Shown: positions 1 to 64,000, counted from the stretch's first letter. The stretch is 64,000 bases of DNA from Candidatus Multivoradales bacterium (GCA_965223155.1 CBDCVR010000014.1:1248001-1312000), one strand, 5' to 3'. Notes: a model not told the origin generated them from the letters alone. Translations and numbers: made by a program.

Positions 1-1117
1 CGTCGTCGAGAAAATCGTCATTGAACTTCGCTCCCAGGCTGCCGGCCAGTCTGGCGGTCTCGGGCAGCTTGCCACTCGCCTGGAAGCCGTGGTCCGAAAC
101 GACGAAGACGACCGTGTCGTCGTCCAGGATCTCGAGCAGCCGGCCCAGATAGCCGTCGTTGTGCCGGTACATGTTGGGGACGACCGAGCCCAGCCGGTCC
201 GCCAGCTTTCGATCCACGCCTTCGAAAGCGTCGGCATCGTAGAGATGCCAGTAGGTGTGGGAGATGGCGTCGTTGGCGATCAGGAAGATCGCCGCCAGAT
301 CGGGCTGACCGCGGCCAACCAGCTCGAGGGCAATCTCCTCGAAGGTGCGCTGATTCGAGAAGGCGAACTTCAAGACGCCCGGACCGTGTCCGCGGACCGG
401 CTTTTCCGCCGCCAGGAGCTCGGCTTCCTCGGCCGGGGTATACGCCGCCAGGCGCCGGATCTCCTCGAGCGGCGGCTCGGCCGGGTTCACGACCAGGTGA
501 CGGAGCTCGCCCGCCAGCTCGGGCGGAAAGGTGGCCGCTCGATCCTTGTGGCCGTCGGACCACTCGCTCCAGCGGCTCCGGGTCAGCCGGTCCGAGACCA
601 CCCAGCCGCGCACCGGCTCGGCCGGCCAGGTAGACCACCAGCCGGCGATCCCGACACTGCGCCCCGCGGCGGAGAGCACGTCCCAGACGTTGAGCTTGCG
701 GCGCATCGTGGAGTTGACCAGAACCCGCTCGGAGGACTCGCCGTCCGCCCCGGGCACGGTCACGACGAAGTCCCCGATGCCGTGCTCTTCCCGATCGTGG
801 CCGGTGGCGATGGTGGTCCAGAGAGCCGGAGACTTCATGGGTTTCTCCGAGCGGAGCGGACCTCTTGCCCCGGATTCGATCAGGCGGGCGAAGTTGGGTA
901 GGCGGCCCGCCTCGAGCAGCGGATCGAGCACGGTGAAGGTGCCGCCGTCGATGCCGAGCCAGACCACCTTGAGACCGGTTTCGCGAGCGTCGATCTTGGC
1001 CGCCGCCGCGCGCTCTCGAGACTCGGACTCGGAGTCTTGGCCGCACCCCGCAACCACGAGGGCGCAACCGGCGATCAAGCCCAGGGCCAGCCCTCGCCTC
1101 GGGTCAATTCCCGGCAT
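1..1117 (-). CDS. Alkaline phosphatase superfamily (phosphodiesterase/nucleotide pyrophosphatase-like) lipoprotein, truncated at window edge
   Basis: Not in the ORF track because it runs off the edge. Manual translation from ATG 1117: MPGIDPRRGLALGLIAGCALVVAGC (lipobox) ... KVVWLGIDGGTFTVLDPLLEAGRLPNF ... SPALWTTIATG ... GWWSTWPAEPVRG, typical of this family. Confidence 0.8.
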   Translation of the reverse strand, partial: MPGIDPRRGLALGLIAGCALVVAGCGQDSESESRERAAAAKIDARETGLKVVWLGIDGGTFTVLDPLLEAGRLPNFARLIESGARGPLRSEKPMKSPALWTTIATGHDREEHGIGDFVVTVPGADGESSERVLVNSTMRRKLNVWDVLSAAGRSVGIAGWWSTWPAEPVRGWVVSDRLTRSRWSEWSDGHKDRAATFPPELAGELRHLVVNPAEPPLEEIRRLAAYTPAEEAELLAAEKPVRGHGPGVLKFAFSNQRTFEEIALELVGRGQPDLAAIFLIANDAISHTYWHLYDADAFEGVDRKLADRLGSVVPNMYRHNDGYLGRLLEILDDDTVVFVVSDHGFQASGKLPETARLAGSLGAKFNDDFLDD

Positions 1118-3191
1118 CGGGTGCCTCCTCGGTTCCACCGTCGAGCACACCGAGCTCCTCGGACGCGTCACCATCCATTGGCACGACGTCGAGAGCGATC
1201 GGGGTCTCGGGATCGAAGACGGCGATGCCCTCGCGATCCAGCGTTCGCTTGACGCCGGCCACCACATAGTGACTGCGTCCAATCGCGTCCTGGGGGCTCT
1301 CCAAGGGATGCAACAGGAACTCGGCCAGGCGTACGAACCGCTCGTGGTCCGCCCGGCTTTGCGGCACGCGAGCCACCGCCACGATCATGTCGTCGTCCGC
1401 AATCTTGATCAGAAACGACGCGACACCGGGTTGCTTCAACGACTCCAGAACGTCCGAGTAGTCGAAAAAGCCCACGCCGCGAACCCGCAGTCCCGTCCGG
1501 TCGATCGCCGCGATCCGAATCGGCGCCTCGTCTTGGGCGTCGATCAAGGTGAGGTTCCGGTCATCGCGCACCACGACCTCGCCGGCTCCCGCCGGCTCGA
1601 TCCGAATCTCGCCGATGGGCCAGACCGATCCGGTGCGCGAGTACACGACCTGCGGCCGGGTCGGATGGACCAGGTCCTCGAAATCCACGTGGTGCTCGGC
1701 AAACATGCGTCGGACCGGTTCCTTCGAGAAGTAGATCGGCCACTCTTCGAGAAACTGGTATTGCTGCTCGAAGATCACGCCCGCGGAGCGAAACAGGAGC
1801 CCGCGGTCGCGGCCCAGGTGCCGGCCAATCTCATGATACTTGCCGAGCTGCCGAGCTTTGTAGCCCGGTCCCCGGTAAGCGGCCACCACGGCATCGTTGC
1901 CGGCCATCTCGATCAGCATCTCTCGATCGTACGGATTGCTGGCAACGGCGACCTCGCCGCAGGTCGAAACCGCACCGACGCCGATAACGGCCGTCCAGAG
2001 CGCCAGCGCCAGCCTCCGCGGCCAGCCCGACCGCACCCGCTCGACGCCCAGAACCGCCAGCAGCACGGTGAGTGCCCAGATGGGCGGCAGGTACGATTTC
2101 CAGTCCCCGATGTGGTAGACGGCGAGAAGTGCCACCGACACCCCCGCCGCCAGGAGCAGGAAGGCGCGCGCGGACCGCTTGCGGCCGATCCAACCGGCGC
2201 CGGCGAGCGCCAGCACCACGGTCGCCCAGGAGAGCTGGCGCCCGGCCTCGAGCGGCAGCGCGCCCAGCCGGGCAACGAGCTCGCCCGGCCCCTTGCGCAT
2301 GAGGTTCTTCTCGGTGAACCGGGTCCCGGAGACCGTGTCCACGAGGTCGGTGATCTCGGCTCCCCGGTCGATGCCTTCGACGAAGGCGGCGTCCGAATGC
2401 GATCGGTAGAGAACGAAGCCGTAGAGCGCGGCGGTCACCACGGCGCCGAGGACGGCCGCCGTCACCACCGGCCGCGAGACCAGCGTCCGCCAGCCACCGC
2501 GCCAGACCGCCCACGCTACCGCCGGAACCAGGGTGACGATGGTGGTGTGATGGGCAAAGGCCAGCGCCAGGACCAGCAACAGGGCACCCAGCACGACCGG
2601 CTCGCGCCCCTCCAGCCAACGGTTGGCGAGCCAGCAGACGGCCACCACGAGCAGGAGGTGGAGCGCGTAGACCTCGGCCTCGGTGGCGTAGATCCAGACC
2701 ACCGGGCTCAAAAGCAGGGCCCAGGTGGCCGCGACCGCCGCCCACCGGCTCGTACCCAAGTCAAACGCCAACAAGTACAGCAACCAGCCCGCGGCCAACG
2801 CCAAGACCGCCGAGAGTAGATTGACCTTGGTCGCGAGATCGAGCGGCAGCGGCAGACGGGTGAACAGGAAGTTGAGCAGCACGTAGAGCGGATAGCCCGG
2901 TTGGTGCGGCACGCCCAGGATCTCTCCGATGTACTGGAACTTGGCCGAGTCACCGGTGTTGATGCGGCCGCCGACGCCCGGGTAGAGGGTCAGCAGATAG
3001 AGAACGGCCGGCAGGCCGAGCGCGGCCGCCATCGCCGCCCGCGCGCGCCACTCCGCGCTACGCCCTGACGACTCAGGACGGGGCGGCCGGACGGAGATCG
3101 GGCGTTCCGAATCGGGTTCCGGGTTCACGGCTGGCTTGAGGGTTCGGCTGGGATCCGGGGGGGGTGCGCGCTCCGGAAGATCGCGCGGCAT
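1104..3191 (-). CDS. DUF2723/TMEM260-like GT-C membrane glycosyltransferase
   Basis: YLLTLYPGV..GDSAKFQ..GVPHQPGYPLY, ATEAEVYALH, many TM segments and a soluble C-terminal domain. Start uncertain (3191 or 3032). Confidence 0.75.
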   Translation of the reverse strand: MPRDLPERAPPPDPSRTLKPAVNPEPDSERPISVRPPRPESSGRSAEWRARAAMAAALGLPAVLYLLTLYPGVGGRINTGDSAKFQYIGEILGVPHQPGYPLYVLLNFLFTRLPLPLDLATKVNLLSAVLALAAGWLLYLLAFDLGTSRWAAVAATWALLLSPVVWIYATEAEVYALHLLLVVAVCWLANRWLEGREPVVLGALLLVLALAFAHHTTIVTLVPAVAWAVWRGGWRTLVSRPVVTAAVLGAVVTAALYGFVLYRSHSDAAFVEGIDRGAEITDLVDTVSGTRFTEKNLMRKGPGELVARLGALPLEAGRQLSWATVVLALAGAGWIGRKRSARAFLLLAAGVSVALLAVYHIGDWKSYLPPIWALTVLLAVLGVERVRSGWPRRLALALWTAVIGVGAVSTCGEVAVASNPYDREMLIEMAGNDAVVAAYRGPGYKARQLGKYHEIGRHLGRDRGLLFRSAGVIFEQQYQFLEEWPIYFSKEPVRRMFAEHHVDFEDLVHPTRPQVVYSRTGSVWPIGEIRIEPAGAGEVVVRDDRNLTLIDAQDEAPIRIAAIDRTGLRVRGVGFFDYSDVLESLKQPGVASFLIKIADDDMIVAVARVPQSRADHERFVRLAEFLLHPLESPQDAIGRSHYVVAGVKRTLDREGIAVFDPETPIALDVVPMDGDASEELGVLDGGTEEAPDAGN

Positions 3192-3337
3192 CGAAGACGG
3201 AGAGTCTATACGACGCCCGGCGCAACCACGCCCGAAGAGCCCGCCTCGAAGCGGCCCGCGCCGAACGCCTTCCGGTCTCAGCGAGCCCCCGCTTCGGGTC
3301 TCTCGAGACCGCCCCACATGGTAGGGTTTTCCCCGCC

Positions 3338-4783
3338 ATGGACAGTCTGGCCGAAGCCGGAACGGCCCTTTCGAACCGGGCCGCGAACAGTCAGGAAGAC
3401 GCCTACCGGGCCTTCCTCGAGGCCTATCCCGAATTCGCGGCGACGGCCGAGTTGGACCGGTTGCGCGAGCAAGAATTCCCGCGCCTCGACCGCCAGGGCC
3501 ACGTCTATCTGGACTACACCGGCGGCGGTCTCTACGCCGACTGCCAAGTGCGGGATCATTCCGAGTTCCTGCTGAGCCATGTGCTGGGCAACCCGCACTC
3601 CACCAACCCGACCTCGCTCGCCACCACCGACCGGGTCGAGCGCTGCCGGCGCCGAGTGCTCGAGTTCTTCCGGGCCTCGCCGGAGGAGTACGGGGTCATC
3701 TTCACCGCCAACGCCAGCCACGCTCTCAAGCTGGTCGGCGAGTCCTATCCCTTCGAGCCCGGCGACCGGTTCCTCTTGACCTTCGACAACCACAACTCGG
3801 TCAACGGCATCCGCGAGTTCGATCGGGTCCATGGTGCCGAGACCACCTACGTGCCCCTGGCTCCCCCGCGGCTGCGGATCGACGACGCCGAGCTCGAACA
3901 CTATCTGGCAAAGGGCCGGCCGGGACGGCACGACCTCTTTGCCTTCCCGGCCCAGTCCAATTTCTCCGGCGTCCAGCATCCTCTCGACTGGATCCAGCGC
4001 GCCCACGAGCACGGCTGGGACGTACTCCTGGACGCTGCGGCCTTCGTGCCGACCAACCGGCTGGACCTGAGCATCGTCAAGCCCGACTACGTGGCGCTGT
4101 CGTTCTACAAGATGTTCGGCTACCCCACCGGCGTGGGCGCCCTCATCGCCCGCTGGCCCGCCCTCGAGAAGCTGCACCGTCCGTGGTTCGCCGGCGGCAC
4201 GATCGAGGTGGCTTCGGTCCAGGCAGACACCCACGTTCTCGCGGTCGGCGCCGCCGCGTTCGAGGATGGAACCCTCGACTATTCGAATATCCCCGCGGTC
4301 GAGATCGGCCTCGACTTCCTGGACTCGATCGGGGTCGAGACCATTCACGAGCGGGTGCGCTGCCTGACCGGGTGGCTCCTCGAGCAACTGATCGGCCTCA
4401 AGCACTCGAACGGCGCGCCTCTGATCCTGGTCTACGGCCCGCTCAGCACCGAGGGCCGGGGTGGCGCGATCGCGGTCAACTTCACCGACGCCGCCGGACG
4501 CCTCATCGACCACCAGGAAGTCGAGGAACGCGCCAACCGGCGCAACATTTCGCTCCGGACGGGCTGCTTCTGCAACCCGGGGGCCGGCGAGATCGCGCTC
4601 GGCCTGGGCCGTTCCGAGCTCGTCACCTGCTTCAGCAACACCGAAGAGAGACTCACCCTCGAGACCTTCAAGGGCTGTATCGACGGCAAGGGCACGGGAG
4701 CGGTTCGGGTCTCGGTGGGCCTCGCCACCAACTTCGCCGACGTCTACACCCTGGTCGACTTCGCCAAGAGCCTGCTCGACTGA
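3338..4783 (+). CDS. Class V PLP-dependent aminotransferase, molybdenum cofactor sulfurase-like
   Basis: VYLDYTGG, GNPHS, LLDAAAF, SFYKMFGYPTGVGAL (PLP lysine) and LRTGCFCNPG motifs. Confidence 0.8.
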   Translation: MDSLAEAGTALSNRAANSQEDAYRAFLEAYPEFAATAELDRLREQEFPRLDRQGHVYLDYTGGGLYADCQVRDHSEFLLSHVLGNPHSTNPTSLATTDRVERCRRRVLEFFRASPEEYGVIFTANASHALKLVGESYPFEPGDRFLLTFDNHNSVNGIREFDRVHGAETTYVPLAPPRLRIDDAELEHYLAKGRPGRHDLFAFPAQSNFSGVQHPLDWIQRAHEHGWDVLLDAAAFVPTNRLDLSIVKPDYVALSFYKMFGYPTGVGALIARWPALEKLHRPWFAGGTIEVASVQADTHVLAVGAAAFEDGTLDYSNIPAVEIGLDFLDSIGVETIHERVRCLTGWLLEQLIGLKHSNGAPLILVYGPLSTEGRGGAIAVNFTDAAGRLIDHQEVEERANRRNISLRTGCFCNPGAGEIALGLGRSELVTCFSNTEERLTLETFKGCIDGKGTGAVRVSVGLATNFADVYTLVDFAKSLLD

Positions 4784-4813
4784 GGCCGAGCCGGACTCCG
4801 GCCGCGGCCCGCC

Positions 4814-6142
4814 CTAGCGAGCGCGCACGTCGTAGACGTGAAGGGCGTCCTGCTCGCGCAAGTACAAGTGGCCGTTGGCGATCACCGGATGAGCCCAACT
4901 CTCGCGCTCGACATCCGGAATCATGAAGCTACCGTGCTCCCGGTACCCTTCCGCGCTCGCTTCGACGAGGATCATGCGGCCGTCCTGGTAGCGGAAGTAG
5001 ATCCGGCCGTCGGCATAGGTCACCGCCGCCGAGTTGCGGCCCTCGTTGCGCTCGGGTCCCCACGCCACCTCGCCGCTCTCGAGCGCGACCGCGATCGGAA
5101 AGCCCCGGTTGTGCCCGGTGCCGGTGTAGACGTAGCCACGGTCCAGAATCAGGCCGCCGTGGTGATTCTGGAAGGTGTCGGGCTCCAAGAAATACACTTC
5201 CTCGGCGACCAGCGGACGGCTCCCGTCCTCGCCTTCCTCCGCCCGCTGGATCCGGACCAGCGCGGCGCCGGTACCGTAGCCGCTCGAAGCAAAGACGTAG
5301 TCACCGGTGACCAGCGGTGTGGCGATATTGGCGATGTCGTTCGCCACCGGGTTGTAGCCCCACAGGAAGCGGCCGGTCTCGGCCTCGACCCCGATCACTC
5401 CGCGGCCGAGAAACTGAACGTACTGCCTGACGCCGGCGGCATGGGAGACGACCACCGACGAGTACCCGGCGCCGTCGGTCCCGGCCGAACCGAGCCGCGG
5501 AATCCGCGCCTTCCAGATCTCCTCGCCGGTGTTCTTGTCGAGAGCCACCAGAGCAGCGTCCGTGCCCCCCGGAGTGACGATCACCCGATCGCCATCGACC
5601 AGGGGCGACTCGACGTACTTCCAGTCCGTCGTGCCCATGGCTTGCATCAAGTGGCTGCCGAAGTCCCCGGGCAGGCTGCGCCGCCAGACTTCCCGACCGG
5701 TCTCGGCTTCGAGACAGACGATTGCGCCCTCGGTGCTCATGACGTACAGGCGCTCGCCGTCCACGGTCGGCGTGGAGCGCGGACCCAGGTATCTGTCGTC
5801 CCAGCTCGGTCCGACACGGGTCTTCCAGAGATGGCTGCCGTCGGATTCGGCAAGGGCGACGACGTACTGCCCGTCCCCATGATCCCCCAAGGTGTAGATC
5901 CGGCCGCCGGCAACGGCCAGGCTCGAGTAGCCACTGCCGAGGCCGGTCGCCGTCCAGGATCGCGGCGGCCCGTCCTCGGGCCAGGATTGAAGAAGCCCGG
6001 TCTCGGCCGAGCGTCCGTCGCGGTTGGGGCCGCGCCATTGCGGCCAGTCCTCGGCGACCGCCGGCAGAGCCATTGAGCTCACCAGAGCGGCTGTCATGAA
6101 AATGCTGCGTCCCGTCATCGTTCTAGTCTCCAGAATTCCCAT
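4814..6142 (-). CDS. Secreted PQQ-binding-like beta-propeller repeat protein
   Basis: Signal peptide followed by DWPQWRGPNRDG, GYSS, RSTP, repeated xxTGxxxW blades and C-terminal WAHPVIANGHLYLR. Confidence 0.8.
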   Translation of the reverse strand: MGILETRTMTGRSIFMTAALVSSMALPAVAEDWPQWRGPNRDGRSAETGLLQSWPEDGPPRSWTATGLGSGYSSLAVAGGRIYTLGDHGDGQYVVALAESDGSHLWKTRVGPSWDDRYLGPRSTPTVDGERLYVMSTEGAIVCLEAETGREVWRRSLPGDFGSHLMQAMGTTDWKYVESPLVDGDRVIVTPGGTDAALVALDKNTGEEIWKARIPRLGSAGTDGAGYSSVVVSHAAGVRQYVQFLGRGVIGVEAETGRFLWGYNPVANDIANIATPLVTGDYVFASSGYGTGAALVRIQRAEEGEDGSRPLVAEEVYFLEPDTFQNHHGGLILDRGYVYTGTGHNRGFPIAVALESGEVAWGPERNEGRNSAAVTYADGRIYFRYQDGRMILVEASAEGYREHGSFMIPDVERESWAHPVIANGHLYLREQDALHVYDVRAR

Positions 6143-6217
6143 CCATCGTCAACTACGAGGGTCGTTGTGCCGGGTTGCATGGTACGCGAAACCACGACCG
6201 GTAAGATCGGCCCCGCC

Positions 6218-6862
6218 ATGGCTTCGGAAACCGTCTTCACCTGCCGCGTTTGCAGTGCCGATTTCGAGGTGCCGCAGGCGGCGCTCGACAAGTACCCCGG
6301 GTGGACGCCGAGCTACTGCCGGCGGCACTCGCCGCGCAAGAAGACCGCAAAGCCTCGCTCGCGGCGGCGCCGCTCGACCCGGGAAGAGCTTCTGACGCCG
6401 GCCGAGGTCCTCGCCAAGTACGACGGCGGTCCCACCAGCGGTGTTTTCACCGATGGCAGCGCGATTCCCAATCCCGGACCGGGCGGCTGGGGGTTCGTGT
6501 GGGTCGAAGACGGCAAGATCCTGGCCGAGGAGAGCGGCTACGCCGTCGAGACCACCAACAACCGCATGGAGCTGACCGCCCTGATGGAGGCCTACCGGAT
6601 CCTGCCCGAGAACGCCGAGACCACCGTCTATTCGGACAGCCGGCTGTGCGTCGATACCCTCACGAAGTGGGCTGCCGGCTGGGAGCGCAACGGCTGGAAA
6701 CGCAAGGGCTCGCCGCTCAAGAACCTGGATCTGGTGCGCGAGCTCTTCGCCCTCTATCGAGCCCACCCTGGCTGCCGGCTGGAGTGGATCGCCGCCCACT
6801 CGGGCGATCGCTGGAACGAGTACGCCGACGCCTTGGCCGCCGGCTGGCTCGTCAAGCGGTAG
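6218..6862 (+). CDS. rnhA: Ribonuclease HI with N-terminal zinc-ribbon-like extension
   Basis: FTDGSAIPNPGPGGWG, TTNNRMELTA, YSDS, KNLDL, WIAAHSGDRWNEYADALA; N-terminal CRVC...CRRH. Confidence 0.9.
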   Translation: MASETVFTCRVCSADFEVPQAALDKYPGWTPSYCRRHSPRKKTAKPRSRRRRSTREELLTPAEVLAKYDGGPTSGVFTDGSAIPNPGPGGWGFVWVEDGKILAEESGYAVETTNNRMELTALMEAYRILPENAETTVYSDSRLCVDTLTKWAAGWERNGWKRKGSPLKNLDLVRELFALYRAHPGCRLEWIAAHSGDRWNEYADALAAGWLVKR

Positions 6863-8087
6863 GGGCTCCGAAGCTCTCGAGGACTTCGAGAGCCAGGTCG
6901 ACGTCGGCCACGGTGTGGGCCGCCGAGATCTGAAACCGGATCTCTTCGTCGCCCTTGGGTACCACCGGGTAGTTGAGGCCGGTGGCCAGAACGCCATGCT
7001 CGAAGAGATGCTCTACCAGCGCCGCCGTTCTGGGGGTGTCGCGGACCACCAGTGGCACCACCGGATGCTCGCCGGGAATGGTCTCGAAGCCCAGATCGAC
7101 CAAGCCCTGCTCGAAGCGGGCGGTCATGGAGCGTAGGTGTTCCAGAAGCCGGTGGCCCTCCTCTGAGTCCACCAGCCGCAAGGCCGCCCGGGCCGCCGCC
7201 GCCTCGCCCACCGTGATCGGGTTCGAGTAGATGTACATGGGCGCGGTTTCGCGCAGGTAGCGCACCAGCGCGGCACTGCCCACGACGTAGCCGCCGTTGA
7301 CTCCGAAGGCCTTGCCCAGCGTGCCGACCAGGATGTCGGAGGCCGGAGCGCCCGTGTGCTCCTCCGTGCCCCGGCCGGTGGCGCCAAACGCGCCCACGCC
7401 GTGGGAGTCGTCGGTCATGACCGCCACGTTTTGCGGAAACTCGGCATCGAACTTCCGCGCAAGATCCATCATCTCGGCCAGCGGCGCCCAATCGCCGCGC
7501 ATGCTGAAGATGCCGTCGGTCACCACGACCACCCGGTCGGCTTCGCCCACGCACTCGGCGAGCTTGGCCTCGAGATCGGCCATGTCCGAGTGTTTGTAGA
7601 TTCTCTTGACCTTGGGACGCGCCAGGCGCATGGCGTTGATGATGCAGTTGTGGTTGAGCTCGTCCGAGACGATGGCCGTCGCGGGACTGGTCAGGGGCGC
7701 CAGAACACCGACCACCGTGGCGTAGGCTGAGCTGAAGATCATGCCCGCCTCCCGGCCGTGAAAGGCGGCCAGTTCGCGCTCGAGCTCGAGATGCGGCCGG
7801 TAGGTGCCGCTGATGAAACGCACCGCCCCGGGGCCGGCCCCGAACGCCGCAGTCGCTTCTTCTTCGGCGGTCTTGAGCTCGGCGCGATCGGCGAGGCCCA
7901 GATAGCCATTCGAGTTCATGCGCAGGAACTCGCGGTCGCCCTCGCCCGCCAGCAGCACGCGCGGACCGCGTTCCTCGGCGGCCGGCAGCACCGCAACGAT
8001 CTCGGTCTCGGCCCCCTTGGCGCGGCCGTCCGCTTCGAGCTCGGCGACCGCCGCGCTCAGCGCCCGGTCCAATCGATCCTTCGGCAT
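6852..8087 (-). CDS. kbl: Glycine C-acetyltransferase (2-amino-3-ketobutyrate CoA ligase) family
   Basis: SNGYLGL, GAVRFISGT, SDELNHNCIINA, TDGIFSMRGD, DDSHGVG, GTLGKAFG; lies downstream of the tdh-type gene. Confidence 0.8.
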   Translation of the reverse strand: MPKDRLDRALSAAVAELEADGRAKGAETEIVAVLPAAEERGPRVLLAGEGDREFLRMNSNGYLGLADRAELKTAEEEATAAFGAGPGAVRFISGTYRPHLELERELAAFHGREAGMIFSSAYATVVGVLAPLTSPATAIVSDELNHNCIINAMRLARPKVKRIYKHSDMADLEAKLAECVGEADRVVVVTDGIFSMRGDWAPLAEMMDLARKFDAEFPQNVAVMTDDSHGVGAFGATGRGTEEHTGAPASDILVGTLGKAFGVNGGYVVGSAALVRYLRETAPMYIYSNPITVGEAAAARAALRLVDSEEGHRLLEHLRSMTARFEQGLVDLGFETIPGEHPVVPLVVRDTPRTAALVEHLFEHGVLATGLNYPVVPKGDEEIRFQISAAHTVADVDLALEVLESFGAPTA

Positions 8088-8155
8088 GGCTGGGATTCTC
8101 CCGTCGTTTCCTGTCTCGCGCGGATCCTGGACCGATTCCGGCCCGACGCGCGGCC

Positions 8156-9121
8156 TCAGTCCCCCGACTCGCCGGCACCCTCCAGGCGCCGGCCGAGCTG
8201 GTCGAGCATGTCTCGGGTCATGGTCTCGAGATCGTACTCCGGCAGCCAGTCCCACTCGGCCCGGGCCGCCGAATCATCGATCGAGTCCGGCCATGAGTCG
8301 GCGATCGCCTGGCGCACCGGATCGATCTCGTACTCGATCCGGAACCCGGGAAGGTGCTTGCGAATCTCGGCCGCCAGCTCGGCCGGGGTGAAGCTCATGG
8401 CGGTGATGTTGAAAGAGTTCCTATGCGCGAGCCGGCCGGCATCCGCCTCCATGACCTCCATCGCCGCCCGGATCGCATCCGGCATGTACGTCATGTCGAG
8501 CCGGGTGTCGGCCCCGAGAAAACAGGTGTAGTGCGCGTAGCGAATGGCCTGGTAGAAGATGTCCACGGCGTAATCGGTGGTGCCGCCTCCGGGCTTTGCG
8601 ACGTAGGAAATGAGACCCGGAAAGCGCACGCCGCGCGTATCGACGCCGAAGCGCGAGTGGTAGTAGTCGCACAGAAGCTCGCCCGCGACCTTGGTCACGC
8701 CATACATCGTCGTCGGCCGCTGAACGGTGACCTGCGGCGTGCCGACCGCCGGGGTCCCCGGACCGAAGGCGCCGATCGAGCTCGGAAAGAAAACCGCCAG
8801 GCCACTCTGCCGGGCCACTTCGAGCACCCGGTAGAGGCCGCCCATGTTGATGTCCCAAGCCACCTGGGGCTTTTCCTCGGCCACCGCCGAAAGCAGCGCC
8901 GCCAGGTGATAGACGGTGTCGATGTCGTGCCGGCGCACCGCCTCGCGCACCTGGCTCAAGCTGGTGCAGTCCACGAACTCGAACGGGCCCTCGAGACCCG
9001 TGTCGGCGGGCATCCGGATGTCCGAGGCCACCACGTTGTCGGCGCCGTAGCGCCGGCGCAGCGCCGCCACCAGCTCTGAGCCGATCTGCCCGAGGGCGCC
9101 CGTGACGAGAATTCGTTTCAT
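8156..9121 (-). CDS. tdh: L-threonine 3-dehydrogenase, SDR/epimerase type
   Basis: ILVTGALGQIG, HLAALLSA, PSSIGAFG, RPTTMYGVTK, PGGGTTDYAV; adjacent to kbl. Confidence 0.85.
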   Translation of the reverse strand: MKRILVTGALGQIGSELVAALRRRYGADNVVASDIRMPADTGLEGPFEFVDCTSLSQVREAVRRHDIDTVYHLAALLSAVAEEKPQVAWDINMGGLYRVLEVARQSGLAVFFPSSIGAFGPGTPAVGTPQVTVQRPTTMYGVTKVAGELLCDYYHSRFGVDTRGVRFPGLISYVAKPGGGTTDYAVDIFYQAIRYAHYTCFLGADTRLDMTYMPDAIRAAMEVMEADAGRLAHRNSFNITAMSFTPAELAAEIRKHLPGFRIEYEIDPVRQAIADSWPDSIDDSAARAEWDWLPEYDLETMTRDMLDQLGRRLEGAGESGD

Positions 9122-9209
9122 ACCGCGTTCCAGACGCCCGATCGTACCGGCTCGAATCCGCGAACGGTAGGCGGGACGAGTTGAATCCAGACGGGAACGC
9201 TACCAACCG

Positions 9210-11597
9210 CTAGTTGAGGTACCCCAGCGCCCGCAGCTCGTCGAGGGCCGCCTCATCCAGCTCGACTTCGGCGCGATCCGCGGCGAAACCCTTCGCCAGA
9301 CGAAGATTGGCGTTCTGGAGCCTGTGTGCCGCATCCAACATAGCCAGCGCTCTTGGATCGTCCGCACCCAGATCCCGGGTCTCACCTGGATCGACCGACA
9401 AATCGTAAAGCTCGACGCCGCGTCGGTTGGGAAGGATGAGCTTGAGCTCGTCACGAACGAGAGCGATCGCGCGCTCGAAGCCGTACCGGTCAAGCGCTCG
9501 CCCCTGGCTCAGGGTAAAGGCTGGGGGCGGACCCTGCCCGGCAAGAAACGGCAGGAGGGACCCGCCCTGCGCCTGGCGGAGTGGAGCCGAGCCCAGGAGA
9601 TCGAGAAGCGTCGGCCCGAGATCGATATGGCTCACGGGTTCCGAGACGCGGGCCCCTTCGGGCAGCACGGGAGCCCGCAGAATCAGCGGTACGTGGAGCA
9701 GCTCCTCGTAAAGCTGATTGTGCCGGAAGCGTCCATGTTCGCCGAACTCCTCACCGTGGTCGGCGGTGAGCGCAACTACCGCTCGCGGCACAAGCCGATC
9801 AACGGCCTCGAGCAGCCTCCCGACGTCCCGGTCGATTTCACGGATCTCGCCGTCGTAGAGGGCGCGAAGATCCGCCACGTCGGCTTCGGACTCCCGATCT
9901 ACCGAATTCCACTGAGCGTTCTTGAGTCGTTCATACTGACTGCGCCCTTCCACGTTGGCGGCCTCGATTTCGAGCTCGGCGCCGAAGAGCACGGACCCAG
10001 GTTCCTGAGTCCGAAACATCGCATCAAACGGCGGCCCGGGCATGTAGGGATCATGGACGTGGTAGGTGTGGACGAAGAGAAAGAACCGGCCGCCGGGACG
10101 GCTTTCCAGCCAGTGGATGGCCGCGTCGAACGACTCGCCCCGTGCGTTCTCGTAGCGGCCAAACCCCCGATCGAAGCCGAAGCGCTCCGAGACGTTGCCT
10201 CCGCCGTGGAAGGCCACGGTCTCGAAGCCCTGACGCTCCAGGCTCTGTGCAAGGGTTTCGATCTCCTGGGACGGCTGCTTGGAGGGCTCGTCGAATCGCG
10301 CGTTCTGGACGCCATGCACCGACGGATAGAGCGATGTAAAGAGAGCCATGTGGGAGTCGGCAGTCCGGTGGGACAGCGACCGGGCCGTCTCGAAAAGCAC
10401 CGCCCGTCGAGCAAACGCGTCGAGGTTCGGTGACGTCGGTAGCTCATACCCATAGGCGCCCAAGTGATCGGCACGGAGGGTATCGATCGAGATCAGAATC
10501 AAGCTGCAATCGTCGCAGCGAGCCAACGGCGGCGAAGCATCCGATCCGCAGCCGGTGGCGACAATCGCCGCTGCTAGGACCAACGCTCCACGCAACAGGC
10601 CGAGCATCCTGCGACCGATGTAGGAGCCGAGCGAGCCGCGACGGGTCCGGTTGGCGTAGAGACCCCGCATCAACCCCACCGGCGTGCTCGCGAGCCAGCC
10701 CAGCATGCGAAACGACGAACCCGCGACGGGTTCGGTCTGGTATCCGAGCTCCGCCATCCCCCGCCGGCATACGACCTGAGCTATCCCCTGCTCCGCCCGG
10801 GGCAGCTCCCGACGCCAGCGGTCGACCGAATCCCGAAAGATGCCGCCAGGCTTGTGAGAGAACGAACTGTTGCCGCCCTCAACATCCAGTTGGGCGGGCT
10901 CGAAGACCTCTCCGACAAAGTCCATCACCCGCCGTGCCGCCGTCTCCGGCTCACGCACCAGATCTTCGTACCGCACCGCGAGCGGACCGGACGAACCGGC
11001 CTTCCAGTCCTCTCGCCCGAGCCGGCCCACCGTGGCAGCCCAAAGAAGAGAGGTCACGACGGGATGGTAGATGGCGCGCAACCGCGCCTGGTTCTCCGCG
11101 GAGCCACCACGCTTCCACTTGCAGCGGTAGGAGGCCAGGTACCCGCGCGGATCACGTACCGTGACGACAAACCGAGCATCGGGAAAGAGCGCCGCAATCT
11201 GATCCAGCCGAAAGACGTCTTTGGGCATGTGACAGCACCATCGCCGCTTGCCCGCCGCATCCGCCTGCTCGCCGAGGAACGCGGCCAGAAGCTCCGCATA
11301 GCTCGAGCTCCGGTCCAGCCGCGACCGGCGCTCGGGCTCGGCAAAGATCCGATCGCACTTGTGCTGGGCCTCCGCGAATCCGGTTCGGCCGTAGAGTGTC
11401 AGCAGGCGCTCGACCGCCTTAGCTCGAGCGTCGGGCAGACGCAGATCGCCGAGCTCACGCCGCCGGCTGTAAACATCCTCGAAGAAATGGCACTCTCCGC
11501 CGTAGAAGATCCGCGAGTGTCCTCCCAAGATACGAGAGAGCAGGGTCGAGCCCGAACGCGCCAAGCCGACGACGAAGACGGCGCCCTCTCGGCTCAA
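9210..11597 (-). CDS. Fused sulfotransferase + sulfatase-like hydrolase
   Basis: N-half: VFVVGLARSGSTLL (PAPS loop), VRDPR, VRYEDLVREP. C-half: LISIDTLRADHLGAYGY, HTYHVHDPY, YDGEI, TADHGEEFGEHG, ELYDLSVDPGE. The TTG start at 11597 overlaps the upstream stop (TTGA). Confidence 0.8.
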   Translation of the reverse strand: MSREGAVFVVGLARSGSTLLSRILGGHSRIFYGGECHFFEDVYSRRRELGDLRLPDARAKAVERLLTLYGRTGFAEAQHKCDRIFAEPERRSRLDRSSSYAELLAAFLGEQADAAGKRRWCCHMPKDVFRLDQIAALFPDARFVVTVRDPRGYLASYRCKWKRGGSAENQARLRAIYHPVVTSLLWAATVGRLGREDWKAGSSGPLAVRYEDLVREPETAARRVMDFVGEVFEPAQLDVEGGNSSFSHKPGGIFRDSVDRWRRELPRAEQGIAQVVCRRGMAELGYQTEPVAGSSFRMLGWLASTPVGLMRGLYANRTRRGSLGSYIGRRMLGLLRGALVLAAAIVATGCGSDASPPLARCDDCSLILISIDTLRADHLGAYGYELPTSPNLDAFARRAVLFETARSLSHRTADSHMALFTSLYPSVHGVQNARFDEPSKQPSQEIETLAQSLERQGFETVAFHGGGNVSERFGFDRGFGRYENARGESFDAAIHWLESRPGGRFFLFVHTYHVHDPYMPGPPFDAMFRTQEPGSVLFGAELEIEAANVEGRSQYERLKNAQWNSVDRESEADVADLRALYDGEIREIDRDVGRLLEAVDRLVPRAVVALTADHGEEFGEHGRFRHNQLYEELLHVPLILRAPVLPEGARVSEPVSHIDLGPTLLDLLGSAPLRQAQGGSLLPFLAGQGPPPAFTLSQGRALDRYGFERAIALVRDELKLILPNRRGVELYDLSVDPGETRDLGADDPRALAMLDAAHRLQNANLRLAKGFAADRAEVELDEAALDELRALGYLN

Positions 11598-12838
11598 GCC
11601 CGGCCACCCTGGTGCCGCTTTTCGAGCGGAGAAACTGCGCCCTCGAAGACATGGTCGTACGCGGCGGCGAGCGCGGGCTTCGAATGCTCCCACAGCAGTC
11701 CCGACCGCACCCGGCGCCTCGAGCCCGCCGCCATTCGAGCTCGTCGCTCAGGATCCCCTAGCAGCTCTTCGATGGCATCGGCCATCCGTTCTTCCGAGTT
11801 GGGCTCTACGTAGACCGCGCCCTCATCCGCCGACACTCGATGTTCGGTCAGATCGAAGCAGACGATCGGACAGCCGAACACCATGTAGTCGAGAATCTTG
11901 TTCATCGTCGATCGGTCCGACCACTCCGTCTTTGGGTCGGGATCGATCCCCAGGTCGGCCGTGGCCAGGTGCCGGGCCACATCACGATCTGGCAAGAAAC
12001 CCGGAAACCAGCAGGATTCCGCGATTCCGAGCTCGCCGGCCAGCCTCTTGAGAGCGGGCTGCTCCGGCCCCTCTCCGATCAAGGTGAACTGAATATCCAG
12101 CCGTCCCCGATCGGCTACCAGAATCCGAATCGCCCGCATCAAGTAGTCGACGCCGTCTTGCTCGCACATCTTTCCGAGGTAGACGCACAGGTATGCCCGC
12201 CCTCGTCGCAGCTCCGGCTCAGGCTCGGCTTCGACGATGCGCTCCCGGTCCGGCCCTGAGCGAACCACAAAGACGTCTGCCGGGCGCCGGCGTCCCCGAC
12301 CGCACGCAATCTCCTTGTACGACTCGTTGGTCGCCAACACCGTGTTCGCGGTCGCGAACGTTCTTCGCTCGAGCCAGCTCAGCCCGCGCAGCAGCACTCC
12401 TCGATCCCGCCCGTACTTGGCTCGGTACATCTCCGGCGACAGATCGTGGTGATCGAAGACGAACCGGACTCCGAACGGTCGCCACAAGAGCGCTAACAGC
12501 CAATAGGTCTCAGGCGGATTGCAAGCGTGAATCACGCGAAAGCCACGGCCCGTCAGCCGCACCCAAACCGACAGTGCCAACGCCCAGAGCCAGCACCAGG
12601 CGAACTCAAACACGTACCCCGGTGCGCCTCGTGCCTCAAGCGGCATCGGATAGCGGCGTACGTGGACACCATCGAGATCCTCGAACCAACGTCGGTGGCG
12701 AGAGTCCTTGGGACAGATGACCGTCACAGGATGCCCGAAGTCACGGAGCGTCCTGGCGATCGACCAGCTCCTGCGGTCGTAAGGTACGGGCAGGTCCTGG
12801 ACGATGATCAGGACGGACCGCTCAGAGGCTCGGGACAT
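11594..12838 (-). CDS. Glycosyltransferase family 4
   Basis: DLPVPYDRR, IHACNPPE, FDHHDLSPE, VVRSGPD, YLGKMCEQDGVD, STMNKILDYM. Confidence 0.85.
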   Translation of the reverse strand: MSRASERSVLIIVQDLPVPYDRRSWSIARTLRDFGHPVTVICPKDSRHRRWFEDLDGVHVRRYPMPLEARGAPGYVFEFAWCWLWALALSVWVRLTGRGFRVIHACNPPETYWLLALLWRPFGVRFVFDHHDLSPEMYRAKYGRDRGVLLRGLSWLERRTFATANTVLATNESYKEIACGRGRRRPADVFVVRSGPDRERIVEAEPEPELRRGRAYLCVYLGKMCEQDGVDYLMRAIRILVADRGRLDIQFTLIGEGPEQPALKRLAGELGIAESCWFPGFLPDRDVARHLATADLGIDPDPKTEWSDRSTMNKILDYMVFGCPIVCFDLTEHRVSADEGAVYVEPNSEERMADAIEELLGDPERRARMAAGSRRRVRSGLLWEHSKPALAAAYDHVFEGAVSPLEKRHQGGRA

Positions 12839-14192
12839 CGCTGGCCGTCTTTCGATACGCGGTCGGCAAACCGCCCTCGCGAGTCTTGCCGAAGGCCGAA
12901 CGGGCCAACTCCGCAGCCAGATCCACGACTCGAAACTTCCCGGCCGCCTGCGTGAGCCGAGCATCGGACGGGTCGGAACAAACCACGACCCGGCTACGGG
13001 CCAATACCTCCTCGACGCTCGTCCACAGACCGACTTGGTGGGACGGCAGACGGGACTGCGCCATCCAGTCTCGAATCTCTGCGAGTCGATCGCGTCGAAA
13101 GTTCTCGTCATACAGATGGACGGCGAAGCCCTGTTCAACGAGGGCTCGGGTCATCGCCAGAACCGGACTTTGACGGAACTCGTCCGTGCCCGGTTTGAAG
13201 GCAACGCTCAGAAACCCGATTGCGCCCGAGCCCTCGTCTCGAGCCGCCTCCGCGAGCAGAGCCACCGCCCGCTCGAGCTGCTCCGTGTTGGAAGCGGCCA
13301 CGTTCTCGAGCACCGGCAGCACAACGCCCCCGTACCGAGCCAGCGTCCGCAACGCCTCGAGATCCTTGGGCAAGCAGGAGCCGCCGTACGGCAGGCCCGG
13401 CTCCAGATAGGCCTTCGACGTATTGAGCCGCCGGTCCCGGGCCAACTCCTCCATGACCCGGCGGCCGTCGACATCCAGCTTCCGTGCCAATCGACCGATC
13501 TCATTGGCGAAAGCCACCTTCGTCGCGTGCCAGGCGTTGGTCGCGTACTTGAGGAGCTCGGCCTCGTCCGGCGCCAGGAGAACGATCGAGCCCGCCTGCA
13601 GCTCGTAGAGCCAGCGAAGCTCGTGGAGGAGCTTCTTTTCCTCGGCGCCCACAACGAGAACGGCCGGCTCGTCGAAATCCCGAACCGCCGAACCCACCCG
13701 TGAGAACTCGGGATGACAGCCGACCCACAGTCGATCCCTGGCATGTTCGTCGGCGATCTCACGCATTCGAGAGGCCAATCGGCGGGTCGTCCCCGGAGGA
13801 ACGGTGCTGCGAATCAAGACCGTATGAGAGCACGCTCCGGTGAGGGCGAGGGCAATCTCGTCGCAGACCGACTCGACTGCGGCCAGATCGAGCTCCCCAC
13901 CGGCTTGCCCCGGCGTTCCTACGCAAACGAGAGTGAGCCGGCTCGCCCGCACCGCCCGCTCGAGGGTCATGGTCAGCGTCATGCGACCCGAGGAGATCGC
14001 CTGCTCGAGCCTCGGCGCCAGAGATGGCTCGTTGATGGTCGATACACCCGCAGCGATTCGCTCGCGCTTCACCGCATCGGCCTCGACCCCCAACACGCGG
14101 CGGCCACGAGCCGCCAGGCAAGTAGCTGTCACCAGCCCGACGTGCCCTAAGCCAACAACGGTAATGGCTTCTTGTGAGGTAGTGCTACTCAC
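12822..14192 (-). CDS. GDP-mannose/UDP-glucose 6-dehydrogenase family
   Basis: VVGLGHVG, VCVGTP, RSTVPPGT, PEF, KYATNAWHATKVAFANEIG, GGSCLPKD, FKPGTDEFRQSP. Confidence 0.9.
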   Translation of the reverse strand: MSSTTSQEAITVVGLGHVGLVTATCLAARGRRVLGVEADAVKRERIAAGVSTINEPSLAPRLEQAISSGRMTLTMTLERAVRASRLTLVCVGTPGQAGGELDLAAVESVCDEIALALTGACSHTVLIRSTVPPGTTRRLASRMREIADEHARDRLWVGCHPEFSRVGSAVRDFDEPAVLVVGAEEKKLLHELRWLYELQAGSIVLLAPDEAELLKYATNAWHATKVAFANEIGRLARKLDVDGRRVMEELARDRRLNTSKAYLEPGLPYGGSCLPKDLEALRTLARYGGVVLPVLENVAASNTEQLERAVALLAEAARDEGSGAIGFLSVAFKPGTDEFRQSPVLAMTRALVEQGFAVHLYDENFRRDRLAEIRDWMAQSRLPSHQVGLWTSVEEVLARSRVVVCSDPSDARLTQAAGKFRVVDLAAELARSAFGKTREGGLPTAYRKTASDVPSL

Positions 14193-16180
14193 GGAGCTCG
14201 ATGCTGGCTCAGAGGGGGGACCGGCAGGGCCGGAACGACCGAAGATCGCAGCACAATATCACTGGCAATGCACCGTCTTCCCACCAGGGTCGTGGTGTGC
14301 TCGAGCACGCCAAAGCCCGGGGAAACCCAGCCGCGGCAGGGATCGGTCGTGGCGCGGTACTCCCGTACCTCCAAAGATGGATCGAGCTCCAAGACACAGG
14401 ATACGGCTCCCGACTCGAGCCTGTAGGCGGACCGGGCCAGCCTCCGCAATCGGCAGCCCGAGCCCAGGTGAAAAAAGAGCTCGACCTCGTGCCGATGCGT
14501 GGTGTCGAGATGGTCCTCGATCACGAGACACAGCGGATCGTCCTGAAGCTCGACCCGTCGCCGCCAGATGACGGGTGAAGCCAGTCCCTCGTAGGCAAGC
14601 CTTCCCTCGACGAAGAAGGCATCACTCCCGCTTCCCGAGCCGCCTGAGCGCGCGCTCACCTTCGGCGCCGCACGCCATAGAAATCGTCCCGTCATTCGGG
14701 CCTGATCGATCCCGTCGATCCGGAGCGTATTGTGCGCGGCCGCGCTACGAAAGTAGTCGCGCCATTCCGGTTCGCAGAAATAGCCGTAGGTTCCGGTATC
14801 GACGAGAAATCTCTCGCCCCCAAAGCCCAGGGTCACACTCAGCTGATCCGCATGAGCGTGCGCCCAGGTCGGGCCGAGGCCGAAGGAGCCGGCCCTGACC
14901 GTGGTCAGGAGCTCCGTATTCGATCCTCGGTTGGCCGCAAACACGTAGAGGCCGCCATCGGGAAACGCCGTCAGCCCATCGCGCGCGGACCCGGTCGGCG
15001 CAATCGGCAGGGAAGCGGCCGTCCCCCAGGTCAGGAGTGTTCGCCGTGGTGACGGAGCGCGTCCTGCCTTCCGATCCGTTTCCACCGGCGGATGAAGCGC
15101 TGCCAGGCGCGCCGACGGGCCGTCGGCGAGCTTCAAGACGCCACTGCCGTCGCCATCGCCATAGTGCGCCATCGCGCCCGCTCGATCCGAGATCGCCACC
15201 AGCACGTCCAGCGCTCTGGCAAGTCGCCTCCAGTAGCCGTCCGGAAACGGGTCCTCGGCGGCCTCGCCCAGCGAGGCCGCTAGCACTCCCAACTCGAGGA
15301 CGAAGAGCTGGTATTCACTGGCTTGCTCCCGAAGAACGCCGTCGGGATGAATCTGCTCCAGGACAGCTCGCGATAGAGCAACCTTGGCCCGTTCGGACCA
15401 AGCACGGCTCTCGGGCCAGCAGGGCCAGCGGCGGGCCGCCAGGTAGAGCCCCGTCATCTCACCGATCAGATGGTTGTTGGCCGACGAACCGTGCGAATGT
15501 TGCCGGGCCACGACGAGCTGGTGCTGGTAGAGGGAAACGGCCAGTGACTCTCGAACGAAGTCAGTCCACCACGGAAAGTCCTCCAGAATCGCATCGACCA
15601 TGACCCAGGTGACGAGGCGAAGCGCCAACTCCAACGGGCTCTTCCAGTTGACGCCTTGCAGAAACGGATTCTGAGCTTGCCAGTCTCGACAGTGCCTGAT
15701 CAGCGCCCGGGCAAAGCGCTCATCACCGGTCCAGCGCGCGGCGAGTGCGAGCGGAACAAGATGTTGCATCCGGCTGAGCTCCCAGACGTAGCGGACGTCT
15801 CCGACCCGCTGCGGATTGCGGTGATCCAGAAAACCACAGAAGACTCGCGGGCTGCCCCGGCCCGTCCGCGGATCCCGCCGCCAGGCTTCCTCGCCATCAA
15901 GGGCAATTCCGTCGAGCTCGAAGACCGTGCCTCGATCCGCCGCCCAAACGCGAGCGACTTCAACGATTGCCTTCCTCTCGCTTTCCGCAATGAGCTCGAG
16001 AGCTCTAGCCAGGTCGATCCCAGGAGCCCGCTGCAACTCCTCCTGCTGAACAGCTCCTCCAGCGTGGCGCCGAATCGAGGCTCGACGAAGCCGGAGCCAG
16101 GCGAGGTCGCCGACACAGACCAAACGGCGGCCGATCTCCGGCGCACTCATCGCCCGCAGTCTTCGGAGCAGCCAACTCAT
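14189..16180 (-). CDS. Heparinase II/III family protein
   Basis: DVRYVWELSRMQHL, SSANNHLIGE, EQASEYQ, HAHADQLS, DTGTYGY, YFRSAAAHNT; ATGA overlap with the upstream gene. Confidence 0.85.
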   Translation of the reverse strand: MSWLLRRLRAMSAPEIGRRLVCVGDLAWLRLRRASIRRHAGGAVQQEELQRAPGIDLARALELIAESERKAIVEVARVWAADRGTVFELDGIALDGEEAWRRDPRTGRGSPRVFCGFLDHRNPQRVGDVRYVWELSRMQHLVPLALAARWTGDERFARALIRHCRDWQAQNPFLQGVNWKSPLELALRLVTWVMVDAILEDFPWWTDFVRESLAVSLYQHQLVVARQHSHGSSANNHLIGEMTGLYLAARRWPCWPESRAWSERAKVALSRAVLEQIHPDGVLREQASEYQLFVLELGVLAASLGEAAEDPFPDGYWRRLARALDVLVAISDRAGAMAHYGDGDGSGVLKLADGPSARLAALHPPVETDRKAGRAPSPRRTLLTWGTAASLPIAPTGSARDGLTAFPDGGLYVFAANRGSNTELLTTVRAGSFGLGPTWAHAHADQLSVTLGFGGERFLVDTGTYGYFCEPEWRDYFRSAAAHNTLRIDGIDQARMTGRFLWRAAPKVSARSGGSGSGSDAFFVEGRLAYEGLASPVIWRRRVELQDDPLCLVIEDHLDTTHRHEVELFFHLGSGCRLRRLARSAYRLESGAVSCVLELDPSLEVREYRATTDPCRGWVSPGFGVLEHTTTLVGRRCIASDIVLRSSVVPALPVPPLSQHRAP

Positions 16181-17385
16181 CGCACAGGCACCTGCTCCGA
16201 TCGTCCGAGCAGGTCTTCGACGGCACCAACAAAGGCCGCGGCCGTGCTCTCGATCCGAAGATGGCGAATCGAGGGCCAAGCGTCACGGCGCAGCCGCTGT
16301 CTGCGGCCCGGGTCCTTCAGGAGCTCGTCGATCGCGCCCGCATACTCGGCCGGAGAGGCGCCGCGCCGGCAGACCAGAGCGTTGGACTCGTCGAGGTAGC
16401 CAAACTCCGGGTTCTGGTCTCCGTGATCGACGACCGCCGGCGTCAACCCGTAACAGAGCGCTTGCAGGGCCCCAAAGCCCACAGGACCCGGAAAGACGAA
16501 CAGGTCACTCAGGACCATCCAGCTCGCCAGCTCGTCATCGTCAATCTCGCCCTGGTAGGTCACCCGCTCTTCGCCCAGGACGGCGCGCGCTTGGTCGACG
16601 TAGCCTCGGTCACCCGCGCCCACTACGACAAGATGCGCGTTCGAGCCTCGCACGACGAGCTCGGAGACAGCTTCGACCAAGTAGTCCCAGCGGCGCGTCC
16701 GGGTCAAGCGTCCGGCAAAGAGCAAGACACTTTGCCCGGCTAGGCCGCGCTTCGTTCTGAGGCGCTCTCGCTGCTCTGACCAATCCTGATGTCGGCGTCG
16801 ATGCTCGGCCAAATCGATGGTGTTGGCGACCGTGTAGACCCGATCCTCTGGGTAGCCGCGAGCAATCAAACTCGCTCGGACACCTTCGGAGTAGGCGAGG
16901 TACCCATCCGCCCGGATCGACAGGGCTGACTTGATGCGTTCTCGAGCTCGCTCCTGGCTCCATCGAGGAAGCCGGTTTGGATCGCGCCCCTTGCCCCAAA
17001 CCGCGATGCGCGGCCCCCCCAGAGCGCGCCGCACATGGGTCAACAAGCTAGCCAGATGCCCGAGATGGTCACCCACGATGACAAGATCGTAGGCTCCCAG
17101 GTGGCAGCCATAGTCCTGGAGCACCGGGCTTCCACCGCTCCTACCAAATACCCTTGTTGTGGTCTTCCGGACGGAGAAGCCGGCGGATGCCTCCGCCCAA
17201 TCCCGGTAGAGCAGACGGCGGCGTTGCCCGGGATCGTGAACCACCTCAAAGCGCCACCAACTCGGACGTTGATCCTCCACCTCCTGATACAACGGCACTC
17301 GGTAGTGAGGAATGACCGGGTCCTTCGCGACTAGAACCCGGCAGGGCAACGCAGCGGACGCGGAGATGGGCCGAGGTATGGACAA
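16177..17385 (-). CDS. Glycosyltransferase family 4
   Basis: IPHYRVPLY, VANTID, LLFAGRL, LVVVGAG, SDLFVFPGPVGFGALQALCYG. Start uncertain. Confidence 0.75.
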   Translation of the reverse strand: MSIPRPISASAALPCRVLVAKDPVIPHYRVPLYQEVEDQRPSWWRFEVVHDPGQRRRLLYRDWAEASAGFSVRKTTTRVFGRSGGSPVLQDYGCHLGAYDLVIVGDHLGHLASLLTHVRRALGGPRIAVWGKGRDPNRLPRWSQERARERIKSALSIRADGYLAYSEGVRASLIARGYPEDRVYTVANTIDLAEHRRRHQDWSEQRERLRTKRGLAGQSVLLFAGRLTRTRRWDYLVEAVSELVVRGSNAHLVVVGAGDRGYVDQARAVLGEERVTYQGEIDDDELASWMVLSDLFVFPGPVGFGALQALCYGLTPAVVDHGDQNPEFGYLDESNALVCRRGASPAEYAGAIDELLKDPGRRQRLRRDAWPSIRHLRIESTAAAFVGAVEDLLGRSEQVPVR

Positions 17386-17423
17386 CGCTCGATATGATCC
17401 TTGATCGACCCGCGGGAGTAAAG

Positions 17424-18914
17424 GTGACGGAATCTCCGATTCGGACAGCGGCTTGCGCTGCCTCTTGGCTCGTCCTTGGTGTCTATTCGGTGGCGCTGTT
17501 CTGGAATCTGGGCGACGGTCATCTGTCTCACTGGGACGCGAGCCTAACCGCCGAGCGGTCACGAGAGATGCTTCTGACCGGCGACTTCTGGACGGTCCAT
17601 CTCAACTTCGAACCGAACTTCCGCAAGCCTCCGTTGCACTATATCCAAACCGCCGTAACACTTCAGGTACTCCCGGACCCGGAACTCGCCGTCCGGTTCT
17701 GGTCAGCCGCTTACGCCGTCGGTTGTTTCGTTCTCGTGGCCGTCTTGGCGCGCGGGCTTATCCGCTCGAATCCGTGGGCCGTGCCTGTCACTTGGGCCTT
17801 CCTGAGCTTCGCATTCTTCTTCTTTCACAATTCGCGGCTGGCGCTTCTCGACTCGGGTGCCACGTTCTTCCTCCTCCTCACCGTCCTGGGCGTCCATCGA
17901 CTGCGGAGCTATCGGTCGGGCTGGTGGCCGCTGGCGCTCGGCATCGTGCTCGGCTCTCTGCACAAGGCGCCGCTCGGAATCGTGTACCTGGTGGGAGCGA
18001 TGCTCGTCGACGCCCCGCTTCGGAAGCGGCTGAGCCGAAGGGGCTCTAGGCACAGGCTTGGTGCGATTCTCGTGGCTTCGGCCCTCTGGCCTGCGAGCCA
18101 GTGCGCTCTCTTTGGCAGACGTTTCGTGGCACAAGGGCTCCCTGGAGAGTGGAGTTCAGCCCCGGGGATCAAGCCGTTGGACACATTGCTCTCCGCCGGA
18201 ACTGAGGCCTACGAGCCCCTGATCCGAGGCTGGGGGGTCATCGGAATCGCCGGGCTTGCCGCCCTGGCTGCCTGCATTCTGGCAGCTCCCCTCCGGCGCC
18301 ATCTGAGCCGCGAGCCGACCGCTCGGGCCCTGGCCGTTTTCATCGCCGGGTATCTCGCACTGCTACCGTTCCTCGACCAACAGTCGCAGCGCTACATGCT
18401 GCCGGTCGCCCCCTGCCTCGCCATCATCCTCGTCTTGACCCTGGACCGCGTCGTCGGTAGCCGACCGCGGAGATTTCTGGCCGTGGCGGGCCTTCTCGTC
18501 GCGCTCTCCACACCCGAACTTCTCCGATTTGCAGGCAATCAGCACCTGGATCGATCGGCTCAAGTAGCGCTCGCCAAGCGACTTTCGCAAGACCTCAATC
18601 CATCGGACGCCGTCTTCCACATCGTTGCTCCGGACGACGCCTCGTTTCGTCCCCACCTTCTTCTTTTCTACGGCGACCTCGAGCGGCGAGTCTATTCGCC
18701 CTGGTGGGAGGCCGGTGGCTGGCCGCCGGCAACGCGTTTTCGCGGCAAGACTGTTCGCGGCATTACCCACCGGAACCACGTGCACCGGCTGGAGACCTGC
18801 TTTCGAAGTGTGCGCAGGTTGCGCCACGAGGGCGAGTACCAACTCTTCGCGGCGGACGCCTATCTGGGTTGTGCGCCTGCGCAAGCCAGCTCGGCACATC
18901 GGACGGCGATGTGA
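17424..18914 (+). CDS. ArnT/PMT-like (GT-C) membrane glycosyltransferase
   Basis: WDASLTAERSREML..GDF..FRKPPL, AVRFWSA, SRLALLD, multiple TM helices. Start uncertain. Confidence 0.75.
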   Translation: MTESPIRTAACAASWLVLGVYSVALFWNLGDGHLSHWDASLTAERSREMLLTGDFWTVHLNFEPNFRKPPLHYIQTAVTLQVLPDPELAVRFWSAAYAVGCFVLVAVLARGLIRSNPWAVPVTWAFLSFAFFFFHNSRLALLDSGATFFLLLTVLGVHRLRSYRSGWWPLALGIVLGSLHKAPLGIVYLVGAMLVDAPLRKRLSRRGSRHRLGAILVASALWPASQCALFGRRFVAQGLPGEWSSAPGIKPLDTLLSAGTEAYEPLIRGWGVIGIAGLAALAACILAAPLRRHLSREPTARALAVFIAGYLALLPFLDQQSQRYMLPVAPCLAIILVLTLDRVVGSRPRRFLAVAGLLVALSTPELLRFAGNQHLDRSAQVALAKRLSQDLNPSDAVFHIVAPDDASFRPHLLLFYGDLERRVYSPWWEAGGWPPATRFRGKTVRGITHRNHVHRLETCFRSVRRLRHEGEYQLFAADAYLGCAPAQASSAHRTAM

Positions 18915-20278
18915 CCCGGTCAGCGAGCCAAGCTGGACGTGCGAGGAGGCCGGGAGGCTTGTCTCGGTCTTGGGGTCCTCTCGAAACGGTATTCACGGTG
19001 TTCTTGCTTTTCTGGGCGACGACTCCGGTCTTCAGCCTTCTGCGTTTCCCGGTTCGGCAGCGCTGGCCAAACCCCGTCCAAGGGGATCTCGCCACGCAGC
19101 TGGTTTGGGCGGCGTGCTTTGCCACAATTCTGGGATTGCTCTGCCTGCGCTGGCAGGTCTCGCTGCGCGCGGCTCTTGTCGATCCCTGGATCCTCGGACT
19201 CATCGCTCTGGCCTTAGCCTCGACCCTCTGGTCGATAGAGCCGACGATCACCCTGCGCCGGGCGGTCGCGCTCGCCTTGACGACCGCGGCTGGCGTCTAT
19301 CTGGGATCGCGGTACTCCTCGTCGAGGATGGTTCGCCTTCTGTGCTGGTCTCTCGGACTCGCCGCCCTCTTGAGCTTCCTGTTCGGCTGGCTGCTGCCTC
19401 AATGGGGAGTCAACGATTTCCGCGAGCCCGGCACGTTACGGGGAATCTACCGAACCAAGAATCTCCTGGGCCGCTACATGCTGCTGGGTGCAATGGTGTT
19501 CCAGTTCGCGGTCGCCGGAATCGGTCGCTCGCGTTTCAGAGCGCTGTTCGGGTTCGCGCTATGTACCACGCTGCTCATGCTCTCTTGGAATCTGGCCGCG
19601 ATCGCCGGCCTTGTCGTTCTGCTGCCTGCCCTTTTCTGGATACAGCGCCGCCGGCCTCACGTACGGGTACTCGCCTCCGTCACCCTTGGCTTGATCGCGA
19701 TTCTCGCCTTGATGGGCACGTCCGAGTCTCTGTTCGGGCTTCTCGGCAAGCCCTTCCCTTCCTCTCGAGCCCTCCTGTGGCCCCAGGTGCAAACTGCAAT
19801 CGAGGAGCGGCCCCTCTTGGGATATGGCTTGGATGCCTACTGGCTGACGGAGGTCGATGCTCTGCCGGCCGGCGCACGCGATGCGCGCACAGTCCGGAAT
19901 TGGCGTCCCAGCTCGGCTCACAACGGACTCCTCGAGCTCCTCTTGGATCTCGGCATCGTAGGTCTGGTCCTCGTAGCACCGAGCCTCTGGGAGACGACGC
20001 GCCGAGCCATAGCGCGAATGCGTCGTGGCGGCTGGCAATCTCTATGGCCACTGGCTCTGCTTCTCTATCTCTTCGCTCTCAACTTGACTGAATCGGCCCT
20101 GGTGAACCGCAACAGCTTGTTCTGGATGCTGTACGTGGCGACCACCGTGCAGCTCGGCCTAGAGGAGCGTACCGGCCCCTCAACCCGCGGCCAAGTCGTA
20201 GACCGAGGCCACGCAGCGGGCGGACCTCCGCCGGGACCAGAGGTCGAAGGCGGAGGGCCTCGGCCGAGATCGCTCTAG
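18911..20278 (+). CDS. O-antigen ligase / Wzy-ExoQ-like polymerase family
   Basis: STLWS, RGIYRTKNLLG, R..LW....IEERPLLGYG..AYW, SAHNGLLELLLDLGIVG, NLTES; GTGA overlap. Confidence 0.8.
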   Translation: MTRSASQAGRARRPGGLSRSWGPLETVFTVFLLFWATTPVFSLLRFPVRQRWPNPVQGDLATQLVWAACFATILGLLCLRWQVSLRAALVDPWILGLIALALASTLWSIEPTITLRRAVALALTTAAGVYLGSRYSSSRMVRLLCWSLGLAALLSFLFGWLLPQWGVNDFREPGTLRGIYRTKNLLGRYMLLGAMVFQFAVAGIGRSRFRALFGFALCTTLLMLSWNLAAIAGLVVLLPALFWIQRRRPHVRVLASVTLGLIAILALMGTSESLFGLLGKPFPSSRALLWPQVQTAIEERPLLGYGLDAYWLTEVDALPAGARDARTVRNWRPSSAHNGLLELLLDLGIVGLVLVAPSLWETTRRAIARMRRGGWQSLWPLALLLYLFALNLTESALVNRNSLFWMLYVATTVQLGLEERTGPSTRGQVVDRGHAAGGPPPGPEVEGGGPRPRSL

Positions 20279-21208
20279 GCGCAGCCAACCATAAATCGCT
20301 TCGATGGCTTCGGCATCGAGGCGGTCGGAAACGGCGAGCACCCAGCGCTCTCCTAGAGACTCTTGAAGATCTCGCGAGCGGGCATTGTCGGCCATAACAA
20401 TCGGCAAGCCCTGCTCCAGGGCGGTGACCGGCGCATACGAGTTAAAAGGCATGAGCGAGATGAGACCGTCGACCTGACCCAGCAGCTCGGTCAACTCAGC
20501 CTCGGAAACATGCCGAGGAACCACGGTCAGCCCCGGCTCCCGCGCCGAAATTTCGAGCAAGCCTTCGACCAGCGGCGCCGAGACGGGACGTCCTGCTAGG
20601 ACCAGGCGGCGCAACGAGCGCGGTCTTTGAGCTTGAGCGTCGGCAAAGGCTTCGGCCAACTCCAGGAGCCGCTTGTCGCGCGCCAGAGCACCGAGCATCA
20701 AGAGTGAAGCCGCTCCCTCGGAGGCGGGCCGAGCCCACAACCGCGATCCATCGATTCCGGATCGGCAGGTCGTCGTGGGCACTCCCCGGAGTTTCGGGAA
20801 CGCGGCCTCGGCCTCCGCCTCTTGGCCGGGGGCCAGGAGGATCACCCTCCGCACGCACCCGGAGATCGCGCCAAAGATGAAGCGATCCAAGAGCCGAAGC
20901 ATCGGCGAAGTCGTGCGCGGCTCCAAGTTGTGCACAGTCCAGACCAGCCGGTGCCCCCGGGCTGTCAAAAGAAGGCAGAGAAGAACTCCGTGGATCGCCT
21001 TCAGAACGCGGCGCGGAAGTCCTCGATTCGAGCGCACGAAATGTTCCGGCCAGTGAATGTGGACGATCCGTCGTCGTCCCAGGACGGAGCGAAGATTGAG
21101 GCCCCGAACCTCGACCCCCTCCTTCCTCAATGCGCGCGAGAGCTTGGCAATGTGCGGGCTCTGGCTGTTTCTTGGATCCGGGTGCCACAGCACGACTCGG
21201 CGGCGCAT
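20180..21208 (-). CDS. GT-B glycosyltransferase (GT4-like)
   Basis: IVHIHWPE, LVWTVHNLEP, LLMLGALARDK, LVLAGRP. Confidence 0.7.
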   Translation of the reverse strand: MRRRVVLWHPDPRNSQSPHIAKLSRALRKEGVEVRGLNLRSVLGRRRIVHIHWPEHFVRSNRGLPRRVLKAIHGVLLCLLLTARGHRLVWTVHNLEPRTTSPMLRLLDRFIFGAISGCVRRVILLAPGQEAEAEAAFPKLRGVPTTTCRSGIDGSRLWARPASEGAASLLMLGALARDKRLLELAEAFADAQAQRPRSLRRLVLAGRPVSAPLVEGLLEISAREPGLTVVPRHVSEAELTELLGQVDGLISLMPFNSYAPVTALEQGLPIVMADNARSRDLQESLGERWVLAVSDRLDAEAIEAIYGWLRLERSRPRPSAFDLWSRRRSARCVASVYDLAAG

Positions 21209-21253
21209 CGCAAGAGTATCCCCCAGAGTCCGAGCTGTATGCTTCGCCCGCGA

Positions 21254-22978
21254 ATGGGCCCGAAACCGTCGACCGACGCCGTCCCACCAGTTGGTGCCGA
21301 CCGGAACCTTCGTCTGCGGCCCTCCATAGGAGGGTTGCTGGGCGTGCTTATTCTGGTCACCAGCTACGGTCCGACGGTCACCGAGCACATGGCCCACGCT
21401 CGCGATCCCGCCTACCTGAACGATGACGCTCGCGCCGTACTGACTCCATACTTCAGCTGGACTCCACAAGGTTTTGCGGCCGGATATCCGGAGGCCTATC
21501 ACCTCGCGGGCACACCCCTAGGTGTCCGCTCCGCCTATTCGGTTCTAGCGAGATTCTTCGACCCGGCCATAACCAGCAGTCGCCTTCCCTATCTTCTCTG
21601 GGTCGGAACAGCCGCCGCCGTCGCGGCTGCCGCGCATCGACTAGGCGGAGCAGCGGCGGCTGTTGGCTCTCTGGCGCTGTTCCTGGGAAGCGCCTACCCG
21701 ATGGCTCGACTGGTCGGCGCTCTGCCACGAGCCTATGCGCTTCCCATTGTCGGGCTAGGAGCCTGGGCATTGATCACCAATCGCAAGCGCGCGCTCGCGG
21801 TGAGCGTCGTCCTGGGTGCGGCGTTCTATCCAGCGAGCGGGATCCTGACCGGGACCGCCTTGGCCATGGTGCTCGTCGTCACAGCACTCCAGCACCGATC
21901 GTCCAGACGCTACGCCGGTGTGCTGCTGGCGATCACTACCACCTGCGCGGCCACTCTGGTCGTCCCGCTGGCCCTGCGCTTCGCTCCGTTCGGCCCGAGC
22001 GTCAAACGAGCTGCCTTCTCAGAGCTGCCGGAGGCATCCCCACAGGGTCGGCTGCAAATCGCCGAGGACCGAGTCGAGACCGACCTGCGTTCGGCGGTAC
22101 GACGATCCGGCCGGGTCGCGCTTGTCGGCGCGCGCCCTTGGCTGCCGACGCTGCGGTCTGCTCTTTTCAGCCCACCACAGCGCAAGCCCATCGCGGCCTT
22201 GTTCGTGGCGATCCTCCTCCTAGGCTTCTTGTACCTTCTTCGGGCTGGTCCCCCCGCCAGACGTCTGTCGGTGCTCTTGCTCGCCGCAGCAGGCTTGTAC
22301 TTGTTGGCTCAGATCGCTTTTCCGTACCTCTACTTGCCCGGACGCTACACAGCCTACGCCGTCCCGGTCCTCGCCTGGATCCTGGCTCCCGCGAGCCTGG
22401 TGGCCTTACGTCGTCGTTTCGCCGCCGGCCGCCGGTGGCTCGACTGGGTCGCAATCGGAGCACTGCTGCTGGCACTCGGCGGACGTGGGGATCCCAAGGC
22501 CGGTTACACCTCGGTGATCGACATTTCGAACCCGGTCTTTGCCGCAGTCTCCGCCCTCGACTCGCAAAGCCTTGTAGCCGCCTGGCCGCGCGGACTGGCG
22601 GACAACCTACCCTACTGGACTCGGCGGCCGGTACTTGCCAACTATGAGAGTCACCTGCCGTACCACCGGGCCTACGTGCTGGAGATGCGAAGGCGAGTGC
22701 AAGCGATCATCGCCGCCTACTGGGCAAGATCGAACGAGCCGCTCCACGGGCTCCGTAGAGATTTCGGCGTCACTCACTTCCTGGTCGACAAACGTCTACT
22801 CTCCGGCGACGCCCCAAGCTACTTTGCCCCGTTCGACCAAGACATCGACCGTGCCCATTCAGCGACGGCGGAGGAAACGCCGGCTGTACTTCGCCTCGCG
22901 CCGTCGGCCACAGTCTACGAAGACGAACGGTACCTGTTGGTGGATCTGGTCCGCCTGGCCAAGGCTCCCAGCCCCTAA
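21254..22978 (+). CDS. Polytopic membrane protein, possibly GT-C fold
   Basis: N-terminal TM then a loop with NDDAR, about 10 hydrophobic segments and a soluble C-terminal domain (FGVTHFLVD); lies in the glycan cluster. Confidence 0.55.
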   Translation: MGPKPSTDAVPPVGADRNLRLRPSIGGLLGVLILVTSYGPTVTEHMAHARDPAYLNDDARAVLTPYFSWTPQGFAAGYPEAYHLAGTPLGVRSAYSVLARFFDPAITSSRLPYLLWVGTAAAVAAAAHRLGGAAAAVGSLALFLGSAYPMARLVGALPRAYALPIVGLGAWALITNRKRALAVSVVLGAAFYPASGILTGTALAMVLVVTALQHRSSRRYAGVLLAITTTCAATLVVPLALRFAPFGPSVKRAAFSELPEASPQGRLQIAEDRVETDLRSAVRRSGRVALVGARPWLPTLRSALFSPPQRKPIAALFVAILLLGFLYLLRAGPPARRLSVLLLAAAGLYLLAQIAFPYLYLPGRYTAYAVPVLAWILAPASLVALRRRFAAGRRWLDWVAIGALLLALGGRGDPKAGYTSVIDISNPVFAAVSALDSQSLVAAWPRGLADNLPYWTRRPVLANYESHLPYHRAYVLEMRRRVQAIIAAYWARSNEPLHGLRRDFGVTHFLVDKRLLSGDAPSYFAPFDQDIDRAHSATAEETPAVLRLAPSATVYEDERYLLVDLVRLAKAPSP

Positions 22979-22998
22979 CAGGCCGCCGACGCGCGACT

Positions 22999-23030
22999 CG
23001 GAAAAGCAGTCTTTCTCCGGTCTGCTTCCG
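22999..23030. terminator. Imperfect hairpin between convergent genes
   Basis: cggaaaagcag...ctgcttccg inverted repeat between stops at 22978 and 23032. Confidence 0.35.
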
Positions 23031-23031
23031 A

Positions 23032-26000
23032 TCAAATCTCGCGCGGAGCGGCGACCCCTGCGGCAGGACTGCCCGCAGCTCCGGCACCTTCGCCGTCTCC
23101 GGCCGAGGCCATCCGCCGCGCCGCCCGCTTCAAGGTGCCGCTGACGATGGCGCGGGCGTCGTCAAAAAAGGTGTAGAAGACCGGGATGACGAGAAGGGTC
23201 AGGAGGGTCGCGGTGGTCAGGCCGCCGATCAGGGTCAGACCGAAGCTCCGGTAGCTCAAGCCGATGCTCGAGGAGCCCTGGACGGTCAGCGGCACCAAGC
23301 CGCCGATCGTTGTCAGCGCGGTCATCATGATCGGCCGGAAGCGGCGGCTGGCGGCCAGGAGCAGCGCTTCGCGCCGCTCGTAGCCCTGATGCCGCAGGCG
23401 GGTCACGTAGTCGACCAGGACGATGCCGTTGTTGACGACCACGCCAACGAGCAGGATTAGTCCGACGGCTCCCAAGAAGTCGATGTTGAGCCCGGAGAGA
23501 AAATGGCTCCAGTACACCCCCAGGCTCGCGAGCGGAATCGTCAGGATGATCGAAAGCGGCAGAATGAAGCTCTCGAACAGGAAGCCCATCAGCAGGTAGA
23601 TGAAGATGACCGAAACGATGGCCGCGAAGATCATCCCCTGGAGATCCTCGCTCAGTCCCTCGTTGCCGCCCTGGGAGCCGAAGGTCACGCCCTCGGGCAG
23701 GTCGATCGCCGCGGTCAGAGCCATCAGGGTCGCCCGGGTGTCGTCTTCCTTGCCGTCTTCGAGCTCCATGGTGATCTCGCGCGAGGTGCGCTTGTTCTTG
23801 CGGAAGATGCGCTGCGCCGAGGCCAGATAGCGCGGTTCGGCGAGCGTCGAGAGTGGCACCGTGGCGCCGTCGTTGGTCGGCACCGAGAAATCAGCGAGTT
23901 CGTCGAGCGAGTCTCGGTCCTCTTCCCGGAAGCGCACGGTCACCGGGATCTCCTTGCCGCCGGCATGAAACCGCGGCAGCCCCTGGCCGCGCAAGGCGTA
24001 GCCGACCACCGCCGAGACCACCATGGGATTGATGTCCTGGGCTTGGAGGCGCTCCCGGTCCAGGACCAGCGCCATTTCGCTCGGGGTCTCGTCACCTACC
24101 TTCTTGGTGCCGATGACTCCCGGAACCCGGGTAAACAGGGCCTCCAAGTTCTCGGCCACGGTCTCGAGAATTTCGGAGTCCTCGCCTTCGATCATGACGG
24201 TGTGGAGGCTCTTGTTCTGGAACTGATCGCCGCGGCCGTCCTCGGCGGTCCGCACCTTGACTCCGGCCTTCTCGGGCAGGGCGTCGAGCACGGCCTTGGT
24301 GGCCTCGCGCAGGGATACGTCGTTGGTGCGCGGGCTCTTGAACCAACCCTGGAGCTCGCCGTAGGTCGAGCGATGGAAAACGAACCAGCCGTCCAGATCG
24401 AGCTCCTCGGCATGGTCTTCGACGACCTTCTCCGCCGCCAGGAAGTACTCCTCGGCCTCTTCGAGGGTGGTGTTCTGGGCCAGGCTGACCGAGAGCTCGA
24501 AGCCGCCGCGGGCTTCTTCCTGCACTTCCACGAACTTGACCTTCTGGAAGATGACGCCGCTGACCAGGAAGATCGCCGCCAGCAGCAGGACGAGATCCAG
24601 ACGCCGGTTCAGAAACACTCCCAGGAGACCCGTGTAGCCCTTGGCTAGGAGCCCGAAGGTGGCATCGTAGGCGCGCTTCAGCCAGTCGAAGACGACATGG
24701 GGCTGATCGTCGTCCCGCCCGTCCTCGGGCAGGGTCAGATAGACCGAGAGCGGAATAAAGATCAAAGCCACCAGAAGCGAGCCCAGAAGCGCCACCGAGA
24801 TCGGAATCGAAAGCCGCAGCAGGAAGAACTGCCCCATCCCCTCGACCAGCGACACCGGCAGGAAAACGATGATCGTGGTCAGGGTGGCCATGACGATCGC
24901 CAGCGCGATCTCGCCCGCGCCCTCGATACAGGCGCGCCGCCGGGACAGCCCCTCGCGGTGGAGACGAAAGATGTTCTCGCCCACGACCACCGAATTGTCG
25001 ACCAGGAGTCCGACCGAGATCATCAGCGCCAGCAGCGTCAGGATGTTGAGCGACTCGCCCGCGAAGTACATGGCGGTGAGGGCGATGACGATCGAGACCG
25101 GGATCGACAGGGTCACGATCAGGGTCATGCGGAACCGGCGCAGGAAGAAAAAGAGCACCAAGAGCGCGATGATGCCGCCGATCCGGCCGCTCGCCAGAAG
25201 CGTGCCCAGGGACTCCATGATGACCTCGCCCTGATCGAAAAGGGTGGCCACGTCCACGACCTGGAGCCTGGGGTTGGCGCGCATCTCCTCGACCGCGGCG
25301 TCCACCCGCCGGGCCACCTCGAGCGAGTTGGCGTCGCCCTCCTTCATCACCGACACCGCCACCGCCGGCCGGCTCATGGCCCGGACCCGGTACTTCTTGT
25401 CCGGCAGGTCGTAGCTGACGGTGGCGATGTCTTTGAGCCTGGTGTTGGGTCCGACCAGCCGGTTCTCGAGCTCTTCGACGTGGTCGTAGCGAGCCACCGA
25501 GCGCAGGAGTAGCTTCTTGCCGCCGTGGCGGACGTCGCCGCTCGACAGGGTGAAGTTGTCGCCCGAGAGCTGCTGGGCCAGATCGTAGATGTTGAGTCCG
25601 GAGGCGGCGGTGCGCTCGCGGTCGAGCTCGATCAGGATCTCCTTCTCTTCGAGACCGTGGGTCTCGACCGAAGCCACGCCCTCGAGCCGCTCGAGACGCA
25701 GGACCACCTCGTCCTGGACCAAGTTGTAGACGTCGACCACGGCCGGATCGATCGCCAAGCCCACGAAGTAGATCGGAATGCCGGAAGCGTCATCCTTGAA
25801 GAGGAAGACCTGCTGAACGTCGTCGGGCATCTCGATCCGCGCCCGCTCCACGCGGTCGCGCGCCTCGCGATAGGCGACATCCATGTCGGTGCCCTGCTTG
25901 AAGCGCAACGAGCACATGGCAAAGCCCGTGCGCGCGTACGAGTCGAGCTGGTCGATTCCGGCGATGGTCGAAAGCTCGGCCTCGAGAGGCAGGACGATCT

Positions 26001-26253
26001 TGTCCAGGACCTCCTGCGAGGGCGCGTCCCGCCACGGCACCTGGACGCTCAGGTGGGGCCCCTCGAAACCGGAGGGAAAGAGCTCGAGCGGAATGCTCAA
26101 GGTGGCGACCGCGCCCAACACGACCAGGGTCATGAGGATCATGAGCACGGTGATCCGCCGGTCGAGCGAAAAGCGCGGCAAGCGCGAATCGGTACCGCCC
26201 ACGGGCTCGCCGGGCGTGGCGGGTTCTTGGCTCGGGGTTCGAGTCTCGTTCAT
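23032..26253 (-). CDS. RND efflux permease (AcrB family)
   Basis: 1073 aa; GLLVDNSVVVGENI, GVVVNNGIVLVD, RFRPIMMTALTTIGGLVP. Confidence 0.92.
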   Translation of the reverse strand: MNETRTPSQEPATPGEPVGGTDSRLPRFSLDRRITVLMILMTLVVLGAVATLSIPLELFPSGFEGPHLSVQVPWRDAPSQEVLDKIVLPLEAELSTIAGIDQLDSYARTGFAMCSLRFKQGTDMDVAYREARDRVERARIEMPDDVQQVFLFKDDASGIPIYFVGLAIDPAVVDVYNLVQDEVVLRLERLEGVASVETHGLEEKEILIELDRERTAASGLNIYDLAQQLSGDNFTLSSGDVRHGGKKLLLRSVARYDHVEELENRLVGPNTRLKDIATVSYDLPDKKYRVRAMSRPAVAVSVMKEGDANSLEVARRVDAAVEEMRANPRLQVVDVATLFDQGEVIMESLGTLLASGRIGGIIALLVLFFFLRRFRMTLIVTLSIPVSIVIALTAMYFAGESLNILTLLALMISVGLLVDNSVVVGENIFRLHREGLSRRRACIEGAGEIALAIVMATLTTIIVFLPVSLVEGMGQFFLLRLSIPISVALLGSLLVALIFIPLSVYLTLPEDGRDDDQPHVVFDWLKRAYDATFGLLAKGYTGLLGVFLNRRLDLVLLLAAIFLVSGVIFQKVKFVEVQEEARGGFELSVSLAQNTTLEEAEEYFLAAEKVVEDHAEELDLDGWFVFHRSTYGELQGWFKSPRTNDVSLREATKAVLDALPEKAGVKVRTAEDGRGDQFQNKSLHTVMIEGEDSEILETVAENLEALFTRVPGVIGTKKVGDETPSEMALVLDRERLQAQDINPMVVSAVVGYALRGQGLPRFHAGGKEIPVTVRFREEDRDSLDELADFSVPTNDGATVPLSTLAEPRYLASAQRIFRKNKRTSREITMELEDGKEDDTRATLMALTAAIDLPEGVTFGSQGGNEGLSEDLQGMIFAAIVSVIFIYLLMGFLFESFILPLSIILTIPLASLGVYWSHFLSGLNIDFLGAVGLILLVGVVVNNGIVLVDYVTRLRHQGYERREALLLAASRRFRPIMMTALTTIGGLVPLTVQGSSSIGLSYRSFGLTLIGGLTTATLLTLLVIPVFYTFFDDARAIVSGTLKRAARRMASAGDGEGAGAAGSPAAGVAAPREI

Positions 26254-26293
26254 CGTGGAGTCGCTTTCTTGGATATCCCTCGGATCTTGACGC

Positions 26294-29847
<3,554 letters not shown>

Positions 29848-29851
<4 letters not shown>

Positions 29852-31059
29852 TCGCCCGCCTCGTCCTCGACCGGCGCGGCGGCGGACTCGGCGCCGTTCC
29901 CGACGATCCGGACCACCGAACCGTCCTTCAAGCCGGCCTGGCCGGCGATCACGATGCGGTCGCCGTCCTCGAGGAGGCCCGCGGGCTCGATGTTGTCCCG
30001 ATCTTCGAGGCGAGCCTCGACCAGCAAGCGCTCGACCTCGCCGTCGCCGGTCAACCGGAAGACGAAGATCTGGTCGGCGTCGTAGATCAGGGCCTTCTTC
30101 GGCACCAGCACCGCGCTGTCGTTGACCGCAGTCACCAGCTCGACCGAAACGTACATGCCAGGCAGAAGCTCCGAGCCGCGCGGAATAGCGATTGTAGCCT
30201 TGACCGTGCCGCTACGCGGGTCGACGCGCGGCGCGATCCGCTCGACCGTGCCGTAGCGCTCGGCGCCCCGGGCTCCCTCGGCGTAGATGCGGGCCTCGAG
30301 GCCCGTGCGGATCCGCCACAGGTCCTTTTCGGGCACGTAGACGCGAGCCACGATCGAGTCGAAGTCCACCAGGTCGAAGAGCGGCTGGCCGGCGGTCACT
30401 TGATTGCCGACGCTGACATGGCGCTGGGTCACGGTACCGGCGATCGGCGCGCGCACCTCGGTGTAGCCCAACTCGCGGCGGGCGTCCTGAAGAGCCAGCT
30501 CGAGCTGCTCCAGCTCGTAGGTGGCTTCGTTGTACGTCTGCTCGCTGATCAGCTGCTGCTCGAAGAGGTTGGTCTGGCGCTGGTACTCCCGCCGGGCCTT
30601 CGCCAGCTGGCCCTCGGTCCGGGCTAGCGCCGTCCGCAGCTCGTCGTTCTGCAACCGGAGCAGCACCCGTCCCTTGCCGACTTCGTCGCCTTCTTCGACC
30701 AGGAGCTGGCGTACCGGAAGCTGCCGGGTCGCCTGGGAAACCACCTGGACCTCGCCCTCGGCTTCCAGATTGGTCGAGAACCGCAGCAGGGTCTCGATCG
30801 GTCCCCGCTCCAGAATCGTGATCTCGACCGGAACGGCCTCGTCTGCATCGTCCTCGTCGTTCTCGGAGTCCGGCTTCTTGTCGCCGTCTTCGGAGGCCTT
30901 GCCGGATTCCTCCGCAGCCTCGCCATCCGACTCCCCGGCCGACTCCCCGTCCGGCCGCGAGCAGCCCACCGGGCCGCCGGCCAGAAGCGCCGCGAGGGTC
31001 GCCAATACGACCAGTAGGTAGAAATGTTTCGAGACTCCGACTCCAAGCGTAACTCGCAT
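29848..31059 (-). CDS. RND periplasmic adaptor (membrane fusion protein)
   Basis: VEEGDEV.KG, coiled-coil hairpin, VRAPIAGTV, LLPGMYV; translationally coupled to the permease. Confidence 0.9.
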
Positions 31060-31146
31060 CCGTATCTCCCCGAGGTACCGTTCCCGTCTAACCTACTACG
31101 TCCGCGCCCTGGGCTGGTTTCCCGGACCTCGCGATACGCTTGCGCC

Positions 31147-32466
31147 ATGTCCGCGGCGTCCCAGAGCGCGTGGCGGCGAGCTCTCGACCTCGCCGACGCC
31201 ACGCCGCCCACGCGCAACCGGTACGCCGATTTCCTGCGCGCCGCGTCGATCTCGGTCGTGGTGCTGGGCCATTGGCTGATGGCGGCGCCGCACCGCCGCG
31301 CCGACGGCGTGGCCTTGGAGCACATGCTGGATGTCTCCTCCTGGACTCACTGGCTGACCTGGCTCCTCCAGGTCATGCCGATCTTTTTCATCGTCGGCGG
31401 GTTTTCGAACTCGATCTCCTGGGAGAAGGCTCGCGAGCGGGGACTCGGCTACGCCGAATGGCTGGACTCGCGCCTCCGGCGCCTGGTGATGCCGGTCCTG
31501 CCCCTGCTTCTCGTCTGGGGGATCCTGGGCTCGGCCGCAATTCTGGCCAAGATCCGGCCCGAGACTTTGCGCGCCGGCTCCCAGATCGCGCTGGTCCCGA
31601 CTTGGTTTCTGTGCGTCTATCTGGTCTCGATTCTGACCGTGCCCTGGACGCACGCCGCCTGGCGCCGGTTCGGCATGGGCTCGTTCGCGGCGCTGGCGGT
31701 GCTGGCGGCGGTGGTCGATCTGGCCGCCTTCGCCGGGGGCATGAAGGCGCTACGCTGGCTCAACTATCTCTTCGTCTGGTCGGCGGTACACCAGCTGGGC
31801 TACGCCTGGCGGAGCCGGCGCCTGGAAGGCTGGCGGCGGGTGGCCCTGGCCGGATTCGGTCTCGCCGCGCTCTTCGCTCTCGTGCTGCGCGGCCCCTACC
31901 CGGTCAGCATGGTAGGCGTGCCGGGCGAGGAGGTCTCGAACAGCCTGCCGCCGACGGTCGCGCTCCTCGCTCTTGGCATGTTCCAGGGAGGTCTCCTCCT
32001 GACTTTCGAGCCCTGGGTTTCGCGCTGGCTCGAGCGGCGCCGGGTGTGGGCGGCCACCGTCCTCGTCAACGCCAACATCATGACCCTCTATCTCTGGCAT
32101 TCGACGGTCTTGGTGCTGGTCATCGGTCTCCTGGTGCGCCTGAACGGCCTGGGACTCGGCCTGGCGCCGGGAACCGGTACCTGGTGGTGGTCCCGGATTC
32201 CGTGGGTGTTGGCTCTGGCGGCGCTGCTGCTGCCGGTCCTGGCCCTCTTCGGCCGCTTCGAGCGGCCGTCGGCGCGGCCCGGCCCGCCACCCGCGGCCTG
32301 GCGGCTGATCGTGGCGGCTCTTCTCTTCTGCGGCGGAGTCGCGATTCTGGCCTACAACGGCGTCGGCGGAGGCCGGTTCGGCCTCCGCATCGTGGCCCTG
32401 GCTCTGCCGTTTGCCGGAGCCGCCCTGGCGCAGTTCGGCTGGCGCCGGGGATCAAGTCCTACCTAG
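31147..32466 (+). CDS. Acyltransferase family 3 membrane protein
   Basis: RNRYADFLRA..VVLGHW, LQVMPIFFIVGG, RLRRL, WFLCVY, MTLYLWH. Confidence 0.85.
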   Translation: MSAASQSAWRRALDLADATPPTRNRYADFLRAASISVVVLGHWLMAAPHRRADGVALEHMLDVSSWTHWLTWLLQVMPIFFIVGGFSNSISWEKARERGLGYAEWLDSRLRRLVMPVLPLLLVWGILGSAAILAKIRPETLRAGSQIALVPTWFLCVYLVSILTVPWTHAAWRRFGMGSFAALAVLAAVVDLAAFAGGMKALRWLNYLFVWSAVHQLGYAWRSRRLEGWRRVALAGFGLAALFALVLRGPYPVSMVGVPGEEVSNSLPPTVALLALGMFQGGLLLTFEPWVSRWLERRRVWAATVLVNANIMTLYLWHSTVLVLVIGLLVRLNGLGLGLAPGTGTWWWSRIPWVLALAALLLPVLALFGRFERPSARPGPPPAAWRLIVAALLFCGGVAILAYNGVGGGRFGLRIVALALPFAGAALAQFGWRRGSSPT

Positions 32467-32577
32467 CCCGACGGGATCGACACCAGACTCCGGCGACGAC
32501 ATCTCCGGAAGGCCAACGGCAGGGCCCTCGATCGTTCTCAGGCCGAATCCATGCGGTGGAAAGCTCGGAAAAAGGTC

Positions 32578-32604
32578 GAGGCCCCGGAGAGCATCCGGGG
32601 CCTC
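32578..32604. terminator. Perfect 11-bp GC-rich hairpin
   Basis: gaggccccgga-gagca-tccggggcctc; a T-run follows only on the minus strand. Confidence 0.5.
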
Positions 32605-32804
32605 TAAGGATGGTGTGCTTAGCGATGGGAAGATGGGAAATGGCCACCGCAAGCACGCTCAGGATATCACGGACCGGTACCGGACCCAAATCGCAGATCC
32701 GGCGGCTGGTTACTCCACTACCGAACCTCGCCAAATAGGACCGCTCATTCGATACTCTCGCTGGGCTTCCAGCTCATCGAGCCCGGTCCGGGCCGCAGCC
32801 CAGT

Positions 32805-33995
32805 ATGCCGATTCCCTCGCCCTTTCACTCCAGGACGTCGAAGCTCTGTACCAGCATGCGCTGGAAGGACTGGGCTGGTCACTACGCCGTCTGCTCGTAC
32901 CGGTCCAGCCACGAGCCCGAGTACCTGGCCTTCCGCCACTCCGCCGGCTTGATCGACGTCTCGCCGCTTTTCAAGTACGAGGTCTCAGGAACCGACGCCG
33001 GCGCCTTCTTGTCGCACTTGACGGTCAAGAACGTTTCCCGGCTGAAGCGGGGCCGGGTGACCTACCTGTGCTGGTGCGACGACGACGGCAAGGTGGTGGA
33101 CGACGGCACCGTAGCGCGCCTCGACCGGCGCCGGTTTCGGGTTACCGCGGCCGAGCCTTCGCTGTCCTGGTTCGAGCGCGCCGCACGCGGCTTTTCGGTC
33201 ACGATCGAGGACGTGAGCGAGCGCCTCGCGGCACTCGCCCTCCAGGGACCCCGCGCACGCGCCATCCTGGCTGAGGTCTCGGACGCCGATCTGGACCGGC
33301 TGCGCTTCTTCGCGCTGACCGAGGCCCGGATCGCCGGCTCCGCGGTGACGATCACGCGCACCGGCTACACCGGCGACCTCGGATACGAGATCTGGATACA
33401 CGCGGACGACGCCGAGACCGTCTACGACGCTCTTTTCGACGGCGGCCGGGACCATGGATTGGTGCCGGCCGGCCTAGATGCCCTGGACGTCGCCCGCATC
33501 GAGGCCGGCTTCATCATGAACGGCGTCGACTATTTCAGCGCCCACCACTGCCTGACCGACCTCCGCAAGTCTTCGCCCTACGAGCTGGGCCTAGGCTGGA
33601 CGGTCAAGCTCGAGCGCGAGCCGTTCGTGGGCCAGGCCGCTCTTGCCGCCGAGCTCGCTCGGGGACCGGCCCGGCGCCTGGTGGGTTTGGACGTCAGCTG
33701 GACGGAGCTCGAGTCGGTCTTCTCCGGCTACGGGCTGCCGCCGGAGCTGCCCACCCGCGCCTGGCGGGACGGACGGCCGGTGTACGACCGGGAAGGCCAC
33801 TGGATCGGCCAGGCCACCAGCGGCACCTGGTCGCCGACCTTGAAAAAGAACCTGGCGCTGGCGCAGGTCGAGCCCGCCCAGGCCGAACCGGGAACCCGAG
33901 TGCGCATCGAGGTCACCGCCGAGTATCGTCGCCATCAAGTCACGGCCACGGTGCTGGATCCGCCGTTCTTCGATCCCGAAAGGAAGAAGGCATGA
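32805..33995 (+). CDS. GcvT-like aminomethyltransferase family protein
   Basis: GLIDVSPLFKYEVSG, GKVVDDGTV, LALQGP, TRTGYTGDLGYEIW, ARIEAG, PFFDP. Confidence 0.88.
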   Translation: MPIPSPFHSRTSKLCTSMRWKDWAGHYAVCSYRSSHEPEYLAFRHSAGLIDVSPLFKYEVSGTDAGAFLSHLTVKNVSRLKRGRVTYLCWCDDDGKVVDDGTVARLDRRRFRVTAAEPSLSWFERAARGFSVTIEDVSERLAALALQGPRARAILAEVSDADLDRLRFFALTEARIAGSAVTITRTGYTGDLGYEIWIHADDAETVYDALFDGGRDHGLVPAGLDALDVARIEAGFIMNGVDYFSAHHCLTDLRKSSPYELGLGWTVKLEREPFVGQAALAAELARGPARRLVGLDVSWTELESVFSGYGLPPELPTRAWRDGRPVYDREGHWIGQATSGTWSPTLKKNLALAQVEPAQAEPGTRVRIEVTAEYRRHQVTATVLDPPFFDPERKKA

Positions 33996-35581
33996 AGCGG
34001 GATCCGCTGGACGCGATCGTCATCGGCGGCGGGCACAACGGCCTCATCTGCGCCGCCTACCTGGCCCGGTCCGGGCGCAAGGTCCTGGTTCTGGAGCGGC
34101 GGCATGTGCTGGGCGGCGCGGCGGTTTCGGAAGAGCTCTATCCGGGCTTCAAGTTTTCGGTCTGCTCCTACGTGGTGAGCCTGCTTCGCCCGGCGATCCT
34201 GCGCGACCTCGAGCTCGCCCGCCATGGCCTCGAGATCCTGCCACTGGAGACCGCCTACACGCCGCGCCGGGACGATCCCGGCCTGTGCCGCTGGTCGGAT
34301 CCGGCGCGCACGCGGCGCGAGATCGCCCGCTTCAGCCAGCGCGATGCCGAGATCTATCCCGAGTTCGGCCTGACCATGACCCGCATGGCCCAGGGCGTGC
34401 GCGGCATCATCGATTCGCCGGCCCCCGACCCAACGTCCTGGAACCCCTTCGAGTTGGCCAAGCTCGTCCGCCTGGGACGCGAGCTCGCCGGCGGCGGCGC
34501 CGAGGCCGCGTATCTCCAAATGAAGCTCACCACCATGAGCGCCGTTGATTTCCTGGGCCGCTGGTTCGAGTCCGACGTCCTCAAGGCGCCGATGGCGGTC
34601 AGTGGCATCATCGGCACCTTCCTGGGCGTGCGCTCTCCGGGCACCGCCTACGTTCTGCTCCACCACTACATGGGCGAGATCGACGGCGCCTTCCGCTCGT
34701 GGGGGTACTCCAAGGGAGGGACCGGCGGCGTCAGCCTGGCCTGCGCCCGGGCTGCCAAGGCCTTCGGCGCCGAGATTCGCACCGAGGCGCCGGTCGAAGA
34801 AATCTTGATCCAGGACGGCCGCGCCCGCGGCGTGGTTCTGGCTGACGGCGAGGAAATTCGAGCCAAGACCGTGATCTCGAGCTGCGACCCGCACCGCACC
34901 TTCTTCGGCTTTGTCGGCCGGGAGCGTTTGGAGACGGACTTCGTGCGCGATCTCGAGCGCTACAAGCTGCGCGGCTCGTCCGGCAAGGTCAACCTGGCGG
35001 TGGACCGGCTGCCGCGCTTCCCGGGCCGGGAAGGCACCGACTTCCTGCGCGGTGACATCGCCATCGCGCCGAGCATCGACTACCTGGAGCGCGCCTACGA
35101 CGAGGCCAAGTACGGCCGCTTCTCGAGCCGGCCGTACATCAACGTGGTCATCCCTTCAGTGATGGATCCGAGTGTTGCGCCCCCCGGCAAGCACATCATC
35201 TCGATGTTCGTTCAGTACGCTCCCTACGAGCTCGAGGGCGGCGCCCAGGCCTGGCCGGAGGAGCGCGAGGCCTTCGGCGATGCCGTGGTCGACACGCTGG
35301 CCGAGTACTGTCCCGGGCTCAAGGAGTCGATTCTGTACCGGCAGGTCCTGACGCCCTGGGACCTCGAGCACGAGTTCGGTTTGACCGAGGGCAACATCTT
35401 TCACGGCGAGCTGGGGCTGGATCAGCTCCTCTTCCTGCGGCCGGTGCCGGGTTGGGCACGCTACCGGACGCCGATTCGCAACCTCTGGAGTTGCGGCTCC
35501 GGCACCCATCCGGGCGGCGGCATCATGGGGGCCCCGGGCCAGCTCGCCGCCGGCTCGCTCCTGGCTTCGGGAGAGCTATGA
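33992..35581 (+). CDS. Phytoene dehydrogenase-like FAD oxidoreductase (PYROXD2-like)
   Basis: IGGGHNGL, LERRHVLGGAA, GTAYVLLHH, GNIFHGE, GSGTHPGGG; ATGA coupling. Confidence 0.85.
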   Translation: MKRDPLDAIVIGGGHNGLICAAYLARSGRKVLVLERRHVLGGAAVSEELYPGFKFSVCSYVVSLLRPAILRDLELARHGLEILPLETAYTPRRDDPGLCRWSDPARTRREIARFSQRDAEIYPEFGLTMTRMAQGVRGIIDSPAPDPTSWNPFELAKLVRLGRELAGGGAEAAYLQMKLTTMSAVDFLGRWFESDVLKAPMAVSGIIGTFLGVRSPGTAYVLLHHYMGEIDGAFRSWGYSKGGTGGVSLACARAAKAFGAEIRTEAPVEEILIQDGRARGVVLADGEEIRAKTVISSCDPHRTFFGFVGRERLETDFVRDLERYKLRGSSGKVNLAVDRLPRFPGREGTDFLRGDIAIAPSIDYLERAYDEAKYGRFSSRPYINVVIPSVMDPSVAPPGKHIISMFVQYAPYELEGGAQAWPEEREAFGDAVVDTLAEYCPGLKESILYRQVLTPWDLEHEFGLTEGNIFHGELGLDQLLFLRPVPGWARYRTPIRNLWSCGSGTHPGGGIMGAPGQLAAGSLLASGEL

Positions 35582-37155
35582 CCTCGAAGCGCGGTCCGTA
35601 TGACGCCATCGTCCTTGGCGCCGGCCCCAATGGCCTCGCCGCGGCCACTGTACTCGCCCGCGGCGGCCGGCGTGTCGCCGTCGTCGAAGGACGCGACGAG
35701 CCGGGCGGCCTGGCCGGCCGGCGGGAGTTCGCGTCCGGCTACAGGGTCGACGGCGTTCTCTCGGACGCCAGCCTGGTGCGTCCCTGGGTCGTCCGCGAGC
35801 TCGGCCTCGCCAGGCACGGCCTGGCGTTCCGGGAGCGCCCGCCGGTGCTGGTACCTGGGCTCGACGGTCCCGGAATGGTCCTCAACGGCCAGGCTCGCAC
35901 CGTAACCGGCGTCTCCTCCGAGGACGCGCGCCGGTACGGCGACTTCCTGGCCTTCCTCGACCGTCTGCGACCGGTCCTGGCCGGCTTGCTCGATCGACGC
36001 CCGCCGGACCCTCTGGGCGAGGCCCACGGCCTGCCACTGATGGGTGACCTCTTGAGCCTGGCGCGATCGGGCCTGGCGCTACGGCGCCTCGGCAAGCGCC
36101 AGATGCTGGAGGTACTGCGCGTCACGCCCCTGTCGCTCAGGGACTGGCTGGCCGAGTGGTTCGACTCGGAGAAACTCCGGGCAGCGCTGGCGGCACCCGG
36201 TCTCGAAGCAACCTTCGCCGGTCCCTACTCACCGGGCAGTGTCTTGCCGCTCATGCGCCTCGCGGCCCTGACCGGAAGCGAGGTCGTGGGGGGACCGGCG
36301 GCCGTCATCGATGCCTTGCTTCGAGCCGCCGAATCCGCCGGCGTAACCCTCGAGACCGGCCGGCAGGTCACCCAGATCCTGGTCCGGGACCGGGTCGTCA
36401 CCGGCGTCGAGACCGAGGGCGGCGAACCACTTCGAGCGCCACTCGTGCTGGCCACTTGCGACCCTAGACAGACCTTGCTGAAGCTCCTCCCAGCCAGCGC
36501 CATCTCGGGAAGCCTGGCCGGGGAGATCGCCAGCTTTCGGGCGCGCGGCACCACGGCCAAGATCCACCTCGGGCTCGCGGCCTACCCGGAGATCGCGAGC
36601 CGGCCGGGGGAGGTGTTCGAGCGACTGCGCCTCGCCGGAGATTCGGTCGAGGACCTGGAGCGCGCCTCCGACGCCGCGAAGTACGGCCGGATCTCCGAAC
36701 GGCCCTGGCTCGAGGTCTCGTTTCCCAGCGTGGCCGACCCGTCGCTCGCTCCGGCGGGCCATCACGTCGCCTCGATCCTCGTGCATTGGGCGCCGTACGA
36801 CTTGGGCGGCGGCTGGGACGCGGCAGCGACGAGCCGCCTCTACGAGCTGGCGCTCGAGCGGCTGGCCGAGCACTTGCCCTCCCTGCGGCAATCGATCGTG
36901 GCCTCCGAGGTGCTGACACCGGAGGATCTCGAAGCCGTCTTCGGCCTGACCGGCGGCCATCTGCATCATGGCGAGCACGCCCTGGACCAGCTTCTGGTGC
37001 GTCCAGCGCCGTGCTGCGCCCGCTACGACACACCGGTCCGGGGACTCTTTCTGGGAGGCTCGGGCAGCCATCCCGGCGGCGGAGTGACCAGCGCTCCGGG
37101 CGCCCTCGCCGCCAAGCGAGCCCTCGAGGCGAGCTCGGCGCCTGCCGCCGGCTGA
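35578..37155 (+). CDS. Second phytoene dehydrogenase-like FAD oxidoreductase
   Basis: LGAGPNGL, LERASDAAKYG, GGHLHHGE, GSGSHPGGG; ATGA coupling. Confidence 0.85.
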   Translation: MTSKRGPYDAIVLGAGPNGLAAATVLARGGRRVAVVEGRDEPGGLAGRREFASGYRVDGVLSDASLVRPWVVRELGLARHGLAFRERPPVLVPGLDGPGMVLNGQARTVTGVSSEDARRYGDFLAFLDRLRPVLAGLLDRRPPDPLGEAHGLPLMGDLLSLARSGLALRRLGKRQMLEVLRVTPLSLRDWLAEWFDSEKLRAALAAPGLEATFAGPYSPGSVLPLMRLAALTGSEVVGGPAAVIDALLRAAESAGVTLETGRQVTQILVRDRVVTGVETEGGEPLRAPLVLATCDPRQTLLKLLPASAISGSLAGEIASFRARGTTAKIHLGLAAYPEIASRPGEVFERLRLAGDSVEDLERASDAAKYGRISERPWLEVSFPSVADPSLAPAGHHVASILVHWAPYDLGGGWDAAATSRLYELALERLAEHLPSLRQSIVASEVLTPEDLEAVFGLTGGHLHHGEHALDQLLVRPAPCCARYDTPVRGLFLGGSGSHPGGGVTSAPGALAAKRALEASSAPAAG

Positions 37156-37386
37156 CGCAACCCGGCCCGGGCCCATCCCGTCCAAGAGATCGGCCGGAAG
37201 AGTCCAAGCACCCGGACGCCGGCACCTTGCCCGCCTTGCGCCACTCCGCGGCGCTCCGGAAAATCTTTCCGAGAGCCGGTCACCCGATCGTAGCCTCGAT
37301 CCCGACGGGAAGACCGCGAGGTCGACCACGACTTGGGCCTCCGAGGATCTCTAGAGGATCTTGAGGCCGATGAAAGGACGAGATCG

Positions 37387-38832
37387 ATGCTACCTGTGAC
37401 CCGAAACCGACTCCTGGGTCTGGCTCTCCTTGCGCCAAGCCTTTTCGTGCCCGGCCCCGAACCGGTACTCGCCAACGAGCATCCTGCCATCCGGGTCAGT
37501 CCTGGAAGCATCAACTTCGGTTCCGTCGCCGGCAGCCGCACGCGCCGGGTCACGGTTCGCAACTCGGGCAAGTCTCAGCTCGAGGTGAACGCCATCGGTC
37601 TCTGCGTGGGAACCAGCTCCGAGTTCTCGGTCACCCCCGGCTCGGTTTCGATCGCACCCAAGGGCAAAGCCCGGATCGACGTCGGCTACACGCCGGCCGA
37701 CGCCAGCACCGACAGCGGTTGCTTCGAGCTCGCCAGCAACGATCCCGACCGGCCCGTCGTCACCGTGCCCCTTGCGGGCACCGGCCGAACGGCTGAGCCG
37801 GATCCCGCCGAGGATCCGCCCAACCTCCGGCTGCGGCCATCGTCGGTAGCCTTCGGCGAGGTCGCCGTGGGCGAGACCGCGACCCGCAACGTCCGGGTTC
37901 GAACGCAAGGACCGGCCGCGGTGGACGGCGTCGTGATCACCCGATGTTTCGGAACCAGCGAGGAATTCGGCTTCCAGCCAGCCGTGCCTTTCGAGGTCGC
38001 ACCGGGACCCGGAACCCCGGTCGCGGTGAGCTACTCGCCCACCGACGAGACCATCGACACGGGCTGTCTGGAGTTCGGCACCGGCCTCCCCGGTCAGGAG
38101 CCCGTGGTCCTGGCGCTCGATGGAACCGGGATCGCTCCGTTTGACGGTGTCGATCTCGACATCGCCAAGTTCAAGGTGCGCCGCGAGCTCAGGCTCCGCC
38201 AGGGACAACGAACGGCCGTCCGCCTCTGGGTCCGGAACGACTCGGACCTAGACGAGCCGCGCGAAGCGACGGTCGTGGGCGAACAGAACGGGGCGGTGGT
38301 CTACAGCCACGACTTGGCCGTCGAGGATCGTCCAGGCAACCGCGGGCTCACCCCGTACCGCCTGCCGGGCTTCCAGCCCACCGCCGTCGGAGACATCTTG
38401 TGGACGGCAACGATCGACGATGACGCGGCCGACGACGATACGGCGGTGGCCGTGACCCGCGTCGGCCCGGGTCCCCCGCCCGCGCCCCCGGGTGGCGATC
38501 CCTCCCTCGTGGACCTCGACATCGCTCGCTTCAGGGTCTCGGCCACGGCCTCGGTGGGACGGGGCGACGCCGTTCGGCTGCGCGCCTGGATCCGCAACGC
38601 CGGCTTGCTCGACGAGCCGCGCCCGGCCATCCTGATCGGGATGCAGGACGGAGTCGAGGTCTACTCGGAAGCGCTTTCCGTCGCCGACGCACCGGGCAAC
38701 TCCGGCTCGACCCTGGTCCGGTTCCCGGCGTACGTGCCGACCGCGCACGGAAACATCCTCTGGATGCTGGTCGTCAACGACGACGACCCGGACGTGGACG
38801 AAGCGCTGGGCGCGACCCGCGCGGTGCCCTAG
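37387..38832 (+). CDS. Secreted protein with two ASH/choice-of-anchor-D-like Ig domains and two further repeated beta domains
   Basis: Signal peptide; VSPGSINFGSV..VTVRNSG..ASNDPD..VPLAGTG with a second copy; then VDLDIA(K/R)F(K/R)V..WxRN..LDEPR.A..G.Q.G..VYS twice. Confidence 0.65.
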   Translation: MLPVTRNRLLGLALLAPSLFVPGPEPVLANEHPAIRVSPGSINFGSVAGSRTRRVTVRNSGKSQLEVNAIGLCVGTSSEFSVTPGSVSIAPKGKARIDVGYTPADASTDSGCFELASNDPDRPVVTVPLAGTGRTAEPDPAEDPPNLRLRPSSVAFGEVAVGETATRNVRVRTQGPAAVDGVVITRCFGTSEEFGFQPAVPFEVAPGPGTPVAVSYSPTDETIDTGCLEFGTGLPGQEPVVLALDGTGIAPFDGVDLDIAKFKVRRELRLRQGQRTAVRLWVRNDSDLDEPREATVVGEQNGAVVYSHDLAVEDRPGNRGLTPYRLPGFQPTAVGDILWTATIDDDAADDDTAVAVTRVGPGPPPAPPGGDPSLVDLDIARFRVSATASVGRGDAVRLRAWIRNAGLLDEPRPAILIGMQDGVEVYSEALSVADAPGNSGSTLVRFPAYVPTAHGNILWMLVVNDDDPDVDEALGATRAVP

Positions 38833-39124
38833 CCGGCCACTCGGACAAACCTTCGTCTGGAAGCGCCAACGAGTCGGGCAATCTGGGCCGGCGCGTCCGC
38901 AGGCCGCGGCACCCCTGGATTTTCGCCCGGGCAAAATGCCCGGCAATCCGGGGCCGGAGCTCCGCCGGCCGTTCCTGCCGAGCCCTTGAGGTTCCGGCCT
39001 GGATTCGCAATTCTCGGCGCACCAGAAGGCTAACTACCGCATTTGCCTCAGTTGGAAGAAGCTCGCGGCGACGAACCGGGAGCGCGCCAATTGGTCCCCA
39101 GATCGAAACGTGCACAACCATGCA

Positions 39125-39139
39125 TGGCACTGCCCTTGC
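39125..39139 (+). promoter_or_regulatory. Sigma54 (-24/-12) promoter
   Basis: TGGCACTGCCCTTGC = GG-N10-GC, matching TGGCAC-N5-TTGC, 50 bp upstream of ATG 39190. Confidence 0.75.
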
Positions 39140-39189
39140 CCTTCCTCCACATAGAGCGCTAGAGCGACAGCTCCAGAGATTTCCGGCCG

Positions 39190-41361
39190 ATGCACTCCAC
39201 CGCAACAGACCGTCAGCCCCGAATTCTCGTCGTAGATGACGAGATCATGATGCGCATGGTTGCGCTCGAGTCGTTGGGCCAGGCCGGCTTTGAGGTAGTC
39301 GGAGCCGAAAGCGGCCTCGAGGCGGTCAACAAGCTCAACGAGATCGAGCCGGATCTGGTCCTGCTCGACGTCAACATGCCCCACATGGACGGCTTCGCCA
39401 CTTGCCGGGCACTCAAGGCGTCGGCGCCGGGAAGCCAGATTCCGGTGATCATGGTCACCGCTCTCGACGATGTCGACTCGGTGCGCAAGTCGTACGAGGT
39501 CGGCGCGACCGATTTCGTGACCAAGCCGCTCAACTGGCTCATCCTGCGCCATCGCATCGACTACGTGCTGCGAGCCAACCGCGCCGCCGCCGAGCTGCGC
39601 AAGAGCCGGGGCCGGCTGGCCAACGCCCAACGAATCGCCCGCCTCGGTTACTGGGAATGGCAAGTGGAACAGGATCGCCTGAGCTGCTCGGCCGAGATGT
39701 GCCGGATCCTGGGAAGCCGGCCGGCGAATCTCTCCGGCAGCTTCGACGACCTCATGAGCCGCGTCCATCCCGAAGACCAAACCGGGCTCGCCGAGTACTT
39801 TCGAGAGATCCTCGGCTTCGGCGACCCGGGCGGTATCGAGTACCGCATCGTGGGCTCGGACGGCAAGCAGCGCCACGTCGAGCAGCAGTCCGAGGTGGCC
39901 GCGCGCAAGGGCGGACGGGTCGAGACCGTCTCGGCCACGGTCCGGGACATCAGCGAGCGCAAAGACGCCGAGGCGACGATTCGCTTCCTGCGCTACAACG
40001 AGGCCACCACCGGCCTCCCCAACCGGCGCTCGTTCGTCGAACGACTCGACGCGGTGCTCGAGGGCCGGGAGAAGGCCGGCGACCAGTGGGCCGTTCTGGT
40101 CCTTGGCCTGGACCGCTTCGATCGGCTGAGTGACACGCTCGGCCCGGGAGCCGGCGACGAGCTCCTGCGCCACGTCGCCTACCGGCTCCGCAACCATCTA
40201 CGCTCGGGCATGTCGAACTGGGGCGAGAGCCGCGCCGCGGATATCATCTCCCACTTCGGCTCGGACGAGTTCGCCATCTTGCTGGCGGACATTCGCGAAG
40301 CGCAGGACGTCTCCATCGTGGCCCGGCGCCTGCTCTCGCTCCTGGATACTCCATTGACGCTGGGCGACCACCAGGTGTTCGTCAAGGCGAGCCTGGGTGT
40401 GGCCGTCTACCCCAACGACGGCGCCACTGGCGAGGACCTGGTCAGCAGAGCCCAGGCAGCCCGGCATCATGCCCAGCCGGGCGCGCCCCACGCGTACCAC
40501 TTCTACGACGAGACCCTGAACGAGTCGGCTCTGGAGCGCCTCAAGCTCGAGAGCAACCTGGCCGCCGCGATCGAGCGCGACGAGTTCGATCTCTTCTACC
40601 AGCCCCAGGTCGACATGACCTCGGGTCAGGTACTGGGTGTCGAGGCCCTGATCCGGTGGAACCATCCGGAGCTGGGGCTTCTGACGCCGTTCCATTTCCT
40701 GGACCTGGCCGAGGAAACCGGCCAGATCGTGCCGATTGGAGAGTGGGTGCTGCGCGAGGCCTGCCGCCAGGCTCGCCTCTGGCGCGACCTCGATCTCTTG
40801 CCCGTGCGCGTGTCGGTCAATCTCTCCAGCCGGCAGCTTCTTCAAGAAGACCTGGCCGACAAGGTTGCCGGAATCCTAGAGGAAACCGACATGCCGCCGC
40901 ACCTACTCAACCTCGAGCTGACGGAAGGCGCGCTCATGCAGGACTTCGACGAGGCGGCCAAGCGCCTGACCGATCTCAAGGGTCTGGGCGTCGGGCTATC
41001 GGTCGATGACTTCGGCAAGGAGTACTCGTCGCTGAGCCGCCTTGCCCAGTTCCCGCTGGACTGTCTCAAGATCGACAAGTCGTTCCTCAGGGGTGTTCCG
41101 GATAGTCGGGACATGTCCGCCATCGTCGGTGCCATCATCGCCATGGGCGAGAGTCTCGGCCTCGAGGTGTTGGCCGAGGGCGTCGAGCTCGAGGACCAGG
41201 TGGATTTCCTGATCGAGCGCGGCTGCACCCGCTGCCAGGGCTTCCTCTTCGCCAAGCCCATGAGCGCCGAGGACGTAGCGCCCCTCCTCGAGGCCTCCGG
41301 CGCCTCCTCATCGCGCCGCGCCGAAAGCTCCGGTCCGGTGCGTCTGGCCGCCGTCCTCTAA
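39190..41361 (+). CDS. REC-PAS-GGDEF-EAL c-di-GMP enzyme
   Basis: ILVVDD/LLDVNMP receiver, VHPED PAS, TGLPNRR, GSDEF, YQPQV..VEALIRW, DDFG, LKID, AEGVE, QGF. Confidence 0.92.
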   Translation: MHSTATDRQPRILVVDDEIMMRMVALESLGQAGFEVVGAESGLEAVNKLNEIEPDLVLLDVNMPHMDGFATCRALKASAPGSQIPVIMVTALDDVDSVRKSYEVGATDFVTKPLNWLILRHRIDYVLRANRAAAELRKSRGRLANAQRIARLGYWEWQVEQDRLSCSAEMCRILGSRPANLSGSFDDLMSRVHPEDQTGLAEYFREILGFGDPGGIEYRIVGSDGKQRHVEQQSEVAARKGGRVETVSATVRDISERKDAEATIRFLRYNEATTGLPNRRSFVERLDAVLEGREKAGDQWAVLVLGLDRFDRLSDTLGPGAGDELLRHVAYRLRNHLRSGMSNWGESRAADIISHFGSDEFAILLADIREAQDVSIVARRLLSLLDTPLTLGDHQVFVKASLGVAVYPNDGATGEDLVSRAQAARHHAQPGAPHAYHFYDETLNESALERLKLESNLAAAIERDEFDLFYQPQVDMTSGQVLGVEALIRWNHPELGLLTPFHFLDLAEETGQIVPIGEWVLREACRQARLWRDLDLLPVRVSVNLSSRQLLQEDLADKVAGILEETDMPPHLLNLELTEGALMQDFDEAAKRLTDLKGLGVGLSVDDFGKEYSSLSRLAQFPLDCLKIDKSFLRGVPDSRDMSAIVGAIIAMGESLGLEVLAEGVELEDQVDFLIERGCTRCQGFLFAKPMSAEDVAPLLEASGASSSRRAESSGPVRLAAVL

Positions 41362-41424
41362 CGACCCGTCGATAGCCCGCGATAGGTGCCGCGGCCGCGC
41401 TCGCGCCGTGCCCGCTTCCTGCCG

Positions 41425-41450
41425 GCTGGCCCGGTCTCCGCCGGGCCAGC
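41425..41450. other. Perfect 10-bp intergenic hairpin
   Basis: gctggcccgg-tctccg-ccgggccagc, between the EAL gene and the response regulator. Confidence 0.45.
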
Positions 41451-41528
41451 GGCCGCGGCTTGCCGTGCCGGTCCGTTTCCGTTTTACACTACGGCCAGCA
41501 ATCCCGGCGGCCGCCCACACCGGACCTT

Positions 41529-42890
41529 ATGCGCGACATCGAAACCCTGGTCATCGACGACGATCCCCAGATCCAACTGGCGGTGGAGCTCGCGTTGGAA
41601 AACGAGAACTTCAACCTGACCGCCGCCGGCAGTGCCGAAGAAGGCCTCGAGCTGGCGAAGCGTCACCGCTACGAGACCGCGGTCCTGGACCTTCACCTAC
41701 CCGGCATGCACGGCTTGGAGCTCCTGGGCCAGCTCAAGGAGATGCCGCAGTCGCCGGAGGTGGTCGTCCTGACCGGCCGGCCCGACTTGGACACTGCTGT
41801 CAAGGCGACCAAGGCAGGCGCATACGACTACCTGTCCAAGCCTTTCGACGCGTTCAAGCTGGCCTCGACCCTCAAGAACGCTGCGGCCAAGTACCGGCTG
41901 AGCCGGGAAAACGCCGTGCTCAAGCACACAGTCGCCAGCCACCGGGCCGACACCGGTGGCCTGGTCGTCGCCGACAGCGAGCCCATGCGGCGCATCCTCG
42001 AAGTGCTGGACCGGGTGGCTCCATCCGACGCCTCGGTGCTGATCCAGGGCGAGACCGGCTGCGGCAAGGGCTTGATGGCCAAGCTCATTCACGCCCGCAG
42101 CACCCGATCCGCTGAGCCTCACCTTCACATCAACTGCAGCGCCCTGTCCGATTCCCTTCTCGAAAGCGAGCTCTTCGGCCACGAGAAGGGCTCGTTTACC
42201 GGCGCCACCAGCGCCAAGCCCGGCCTCTTCGAGGTCGCCGACGGCGGCACTCTGTTCCTGGACGAGATCGCCGAGACCAGCGCCGCCATGCAGGCAAAGC
42301 TCCTTCAAGTTCTGGACAGCGGTGAGCTCCGCCGCGTAGGCGGGACGTCATTCATCCAGGTGGACGTTCGCATCGTCTCGGCCACCAACAAGGACTTGGA
42401 GCGCGAGATCGCCGAAGGACGATTCCGGCGGGATCTCTTCTTTCGTCTCAATGTGGTCAACCTCCAGTTGCCGCCATTGCGCGAGCGTCGAGACGACATT
42501 CCGGGGCTCGTCAGCCTCTACCTCGAGCGCCACCGACTCCCGGGACAGAAGGTCAAATCGGTGGCCCCCGGGGCAATGGAACGCCTCCGCACCCACGCCT
42601 GGCCGGGCAACGTGCGCGAGCTCGCCAACGTGGTCGAAGGACTGGTGCTGATGACTCCCGGCGAAACCATCGGCAGTCAGCATCTGCCGGCGACACTGAG
42701 CGACGGGCCGCACAGGGAAGCCGAAACGAGCGACCCCCGGGAGCCCCGCAGCCTGGCCGAAGTCCAGAAGGAGCACCTTATCCGGACTCTGCGCTACACG
42801 GACGGCAAGAAGGCCCCCGCGGCGAGGCTTCTCGGAATCGACGTCAAGACCCTGTACAACAAGATCAAGGCGTACGAAATCGAAGTCTGA
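41529..42890 (+). CDS. Sigma54-dependent response regulator (NtrC family)
   Basis: Receiver (IDDD, LDLHLP), [36 protein letters not shown] and a Fis-type HTH. Confidence 0.93.
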
Positions 42891-42901
42891 GTCCCGGCGA
42901 G

Positions 42902-45900
42902 CTAACTGACCGCGGCCTCGTCGTCGATGTCGGTGGCCAGGGCGTGGAGGACTCTCTCGTGCTCGCGGACCAACTCGACGAGAAGGTCGGCGACGTTCGG
43001 TGCCGTACCGGCGCCGTCTTCGATCTCGGTACAGATCTCGGCCAGGCGGCTGGCGCCGATCATGGCGCTCGAGGATCGGAACTTGTGCGCCAGGTAGGTC
43101 AACTGCTCGTGGTCACCGGCCGAGGCCGCCGATCCCATCAATTCGACCTGCTCGCCCGACGTCGTCCGGTAAAGGCGCAGGATCCGCAGCGCGCCTTCCT
43201 TGGACAGCGGATCCCAGAGGTAGCGCTTCTGCTCCTCGAGATTGATCGGCGAGTCCGCATCCGGGGAGACCCCTGCCTCGGCCCCGGAGGGCACGAGCTT
43301 GAGGCCCGAGAACCGGTTCTCCGGGCTCACCTTGGCAGGCATCGGCTGCACCTCCTTGCGAACCGCCGGCAGCCAGCGACGCAGAACGGCGAAGAGCTGA
43401 TCCTGGCTGAAGGGCTTGCTTAGGTAGTCGTCCATACCGGCGGCAAGACACTTCTCGCGCTCGCCCGCCAGCGCGTGGGCGGTCATCGCGACGATCGGGA
43501 CCCGGAGCGTCTCGGGCCTCGAGCGAATCTCGTTGGTGGCCGTGTACCCGTCCATGTGTGGCATCTGGCAGTCCATCAGAATGAGGTCGAAGCTCTGGGC
43601 GTCTAACGCTCTCAAGGCTTCGATGCCATTGCTCGCGACTTCCACGGTGCCACCCAGGCCTTCGAGCATTCCGCAGACTACGTCCTGGTTGATCTCATTG
43701 TCCTCGACCAAGAGCACCCGCCGCTCGTGGAGATTGGGCGGCGACGCCGCGGCAACCCGGGCCAGGGCCTCGTCGGTGCGCATCCGGGAAGTGCTGGCCT
43801 GGCGCTCGAGGCGCACCTCGAACCAGAAGGTTGAACCCTCGTTCCAAGTACTATCGACGCCGATCTCGCCGCCCATCATCTCGACGAACGCCCTGGAGAT
43901 CGCCAAGCCCAAGCCGGTACCGCCGAACCGGCGCGTGGTCGAGCCGTCGGCTTGCTGGAAGGTGTCGAAGATCACCTCGCTTTCCTCGGAGCTGATGCCG
44001 ATGCCGGTATCGCGCACCTCGAAGCGGAGCTTGACGTCGGCCTCGGTTGATTCCACCGGTTCGACTTCGAGCGAGACGAATCCTGAATCGGTGAACTTGA
44101 CTGCGTTACCGACCAGGTTGATCAAGATCTGGCGCAGCCGGGTAGGGTCTCCGACGAGCTTCCTCGGGCAGCGCTGGAGCGCGGAGGAGCGCAAGACGAG
44201 CCCCTTGCGCCCGGCCTGCTCGTCAAAGAGGCCTAGCACCTCGTCCAGGACTCCCTGGAGGTCGAAGGCCACCTCCTCCAACTCCAACTTGCCGGCCTCG
44301 ATCTTGGAGAAGTCCAGGATCTCGTTCAGGATCCCGAGCAGGTTGCCGGCCGAATCCCGCGCCTTCTCCGCGCAGGCCGCCTGGCCGGCGGACAGGTCGC
44401 TATTCATCAGGAGCTCGAGCATGCCCAGCACTCCGTTCATCGGCGTGCGAATCTCGTGGCTCATATTGGCCAGGAACTGGGACTTGGCTCGCGAGGCGCT
44501 CTCGGCGTGCTCTTTTTCTTTTTGGAGGCGAATCATGTCGGTGACGTCGGTGCCCGAGCTGAGGGTTCCGGCCGCCCTGCCGTCGTCGCCGCTCAGATAC
44601 GTCGTTTGCCAGGAAATGACCCGCTCGTCTCCGCCCCGCGTACGCACTCGGTACTCGGAGGAACGCGGCGCTTTGGCACCCACCAGGCTCCGTCGCACGA
44701 CCTCCGGCTCACAGACGAAGGACTCGAACCAGTTGCGGCCGATGAGATCCGCCTCCTCATAGCCAAGGAGCTGGCAGCCCTTGCGGTTGACGAGAACGAT
44801 CTGCCCGTCCACGTCCAGCACCAACATGATGACCTCGGCCACCTGAAAGTAGTTCTGCGCCTTGGTCTTCTCACGAAAGAGCGCTTGCTCCTTGGCGACG
44901 CGGCGCTGGATCTCATCCTCCAGGGCGGTATTGGCCGCCGCCAGCTCGCGGGTTCGCTGCCGCTTTCGAAGCTGACCGCGCAGGTAGTACGCGGCCCCCA
45001 GCAGCACCGCGATCGAATAGCCGACAAACGCCCACCAGGTAGCCCATGGCGGTGCCAGCGCTCGCAATTTGAGGGTCAGTCCTTCCCGGTTCCAGACCCC
45101 GTCGTTGTTGGAGGCCTGGACGCGAAACGTGTACTCGCCCGAGTCTAGATTGGTGTAGGTCGCCCGGCGCCGATTGCCCAGGTCAACCCAGTCCTTGTCG
45201 AAGCCTTCCAACTTGTAGCGGTACCGGTTGCGCTCGGGCGCGGTGTAGTCGAGGGCCGCGAAATCGAACGTCACCATCGAGTCGGTATGTTCCAGAACCA
45301 GCTCCTCGAGCTGGGTCACCGGACGATCGAAGATCGCCTCCTCGTTGAGCTTCAGAACCCGGGTCAGAAACACCGGCGGTGCGTGCGGATTGGTTCGAAT
45401 CTGGTTGGGATCGAAGACGTTGAATCCGTTGAGCCCGCCAAAGAACATGGTGCCGTCGCGAGCGCGCAACGCGGCGGCGAAGTTGAACTCCTCGCTCTGC
45501 AGGCCGTGGCTGGTGTTGTAGTTGCGAAACGTGCCGGTGGCGGGATCCAGAACCGCAAGGCCTCGATTGGTACTGAACCAGAGTTGGCCGTCGTCATCCA
45601 GCAGCGACCCATAGACCGTGTGGCTGGAGAGCCCGTCCCGAGGAAGGTACCGGGAGAAGACCGTCCGGCGCGCGCGGCGATCGCTCGCCGCCCACCGGTT
45701 GAGCCCACCCCCCTGGGTGCCGATCCAGAGGTCGCCCACGGCGTCCTCGACGATGGTCCAGGCATGCTGCGAGCTCAGGCTGAAAGGATCCTCGGGATCG
45801 TAGGTGAAGTGATCGAAAGTCCCCCGGTCCCGGTCCATGCGGTTCAAGCCGCCGCCGTCGGTGCCGATCCAGAGCATGCCGTTAGCGTCCTCGTAGATCG

Positions 45901-47470
45901 CGACCACCCGATCGCTGGACAGGCTGGCCCCGTCCTCGCCGTCATGGCGATAGGCCGAGAACGACTCACCGTCGGCACTCAATTGATTGAGACCGCCGCG
46001 ATAGGTGCCGACCCAAATCTGGCCGTGAGAGTCCTCGAAAATCGCGGTCACGCCATCGAAGCTGAGGCTCGTGGGGTCAGACGGATCGTGGCGAAAGTTC
46101 CGGAAGTGGCCGGTGGCGAGATCGAGCATGTCCAGACCGGAGGCGACCGTGCCAATCCAGACCCGGTCCTGCGTGTCGACGTAAACGGAAGCGACGCGGT
46201 TATCGCTCGGCCCCCCCCTCACGTTGGACGGATCGTGCCGATAGCGGCGAAAGCGGCCCGTCCCGCGATCGAACACGTTCAGGCCGTCGACGGTGCCGAT
46301 CCAGATCCGGCCGGCCGAATCCTCACTGAACGAAGTCACGTAGTTATGGCTTAGCCGGGCCGGATCATCGGGCTTGGCGGTGAAATGGGGAAACGTCCCA
46401 CTCAACGGGTTCCACTTGTTGAGCCCGTCGTCGGTACCCACCCAAACGACGCCGCCCCGATCCTGGAACAGGGACTTGATGCGATCGTGGCCGAGGCTGT
46501 AGGGATCCGCTGGATCGTGGCGATAGACCCGGAAGTCCCTGCTCGCCGGATCCCAGGCTCCAAGTCCGGTGTCCGTGCCGACCAGGAGCAGGCCGGCGCT
46601 GTCTTGAAAGATTGCGTTGACGGCCCCAGGGGGCAGGTTCGATCCGGCCGAATCGAAGCGCTCGAAGGTCCCGGTCGCGCGATCGAACCGGTTCAGCCCC
46701 TTGTCGGCCGTACCGATCCAGAGATCGCCGTTGCCGTCTTCGAAGAGCTGTACCAGCCGGTCGCTCGACAAACTCGCCGGATCGGCTGGATCGTGCCGGT
46801 ACTGCGTGAACAGGCGGGCACCCACGTTCAGGACGTTGAGGCCGCCGCCGTCGGTCGCGACCCAGACGCGCCCGGCGCCATCCTGATGGAGATCGCGAAC
46901 ATGCCCGTGGCTCAAGCCGGATGCGTCATCGGCTATCGCAGGAAAACGGTCGGCCTGACCCGTCTCCCGATCGAAACGGTTGAGCCCACCGCCATCGGTG
47001 CCGATCCAGAAGTCTCCAGCCCGATCCTGGAGGATGACCCGAATGCGGTTGCTGCTGAGGCTTTGCGGATCGTCGGCGTCGTGCCGAAAATGCCGGAAAC
47101 TGCCGTCGACCGGATTCAAGCGGTCGAGGCCGCCGGTGTCAGTGCCGATCCAGAGAAAACCGTCTTCGTCCTCCACGATGGCTCGAACACTATTGTGGGA
47201 CAGGGTCGCCGGATCGGCCGGATCGTGGCGGAAGAGCTTGAACTCATAGCCGTCGAAACGATTGAGGCCCTCCTGGGTGCCGAACCAGAGGAAGCCGTCC
47301 CGGTCCTGGGCGATGACGTTGACTGCCGCTTGCGACAAGCCCTCTTCGAGCGAGACTCTCTGAAACCGCGTCTTGGTCTCGCGCGTGTTGCCAGACACAG
47401 GCAAGGCGGCCATCACCAGGATGGCCGCCAAACCCTTGAAAACGCGAAACTGAAACGACCGAAACATCAC
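42902..47470 (-). CDS. Hybrid sensor histidine kinase: periplasmic beta-propellers, Y_Y_Y, TM, PAS, HisKA, HATPase, REC, HPt
   Basis: Repeated D..G.(L/I)W(I/V)GT..GL blades, YRYKLEGFD, PPW.TWW, FLANMSHEIRTPMNG, NLVGNAVKFT, GGTGLGL, LMDCQMP, AHKFRSSS. Confidence 0.93.
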   Translation of the reverse strand: MMFRSFQFRVFKGLAAILVMAALPVSGNTRETKTRFQRVSLEEGLSQAAVNVIAQDRDGFLWFGTQEGLNRFDGYEFKLFRHDPADPATLSHNSVRAIVEDEDGFLWIGTDTGGLDRLNPVDGSFRHFRHDADDPQSLSSNRIRVILQDRAGDFWIGTDGGGLNRFDRETGQADRFPAIADDASGLSHGHVRDLHQDGAGRVWVATDGGGLNVLNVGARLFTQYRHDPADPASLSSDRLVQLFEDGNGDLWIGTADKGLNRFDRATGTFERFDSAGSNLPPGAVNAIFQDSAGLLLVGTDTGLGAWDPASRDFRVYRHDPADPYSLGHDRIKSLFQDRGGVVWVGTDDGLNKWNPLSGTFPHFTAKPDDPARLSHNYVTSFSEDSAGRIWIGTVDGLNVFDRGTGRFRRYRHDPSNVRGGPSDNRVASVYVDTQDRVWIGTVASGLDMLDLATGHFRNFRHDPSDPTSLSFDGVTAIFEDSHGQIWVGTYRGGLNQLSADGESFSAYRHDGEDGASLSSDRVVAIYEDANGMLWIGTDGGGLNRMDRDRGTFDHFTYDPEDPFSLSSQHAWTIVEDAVGDLWIGTQGGGLNRWAASDRRARRTVFSRYLPRDGLSSHTVYGSLLDDDGQLWFSTNRGLAVLDPATGTFRNYNTSHGLQSEEFNFAAALRARDGTMFFGGLNGFNVFDPNQIRTNPHAPPVFLTRVLKLNEEAIFDRPVTQLEELVLEHTDSMVTFDFAALDYTAPERNRYRYKLEGFDKDWVDLGNRRRATYTNLDSGEYTFRVQASNNDGVWNREGLTLKLRALAPPWATWWAFVGYSIAVLLGAAYYLRGQLRKRQRTRELAAANTALEDEIQRRVAKEQALFREKTKAQNYFQVAEVIMLVLDVDGQIVLVNRKGCQLLGYEEADLIGRNWFESFVCEPEVVRRSLVGAKAPRSSEYRVRTRGGDERVISWQTTYLSGDDGRAAGTLSSGTDVTDMIRLQKEKEHAESASRAKSQFLANMSHEIRTPMNGVLGMLELLMNSDLSAGQAACAEKARDSAGNLLGILNEILDFSKIEAGKLELEEVAFDLQGVLDEVLGLFDEQAGRKGLVLRSSALQRCPRKLVGDPTRLRQILINLVGNAVKFTDSGFVSLEVEPVESTEADVKLRFEVRDTGIGISSEESEVIFDTFQQADGSTTRRFGGTGLGLAISRAFVEMMGGEIGVDSTWNEGSTFWFEVRLERQASTSRMRTDEALARVAAASPPNLHERRVLLVEDNEINQDVVCGMLEGLGGTVEVASNGIEALRALDAQSFDLILMDCQMPHMDGYTATNEIRSRPETLRVPIVAMTAHALAGEREKCLAAGMDDYLSKPFSQDQLFAVLRRWLPAVRKEVQPMPAKVSPENRFSGLKLVPSGAEAGVSPDADSPINLEEQKRYLWDPLSKEGALRILRLYRTTSGEQVELMGSAASAGDHEQLTYLAHKFRSSSAMIGASRLAEICTEIEDGAGTAPNVADLLVELVREHERVLHALATDIDDEAAVS

Positions 47471-47492
47471 CGAAACATACTAGTGGCTCAAC

Positions 47493-49172
47493 TCAGTCGT
47501 CGTTGAGGAACATGTCACTAGCAGACTGGATGTAGAGCGGGTCGCCATTGGGAACCGCATCCGACCAGAGGAAGCCGTCGCTCCACAGGAAGCCGTCACT
47601 CCACAGGAAGCCGTCGCTCCACAGGAAGCCGTCACTCCACAGGAAACCGTCGCTCCACAGAAAGCCATCGCTCCACAGGAAGCCGTCGCTCCAGAGGAAG
47701 CCCGCGGCCCACTGGTCGCCGTCCCAGAGCTCCGCCGTGTCCTCGATGAGGATCGCGTTGTCGCCCTCGACTCGCCTCAGCCGTGGCGACCAGGCGCGGG
47801 AGGCCGAGTCACTCGAATCGAAAAGCGCGGCCTGAATATTCAAGACGCCAGCTCCCGCCGCAACCGGACTCCAGTCGACCTTGCGCGCCGTTCGCATGAG
47901 CCGAGCCTTGATCGTGTCCGGATCCAACGAAGGGTCGTCCGCGATCATCATCGCAACCGCACCCGAGACTACGGCCGCCGCCATGCTGGTGCCACTGAGT
48001 TCGAAGTACTGACCGCTGCAATTCGAGCTGCCGCAGCTTCGAAGCCGCTCCGGCATCTCTTCGACCATGCGAGACTGGTAGGAGATCGGCGCAATGAACC
48101 GGTTTCCAGGGGCCAAGAGATCGGGCTTCAGGAAATGATCGAATGCGGTTGGTCCCTGGGACGAATAGGTCGAAACATAGTCGTCCCAGAAATAGTTGGT
48201 GCCGTTATCGGTCACCGATCCGACCGTGATGACGCTACGTGAATTGCCAGGGCTGGTGACGGTGAACCGGCCATCGCGGCCGTAATTGCCCGCCGAGCAC
48301 ACCACCACCATTCCTTGATCCCAAACCTTCTCGACCGCCTCGACCAAAGGATCGCGTCTGGCTTCGGCTTGGACTCCCATACCTATCGACATGTTGACGA
48401 CCCGGACATCAAAGGACGAACCACGATCCAGGAGCCAGTCGAGAGCCGCCAGCACGTCCGAAGTCACGCCCCGTCCGTGGGAATCGAGCGCCCGAAGCGA
48501 GAGCACTCGGGCGTACGGTGCGATGCCACGGTACTGTCCCTTCGAATCGTATCCGTCTCCACCGATGATCCCGGCAACATGGGTACCGTGACCGTAGGGA
48601 TCGTAAAGTCCGGTACCCGAGCTGTTGTCCGAGCACTCATCATCGTCGCAACGACCGCCGACGAAGTCGAACTGAATCGGACTAGGCCAGATGTCAACGT
48701 GAGAGCCCACGCCGGAATCGATGACAGCAACGGTAGGCGTGCCTGCCGTATTGTTGAAGTTCGGCGCAGTAGTCGCATGCGGATGACGCGCGGTTTGCCG
48801 AGCCGACACCGAGCTTGCCTCGACGGTTTCGTCCACGGCAACGTACTCGATCCTCGGATGGTCCACGAGAGACCGGAGGCGAGCCTCGGGAACGCGAACC
48901 GCGCGCATCGAGAAGTTCTTGTACTTGCGCAGAATCTCGACGCCGCTCGCCTCGAGCTCCTGGTCGTCAGCCAGCCCCGGGGGCGTGGTGAACTTCAAGA
49001 TCACGTCGACTTTGGTCTCCCGACCAGGCGCCTCGGCCTGGCCCCGCGCTTCGGCGGCGGGACTGACGAGCAGCGCGGCCGCCATGGCCAGCAACAGCGT
49101 TGCCGTCGCTACCGAGGGTGCCGGTACCAGGTTCCAAAGAACATCATGCAGAAAGGAAGGTCGCGACATCAT
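47493..49172 (-). CDS. Secreted S8 subtilisin-like peptidase with C-terminal (GFLWSD)8
   Basis: AGGAG RBS; signal peptide and propeptide; catalytic triad VIDSG / HGTHVAG / GTSMAA; SAGN. Confidence 0.9.
   Translation of the reverse strand: MMSRPSFLHDVLWNLVPAPSVATATLLLAMAAALLVSPAAEARGQAEAPGRETKVDVILKFTTPPGLADDQELEASGVEILRKYKNFSMRAVRVPEARLRSLVDHPRIEYVAVDETVEASSVSARQTARHPHATTAPNFNNTAGTPTVAVIDSGVGSHVDIWPSPIQFDFVGGRCDDDECSDNSSGTGLYDPYGHGTHVAGIIGGDGYDSKGQYRGIAPYARVLSLRALDSHGRGVTSDVLAALDWLLDRGSSFDVRVVNMSIGMGVQAEARRDPLVEAVEKVWDQGMVVVCSAGNYGRDGRFTVTSPGNSRSVITVGSVTDNGTNYFWDDYVSTYSSQGPTAFDHFLKPDLLAPGNRFIAPISYQSRMVEEMPERLRSCGSSNCSGQYFELSGTSMAAAVVSGAVAMMIADDPSLDPDTIKARLMRTARKVDWSPVAAGAGVLNIQAALFDSSDSASRAWSPRLRRVEGDNAILIEDTAELWDGDQWAAGFLWSDGFLWSDGFLWSDGFLWSDGFLWSDGFLWSDGFLWSDGFLWSDAVPNGDPLYIQSASDMFLNDD
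47559..47702 (-). repeat. 18-bp coding tandem repeat x8 (GFLWSD)
   Basis: Eight contiguous units that differ only at synonymous positions. Confidence 0.95.
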
Positions 49173-49174
49173 TC

Positions 49175-51001
49175 TTACTCCTGATCGACCCATTTGTTGG
49201 TTCGCACCGCGTCGGTCGCGGCGAAGGTATCGGTCCAAAGAAAGCCGTCGGTCCACAAGAAACCGTCGGTCCAGAGAAAGCCATCGGTCCAGAGAAAGCC
49301 GTCGGTCCACAAAAAACCGTCGGTCCAGAGAAAGCCATCGGCAAACGCCGCGGCATCGGTCCAAAGAAAGCCGTCGGTCGACGGCGAGGTGTCCGTCCAG
49401 AGGAACCCGTCCAGGCCTTCCAAGTAGTACGTCCCGTCCTCGGTCACCCGAGCCCGGCCGACGTAGTGCTCGACCCCGGCCAGATCCCGGTCAATGTCCA
49501 GGCCCTGGTTGGCGCAGAGACAGTCGTCCTTGGCCTTGAAGCGCTGCTCGACCGCCTCGTAGGCGTCAATGAGTCCCGCGCCTTGCTGAAAGACGCTGGC
49601 CGCGAGCTCACCCGTCTCGGTCAGCGCAGGACGCGCGGTCGCCATCAGGCGAAACTTGACTTCATCGGGAGTCAGAGAAGGGTGCTCTTCCAAAACGAGC
49701 GCCACGACACCGCTGACCACGGCGGCAGATTGGGAGGTGCCGGACATCATGAAGTAGAGGCCACCGTTGTGGAACTCGGGATGCTCGTTCGCCAACGTCG
49801 AGAACACGCTCATCAGTGAAACGATGTGACCTCCGGGCGCCAAGACGTCGGGTTTGACAAAGCCCTCGGCCGTCGGTCCGGCGGCCGAGAAGTAGGTCAG
49901 CCGATCGTCGGTCCGGTCCGCGGGGGTGAAGTTGTCGGTCATGGCCCCCACCGTGATGACGTAGGGCACGTTGCCCGGTACGCCGATCGTCATGGCGTCC
50001 GGGCCCCCATTCCCCGCTGAAGCCACCACCACGATGCCCGCACGCCAGGCCTCCATGACGGCCTGGTTGAGCGGATCGTCCCAGTAGTGGGAGCGCGCGG
50101 GGGCGCTGAAGGACAGATTCAGGACCCGAATGCCGTAGGCGTCGCGATTGCGCACGATCCAGTCGATGCCCCGGATGACGTCGGCATAGCTGCCCAGGCC
50201 CTCAGCATCGAAGGCCTTCACCACGACCAGATCGGCGTCTGGCGCGATGCCGTTGTAGCCACGTCCATCGTCGCTTATCCGGCTGTTGACTGCGACCGAC
50301 GCGACGTGTCCGCCATGACCGAACTGGTCGGTTCCGAAAACCGAGGTACCGTGATCGGTGTCGCTGATCGCGTCGTAGTGTCCTAGAAGCCGAGTCTGCC
50401 CGTCCGAGTCCAGGTAGACGCCCGAATGGGAGGCGAACCCTGAATCCAGAACTGCGATCGTCACCCCGCGCCCTGTTGCCGCGCGCTCATGCACCCGATC
50501 CGCCTCGACTCGCTCCGGAAACTCCACGTAGGGATCGAGGTGCGATTCGAAGAGGGCTCTCCATGCGCTGTAGGAGCTGGTCCCCTCTTCCCCACCTGTA
50601 GACGTTGTGGTCGTCTCTTCGCTGGATTCCCCGGCCGTTGCCGATTCAATGTCCTCTGAAGTGCTACTACTTGCCTCACCTGAGGTCCGAGAGCTCCTCG
50701 TCTTCTTGGCGCTCGAGACCGTCGAGTCCTCGTAAACCCGGATGCCGGAACGGGTCTCGAGGTGATCGCGTTGGGCGGCGGTCAGATGGGCGCCGACCGC
50801 CCGGATCACGGTCAGCCGGTGGGTGACCGAGCCCCCCACGGCTTCCACCGCCTCGGCGGCCAGGTCGACGTTCTTCGCCTGGACGATGTAGGACTTCTTG
50901 GCCGAGGCATCTTCGGCCTCGGCTCGCATCGCCAGAGCAGGCACCAGCAGGAGGGCGCCGATCCAGGCGAGGACGAGAGATTGCACACGAGTTCGATTCA
51001 C
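49175..51001 (-). CDS. Secreted S8 subtilisin-like peptidase with eight C-terminal GFLWTD units
   Basis: Signal peptide and propeptide; catalytic triad VLDSG / HGGHVAS / GTSQSA; SAGN. The GTG start at 51001 is chosen because the longer ORF would span the sigma54 motif. Confidence 0.9.
   Translation of the reverse strand: MNRTRVQSLVLAWIGALLLVPALAMRAEAEDASAKKSYIVQAKNVDLAAEAVEAVGGSVTHRLTVIRAVGAHLTAAQRDHLETRSGIRVYEDSTVSSAKKTRSSRTSGEASSSTSEDIESATAGESSEETTTTSTGGEEGTSSYSAWRALFESHLDPYVEFPERVEADRVHERAATGRGVTIAVLDSGFASHSGVYLDSDGQTRLLGHYDAISDTDHGTSVFGTDQFGHGGHVASVAVNSRISDDGRGYNGIAPDADLVVVKAFDAEGLGSYADVIRGIDWIVRNRDAYGIRVLNLSFSAPARSHYWDDPLNQAVMEAWRAGIVVVASAGNGGPDAMTIGVPGNVPYVITVGAMTDNFTPADRTDDRLTYFSAAGPTAEGFVKPDVLAPGGHIVSLMSVFSTLANEHPEFHNGGLYFMMSGTSQSAAVVSGVVALVLEEHPSLTPDEVKFRLMATARPALTETGELAASVFQQGAGLIDAYEAVEQRFKAKDDCLCANQGLDIDRDLAGVEHYVGRARVTEDGTYYLEGLDGFLWTDTSPSTDGFLWTDAAAFADGFLWTDGFLWTDGFLWTDGFLWTDGFLWTDGFLWTDTFAATDAVRTNKWVDQE
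49229..49408 (-). repeat. 18-bp-register coding repeat: 8 x GFLWTD with two in-register hexamer spacers
   Basis: GFLWTD-TSPSTD-GFLWTD-AAAFAD-(GFLWTD)6; synonymous codon variation between units. Confidence 0.95.
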
Positions 51002-51080
51002 GAATTGAATTCCTTGAGTTCTCTTGAGGACTTGTTCGATGGTTTGCTGGGCGTTTCTCCGCCGGACGCAGCCTGCTAGG

Positions 51081-51095
51081 GCAAGGGGCATGCCG
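51081..51095 (-). promoter_or_regulatory. Sigma54 (-24/-12) promoter for the subtilase-kinase operon
   Basis: Reverse complement CGGCATGCCCCTTGC = GG-N10-GC, about 80 bp upstream of the peptidase start. Confidence 0.65.
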
Positions 51096-51490
51096 TTGGC
51101 GTATTCGCATAACGCGATGTATCCCCAGAGTGGATTCACACCCGGTATCCCTTGCCATCAAGGGACTTTCTTCGGAGCACTTCGAGCAGAAACAATCGGA
51201 GCCAGATCTTGGCCGGCGGTCTTCCGGGGAGTTTTTCCCGAGCTTCCGCGGGTGGCAAGGAAATCCTCCCGGGAGCTATGGCGAGCCGGCCCCGGTCGCC
51301 GGCTCGCCACCGGCTCGGACCGTCGAGATGAATCCCCGTGGCGTGGGCGACGGCGCCGCCAAGTCCGAGAACCTCTCGCCACCCTACCCTTGAACTTCTC
51401 GCGGGCCCACCCGTTCGGGTATGGTCACCCAACGCCGTGAGCGGTTAGATGACACGGAGGGCGGCGCCGTCGCTCGAGAGGAGGTTGCGA

Positions 51491-52081
51491 ATGTCCAGTG
51501 ATCGGGAATCATCCAGGCGGAGTTTCGTCTCGCGCCTGTCCTCGGTGGCCCTCGTCGGCGGCTTGGCCAGCGCCTACGGCACGCTTGCCGCGTTCATGGG
51601 GCGCTTCGTCTATCCGGCAAGGCCCCGCCAGAGGAGCTGGATGTTTCTCTTCGACGTCGATCGGCTGGCGCTGGGCGATGCCATCGACTACCGCGCTCCG
51701 GACGGCGCCGCGGTGACCGTCGCCCGTCAGAGCGAAGGACGCGGGGAAGAGGCGTTCGTCGCGCTTTCCGGAACCTGTCCACACCTTGGCTGCCGCGTGC
51801 ACTGGGAGCCCCAGAACGATCGCTTCTTCTGTCCCTGCCACAATGGGACGTTCGACTCGGACGGCACGGCAACCGGCGGACCGCCCTTAGAGGCCGGGCA
51901 ATCCTTGCCTCGATACCCCCTCAAGGTGGAGCGTGGTCTCGTCTACATCGAGGTTCCGACCGAGTCGCTGTCCGGCCAGCAGGCCCGTAGCGCCGGCCGC
52001 ATGATCGAGCTCCGGAAGATCTCGGCCCGGCCCGGATTCGATCCCTGCCTCGCAGCCGGTAGAAGCTGCAGGAGCGCCTAG
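51491..52081 (+). CDS. Rieske [2Fe-2S] subunit of a Rieske/cytochrome b complex
   Basis: Tat motif SRRSFV plus TM; CPHLGC and CPCHNGTF. Confidence 0.92.
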   Translation: MSSDRESSRRSFVSRLSSVALVGGLASAYGTLAAFMGRFVYPARPRQRSWMFLFDVDRLALGDAIDYRAPDGAAVTVARQSEGRGEEAFVALSGTCPHLGCRVHWEPQNDRFFCPCHNGTFDSDGTATGGPPLEAGQSLPRYPLKVERGLVYIEVPTESLSGQQARSAGRMIELRKISARPGFDPCLAAGRSCRSA

Positions 52082-52084
52082 CCC

Positions 52085-53134
52085 TTGAACGCCCTCCAGG
52101 CATGGCTCCAGGACCGTCTGCCGATCCAGGCGGACGATCTGCGCGAACTCACCAACGAGCCGGTTCCGAATCACCTGAAGCGCTGGTGGTTCGCGCTAGG
52201 AGGAACGCCCGCCTATCTCTTCGTCGTCCAGATCGTGACCGGCATCTTGCTGGCGATCTACTACCAGCCGGCGCCGGCAACCGCCTACGAGTCGGTCCGC
52301 TACATCACCGAAGAAGCGGCTTTCGGCTGGTACTTGCGGGGCCTCCACAAGTGGGCGGCCACCTTCATGATCGCCGCGGTCATCCTGCACCAGATGCGGG
52401 TCTACTTCACCGGCGCCTATCGCAAGCCGCGCGAGATCAACTGGATGGTCGGCATGTGCCTCCTGATCTCGACCCTGATGCTTGGTTTTACCGGCTATAG
52501 CCTGGTTTACGAGCAGCTCAGCTACTGGGGCGCGACCGTGGGCGCCAACATCAGCGCCAGCGTGCCGGTGTTCGGCGAGTTGATGCGCAACCTGCTCCTC
52601 GGCGGCGAGGCCTACAACAGCAGGACCCTGTCGCGCTTCTTCATCCTGCACGCGGCCGTCCTACCCACGACGCTCGTCCTGCTCCTGGTCGTCCACATCG
52701 CCATCATTCGCATGCAGGGAGTCACCGAGTACCGGTTCAAGGACGACACCGAGGACAAGCCCAAGCACTTCAGTTTCTTTCCGGATCACCTCCTGACCGA
52801 GATCCTGATCGGGTTGGTTCTCATGATCTTGCTGACTGCCCTGGCGACGATCTATCCGCCGGAGATGGGGCCCAAGGCCGATCCGCTGGTCACCCCCGAA
52901 GTCATCAAGCCGGAGTGGTTCTTCTACGTCGCCTTTCGCTGGTTGAAGCTCTTCTCGGGCACGGCCGCCGTCCTGAGCACCGGCTTCGTCGTTTTCATCA
53001 TGTTCGTCTGGCCGTTCATCGACGCCGCCATCCGCAAACGCACGCGCTTTCAAGAAGCCAGCATCTGGATCGGCATCGTCGGAGTCCTGGCCATCGTCGG
53101 CCTTACCGTCTGGGAAGCCCTGGTCGCCCACTGA
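52085..53134 (+). CDS. Cytochrome b of a Rieske/cytb complex (b6 + subunit IV-like, fused)
   Basis: LGG, HKWAA..LHQMRV, REINW, FTGYSL..SYWGATVG, LH..VH, KPEWFF. Confidence 0.92.
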   Translation: MNALQAWLQDRLPIQADDLRELTNEPVPNHLKRWWFALGGTPAYLFVVQIVTGILLAIYYQPAPATAYESVRYITEEAAFGWYLRGLHKWAATFMIAAVILHQMRVYFTGAYRKPREINWMVGMCLLISTLMLGFTGYSLVYEQLSYWGATVGANISASVPVFGELMRNLLLGGEAYNSRTLSRFFILHAAVLPTTLVLLLVVHIAIIRMQGVTEYRFKDDTEDKPKHFSFFPDHLLTEILIGLVLMILLTALATIYPPEMGPKADPLVTPEVIKPEWFFYVAFRWLKLFSGTAAVLSTGFVVFIMFVWPFIDAAIRKRTRFQEASIWIGIVGVLAIVGLTVWEALVAH

Positions 53135-53166
53135 GCTCCGCTGGAGCCCTCTGAGCGGGAGTACGT

Positions 53167-54819
53167 ATGACCCTTGAAACCAAACGCATCGTCATCGCCA
53201 TCCTTGCTTTCGTCTTTCTGGCTTCGCTGCTCTTGGTCCAGCGCATGGAGATCGTGCGCCGCCAAGCTGAAGCCGGTCTCAGCAAGGCCCACATCTCGGT
53301 GCCCGCAAACTCGAAGGACTGTGTTGACTGCCACGCCGAGGGCAATCCCGGCATCGTGGACCACTGGCGCGGCTCGACCCACGCCGAGAAGGGCGTGGGC
53401 TGCGTCGAGTGCCACCAGGCCGACGAGCGCGACCCCGACAGCTACCAGCACTACGGCGCGCTCATCGCCACCGTGGTGACGCCGCGCGACTGTTCGCGCT
53501 GCCATCTCGAGGAGTCCCGGGAGTTTGCTTCCAGTCACCATGCCAAGGGCGGCAACATCCTGGCCTCGCTGGACAACTTCCTGGCCGAGACGGTCGAGGG
53601 GTCCAGGGTTCCCTTCAATCCCCACTCTCCGACCCCGGGCAAGGCCGTAGACGAGGTCAACGGATTCGCCAGCGCCTTCTCCGGCTGCCAGCAGTGCCAT
53701 GGGTCCAAGGTGGCCCTTCAGGGCACCGACGGCGAGCGCGTGACGGTGGACGAGCTGGCGCCGGACGAGAACGGATTCCCCACCAGCTCGGAAGCGGTCT
53801 CGCGCATCGTGCGCGACGAGAACGGCGTGCCCGAGTTTCACCCGGGGACCTGGCCCAACACGGGCATCGGCCGCCTCAATCTGGACGGCTCCCTGGGCTC
53901 GTGCACGGCTTGCCATAGCCGCCACGATTTCTCGCCGCGGCGCGCCCGCCAGCCCGAGAACTGCGGCAAGTGCCACTTGGGCCCCGATCATCCTCAAAAG
54001 GAGATCTTCGAGGAATCCAAGCACGGCGCCGCCTACCGCGACCTCAAAGATCAGATGAATCTGGACGCGACCGATTGGGTCTTGGGTGCCGACTACTCGG
54101 CGGCGCCGACCTGCGCCACCTGCCACATGTCCGGCAACCTCAGAAACGGCGGCGACGTCACCCACGATCCCGGCGAGCGCATCTCCTGGACCAACCGGCC
54201 GCCGGTCAGCCTGGTCATGGACACCGACGTCGAGCACAAGATCGTCAAGGAGACCGATCCAGCCAAGCGAGAGGCCCTCATTCACGATTCGGCCGCCGAC
54301 AAGCGCGGGCGCATGGCCCAGGTCTGCTCGCACTGCCACACCCCCGACTACGTCAACGCCTTCTACACCCAGTACGACGATCTCGTCATCTTGTACAACG
54401 AGAAGTTCGCCAAGCCGGGGCAGGCGATCATGGGCGCGCTCAAGGACAGCGGGCTACGCACGCCGACCCAGTTCGACGAAGAGATCGAGTGGACCTGGTT
54501 CTATCTCTGGCACCACGAGGGCCGCCGGGCGCGCATGGGCGCTTCGATGATGGCGCCCGACTACACCCACTGGCACGGCATGTACGAGGTGGCCGAGCGC
54601 TTCTACATGGAGCTCATCCCGCAGGCGCGCGAGCTCGCCGAGCACGGCGCCGCCAAAGGCAAGCGCTCCCAGGCGCGGGCGGTCGAAACCCTCATCGACG
54701 GCATCCTGGCGCGGCCCGAGCACGCCTGGTTCGAACAGGGAGCCGAGGGCGAGGCCACCAAGATCCGCGAGGAAATGCAGCGCCGCTACGGCCAGTCGGG
54801 CGGCGACGAAACGAGGTAG
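53167..54819 (+). CDS. Octaheme cytochrome c, hydroxylamine oxidoreductase family
   Basis: Eight CxxCH (CVDCH, CVECH, CSRCH, CQQCH, CTACH, CGKCH, CATCH, CSHCH); CHSRHDFS, GPDHPQ, ESKHG, GASMMAPDYTHWHG; N-terminal TM. Confidence 0.9.
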   Translation: MTLETKRIVIAILAFVFLASLLLVQRMEIVRRQAEAGLSKAHISVPANSKDCVDCHAEGNPGIVDHWRGSTHAEKGVGCVECHQADERDPDSYQHYGALIATVVTPRDCSRCHLEESREFASSHHAKGGNILASLDNFLAETVEGSRVPFNPHSPTPGKAVDEVNGFASAFSGCQQCHGSKVALQGTDGERVTVDELAPDENGFPTSSEAVSRIVRDENGVPEFHPGTWPNTGIGRLNLDGSLGSCTACHSRHDFSPRRARQPENCGKCHLGPDHPQKEIFEESKHGAAYRDLKDQMNLDATDWVLGADYSAAPTCATCHMSGNLRNGGDVTHDPGERISWTNRPPVSLVMDTDVEHKIVKETDPAKREALIHDSAADKRGRMAQVCSHCHTPDYVNAFYTQYDDLVILYNEKFAKPGQAIMGALKDSGLRTPTQFDEEIEWTWFYLWHHEGRRARMGASMMAPDYTHWHGMYEVAERFYMELIPQARELAEHGAAKGKRSQARAVETLIDGILARPEHAWFEQGAEGEATKIREEMQRRYGQSGGDETR

Positions 54820-54823
54820 CAGC

Positions 54824-57175
54824 ATGAAACGACGCGAGTTCTTACAAGTGCTGTCCACGGGCGCGGCGGTCGCCGCGTTCTCGTGCCGAGATCGCGAGGA
54901 GGCCGAGCGCCTGGCGGCGAATCGAGACGCCGGCGCGATCGACCCGGCCGACCTGACCTGGGGCAAGGCTCCTTGCCGCTATTGCGGCACCGGCTGCGGC
55001 GTCGAGGTCGGCGTGCGCGACGGGCGCGCTCTGGCAGTTCGCGGCGATCAGGCCAGCCCGGTCAACCGGGGTCTCCTGTGCGTCAAGGGCTATCACCTGC
55101 CCGGCCTTCTCTACGGTGAGGACCGGCTCCTCTATCCTCAGAAACGCGGCGCCGACGGCAAGCTCGCCCGAATCTCTTGGGACGAGGCCCTGGATCTCAT
55201 CGCCGAGAACTACTCCCGCGTCCTGGAGGAGAGCGGCCCCGAGGCGGTCGCCATGTACGGCTCCGGCCAGTGGACCGTCTTTGACGGCTACGCCGCCACC
55301 AAGTGGCTACGGGGAGGCTTGCGCAGCAACAACCTGGATCCCAACGCCCGGCTGTGCATGGCGAGCGCGGTGATGGGCTTCGTGACTCAGTTTCAGAGCG
55401 ACGAGCCCATGGGCTGCTACGAGGATCTCGAGGCCGGCGACGACTTCGTACTCTGGGGCAACAACATGGCCGAGATGCACCCGGTGCTCTTCAGCCGCAT
55501 CCTGGAGACCAAGCGCGTGAAGCCCGGCACCCGCATCGTGGACATCGCCACGCGGCGCACGCCGACCTCGGACTACGCCGACATGTACGTCGAAATCCAG
55601 CCGGGCGCCGATCTGGCCCTTGCCAACGGCATCCTCCATCTGCTGGTCAAGGACGGCAAGGTCAACCGGCCCTTCGTGGAAGAAAACGTCGTCTTCAAGC
55701 GCGGCATCGAGGACGTCGATGAGATCGGCTACGGCTGCTACGGCGACGACGCCGAACGCTATACCTTCAAGGACTCCGGCCGCAACGCCTCCCTGGCCGA
55801 GCTCGAGAGCTTCCTGGCCGACTACACGCCGGAGAAGGTCAGCGCAATCTCGGGCGTCCCGACCCGGCAGATCGAGATCCTGGCCGAGATCTACGGCAAC
55901 CGCGACCGAGGCACGGTCAGCCTCTGGTGCATGGGCGTCAACCAGCACGCCCGCGGCACCTGGATGAACAATCTGCTCAACGACCTTCATCTCCTGACCG
56001 GCAAGATCAGCCGGCCTGGGAACAATCCCTTCTCGCTCACCGGCCAGCCCAGCGCCTGCGGCACCGCCCGCGAAGTCGGTACGCTTTCGAACCGCCTGCC
56101 CGCGGACATGGTGGTGATGAAGGCCGACCACCGGGCCAAGGCCGAGGAGATCTGGGGACTCGAGCCCGGAACGATCCCGGCCAAGCCCGGCTACCACACG
56201 GTCGACATGTTCCGGGCACTGGTTCGCGGCGACGTCCGGGCGATGTGGATCCAGACCACCAATCCCTGGGTCAGCCTGCCCAACTTGAACCGGTTCGAGC
56301 GCAAGCCCGGGGACGGACGCTTCCTGGTGGTCAGCGAGATCTACCCGACGCCCACCACCGACGTCGCCGACCTCGTCTTGCCCTCGGCGGCCTGGATCGA
56401 GCGCGAAGGCGTCTTCGGCAACACCGAGCGCCGCACCCAGCAGTGGAACCAGCTGGTGCCGCCTCCCGGAGAAGCCCGAGAAGACGCCTGGCAGATCATG
56501 GAGGTCGCCAAGCGCATGGGCATGGGGGGTCTGTTTCCCTACCCCGAGGAGGCCTGGCACGAGCCCATGTACGAAGAGTACCGGCGGTTCACACTCGGCA
56601 CGGGCAAGGATCTGGCCTCATACCAGGAGCTGCGCGAGACCCGCGGCAAGCTCTGGCCGGTGGTGGACGGCAAGGAGACCCGGTACCGCTACAGCGCCGA
56701 GTACGACCCTTACGTCACCAAGGACCGGGGCGTTCATTTCTACAAGGCCAAAGGCTACGGCGAGAAGGCGGCCTTCTGGATTCGCCCCTACCACCCACCG
56801 GCCGAGGGGCCGGACGACGAGTATCCGCTCTGGCTCACCACGGGACGGGTGCTGGAGCATTGGCACACCGGCTCGATGACCCGGCGCACTCCGGAGCTCC
56901 ATCAGGCGATGCCGGCGGCCACCGTCGAGATCAACCGCGCCGACGCGCAGGAGCTGGGCATCCGCTCGGGCGACCGGGTCCGCGTCGTCAGCCGCCGGGG
57001 TTCGGTCGTGCTCGAAACGGCAATCGACGGCCGCGGCAAGCCTCCGCGTGGGACGGTCTTCCTGCCTTTCTTCGACGAGGAGCGGCTGATCAACCGCCTC
57101 ACCCTCGATGCCATGGACAACATCAGCAAGGAGCCCGACTACAAGAAATGCGCGGTGCGCGTCGAACAGGCCTAG
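54824..57175 (+). CDS. napA: Periplasmic nitrate reductase catalytic subunit
   Basis: Tat RREFL; APCRYCGTGC..LCVKG; GSGQWT; DPNARLCMASAV; DEPMGCY; SLTGQPSACGTAREVG; TTGRVLEHWHTGSMTRR; EPDYKKCAV. Confidence 0.95.
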   Translation: MKRREFLQVLSTGAAVAAFSCRDREEAERLAANRDAGAIDPADLTWGKAPCRYCGTGCGVEVGVRDGRALAVRGDQASPVNRGLLCVKGYHLPGLLYGEDRLLYPQKRGADGKLARISWDEALDLIAENYSRVLEESGPEAVAMYGSGQWTVFDGYAATKWLRGGLRSNNLDPNARLCMASAVMGFVTQFQSDEPMGCYEDLEAGDDFVLWGNNMAEMHPVLFSRILETKRVKPGTRIVDIATRRTPTSDYADMYVEIQPGADLALANGILHLLVKDGKVNRPFVEENVVFKRGIEDVDEIGYGCYGDDAERYTFKDSGRNASLAELESFLADYTPEKVSAISGVPTRQIEILAEIYGNRDRGTVSLWCMGVNQHARGTWMNNLLNDLHLLTGKISRPGNNPFSLTGQPSACGTAREVGTLSNRLPADMVVMKADHRAKAEEIWGLEPGTIPAKPGYHTVDMFRALVRGDVRAMWIQTTNPWVSLPNLNRFERKPGDGRFLVVSEIYPTPTTDVADLVLPSAAWIEREGVFGNTERRTQQWNQLVPPPGEAREDAWQIMEVAKRMGMGGLFPYPEEAWHEPMYEEYRRFTLGTGKDLASYQELRETRGKLWPVVDGKETRYRYSAEYDPYVTKDRGVHFYKAKGYGEKAAFWIRPYHPPAEGPDDEYPLWLTTGRVLEHWHTGSMTRRTPELHQAMPAATVEINRADAQELGIRSGDRVRVVSRRGSVVLETAIDGRGKPPRGTVFLPFFDEERLINRLTLDAMDNISKEPDYKKCAVRVEQA

Positions 57176-57717
57176 CGGGCCTCACGGTTCTCACTCTGTT
57201 CCTCGGGTCGGCGTGTTCCGACTCCTCGAGCCGAGTGGCGGTACCCGATCGGCAGGGAGCTGAGAAGAGCGCGGCCTCGGTGCGAGCCGAGCGCCGGGCT
57301 TTCGACGGCGCGCCGCCGGTCATCGCCCACGAGAACTTCAGCATGACCTGCATCGAGTGCCACTCGGCGGCCGGCCGGCACGTCCAGGACGTCGGCTTCG
57401 CGCCGCCTTCGCCGCACGAAGCGACCGCGGGCCTGAGCGCCACCAGCCGCTGCGCGCAATGCCATGTGTTCCGCCTCACCGAGGCGGTTTGGCGCGCCAA
57501 CGACTTCGTCCCGCTCTCCCAAGACCTGCGGGCCGGGCGCCGGGCGGCGGCCGGAGCACCGCCGGTCCTGCCCCACTCTCCCTTCATGCGCGAGAACTGC
57601 GCCGCGTGTCATACGGGCCCCGCCGCGCGCGAGGAGGTCCGAACCAGCCATCCGGAGCGGCTGCGTTGCCGCCAATGCCACGTACAACGTTCCATAACCA
57701 CGGAGTTTTCACGATGA
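57148..57717 (+). CDS. napB: NapB-like cytochrome c with four hemes, putative lipoprotein
   Basis: MRGARR..FLGSAC; GAPPVIAH-CIECH..PH..CAQCH, then GAPPVLPH-CAACH..SH..CRQCH; overlaps the end of napA. Confidence 0.75.
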   Translation: MRGARRTGLAGLTVLTLFLGSACSDSSSRVAVPDRQGAEKSAASVRAERRAFDGAPPVIAHENFSMTCIECHSAAGRHVQDVGFAPPSPHEATAGLSATSRCAQCHVFRLTEAVWRANDFVPLSQDLRAGRRAAAGAPPVLPHSPFMRENCAACHTGPAAREEVRTSHPERLRCRQCHVQRSITTEFSR

Positions 57718-58970
57718 CCCTGCGTACCCGTCCATCCACCCGCCTTGCCGTCGCCATCCTGAGCCTGACGCTCTTGGCGCCGTTCGCTCTGCCCTTCCCA
57801 GCGGCGGCGGACGACCCGAACAACGGCGAGACCGCTTCGCTCGCCGACGCGATTCGAAACGGCAAGGCCGGGCTGGCTTTGCGCTACCGCGTAGAGAGCG
57901 TGGATCAGGACGGCTCCGCCAAAGAAGCCCTGGCCTCGACCTTGCGCACCACGCTTAACTACCGCACCGCCGCCTACCGCGGTTGGAGCGCTTTCGTGGA
58001 AGCCGAGAACGTCGCCGATCTGGGCGCCGATGACCAGCACAACAACGTCGGCTCCGGCTCCCTCGGCAACGGCGTCACCGACCGGCCGGTGATCGCCGAC
58101 CCGGCGCAAACCGAGCTTCATCAGGCGTACCTGCGCTGGACTGGGGACACGACCACGGTCACGGTCGGTCGCCAAGCGCTCGCCTTGGGCGACCAGCGCT
58201 TCGTCGGCCCGGTGGGCTGGCGTCAGAACCATCAGAGCTTCGACGCTTTCGCAATCCACAACCACGGGCTCGACAAGGTGGTCTTCGATTACGTCTTCGT
58301 GGACGAGGTCCAACGCATCTTCGGTGACTCGAAACCGATGGCGAGCCATCTGGCAAGCGCCGCCTTCTCGACCGGCATCGGCAAGGTCACGGCCTACGGC
58401 TGGCTACTGGACTACGACGAGACAGTGGACCGCGCGCTGTCGCGCACGACCCTGGGCCTCGAGCTTGCCGGCAAGCGCAATCGCGATCGGTACTCCTGGC
58501 TCTACGAGCTCGAGTACGCCACCCAGTCGGACGCGGGCGACAACCCGGCCGACGTCGACGCCGGCTACCTGCACGGCAGCCTGGGTGTCGCCACCGCAGC
58601 AAAGACCACCTTCAAGGTGGGCTGGGAGCTCCTCGAAGGCAACGGCGGCGCTGATCGTTTCCTGACTCCGCTGGCGACGCTCCACAAGTTCAACGGCTGG
58701 GCCGACAAGTTCCTGGCGACCCCCGGAGCCGGCCTCGAAGACCTCTACCTTCAGCTCTCGGGGAGCCGCAACAAGCTCGCTTGGACGATCAAGGCCCATG
58801 ACTTCAACGCCGACTCCTCGAGCGCGAGCTACGGCAGCGAGCTCGATGCCCAGCTCACCTGGAAGGGACCCCAGGGCCTGGTTTTCGGCGTGAAGGGCGC
58901 CTACTACGACGCCGACGAGTTCGCGACGGATACCACCAAGCTGTGGCTTTGGAGCGCCTGGAAGCTCTAG
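57714..58970 (+). CDS. Outer-membrane beta-barrel, alginate export family-like porin
   Basis: Signal peptide, LRYRVESVDQ, QAYL, VGRQ..DQRFVG.VGWRQN.QSFD, PLATLHKFNGWADKFL, C-terminal beta-signal LWSAWKL. Confidence 0.8.
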   Translation: MTLRTRPSTRLAVAILSLTLLAPFALPFPAAADDPNNGETASLADAIRNGKAGLALRYRVESVDQDGSAKEALASTLRTTLNYRTAAYRGWSAFVEAENVADLGADDQHNNVGSGSLGNGVTDRPVIADPAQTELHQAYLRWTGDTTTVTVGRQALALGDQRFVGPVGWRQNHQSFDAFAIHNHGLDKVVFDYVFVDEVQRIFGDSKPMASHLASAAFSTGIGKVTAYGWLLDYDETVDRALSRTTLGLELAGKRNRDRYSWLYELEYATQSDAGDNPADVDAGYLHGSLGVATAAKTTFKVGWELLEGNGGADRFLTPLATLHKFNGWADKFLATPGAGLEDLYLQLSGSRNKLAWTIKAHDFNADSSSASYGSELDAQLTWKGPQGLVFGVKGAYYDADEFATDTTKLWLWSAWKL

Positions 58971-59156
58971 CCGGTATTGCGAAGTCCCTTAGCGGGACCC
59001 CAGAGGTCTCCGGCGTCGGTTTCCGAGCGCGGCAGGCGCGGCGCGTGGTAGCCTCCGCGCGCCGCCACCCGGCGCGCCGCTCACCGGCCTGCCGCCCGGC
59101 GGATCTCACAACGACTGGCCAACGATTGGCTAACGACTGAAAGGACCGTTCGATCG

Positions 59157-59693
59157 ATGATTCGTGGCTACCCGCGCGAGGTCGTGCTGCGCAACGGCAA
59201 GCGCGTCCTGCTGCGCCCGTTCGCCCAGGGCGACGCCGAGGCGCTTTTCGCTTTCTTCACCAAACTGCCCACCGACGTCCGCCGCTTCGCCTGGGATCAC
59301 ATCGACGACCCCAGAGTGGTCGAGACCTGGGCGCAGAACATCGACTACGCCAAGGTGCTTCCACTGCTGGCCGTGGACGGCAGCGGCGTCGTCGCCGACG
59401 CCAGCTTGCACCGCCGCGAGGGCGGCCCTCTGCGCTTGTCGGCGCGGATCAAGTGGCTCATCCATCCCGAGTACCGGGGTCAGGGCCTGGGAACCGCCTT
59501 GGTCAACGATTTCATCGACATCGGCAGGCAACAGGGCCTGCGCCACCTGACCTGCATGCTGATCGAGGACCTCGAGGCTGACGCCGTCGAGACCTTGACC
59601 AACCTGGGCTTCGAGAAGTACTCAATGCCCGGCTACGGCACCGATCCCGACGGGGACGCGCACGACATGGTGAAGCTCATCCTGGCGCTGTAG
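59157..59693 (+). CDS. GNAT family N-acetyltransferase
   Basis: VLLRPF, IHPEYRGQGLGTAL, LGFE. Confidence 0.88.
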   Translation: MIRGYPREVVLRNGKRVLLRPFAQGDAEALFAFFTKLPTDVRRFAWDHIDDPRVVETWAQNIDYAKVLPLLAVDGSGVVADASLHRREGGPLRLSARIKWLIHPEYRGQGLGTALVNDFIDIGRQQGLRHLTCMLIEDLEADAVETLTNLGFEKYSMPGYGTDPDGDAHDMVKLILAL

Positions 59694-59851
59694 GGGATCC
59701 CCCATCAGTCCCGGAGGCCCTCTCCGGAGGAGCCCTCCGCGGCAACGAAGGCCGGCTTCCAACGAGAACCTGCGTGCTACGCTAACGGACAGTTCCGGGC
59801 AGACGGCGAGCGGCTTTCGGCGCCGGCATCAATTCGAACCTAGGAGGAGTC

Positions 59852-60403
59852 ATGGGTCATCAGGGACGGAAGCTTTCGTGTCTCGTCCTCATCATCCTCC
59901 TGCTGCTCCTGATCCTCCTCTACCTCAAGAGCCAAGCGCCGGACCCAGATTCTCCAGACGGCTCCGGTACCGATCCCGGTCCGGTCGCCACCAACACCGC
60001 CCCGAGCGCGGGCAGCGACGACTTCAAGCAATCCGGACCTCGGTGCGTGCTCTCGGGCTCGGCTCCGTTTGTTTGCACGGTGACCTACCCGGCCGGCAGC
60101 CTGACAGCCAACGATTCCGATCCCGAAGGACACGCCTTCTCGAGCCATATCGCCGGCACCGACATCGCCGGCCGGGCGTGCTCGAGCGACCATCTGTGCT
60201 CGACCGACGCCCATTTTGATCCAGCCGGCAGCAGCGTCACCGTCGCACCCGACGGCGGCTTCACCCTCACCTTCGCCACCAACCTGGAGCCGGTCTTTCT
60301 CCTGATCGCCGAGTTCCAGTACGTGGTCGAGGAGACGCAGACCGCGGATCGCCTGGTCTCGAATACCGCTACCGTCGAGGTCGCGGTCGAGTCGGCCGAC
60401 TGA
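59852..60403 (+). CDS. Membrane-anchored hypothetical protein with a cadherin/Ig-like domain
   Basis: AGGAGG RBS, N-terminal Leu/Ile TM, LTANDSDPEG, DGGFT, FQYVV, SNTATV. Confidence 0.55.
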   Translation: MGHQGRKLSCLVLIILLLLLILLYLKSQAPDPDSPDGSGTDPGPVATNTAPSAGSDDFKQSGPRCVLSGSAPFVCTVTYPAGSLTANDSDPEGHAFSSHIAGTDIAGRACSSDHLCSTDAHFDPAGSSVTVAPDGGFTLTFATNLEPVFLLIAEFQYVVEETQTADRLVSNTATVEVAVESAD

Positions 60404-62163
60404 TGGGGCACGCCGCGCGCCAGCGGGCCGGTTCGCTTCAGCAAGGGTGCGCTCGGCGGGCCCGGTTCGGACTCGGACTCGCGCTCGCCCTGGCGCTCGC
60501 GGCGACCCCCCTCTCCGGCCAGACCCGGCCGCACCGGCCGGCCTCGGAAGGGCTCGTCGTGAGCGACCACGAGCTGGCTTCTGCGGCCGGCCGGGACGTC
60601 CTCGCCCGCGGCGGCAACGCCGTCGACGCTGCGGTCGCCACCGCCTTCGCGCTCGCCGTCACCCATCCGGCCGCGGGCAACGTCGGCGGTGGTGGATTTC
60701 TCCTCTTCCATGGCGCCGACGGCGACGCGACCAGCTTCAACTTTCGGGAGACGGCGCCGGCGGCCGCCCGCGAGGAGATGTTCCTCGATCCCAGCGGCGA
60801 GGTGCGGGCGAATTCCAATCACGACGGCCCGCTCTCGGTCGGCGTACCGGGTACGGTCGCGGGGCTCTGGGCCGCACACCAGCGTTTCGGCAGCCTACCC
60901 TGGAAGGACCTTGTCCAGCCCGCCGTGGATCTGGCCGAGAACGGCTTTCCGGTGACCTGGGAGCTCATCCCGTTCATGAAGCGGCTGGCCAAGGTCGACC
61001 ATCCCTGGTACCGGGAGACTCGCAAGGTCTTTCTGAAAGAAGGCGAGCCCTACGCCGCCAACGAGCTCTTGCGGCAGCCCGATCTGGCCCGCACTCTGGA
61101 GCGGATTCGCGACTCCGGCCGCGACGGCTTCTATCTCGGCGAGACCGCCGAGCTGATCGTCGCGTACATGGAGTCGATGGGCGGGCTCATCACGCGGGAA
61201 GATCTGGCGGCCTACGAACCCATCGAGCAGCCACCGGTGCGAGGCACCTACCGGGGCTGGCAGATCCTGGGCATGGCGCCGCCGTCGAGCGGCGGAGTCG
61301 CCGTCATCCAGATGCTCAACGTTCTCGAGGCGTACGATCTCGAGACGCTCGGCCACAACAGCGCGGCCTACGTCCACCTGCTGGCCGAGGCGATGCGGAG
61401 GGCGTTCGCCGACCGCGCCCAGCACCTCGGCGATCCGGCCGCCAACCCCGACCTGCCGGTCGAGCGCCTGCTGTCCAAGAAACACGCCGCCGCCGTCCGC
61501 CAGACGATCGAGCCCGACCGCGCCTCGACCAGCGATCCTGACGAGCTCGATTCGCCCTACGTAGCCCGGAGCGAGAGCGAGGAGACGACCCACTTTTCGA
61601 TCGTGGACGCCGACGGCGACGCCGTGGCCGTGACCTATACCCTCGAGTACTCCTACGGCTCGCGCATGGTGGTCGAAGGCGCCGGGTTTCTGCTCAACAA
61701 CGAGATGGGCGATTTCAACCCGCTCCCCGGCAAGACCTGGCGCAACGGAATCATCGGTACGAAACCGAACCTCATCGCGCCGGGCAAGCGCATGCTCTCG
61801 TCGATGTCTCCCACCATCGTGGCCAAGGACGGCAAGCCGGTCTTGATCGTGGGCAGCCCCGGCGGCCGGACGATCATCAACACCGTCCTTCAGGTTCTCT
61901 TGAACGTCCTCGACCACGGCATGAACGTGGCCGAGGCGGTGGCCGCGGGCCGAGTCCACCACCAGTGGCTGCCCGACGACCTCCGCGTCGAGCGCTGGGG
62001 GCTCTCGCCCGACACCGAGCGGCTTCTCACCGCCAAGGGGCACCGTCTGGTGCCGCGCGGATCCCAAGGGCGCGCCCACGTGATCTTGATCGACCCCGAG
62101 TCCGGGATGCGCTACGGCGCCTCCGACCCCCGAGCCTTCAACGGCAGCGCGGCCGGCGACTAA
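60403..62163 (+). CDS. ggt: Gamma-glutamyltransferase
   Basis: GGNAVDAAVA, GNVGGGGF, FRETAP, GVPGTVAG, ETTHFS (catalytic Thr), LNNEMGDF, KRMLSSMSPT, GSPGG. Confidence 0.93.
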   Translation: MGHAARQRAGSLQQGCARRARFGLGLALALALAATPLSGQTRPHRPASEGLVVSDHELASAAGRDVLARGGNAVDAAVATAFALAVTHPAAGNVGGGGFLLFHGADGDATSFNFRETAPAAAREEMFLDPSGEVRANSNHDGPLSVGVPGTVAGLWAAHQRFGSLPWKDLVQPAVDLAENGFPVTWELIPFMKRLAKVDHPWYRETRKVFLKEGEPYAANELLRQPDLARTLERIRDSGRDGFYLGETAELIVAYMESMGGLITREDLAAYEPIEQPPVRGTYRGWQILGMAPPSSGGVAVIQMLNVLEAYDLETLGHNSAAYVHLLAEAMRRAFADRAQHLGDPAANPDLPVERLLSKKHAAAVRQTIEPDRASTSDPDELDSPYVARSESEETTHFSIVDADGDAVAVTYTLEYSYGSRMVVEGAGFLLNNEMGDFNPLPGKTWRNGIIGTKPNLIAPGKRMLSSMSPTIVAKDGKPVLIVGSPGGRTIINTVLQVLLNVLDHGMNVAEAVAAGRVHHQWLPDDLRVERWGLSPDTERLLTAKGHRLVPRGSQGRAHVILIDPESGMRYGASDPRAFNGSAAGD

Positions 62164-62212
62164 CAGGCGCCGAAGCCGTTTTCCCACCGCAACGCCCAAA
62201 GGAGTCCCGTCC

Positions 62213-64000
62213 ATGGCCCGAACCTTCCTCCTAACACTCGCCGCCGTCTTCGCGCTCGCTCTTTCCACGGTGCCCGCCGCACCCGCCTCCGAGACTGGCG
62301 AGGCCGACGAAGCCGCCCCGTCCGCCGAGGCGGCTGAGTCGACTGAGGCCGAAGACTCCGGGGAAGTAGCCTGGAGTGTTTCCGAGCCGCCTGGTCCGTG
62401 GCGCACGGTCGCGATCGACACCACCGAGACGACCTGGTCCAACGTCGACGTCTCGCCCGACGGTTCGACCCTGCTCTTCGACGTTCTGGGCGACATCTTC
62501 ACGGTGCCGATCGCGGGCGGTGAAGCCACCGCGCTGACCTCGGACGTTGCCTGGAACTACCAGCCCAAGTACAGCCCGGACGGCAGCGAGATCGTCTTCG
62601 TCTCCGACCGCGCCGGTGGAGACAACCTCTGGATTATGGGCTCCGCTGGCTCTGCTGGCTCCGCTGGCTCTGCTGGCTCTGCTGGCTCCGCTGGCTCCGC
62701 TGGCTCCGATAGCTCCGAGCCCCGAGCCGTGACCGCCGAGAAGGCCAACCTCGTTCACAACCCGTCCTGGAGCCCGGACGGCCGCTACCTCGTCGCCAAG
62801 AAGTCCTTCATGTCGACCCGCTCGATCGCCGCCGGCGAGATCTGGCTCTTTCACGCCGGGCACGAGGGCGGAGGTCTCCAGCTCACCAAGCGGCCGCACG
62901 GCGACCGCGACCAGAAGAACCAGGCCGACCCCGTGTTCTCGGCCGACGGAAGATACGTCTACTTCGCCCAGGACGTGACCTCTGGGCGCATCTGGCAATA
63001 CGGCAAGGACTCGACCGGCCAGATCTTCGTCATCCAGCGCTACGATCGGGAGACCGGCAAGACCCAGCGATTCGTGACCGGTCCGGGCGGCGCGGTGCGG
63101 CCGACGCCGTCTCCCGACGGCAAGTACCTCGCCTTCATCAAACGCCTGCCGGGCCTCCAGTCGGCCATCTATCTGAAGGATCTCGATTCGGGCCGGGAGT
63201 GGGCGATCTACGACCGCTTCGAGCGCGATCTCCAGGAGACCTCGGGCACCGAGGGCAACGCGCCCGCGATCGCCTGGACGCCCGACTCCGGGTCGATCGT
63301 CTTCTGGACCGGCGGCGGCTTCCACCGCATCGACGTCGCCTCGCGAGAGGTCACGGCGATCCCGGTGCGAGTACGCAAGGAGATGCGCGTGCGCGAGACC
63401 CTGCGCCGCACCGTCGAGGTCGCGCCCGAGACGTTTCGCGTGCGCATGCCGCGCTGGCCGGTGGTCTCTCCCGACGGCTCGACCGCGGTCTTCCAGGCCC
63501 TGGGGGTCCTCTGGACCAAGAAGCTGCCCGACGGCACGGCTCGACGGCTGACCGGCCAGGACGATCACTTCGAGTTGTTTCCGTCCTTCTCGCCCGACGG
63601 CCGCTCGATCGTCTACGCCACCTGGCATGACGGCGAGCAGGGCTCGGTGCGGATCGTCCCGGCCGCGGGCGGCAACAGCCGGGCGCTGACGTCGCGTCCG
63701 GGTAACTACGTCGAGCCCGCGTTCTCGCCCGATGGCAAGAGCGTCGCCTTCGGCCAGATCGGGGGCGGCTACCTGTTGTCGAACCTATGGTCGCTCGAGC
63801 CCGGCTTGTACACGGTACCGGCAGGCGGCGGCGAGCCCGAGCGTGTGACCGAGAGTGGATTCTCGCCCCGCTTCGGCGTCGGCGGAGAACGCTTGTTCTT
63901 CCTCGACCACGGCGAAAGCGGCCTGGTGCTGAAAAGCGTCAACCTGTCCGGCGACGACGAGACCACTCACGCCACCGGCACCGGCATGGCCGAGCTCGCG
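62213..64000 (+). CDS. Secreted TolB-like/PD40 beta-propeller protein (N-terminus typical of propeller-amidohydrolase fusions), truncated
   Basis: Manual translation from ATG 62213 (AAGGAG RBS): signal peptide, TWSNVDVSPDG, QPKYSPDG, SDRAGGDNLW and repeated P.(W/F)SPDG. The catalytic domain is not in the window. Confidence 0.75.
   Translation, partial: MARTFLLTLAAVFALALSTVPAAPASETGEADEAAPSAEAAESTEAEDSGEVAWSVSEPPGPWRTVAIDTTETTWSNVDVSPDGSTLLFDVLGDIFTVPIAGGEATALTSDVAWNYQPKYSPDGSEIVFVSDRAGGDNLWIMGSAGSAGSAGSAGSAGSAGSAGSDSSEPRAVTAEKANLVHNPSWSPDGRYLVAKKSFMSTRSIAAGEIWLFHAGHEGGGLQLTKRPHGDRDQKNQADPVFSADGRYVYFAQDVTSGRIWQYGKDSTGQIFVIQRYDRETGKTQRFVTGPGGAVRPTPSPDGKYLAFIKRLPGLQSAIYLKDLDSGREWAIYDRFERDLQETSGTEGNAPAIAWTPDSGSIVFWTGGGFHRIDVASREVTAIPVRVRKEMRVRETLRRTVEVAPETFRVRMPRWPVVSPDGSTAVFQALGVLWTKKLPDGTARRLTGQDDHFELFPSFSPDGRSIVYATWHDGEQGSVRIVPAAGGNSRALTSRPGNYVEPAFSPDGKSVAFGQIGGGYLLSNLWSLEPGLYTVPAGGGEPERVTESGFSPRFGVGGERLFFLDHGESGLVLKSVNLSGDDETTHATGTGMAELA
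62639..62710 (+). repeat. 9-bp in-frame tandem repeat GGCTCYGCT x7 + 1 variant, encoding (GSA)7GSD
   Basis: Directly visible in the sequence. Confidence 0.95.

Follow-up and report, generated by a model that had tools for sequence, protein, structure and literature searches.

Tryptophan-hexapeptide arrays on secreted subtilases paired with double-propeller sensors: a candidate protease-borne signal in environmental bacteria

The locus analyzed here raises the question of why two neighboring genes for secreted proteases should both end in an array of identical Trp-containing hexapeptides and be followed by the gene of a large periplasmic sensor kinase, and whether the arrays could be what this kinase senses. 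It lies within a window of 64,000 nt from Candidatus Multivoradales bacterium (GCA_965223155.1 CBDCVR010000014.1:1248001-1312000), the whole stretch of DNA that was analyzed, and comprises a minus arm with two S8 subtilase genes, S8-1 and S8-2, and a hybrid kinase gene, and a plus arm with a REC-PAS-GGDEF-EAL gene and an NtrC-type gene (Table 1). The two arms are convergent with 11 nt between them; given a start of S8-2 at its ATG 49172, the protease genes are separated by 2 nt, and 22 nt lie between the end of S8-2 and the start of the kinase gene at 47470. ORF coordinates and Pfam domains bear out the genes, domains, repeats and gaps that a preliminary description had assigned to two convergent arms, and its eight GFLWTD and eight GFLWSD C-terminal units are likewise recovered in the translations. 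The genome that contains the window also encodes rpoN and has, in 4.0 Mb, only four Y_Y_Y genes.

Table 1. Features of the two arms, with positions counted from the first nucleotide of the window
Feature	Position	Strand	Remarks
sigma54 -24/-12 promoter-like site TGGCACTGCCCTTGCC	39125..39140	+	1 mismatch; ends 49 nt before the ATG of the GGDEF-EAL gene
REC-PAS-GGDEF-EAL protein	39190..41361	+	Pfam domains, motif check
NtrC-type sigma54 activator	41460..42890	+	REC, AAA+, HTH_8; real start probably ATG 41529
Hybrid histidine kinase	42902..47470	-	1522 aa; Pfam domains
S8-2, type-B tailed subtilase	47493..49172	-	start ATG 49172, alternative ATG 49193
S8-2 array	47559..47702	-	8 contiguous GFLWSD units; 18-bp array by TRF
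S8-1, type-A tailed subtilase	49175..51001	-	608 aa counted from GTG 51001
S8-1 array	49229..49408	-	8 exact GFLWTD units; TRF 18- and 54-bp tandem repeat
Weak sigma54-like site CGGCATGCCCCTTGCC	51080..51095	-	3 mismatches; 78 nt upstream of S8-1 start

The likely start of S8-1 is the GTG at 51001, which is followed by a signal peptide and lies in an open frame that extends to 51139. The protein continues with a putative I9-like propeptide and a linker rich in Ser, Thr and Glu, which lead to the S8 core; behind the core lie an N-cap, the Trp-hexad array and a C-cap reading ..RTNKWVDQE. For residues 36-96 AF2 predicts a beta-alpha-beta unit with a pLDDT of ~97, and Pfam gives no I9 match there. 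S8-2, which is ~35% identical as type B proteases are to those of type A, carries a signal peptide and an S8 core and has the C-terminus ..MFLNDD. Both window proteases are matched by PF00082 (Peptidase_S8; E 3e-50 and 1e-49), and the Asp-His-Ser triad in subtilase order (D186, H229 and S423 in S8-1) is invariant across 22 sequences and retained in 109/110 aligned family ORFs. Judged by their sequences, the two proteins are S8 subtilases that are secreted and predicted to be active, their catalytic triad being intact. Of the solved structures, that of the subtilisin-like protease Tk-SP from Thermococcus kodakarensis (PDB 3afg, 9ues; E ~5e-51 over residues 167-485) comes closest to the catalytic core; the match does not reach the tail, and N-cap, array and C-cap have no counterpart in any solved chain.

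The tails of both enzymes belong to a family in which a conserved N-cap is followed by about nine hexapeptides (xxxWxx) and a conserved C-cap. At least five Trp residues at an exact spacing of six were present in 103 of the 116 family S8 ORFs, and throughout these arrays (103/103) the Trp is invariant, while the other five positions vary among lineages and give rise to 62 distinct consensus units, some of them containing Pro. The number of units per array ranges from 3 to 18, and some lineages show variable spacing with periods of 7 and 10-13. In the window the nucleotide differences among the 16 units are all synonymous by the codon table (the Ser of the S8-2 unit, for example, is encoded by AGC, AGT and TCG), and because the repeats also form 18-bp TRF arrays, they are neither chance occurrences nor debris of slippage. 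In addition, S8-1 contains three in-frame decayed hexads, TSPSTD and AAAFAD inside the array and TFAATD after it at 49228-49211. Across the family, 24 arrays have zero amino-acid differences despite differing DNA units, and the variant codons over all arrays (distinct codons, edge units included) were 558 synonymous versus 520 non-synonymous, where by our rough estimate a ratio of about 1 to 3 would be expected if no selection operated. An orthologous cassette of the same genus, whose proteases are 65-71% and whose sensor is 60% identical to those of the window, has kept GFLWTD in its type A and GFLWSD in its type B protease, and the same genome also has a second sensor (52% identical) that is paired with an S8 protease of a different unit. 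By these measures the units are lineage-specific and under selection at the level of the peptide, which is what a cognate signal would need.

The kinase encoded behind the proteases begins with a membrane anchor and a periplasmic double Reg_prop propeller with a Y_Y_Y domain (residues ~28-806; 215 bits for Reg_prop and 78 bits for Y_Y_Y), followed by a second membrane span and by cytoplasmic PAS, HisKA, HATPase_c, REC and Hpt domains in this order. Over its full length the sensor part matches BT4663 (PDB 4a2l, E 5e-184), and the window protein resembles this HTCS (PDB 4a2l/4a2m; relatives 3v9f, 3ott and 3va6) not only in its periplasmic propeller and Y_Y_Y domain, but also in the combination of kinase and receiver in one protein and in the secreted-hydrolase genes that adjoin it. 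Hybrid two-component systems of Bacteroides control glycan-degrading enzymes, and those of the BT4663 type have a glycan-fragment ligand, a fused AraC-type DNA-binding output and SusC/D-type neighbors. In contrast, the output in the window family is Hpt, GGDEF or unrecognized, the neighbors are proteases and no transporter is conserved. HTH_AraC is absent from the window kinase by Pfam, its C-terminus being Hpt, and among seven sensors scanned the output was a hybrid kinase with Hpt in three, GGDEF in two and of no recognized type in two. Since the same sensor domain bears different outputs, it is through the input that protease and sensor are linked. Among solved relatives of this domain, all those known to have a ligand bind glycans, not peptides, and no ligands are known for propeller/Y_Y_Y sensors outside Bacteroides. 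Blades 1-2 of the window kinase read DGFLW[FI]GT and resemble the hexapeptide unit; mimicry of this blade motif by the unit was considered and rejected, as the motif is unchanged in lineages with quite different units and does not covary with them.

When genes were clustered into families over 81 loci (80 fetched loci and the window), three families were shared by many loci, namely S8 (72), the propeller sensor (36) and REC-PAS-GGDEF-EAL (24), and the next largest had 4. No transporter, glycosidase, SusC/D-like or binding-protein gene and no prenyltransferase-like or other modifying gene was conserved beside the pair among these 81 loci, and the context of the window locus, with no SusC/D-like or glycosidase family conserved there, is unlike that of a polysaccharide-utilization locus. 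In 24 of the 53 loci with at least 3 kb of downstream sequence, the S8 gene is followed on its own strand, at a distance of at most 1 kb and often of 0-60 bp, by a sensor gene. Of the 33 loci that extend 4 kb or more on each side, 22 contain a sensor at any position, the remaining 11/33 having a tailed S8 gene but no sensor. The proposed neighborhood conservation of repeat-tailed S8 proteins with Y_Y_Y/propeller sensors is therefore strong (22/33 and 24/53). Their proposed linkage to regulators holds for the REC-PAS-GGDEF-EAL gene, which is found in 13 of the same 33 loci, but fails for the NtrC-type activator, which is near in only 2/33 and confined to close relatives. An auto-amplifying loop, which had been envisaged as part of the circuit, is accordingly limited to this clade, if it exists at all.

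The pairing spans Acidobacteriota, Gammaproteobacteria and other lineages, with up to nine tailed proteases beside one sensor. One orthologous sensor from the same genus has no S8 gene upstream, and paralogous sensors of ~1130 aa are preceded by sigma54-activator-like (NtrC-type AAA+) and GGDEF-EAL genes and by no S8 gene. The tail profile matches 457 clusters at 50% identity; the tail family is absent from the Pfam and NCBIfam profile libraries, Pfam giving no hit on the tails at any E value up to 10, and our literature searches found no published description of tailed S8 proteases. The pair of S8 protease and propeller sensor is thus a widespread, uncatalogued cassette that is, as far as we found, undescribed in print. 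Moreover, the distance between units follows that between sensors better than that between the proteases' own cores (partial Mantel test controlling for the cores, r 0.57, p 0.0002, n 23; r 0.40, p 0.035 in a subset of 13), and the mean Hamming distance of units was 0.91 in 22 within-genome pairs versus 2.52 in 779 between-genome pairs (permutation p 0.003), both tests being subject to confounding by phylogeny and by paralogy, with only ~7 genomes in the type-B sample. The retention of units, their similarity within genomes and the Mantel result are also to be expected wherever linked genes are simply inherited together and share an ancestry. The anticipated covariation of unit and sensor was seen for whole-sensor distance and not for the blade motif.

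Sigma54 promoters were scored against TGGCAC-N5-TTGCW with its GG-N10-GC core. The preliminary description had placed a -24/-12 motif on each arm; this applies well to the plus arm, where the site has a single mismatch, and only weakly to the minus arm, where the site with three mismatches keeps GG-N10-GC and TTGC and is not above chance alone, since it is equalled in 555 of 5000 random 210-nt stretches of the loci (~11%). Sites with at most two mismatches were not enriched over the window as a whole (16 found versus a mean of 18 in shuffles). Near the repeat-tailed S8 homologues such motifs do recur, as sites with at most one mismatch were found upstream of 16/103 family S8 genes versus 25/5000 random stretches, and exact sites are present upstream of S8 genes in family members elsewhere. 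The NtrC-type protein of the plus arm combines Response_reg, Sigma54_activat (223 bits) and HTH_8 domains with the loop GSFTGA, as enhancer-binding proteins do; it falls below every NCBIfam equivalog cut-off and is therefore given no specific name. In the REC-PAS-GGDEF-EAL protein the GGDEF site is degenerate (GSDEF) and the EAL site is intact, which suggests that its output is probably c-di-GMP breakdown and that the protein is probably a phosphorylation-controlled c-di-GMP phosphodiesterase. Among 20 relatives listed with both motifs, most have GGDEF and EAL, the motifs alone being inspected.

As an answer to the question posed by the locus, we propose that the tail array is the cognate input of the sensor, most likely freed in the form of hexapeptides, with c-di-GMP turnover as the output and feedback through sigma54, a reading that we consider a real possibility although short of probable. 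A probably sigma54-driven operon would give rise to two secreted subtilases and a membrane sensor, and the subtilase activity of the same or the neighboring enzyme would cut the array into units, in a register plausibly set by cleavage C-terminal to the invariant Trp. Each protease molecule that is exported would in this way supply about eight copies of one lineage-specific hexapeptide, and these would be bound in the periplasm by the propeller domain. From the hybrid kinase, phosphate would next move via its Hpt domain to two receivers, that of the REC-PAS-GSDEF-EAL protein, where it would alter c-di-GMP breakdown, and that of the NtrC-type activator, which would act on sigma54 promoters and might thereby provide feedback. 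The cell would thus gauge the active exoprotease, its own and that of its kin, and adjust lifestyle and protease output. Extended beyond the window, and here we are more doubtful, the same logic would imply that in many environmental bacteria, among them diderms and probably also monoderms, secreted subtilases carry their own pheromone as a multi-copy, lineage-specific candidate Trp-hexapeptide array, which would be detached by protease activity and read by a dedicated double-propeller sensor, and that orthogonal channels, several per genome, tie exoprotease output to c-di-GMP. The conserved N-cap and C-cap are equally expected of a capped repeat fold and count against the proposal. In line with the proposal, AF2 gave the array no fold in two runs (pLDDT ~30 with 22 alignment rows and <50 with 74 rows), the S8 core and the N-cap being confident in the same predictions. 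A left-handed beta-helix (Hexapep) or another folded repeat was rejected, as there was no profile match and no strands were predicted in the array; a novel fold may still exist, to which the silence of AF2 is no bar and for which the conserved caps leave room.

A different and, in our judgment, rather unlikely arrangement would be that of an HTCS in which the propeller senses something external, for example a glycan or a peptide set free from detritus or prey, and controls both the protease operon and c-di-GMP, while the Trp array serves the protease itself and may mediate attachment to particles, polysaccharide or the cell surface, aid export or restrain activity until export. The full-length relationship of the sensor domain to BT4663 is in line with such an arrangement, and since S8 genes have sigma54 promoters and, in this clade, a neighboring activator that might receive phosphate from the kinase, these genes could be mere regulatory targets. 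At locus L042, however, the S8 gene ends 16 bp before a gene for a sensor with GGDEF output, and the S8 gene there is therefore not simply a transcriptional target. The existence of family sensors without S8 neighbors and of tailed S8 proteases without a sensor fits an outside cue, although a conserved transporter, glycosidase or binding-protein gene is missing beside the pair in the clustered loci. Likewise, an array capped at either end by conserved sequence is in keeping with a module integral to the enzyme, and the tail occurs solely on S8 cores (77/77 matches with a length of 350 aa or more, out of the best 150 to the tail profile), but a generic sticky tail would require neither identical units nor a Thr/Ser difference between paralogues that is kept across species.

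We regard it as improbable that the enzyme retains its array and is docked by it multivalently on the propellers, so that the sensor would report export or occupancy, or would hold the protease at the inner membrane. Trp-containing disordered motifs bind a periplasmic propeller in the case of colicin and TolB, and the tight operon coupling of S8 and sensor genes, a repetitive module that is predicted to be unfolded between conserved caps, and the variable periods of some lineages, which suit linear motifs on a flexible chain, would all agree with such tethering; yet the exact back-to-back spacing of six in most arrays would be needless for it, and simultaneous docking would be hard where up to nine tailed proteases share one sensor. 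Neutral expansion of low-complexity sequence by replication slippage, with co-regulation as the sole meaning of the adjacency to the sensor, is a highly improbable origin of the arrays, since the tandem 18-bp DNA repeats and the variable copy number that such expansion would leave are accompanied by a synonymous-only pattern in the window that already contradicts it, by the peptide-perfect arrays, codon counts and invariant Trp of the family, and by the retention of the unit between diverged orthologues.

Peptide signaling via two-component sensors is textbook knowledge in Gram-positives and almost unknown in diderms. A multi-copy peptide precursor that is processed by an S8-family protease is found in the yeast alpha-factor and Kex2, and in borosins and plant BURP cyclases repeated cores share a polypeptide with the enzyme that acts on them. 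These systems rely on spacers with defined cleavage sites or on chemical modification, and no coupling to a two-component sensor is known for any of them; unlike the window cassette, they are eukaryotic or natural-product pathways. Here the units stand back to back, without a spacer that bears an obvious processing site, which counts against the proposal. Rap-Phr systems with tandemly duplicated propeptides contain several pheromone copies per secreted precursor, which are excised by extracellular proteases, and have a separate small precursor gene and a cytoplasmic RRNPPA receptor reached after import, in Bacillota and their phages (PMC11343458). In contrast, the window array is part of the protease, and a periplasmic propeller kinase is its candidate receptor. 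The tail units are similar to ComX of ComQXPA systems in being short, lineage-variable and Trp-containing, with a membrane histidine kinase as the (candidate) reader. One Bacillus ComX is described as the 6-residue peptide GIFWEQ (PMC5385187), and ComX is made from a single-copy precursor with a Trp that is isoprenylated by ComQ (PMC5331326), whereas no prenyltransferase-like gene is conserved beside the S8-sensor pair and the type of receptor differs.

Instead of the dedicated small precursor gene of agr, ComX and Phr quorum sensing, the locus has repeats fused to a protease. A search for stand-alone precursors among shorter proteins gave six matches; three of the four inspected are gene fragments, and in the fourth (P0030) a signal peptide leads directly into repeats that run to the end of the sequence (longest contig 1.7 kb). 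If the proposal that the array is the input of the sensor is true, the cassette would represent a new design, in which a protease bears its own signal in many copies and sets it free and by which cells would measure an active public-good enzyme instead of cell number, and it would constitute a peptide-signaling system outside Bacillota in which precursor and processing enzyme are joined in one protein. The more cautious readings also leave novel findings, as the tail is a strongly selected module that had not been catalogued, the S8-propeller-sensor pair spans phyla, and the cassette names a concrete, synthesizable candidate ligand for propeller/Y_Y_Y sensors outside Bacteroides. Cultured carriers of the tailed proteases include Peristeroidobacter soli JW-3, Alteromonas salexigens ASW11-19 and strains of Colwellia (sp. 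BRX10-3) and Thalassomonas (sp. RHCl1).

The minus arm of the cassette consists of the two tailed subtilases S8-1 (type A) and S8-2 (type B) and a hybrid histidine kinase, with gaps of 2 nt (S8-1/S8-2) and 22 nt (S8-2/kinase), and a plus-strand gene pair, the plus arm, converges on the kinase (see table). This anatomy, proposed in a preliminary description, was borne out by the ORF list and domain scans, and counting of the units confirmed the claimed tails: eight exact copies of GFLWTD in S8-1, accompanied by three decayed hexads in frame, and eight contiguous copies of GFLWSD in S8-2. Judged from its sequence, the first plus-arm protein, REC-PAS-GSDEF-EAL, is probably a phosphodiesterase. 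Residues ~101-160 of S8-1 (window 50530-50700) form a Ser/Thr/Glu-rich low-complexity linker between propeptide and catalytic core, which is missing in most aligned relatives. Among the flanking genes, the choice-of-anchor D protein showed no conservation beside the cassette in other loci upon ORF clustering, and the CxxCH protein is probably multihaem.

Features of the cassette and its surroundings, in window positions
Feature	Position	Strand	Remarks
Choice-of-anchor D / ASH-type Ig-repeat protein, 499 aa	37333-38832	+	signal peptide; just upstream of plus arm
Sigma54 motif, plus arm	39125-39140	+	1 mismatch to consensus; ends 49 nt before start codon
REC-PAS-GGDEF-EAL protein	39190-41361	+	ORF list and domain scan
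REC/AAA+/HTH_8 sigma54 activator	41460-42890	+	ORF list and domain scan
Hybrid histidine kinase, 1522 aa	42902-47470	-	many Reg_prop repeats, then Y_Y_Y, PAS, HisKA, HATPase_c, REC, Hpt (domain scan)
S8-2	47493-49172	-	ORF list and domain scan
S8-1	49175-51001	-	likely start GTG 51001, then signal peptide
Best sigma54 candidate, minus arm	51095-51080	-	3 mismatches; by itself not above chance
Rieske protein, cytochrome b-like membrane protein, 550-aa protein with several CxxCH motifs	51449-54819	+	beyond cassette; domain scan for Rieske only

The cassette carries an uncatalogued tail of Trp hexads, which profile scans of Pfam and NCBIfam found to be covered by no model. When the tail alone was used to query a set of 5.8 billion proteins, 26 hits were obtained, each with an S8 domain and similar repeats, and a scan covering a single genome for each species yielded 80 loci spanning Thermoanaerobaculia and other Acidobacteriota, Woeseiaceae, Steroidobacteraceae, Colwellia, Alteromonas, Pseudoalteromonas, Thalassomonas, Chloroflexota and Acidimicrobiia. 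At least five Trp residues at exact six-residue spacing were present in 103 of the 116 S8 ORFs of these loci, with a median array copy number of 9 and a maximum of 18. Units follow the pattern small / aromatic / aliphatic / Trp / polar / mostly acidic, Trp being the sole invariant position among 62 different consensus units (for example GYTWSK, GMPWVD, ANLWSD, GTSWNE and AKVWDD). Type-A arrays follow a conserved N-cap (CANxGLDIxxDLAGxxHYGGxAxxDxxGxYYI) and precede a conserved C-cap at the protein end (..SINxWVxQE); type-B proteins, like S8-2, have a C-terminal ..LNDD-like end. The type-A tail profile matched 457 clusters (50% identity) among 1.84 billion representatives; of the 150 best hits, all 77 that reach 350 aa or more have an S8 core. 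The catalytic triad was aligned in 109/110 family members. AF2 modelled propeptide and core confidently and the N-cap partly so, whereas in two runs the array received a pLDDT of ~30-45 and showed no secondary structure. Longer periods also occur: Colwellia-like loci have units of 11 residues, other lineages the 7-residue unit GGFIWRD or units of 10 and 12 residues (L058, L078, L047, L072 and P0083). Since Trp is kept in these arrays, the period is not restricted to six residues.

Within the window's taxonomic family the tail module was found in 17 of the 24 genomes searched, and in 4 of 16 genomes of the remaining order. The same-genus genome G002 contains an orthologous cassette (proteases 65-71% and sensor 60% identical) in the kept order activator, kinase, type-B S8 and type-A S8, in which the type-A array contains ten perfect copies of GFLWTD and the type-B array mostly GFLWSD, the synonymous codons again being scrambled. 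A second G002 cassette combines another sensor (52% identical) with an S8 of different unit, and in the sensor-domain tree, whose clades have coherent units, the two G002 cassettes fall into different clades. In another relative, locus L100 (G019:C190:275000-294208) packs nine tailed S8 genes into 19 kb, every one with GF[LVM]WSD units; the sensor and GGDEF-EAL genes that match them are on a different contig (L099).

The protease-sensor cassette is conserved, as the preliminary description had predicted in linking repeat-tailed S8 proteins to Y_Y_Y sensors. Clustering of all ORFs of the 80 loci and the window gave just three recurrent families, S8 (72 loci), propeller sensor (36) and REC-PAS-GGDEF-EAL (24); no other family occurs in more than 4 loci. 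When contig ends were allowed for, 22 of the 33 loci flanked by 4 kb or more on each side contained the sensor, 13 a GGDEF-EAL gene and 2 an NtrC-type gene, and in 24 of the 53 loci having 3 kb or more of downstream sequence the sensor lay on the same strand within 1 kb downstream of S8, the genes often abutting or overlapping. Within its 4.0 Mb, the window's own genome has just 4 Y_Y_Y genes. Over its full length the sensor part is related to BT4663 (PDB 4a2l, E 5e-184), and the cytoplasmic output varied among the seven sensors scanned (hybrid kinase with Hpt in 3, GGDEF in 2, none recognised in 2). The conserved periplasmic part with swapped outputs, together with S8 genes running into sensor-GGDEF genes, speaks for a link at the input.

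Unit distance correlated more strongly with sensor distance (r 0.73) than with the distance of the proteases' own cores (r 0.58), with a partial Mantel r of 0.57 (p 0.0002, n 23), which fell to 0.40 (p 0.035) when one large clade was left out (n 13). Within a genome, type-A and type-B paralogues have nearly the same unit (mean Hamming distance 0.91 within vs 2.52 between genomes, p 0.003). Both results are also expected from linked inheritance and shared ancestry, and are compatible with specificity rather than proof of it. Kinase blades 1-2 (window 47150-47290) read DGFLWFGT and DGFLWIGT, sharing GFLW with the protease units. No covariation was seen between the unit and the sensor's own blade motif, and as this motif is constant across lineages with differing units, we take the likeness as generic.

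Of the -24/-12 motifs claimed for both arms, the plus-arm motif held up, whereas the minus-arm candidate is at chance level alone. Apart from this weak second promoter the observation stands; the earlier interpretation is partly supported, its comparative prediction being borne out and its mechanism still hypothetical. The window's genome contains rpoN, several loci have exact sigma54 consensus sites directly upstream of S8 genes, and sites with at most one mismatch preceded 16/103 S8 genes compared with 25/5000 random stretches.

Our tentatively preferred reading, which may well prove wrong, is that the array serves as the sensor's input, most likely after subtilase activity has cut it into hexapeptides, and that the signal would pass via Hpt to the REC-PAS-GSDEF-EAL protein and also to the sigma54 activator. 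Subtilases favor large hydrophobic residues at P1, and the invariant Trp is therefore a plausible P1. A somewhat less likely explanation is sensing of an outside cue as in the Bacteroides-type hybrid two-component systems, with the tail serving the enzyme itself. BT4663-type sensors have a glycan ligand and share the sensor fold, but differ from the cassette in output and neighbors. Three counter-examples lack the protease. L103 (G004:C19:1-12000), with a same-genus orthologous sensor (60% identical), has no S8 upstream; this region contains two out-of-frame fragments of a REC-PAS-GGDEF-EAL gene, and the locus looks like a decayed or rearranged cassette. In L104 (G003:C1) and L105 (G001:C4), the propeller sensors are paralogues (47% identical, with 1133-aa open frames) and are preceded by sigma54-activator-like (NtrC-type AAA+) and REC-PAS-GGDEF-EAL genes without any S8, and the signalling trio thus exists without proteases too. 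That the array is a tethered docking tail appears improbable. Neutral repeats are scarcely credible, being contradicted by the 16 window units, in which every nucleotide difference is synonymous and Ser is drawn from both codon families; the peptide sequence of each unit is therefore under selection, and the arrays did not arise by recent slippage. Residue-level selection maintains the tail, which varies from lineage to lineage and from cassette to cassette.

Besides the BT4663-type sensors, the systems closest to the cassette include yeast alpha-factor with Kex2 and enzyme-fused precursors with multiple cores. They also include Rap-Phr systems, in which extracellular proteases cut pheromone propeptides that are tandemly duplicated (PMC11343458), and the ComX pheromones, short Trp peptides, one of six residues (PMC5385187), with isoprenylated Trp (PMC5331326). 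As a whole, the cassette has the defining features of none of these known families, and no description of it or the tail family was found in the literature searched. In P0030 (150 aa; longest contig 1.7 kb) a signal peptide is followed directly by GFLW[TS][DG] repeats up to the sequence end, which the ORF reaches. The visible portion contains no S8 core, and P0030 could be a repeat protein in its own right.

Follow-up and report, generated by a model that had tools for sequence, protein, structure and literature searches.

Neither periplasmic nitrate reduction by Nap nor nitrite reduction by haem enzymes is generally considered to conserve energy at the quinol step. The original prediction for the locus described here started from the view that canonical Nap is fed by the non-electrogenic NapC or NapGH; as a rule without exceptions, this view is out of date. 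In Campylobacter jejuni, Nap is described as being fed by the menaquinol:cytochrome c reductase QcrABC instead of NapC, in an electrogenic process with H+/2e- = 2 (Garg, Taylor and Kelly, 2018, PMC6195509), and the same scheme of wiring has been published for Caldithrix abyssi. The nap locus of the latter (Cabys_2564-2556) is reported to comprise napM, napA, napG, napH, Rieske, cytochrome b and epsilon-Hao, and its authors propose that electrons pass from Rieske/cytb to the tetraheme and/or the octaheme, in what could be an electrogenic process (Kublanov et al., 2017, PMC5317091). Nitrospira moscoviensis and N. japonica possess an octaheme (termed 'ONR' or OCC) with two upstream Rieske/cytochrome b genes. 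This trio is reported to be co-expressed, and the octaheme, which is expressed on nitrite and not with ammonium supplied, is credited with reducing nitrite to ammonium (PMC6606698, PMC6311188). The Rieske/cytb complex Kuste4569-4574 of Kuenenia stuttgartiensis includes the HAO-like octaheme Kuste4574, and all its subunits are reported to co-migrate (PMC12954380). The idea of a Rieske/cytb module paired with an octaheme is already published for Caldithrix, Nitrospira and anammox bacteria, and the original prediction likewise took related bc-HAO pairings to be known in other phyla.

The window, i.e. the whole stretch of 64,000 nucleotides that was analysed, derives from a Candidatus Multivoradales bacterium (GCA_965223155.1, CBDCVR010000014.1:1248001-1312000). 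Between positions 51449 and 58970 it contains six plus-strand genes in the order Rieske, fused cytochrome b6/subunit IV, octaheme, NapA, tetraheme and porin (Table 1). The ORF listing gives intergene gaps of -28 to +32 nt (successively +3, +32, +4, -28 and -4 nt), and a gap of 186 nt follows the porin. Co-orientation, tight spacing and gene order are as originally described. The absence of c1, NapC, NapG/H, NapD and NrfA genes from the cluster also holds, in a Pfam and NCBIfam scan of the cluster and seven flanking genes. Chance falls far short of explaining the arrangement, given its recurrence in dozens of loci across several phyla. The divergent region upstream holds an 18-nt palindrome (51148-51165), scored only as a terminator-like hairpin, and a search for sigma-70-like sites in 51140-51448 returned 0 against 0.8 expected from shuffles.

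Table 1. Features of the gene cluster, in coordinates of the window.
Feature	Position	Strand	Evidence or remark
Divergent intergenic region, 309 nt	51140-51448	.	Upstream of operon; probable promoter/regulatory region
Rieske [2Fe-2S] subunit, 210 aa	51449-52081	+	Pfam Rieske 41.5 bits
Cytochrome b, b6 and subunit IV fused, 349 aa	52085-53134	+	Pfam Cytochrome_B 172.9 bits, Cytochrom_B_C 38 bits
Membrane-anchored octaheme cytochrome c, HAO family, IhOCC-like, predicted reductive type, 550 aa	53167-54819	+	Pfam Multi-haem_cyto 78.3 bits
NapA, periplasmic nitrate reductase catalytic subunit, 783 aa	54824-57175	+	NCBIfam NF010055 943.1 bits (cut-off 904)
Lipoprotein tetraheme cytochrome c ('double NapB'), 189 aa	57148-57717	+	Family alignment, Pfam NapB, PDB profile matches
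Outer-membrane beta-barrel porin, Alginate_exp/Opr-like, 418 aa	57714-58970	+	Pfam Alginate_exp 45.5 bits (cut-off 25.2)

The Rieske protein carries a twin-arginine motif (SRRSFV) and a hydrophobic anchor, and a motif scan finds both cluster-binding boxes, CPHLGC (110-115) and CPCH (128-131), which do not vary in the family alignments. Its start had been placed at 51491, which lies in the correct frame but is Met15 of the longer ORF and may serve as an alternative start. The cytochrome b scores 219.6 bits against the NCBIfam cytochrome b6 profile. Its haem-ligating pairs His88/His102 and His189/His204, the spacing of which we take to be of the b6 type, and PEWF as its Qo motif of the PEWY type (276-279) are invariant in 20 aligned sequences, and Ala occupies the position of the Cys in the b6 'CLGG' motif. 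Together, the two proteins carry all cofactor ligands of a quinol-oxidising Rieske/cytb core. A monohaem cytochrome c1 or f subunit was not found in the cluster; the third gene encodes an octaheme of another family.

All eight CxxCH motifs of this octaheme are invariant in the family alignment. Searched as a single sequence, it matches the PDB entries 4QO5 (5.8e-45) and 6H5L (2.1e-21) and the HAO of N. europaea (~2e-18) best, and the family profile reaches 3.1e-52 and 181 bits against IhOCC versus 107 bits against HAOr. By these comparisons IhOCC, described as an octaheme nitrite reductase without P460 (PMC9250108), is the nearest solved relative, ahead of HAOr. Two structure models were made, both of low confidence; the N-terminal residues 3-35 are modelled as a single helix (pLDDT 83-92). 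Unlike a cleaved signal peptide, residues 1-35 are conserved across phyla (mean majority frequency 0.63), and this conserved membrane helix bears out the claim of a membrane-anchored octaheme in the gene position of c1. Conservation is highest in the region around haems 5-7 (mean majority frequency 0.90 over residues 246-330). This region includes the invariant pair Asp274-His275, which adjoins the haem-6 motif. HMMER aligns the pair to the 'DH' of the N. europaea enzyme HAO, and it presumably has the catalytic role of that pair in the HAO family.

In metagenome surveys, 'hao' matches are usually read as oxidative. Oxidation of hydroxylamine or hydrazine to NO or nitrite by the octaheme, as in nitrifiers, would agree with its membership of the HAO family, but we regard it as highly improbable. 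A Rieske/cytb complex runs from quinol to high-potential acceptors, and His468, invariant in 19 sequences, is found instead of Tyr at what we take to be the probable cross-link position, where P460 enzymes have a Tyr bonded to the catalytic haem of the neighbouring subunit. This placement rests on the IhOCC alignment together with the N. europaea sequence and not on a tool alignment, as the HMMER alignments to N. europaea HAO end before the cross-link region. Histidine at this key site of the family is described as the reductive state and tyrosine as the oxidative state (PMC12758564). Alternatively, the octaheme could act as an electron wire only, i.e. as a substitute for c1/f that passes electrons to the double NapB, NirS or oxidases without any catalysis. 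Its gene position and membrane anchor would suit such a function, and in many Rieske/cytb complexes, among them a second complex of this genome, a multihaem cytochrome stands in for c1. However, the strong conservation of the Asp-His pair and of the region around haems 5-7 argues against a mere wire, as does the complete HAO/IhOCC architecture, given that a wire could be far smaller than 550 aa. All characterised members of the family are moreover described as enzymes (PMC9250108, PMC8042395), and a purely conductive octaheme therefore appears unlikely.

NapA contains the Pfam domains Molybdopterin, Molydop_binding and Molybdop_Fe4S4. It has KRREFLQ as its Tat signal and a 4Fe-4S Cys motif near the N-terminus; against TIGR01706 it scores 916 bits, just below the cut-off of 930.55. 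The fifth gene had been named NapB. Two NapB-like halves are indeed present, but the protein is a lipoprotein tetraheme with four CxxCH motifs instead of two, and it misses the cut-off of Pfam NapB (15 bits versus 25.1). Each of its two repeats consists of an APPV(I/L)xH motif, a CxxCH and a C-Q-CHV motif, and the lipobox Cys23 is nearly invariant. Pfam NapB matches 25 of 25 members of the tetraheme family at E <= 5 (best 9.7e-10), and a profile search of the PDB places NapB chains on top (3ML1_B, 2e-4; 1OGY_B, 3.4e-4). On sequence grounds the tetraheme is a NapB-derived tandem duplication and not a canonical dihaem NapB. The porin has a signal peptide, and its start overlaps the stop codon of the tetraheme (ATGA).

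Synteny was counted over the 80 best loci of 565 relatives. In this set, the cytochrome b gene adjoins the octaheme gene in 67/74 loci and the Rieske gene lies directly upstream of cytochrome b in 60 of the 72 loci with enough upstream DNA, whereas NapA comes next after the octaheme in 38/78 only. The cluster is conserved, with the trio as its conserved unit. The tetraheme follows NapA in 31/31 loci of this set, and NapA, where present, directly follows the octaheme in Gemmatimonadota, Acidobacteriota, Planctomycetota and Eiseniibacteriota. In the loci of this set that lack NapA, no gene is conserved downstream (the most widespread family occurs in 6/40), and a close NapA was not found with the query used in 7 of 12 related trio-carrying genomes. 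Homologues of the porin (>=40% identity) stand beside the cluster in 9/80 of these loci: after the tetraheme in two, upstream of Rieske on the same strand in five, and on the opposite strand in two. The Rieske-cytb-octaheme trio is a self-standing conserved cassette in many phyla, to which about half of the loci add NapA with the double NapB. Parsimony on the octaheme tree requires that the NapA link was gained or lost at least 3 times and 8 times, and therefore the pairing of octaheme and NapA is not obligate.

Based on this dataset, we hypothesize, with somewhat better than even confidence, that all six genes belong to a single operon serving quinol-driven periplasmic reduction of nitrate and nitrite, in which the octaheme would both reduce nitrite and feed NapA via the double NapB. 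Menaquinol would be oxidised at the Qo site of the Rieske/cytb core. One electron would pass via the Rieske cluster to the haem chain of the octaheme and the other through the two b haems, and the resulting Q cycle would render the process electrogenic. The octaheme may use its own five-coordinate haem to reduce nitrite, more likely to ammonium than to NO, and may also deliver electrons to the lipid-anchored double NapB and hence to NapA, which would convert nitrate to nitrite. The porin may serve the passage of anions across the outer membrane. With such a layout, energy would probably be conserved in the reduction of nitrate and of nitrite.

Profile searches of the genome, which is 98.66% complete, revealed no match for Pfam NapB, NapD (PF03927) or NapH (TIGR02163). 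Likewise no match was found for NrfA (PF02335; the control was positive in E. coli and Bacteroides), NirK, NosZ or a sirohaem nitrite reductase (NIR_SIR), and there was no clear match for NorB. The check proposed with the original prediction accordingly leaves NapD, NrfA and NirK without a match in the genome, but the cd1 nitrite reductase NirS is encoded, as is a single NapC/NirT-family tetraheme on contig C15. The latter scores 39 bits versus a cut-off of 310.6 and sits in a CymA/MtrA/MtrB-like porin-cytochrome cluster that also encodes a decahaem of the DmsE family (259.8 bits, cut-off 192.2) and a porin matching MtrB/PioB (297 bits). A second Rieske/cytb complex is accompanied by a 977-aa cytochrome c. 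With NirS and the NapC/NirT-family cytochrome present, even though the latter belongs to an Mtr-like cluster, a nitrate-to-ammonium route and the absence of a NapC elsewhere can be put forward only tentatively. NirS could take nitrite to NO without the octaheme, and either the CymA-like cytochrome or the second Rieske/cytb complex could feed Nap instead; both observations count against the operon hypothesis.

In Shewanella, CymA is the quinol dehydrogenase that feeds Nap. By analogy, adjacency in the present cluster might reflect co-regulation only, with NapA and the tetraheme fed by the CymA-like cytochrome or by the second Rieske/cytb complex with its large cytochrome c. The non-obligate link between NapA and the octaheme would be in line with this. 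Conversely, the CymA-like gene lies within a DmsE/MtrB-type cluster and scores far below the NapC/NirT cut-off, NapA starts 4 nt past the stop codon of the octaheme, and the gene order is kept across four phyla where NapA is present. Hence, mere co-regulation seems quite unlikely.

A somewhat stronger competitor, although still improbable, retains the wiring and changes the chemistry: the octaheme would make NO from nitrite or remove NO or hydroxylamine. The organism would then count among the partial denitrifiers, with the module acting as a quinol:nitrite (NO-forming) or an NO/NH2OH reductase. The genome encodes NirS and no clear NorB or NosZ match was found in it, and therefore some enzyme must handle NO. 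The cross-link-free HAOr of Kuenenia is reported to convert nitrite to NO and to reduce NO and hydroxylamine as well (PMC8042395), and the HAO-like subunit of the Kuenenia Rieske/cytb complex is proposed to form NO (PMC12954380). However, the closest solved relative is IhOCC and not HAOr, and the OCC module of Nitrospira is linked by expression to ammonium formation (PMC6606698). Furthermore, among 13 genomes of a phylum sample with a full-length orthologue, NrfA occurs in one, NirS in one (this genome) and NirK in none. Twelve of the 13 lack NirS and 12 of the 13 lack NrfA, and therefore most have no other ammonium-forming enzyme; the present genome also gave no match for a sirohaem nitrite reductase. 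Sequence does not allow the octaheme's product to be predicted.

Returning to the hypothesis of a quinol-driven nitrate and nitrite reductase operon, the trimeric state of HAO-family enzymes does not match the dimeric state of Rieske/cytb complexes, which weighs against it. For Kuenenia, the authors report that no reasonable AlphaFold3 model including the HAO-like subunit was obtained (PMC12954380). More tentatively, and with some doubt, one may speculate that the trio forms a stable respiratory supercomplex, i.e. a Q-cycle-pumping quinol:nitrite oxidoreductase, which might be the main nitrite-to-ammonium route in many NrfA-less Gemmatimonadota, Acidobacteriota, Planctomycetota and Chloroflexota. 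Where NapA and the double NapB are added, every step from nitrate to ammonium might then run via one electrogenic machine. If this were true, a large part of the 'hao' signal from soil and sediment metagenomes would mark nitrite ammonification and not nitrification. The cluster also bears on the interpretation of 'hao' genes in metagenome surveys. For widespread, mostly uncultured bacteria of soil and sediment, nitrate respiration and ammonification would yield more energy with a dedicated Rieske/cytb module in the operon.

IhOCC of Ignicoccus hospitalis (4QO5) resembles the present octaheme in its eight haems, in a long stretch inserted between the motifs of haems 4 and 5, in its membrane association (PMC4429474) and in its lack of P460 (PMC9250108), which is probable for the present protein. 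It differs in being archaeal and in matching in separate stretches only, and the accounts of the archaeal enzyme cited here describe no Rieske/cytb partner. The Nitrospira module, compared by description only, likewise combines Rieske, cytochrome b and a periplasmic octaheme with a proposed link to the quinol pool; in contrast to the cluster here, it is read as assimilatory and described without adjoining Nap genes. Like the present cluster, the Kuenenia complex combines a b6-type cytochrome b and subunit IV with a Rieske protein, and it contains an HAO-like octaheme, for which nitrite reduction by means of the high-potential electron is proposed. It is distinguished by an extra hexahaem cytochrome, an NAD(P) oxidoreductase subunit and a proposed formation of NAD(P)H. 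In the cluster described here, b6 and subunit IV are fused, and ORFs for an NAD(P) oxidoreductase or extra hexa-/octahaem c subunits of the Kuste4569-4574 type were not found; it offers a simpler model for the HAO-containing Rieske/cytb complexes of anammox bacteria.

The locus of Caldithrix abyssi likewise unites NapA, a tetraheme carrier, a Rieske/cytb pair and an HAO-family octaheme, and is described as lacking NapB, NapC and NrfA. Compared by gene content and not by sequence, it differs in keeping NapGH as an alternative quinol oxidase and in a tetraheme named NapM, whereas the present cluster lacks NapG/H and has a tandem NapB-like lipoprotein, the order Rieske-cytb-octaheme-NapA-tetraheme and a porin. 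In C. jejuni, finally, the Qcr on which Nap depends is a housekeeping complex, has a dihaem c subunit and is described as encoded elsewhere, whereas here a dedicated Rieske/cytb pair and an enzyme-type octaheme stand within the nap operon itself.

The listing of open reading frames, together with domain matches, confirms the six co-oriented genes of the original prediction (see table). Its Rieske gene is present, but the start position assigned at that time (51491) is Met15 of a frame that opens at 51449. The six genes follow each other at spacings of +3, +32, +4, -28 and -4 nt, with the tetraheme/porin junction formed by an ATGA overlap. The operon is bounded by a 309-nt divergent intergenic region on one side and a 186-nt gap on the other, and its flanks are unrelated. 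Upstream, on the minus strand, window positions 42902-51139 encode a hybrid sensor kinase that combines Reg_prop beta-propellers with Y_Y_Y, PAS, HisKA, receiver and Hpt domains, followed by two S8 subtilases in tandem (623 and 654 aa). The longest open frames of these subtilases, 47493-49364 and 49175-51139, overlap. The divergent region that separates the operon from the S8 peptidase gene contains an inverted repeat of 18 nt (51148-51165), with perfect arms of 7 bp around a 4-nt centre. Scored solely as a hairpin, it could be a candidate regulator site. A scan for sigma-70-like promoters upstream of the operon returned 0 sites, which carries no weight in a 65% GC genome (G+C of the window 62-70%).

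Features of the operon, its flanks and related loci of the host genome (operon genes from the listing of open reading frames, in window coordinates)
Feature	Location	Strand	Remarks
Rieske	51449-52081	+	210 aa
Cytochrome b	52085-53134	+	349 aa
Octaheme	53167-54819	+	550 aa
NapA	54824-57175	+	783 aa
Tetraheme	57148-57717	+	189 aa
Porin	57714-58970	+	418 aa
Two S8 peptidases and hybrid histidine kinase	upstream of operon	-	kinase 1522 aa
GNAT acetyltransferase, gamma-glutamyltranspeptidase, PD40 protein	downstream of operon
NirS, cd1 nitrite reductase	C14, L084:9019-11178	+	719 aa, two extra N-terminal cytochrome c domains
Porin-cytochrome-type cluster	C15, L002:6595-10790	-	tetraheme, decahaem, outer-membrane barrel
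Second Rieske/cytochrome b complex	C15, L085:3908-9458	-	b6 (261 aa) and subunit-IV-like (359 aa) as separate genes
Formate dehydrogenase alpha fused to NuoG/HoxU-like iron-sulfur N-terminal part	C13, L094:3729-7529	-

A scan with one genome per species yields 565 relatives of the octaheme. Synteny was evaluated on the best 80 of these 565 loci, which encode proteins with 68-80% identity to that of the window and, by record title, originate from Gemmatimonadota, Acidobacteriota, Planctomycetota, Chloroflexota, Myxococcota, Omnitrophota, Eiseniibacteriota and Binatia. Counting only those of the best 80 of 565 loci that have enough flanking DNA, cytochrome b lies directly 5' of the octaheme in 67/74 and Rieske 5' of cytochrome b in 60/72 loci; NapA directly follows the octaheme in 38/78, the tetraheme follows NapA in 31/31, and a porin follows the tetraheme in 2/31. 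Misses are partly due to thresholds; in the loci L058, L065 and L069, cytochrome b is split and the gap is wider. Porin homologues of at least 40% identity adjoin the cluster in 9/80 loci, five of them 5' of Rieske on the same strand. The 40 loci lacking NapA display no common downstream gene, the largest shared family covering 6 loci. In a quickly built octaheme tree with 81 rows (none dropped, 2 outside the groups), NapA linkage requires 8 changes, compared to 26.6 for shuffled labels, and well-supported branches force at least 3. These synteny counts, the absence of a common gene where NapA is missing and the tree changes identify the trio of Rieske, cytochrome b and octaheme genes as the conserved unit, with NapA and the tetraheme as a recurrent add-on. 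Conservation of the cluster holds for the trio in most loci, but NapA comes next in 38/78 only and the porin rarely belongs to it.

A motif scan of the Rieske protein finds a twin-arginine motif along with CPHLGC and CPCH, the two boxes that bind the cluster. The residues after the second box are N-G-T-F; low-potential, menaquinol-type Rieske proteins have Gly and Phe where bc1-type ones have Ser and Tyr. Cytochrome b consists of a b6-like N-terminal part (Cytochrome_B, 172.9 bits) joined to a subunit-IV-like C-terminal part (Cytochrom_B_C). Its residues His88/102 and His189/204 and its PEWF motif do not vary among 20 relatives, and it carries Ala at the position of the Cys found in haem c(n)-binding b6 proteins. 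The cofactor sites that a Rieske/cytochrome b core needs for quinol oxidation are all present in the two proteins.

The octaheme displays eight CxxCH motifs, all unchanged in 19 relatives, and a hydrophobic helix at the N-terminus. Its closest solved structures in a PDB search are IhOCC of Ignicoccus (4QO5, 5.8e-45), Kuenenia Kustc0458/HAOr (6H5L, 2.1e-21) and Nitrosomonas HAO (about 2e-18), and the family profile returns the same order (IhOCC 181 bits, HAOr 107, N. europaea HAO 78). Searching representative sequences with the HAO profile gives 2413 clusters at E <= 0.001, of which the best 150 are all nearer than IhOCC. The structure model is poor overall (mean pLDDT 52.7), with confidence limited to the N-terminal helix and C-terminal helices. 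In the model the N-terminal segment forms a single long helix (pLDDT 83-92), and its sequence conservation extends across phyla (mean majority frequency 0.63 for residues 1-35), which fits a retained anchor that would contact partner proteins, and not a cleaved signal peptide. Conservation of the protein peaks in the region of haems 5-7 (0.90), and an invariant Asp-His pair aligns with the active site of N. europaea HAO. In PDB searches with the whole protein, the profile and the C-terminal 171 aa, no alignment to N. europaea HAO covers the region of the cross-link tyrosine. Based on the IhOCC alignment and the Nitrosomonas sequence, the probable cross-link position is His468. This residue is invariant in the alignment. 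According to two publications, His at the key site goes with the reductive and Tyr with the oxidative state (PMC12758564), and P460 is absent from IhOCC (PMC9250108).

NapA scores above the NCBIfam NapA equivalog cut-off (943.1 vs 904). The gene following it had been called NapB, which needs to be corrected: it encodes a lipoprotein with four haem motifs and a lipobox Cys. In the alignment, this protein falls into two repeats that both contain the motifs APPV(I/L)xH, CxxCH and C-Q-CHV. The window's product reaches 15 bits against Pfam NapB, 25/25 aligned relatives match this profile at E <= 5 (best 9.7e-10), and the top PDB matches of the family profile are the NapB chains 3ML1_B and 1OGY_B. 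By these sequence criteria it is a "double NapB" and not a canonical NapB. Its structure model (mean pLDDT 54.3), like that of the octaheme, is too poor to be compared with known folds. The sixth gene product is an Alginate_exp/Opr-like outer-membrane barrel.

With modest confidence, we lean towards a wiring in which electrons would pass from Rieske/cytochrome b to the octaheme and on through the double NapB to NapA, the octaheme itself reducing nitrite. Menaquinol would be oxidised at the Qo site of Rieske/cytochrome b, one electron travelling via the Rieske cluster to the octaheme and the other via the b haems in a Q cycle. Haem 4 of the octaheme would be the site of nitrite reduction, while the octaheme would also feed the lipid-anchored double NapB and hence NapA; nitrate and nitrite may enter through the porin. 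The originally suggested Q-cycle-coupled conversion of nitrate to ammonium without NapC/GH or NrfA is partly supported: it agrees with the Rieske/cytochrome b cofactor sites, the octaheme in the position of cytochrome c1 and the lack of NrfA, but the host additionally encodes NirS.

Profile searches of the host genome (4.0 Mb, 15 contigs, 98.66% complete) find no match to Pfam NapB, NrfA, NapD, NirK or NapH. NirS and one gene of the NapC/NirT family are present. The NirS gene is solitary, flanked by a metallo-beta-lactamase-fold gene and a two-component/Pho-type region. The sole NapC/NirT-family gene encodes a tetraheme of 204 aa within the porin-cytochrome-type cluster. Its neighbours there encode a decahaem of the DmsE family (340 aa, 259.8 bits vs a cut-off of 192.2) and an outer-membrane barrel of the MtrB/PioB type (751 aa, 297 bits), a composition that suggests extracellular electron transfer or iron oxidation. 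The second Rieske/cytochrome b complex probably serves as housekeeping complex III; its genes are followed by one for a 977-aa protein that contains both multihaem and monohaem cytochrome c domains. The sirohaem NIR_SIR domain (PF01077) has no match in the host genome, while the control matched in 11/14 genomes; this would also mean that an assimilatory sulfite reductase of the usual type is missing. NosZ was judged by TIGR04246, whose matches are only CuA domains of oxidase subunit II, as the PF18764 control matched nowhere and that search is void. Among the four haem-copper oxidases of the genome none is a clear NorB. One divergent subunit I, accompanied by a CuA-type subunit II (C13, L089:1147-3506, minus strand; 572 aa, COX1 224 bits, CtaD only 85 bits), may belong to the B-family oxidases or be NO-reductase-like. 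The sole strong NapA paralogue, an apparent nitrate reductase on C13, was rejected, being the formate dehydrogenase with an in-frame TGA. This single TGA (L094:5418-5420) falls near model positions 126-139 of Fdh-alpha, where selenocysteine is usually found.

Among 201 genomes of the host phylum, host included, 13 carry a near-full-length octaheme orthologue (at least 66% identity). Distribution is patchy, because the same-genus genome and the same-family genome have no such orthologue. Partial matches in G186 (C1:2996850-2997623, residues 34-291, one internal TAG), which is among the few genomes with NirK, and in G164 (C5:721009-721848, residues 142-423) may be decayed copies. A NapA orthologue adjoins the octaheme in 5 of the 12 other carriers, and none was found in the remaining 7/12 with this NapA query at E <= 1e-100. 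Strong NrfA matches occur in 44/201 genomes (one being the unpublished G152) and 1/13 carriers, NirS in 3/201 and among carriers solely in the host, and NirK in 5/201 and 0/13 carriers; these counts are purely descriptive, because the sampled genomes are mutually related. Among the types searched, the octaheme is the sole candidate periplasmic nitrite reductase in 11/13 carriers.

Ammonium is the favoured product of the octaheme, as argued from its relatives and from gene content: IhOCC is the nearest relative, the host has neither NrfA nor a sirohaem enzyme, NrfA is absent from most carriers, and in Nitrospira, expression links an octaheme accompanied by Rieske/cytochrome b genes to the formation of ammonium (PMC6606698, PMC6311188). 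Formation of NO by the octaheme, or removal of NO and hydroxylamine, is a real alternative, given that the host has NirS and no clear Nor, and that Kuenenia HAOr is described as producing NO (PMC8042395).

The idea of such a wiring is already in print for Caldithrix abyssi (PMC5317091). Its nap locus comprises napM, napA, napG, napH, Rieske, cytochrome b and epsilon-Hao, and it is proposed there that NapM and/or the octaheme are fed by the Rieske/cytochrome b pair, which may be electrogenic. Genetic work in C. jejuni demonstrates that Nap can depend on a Qcr complex, with H+/2e- = 2 (PMC6195509). In the open-access text, no description of the exact five- or six-gene layout was found beyond these two precedents and those of Nitrospira and Kuenenia. 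Nitrospira has the trio without Nap, whereas Kuenenia has a larger version with additional NAD(P) oxidoreductase and hexahaem subunits (PMC12954380). In contrast to the Caldithrix locus, the present cluster lacks NapGH, replaces NapM by the double NapB lipoprotein and has a porin attached. The locus is a well-conserved variant of a type of system already proposed from genomes.
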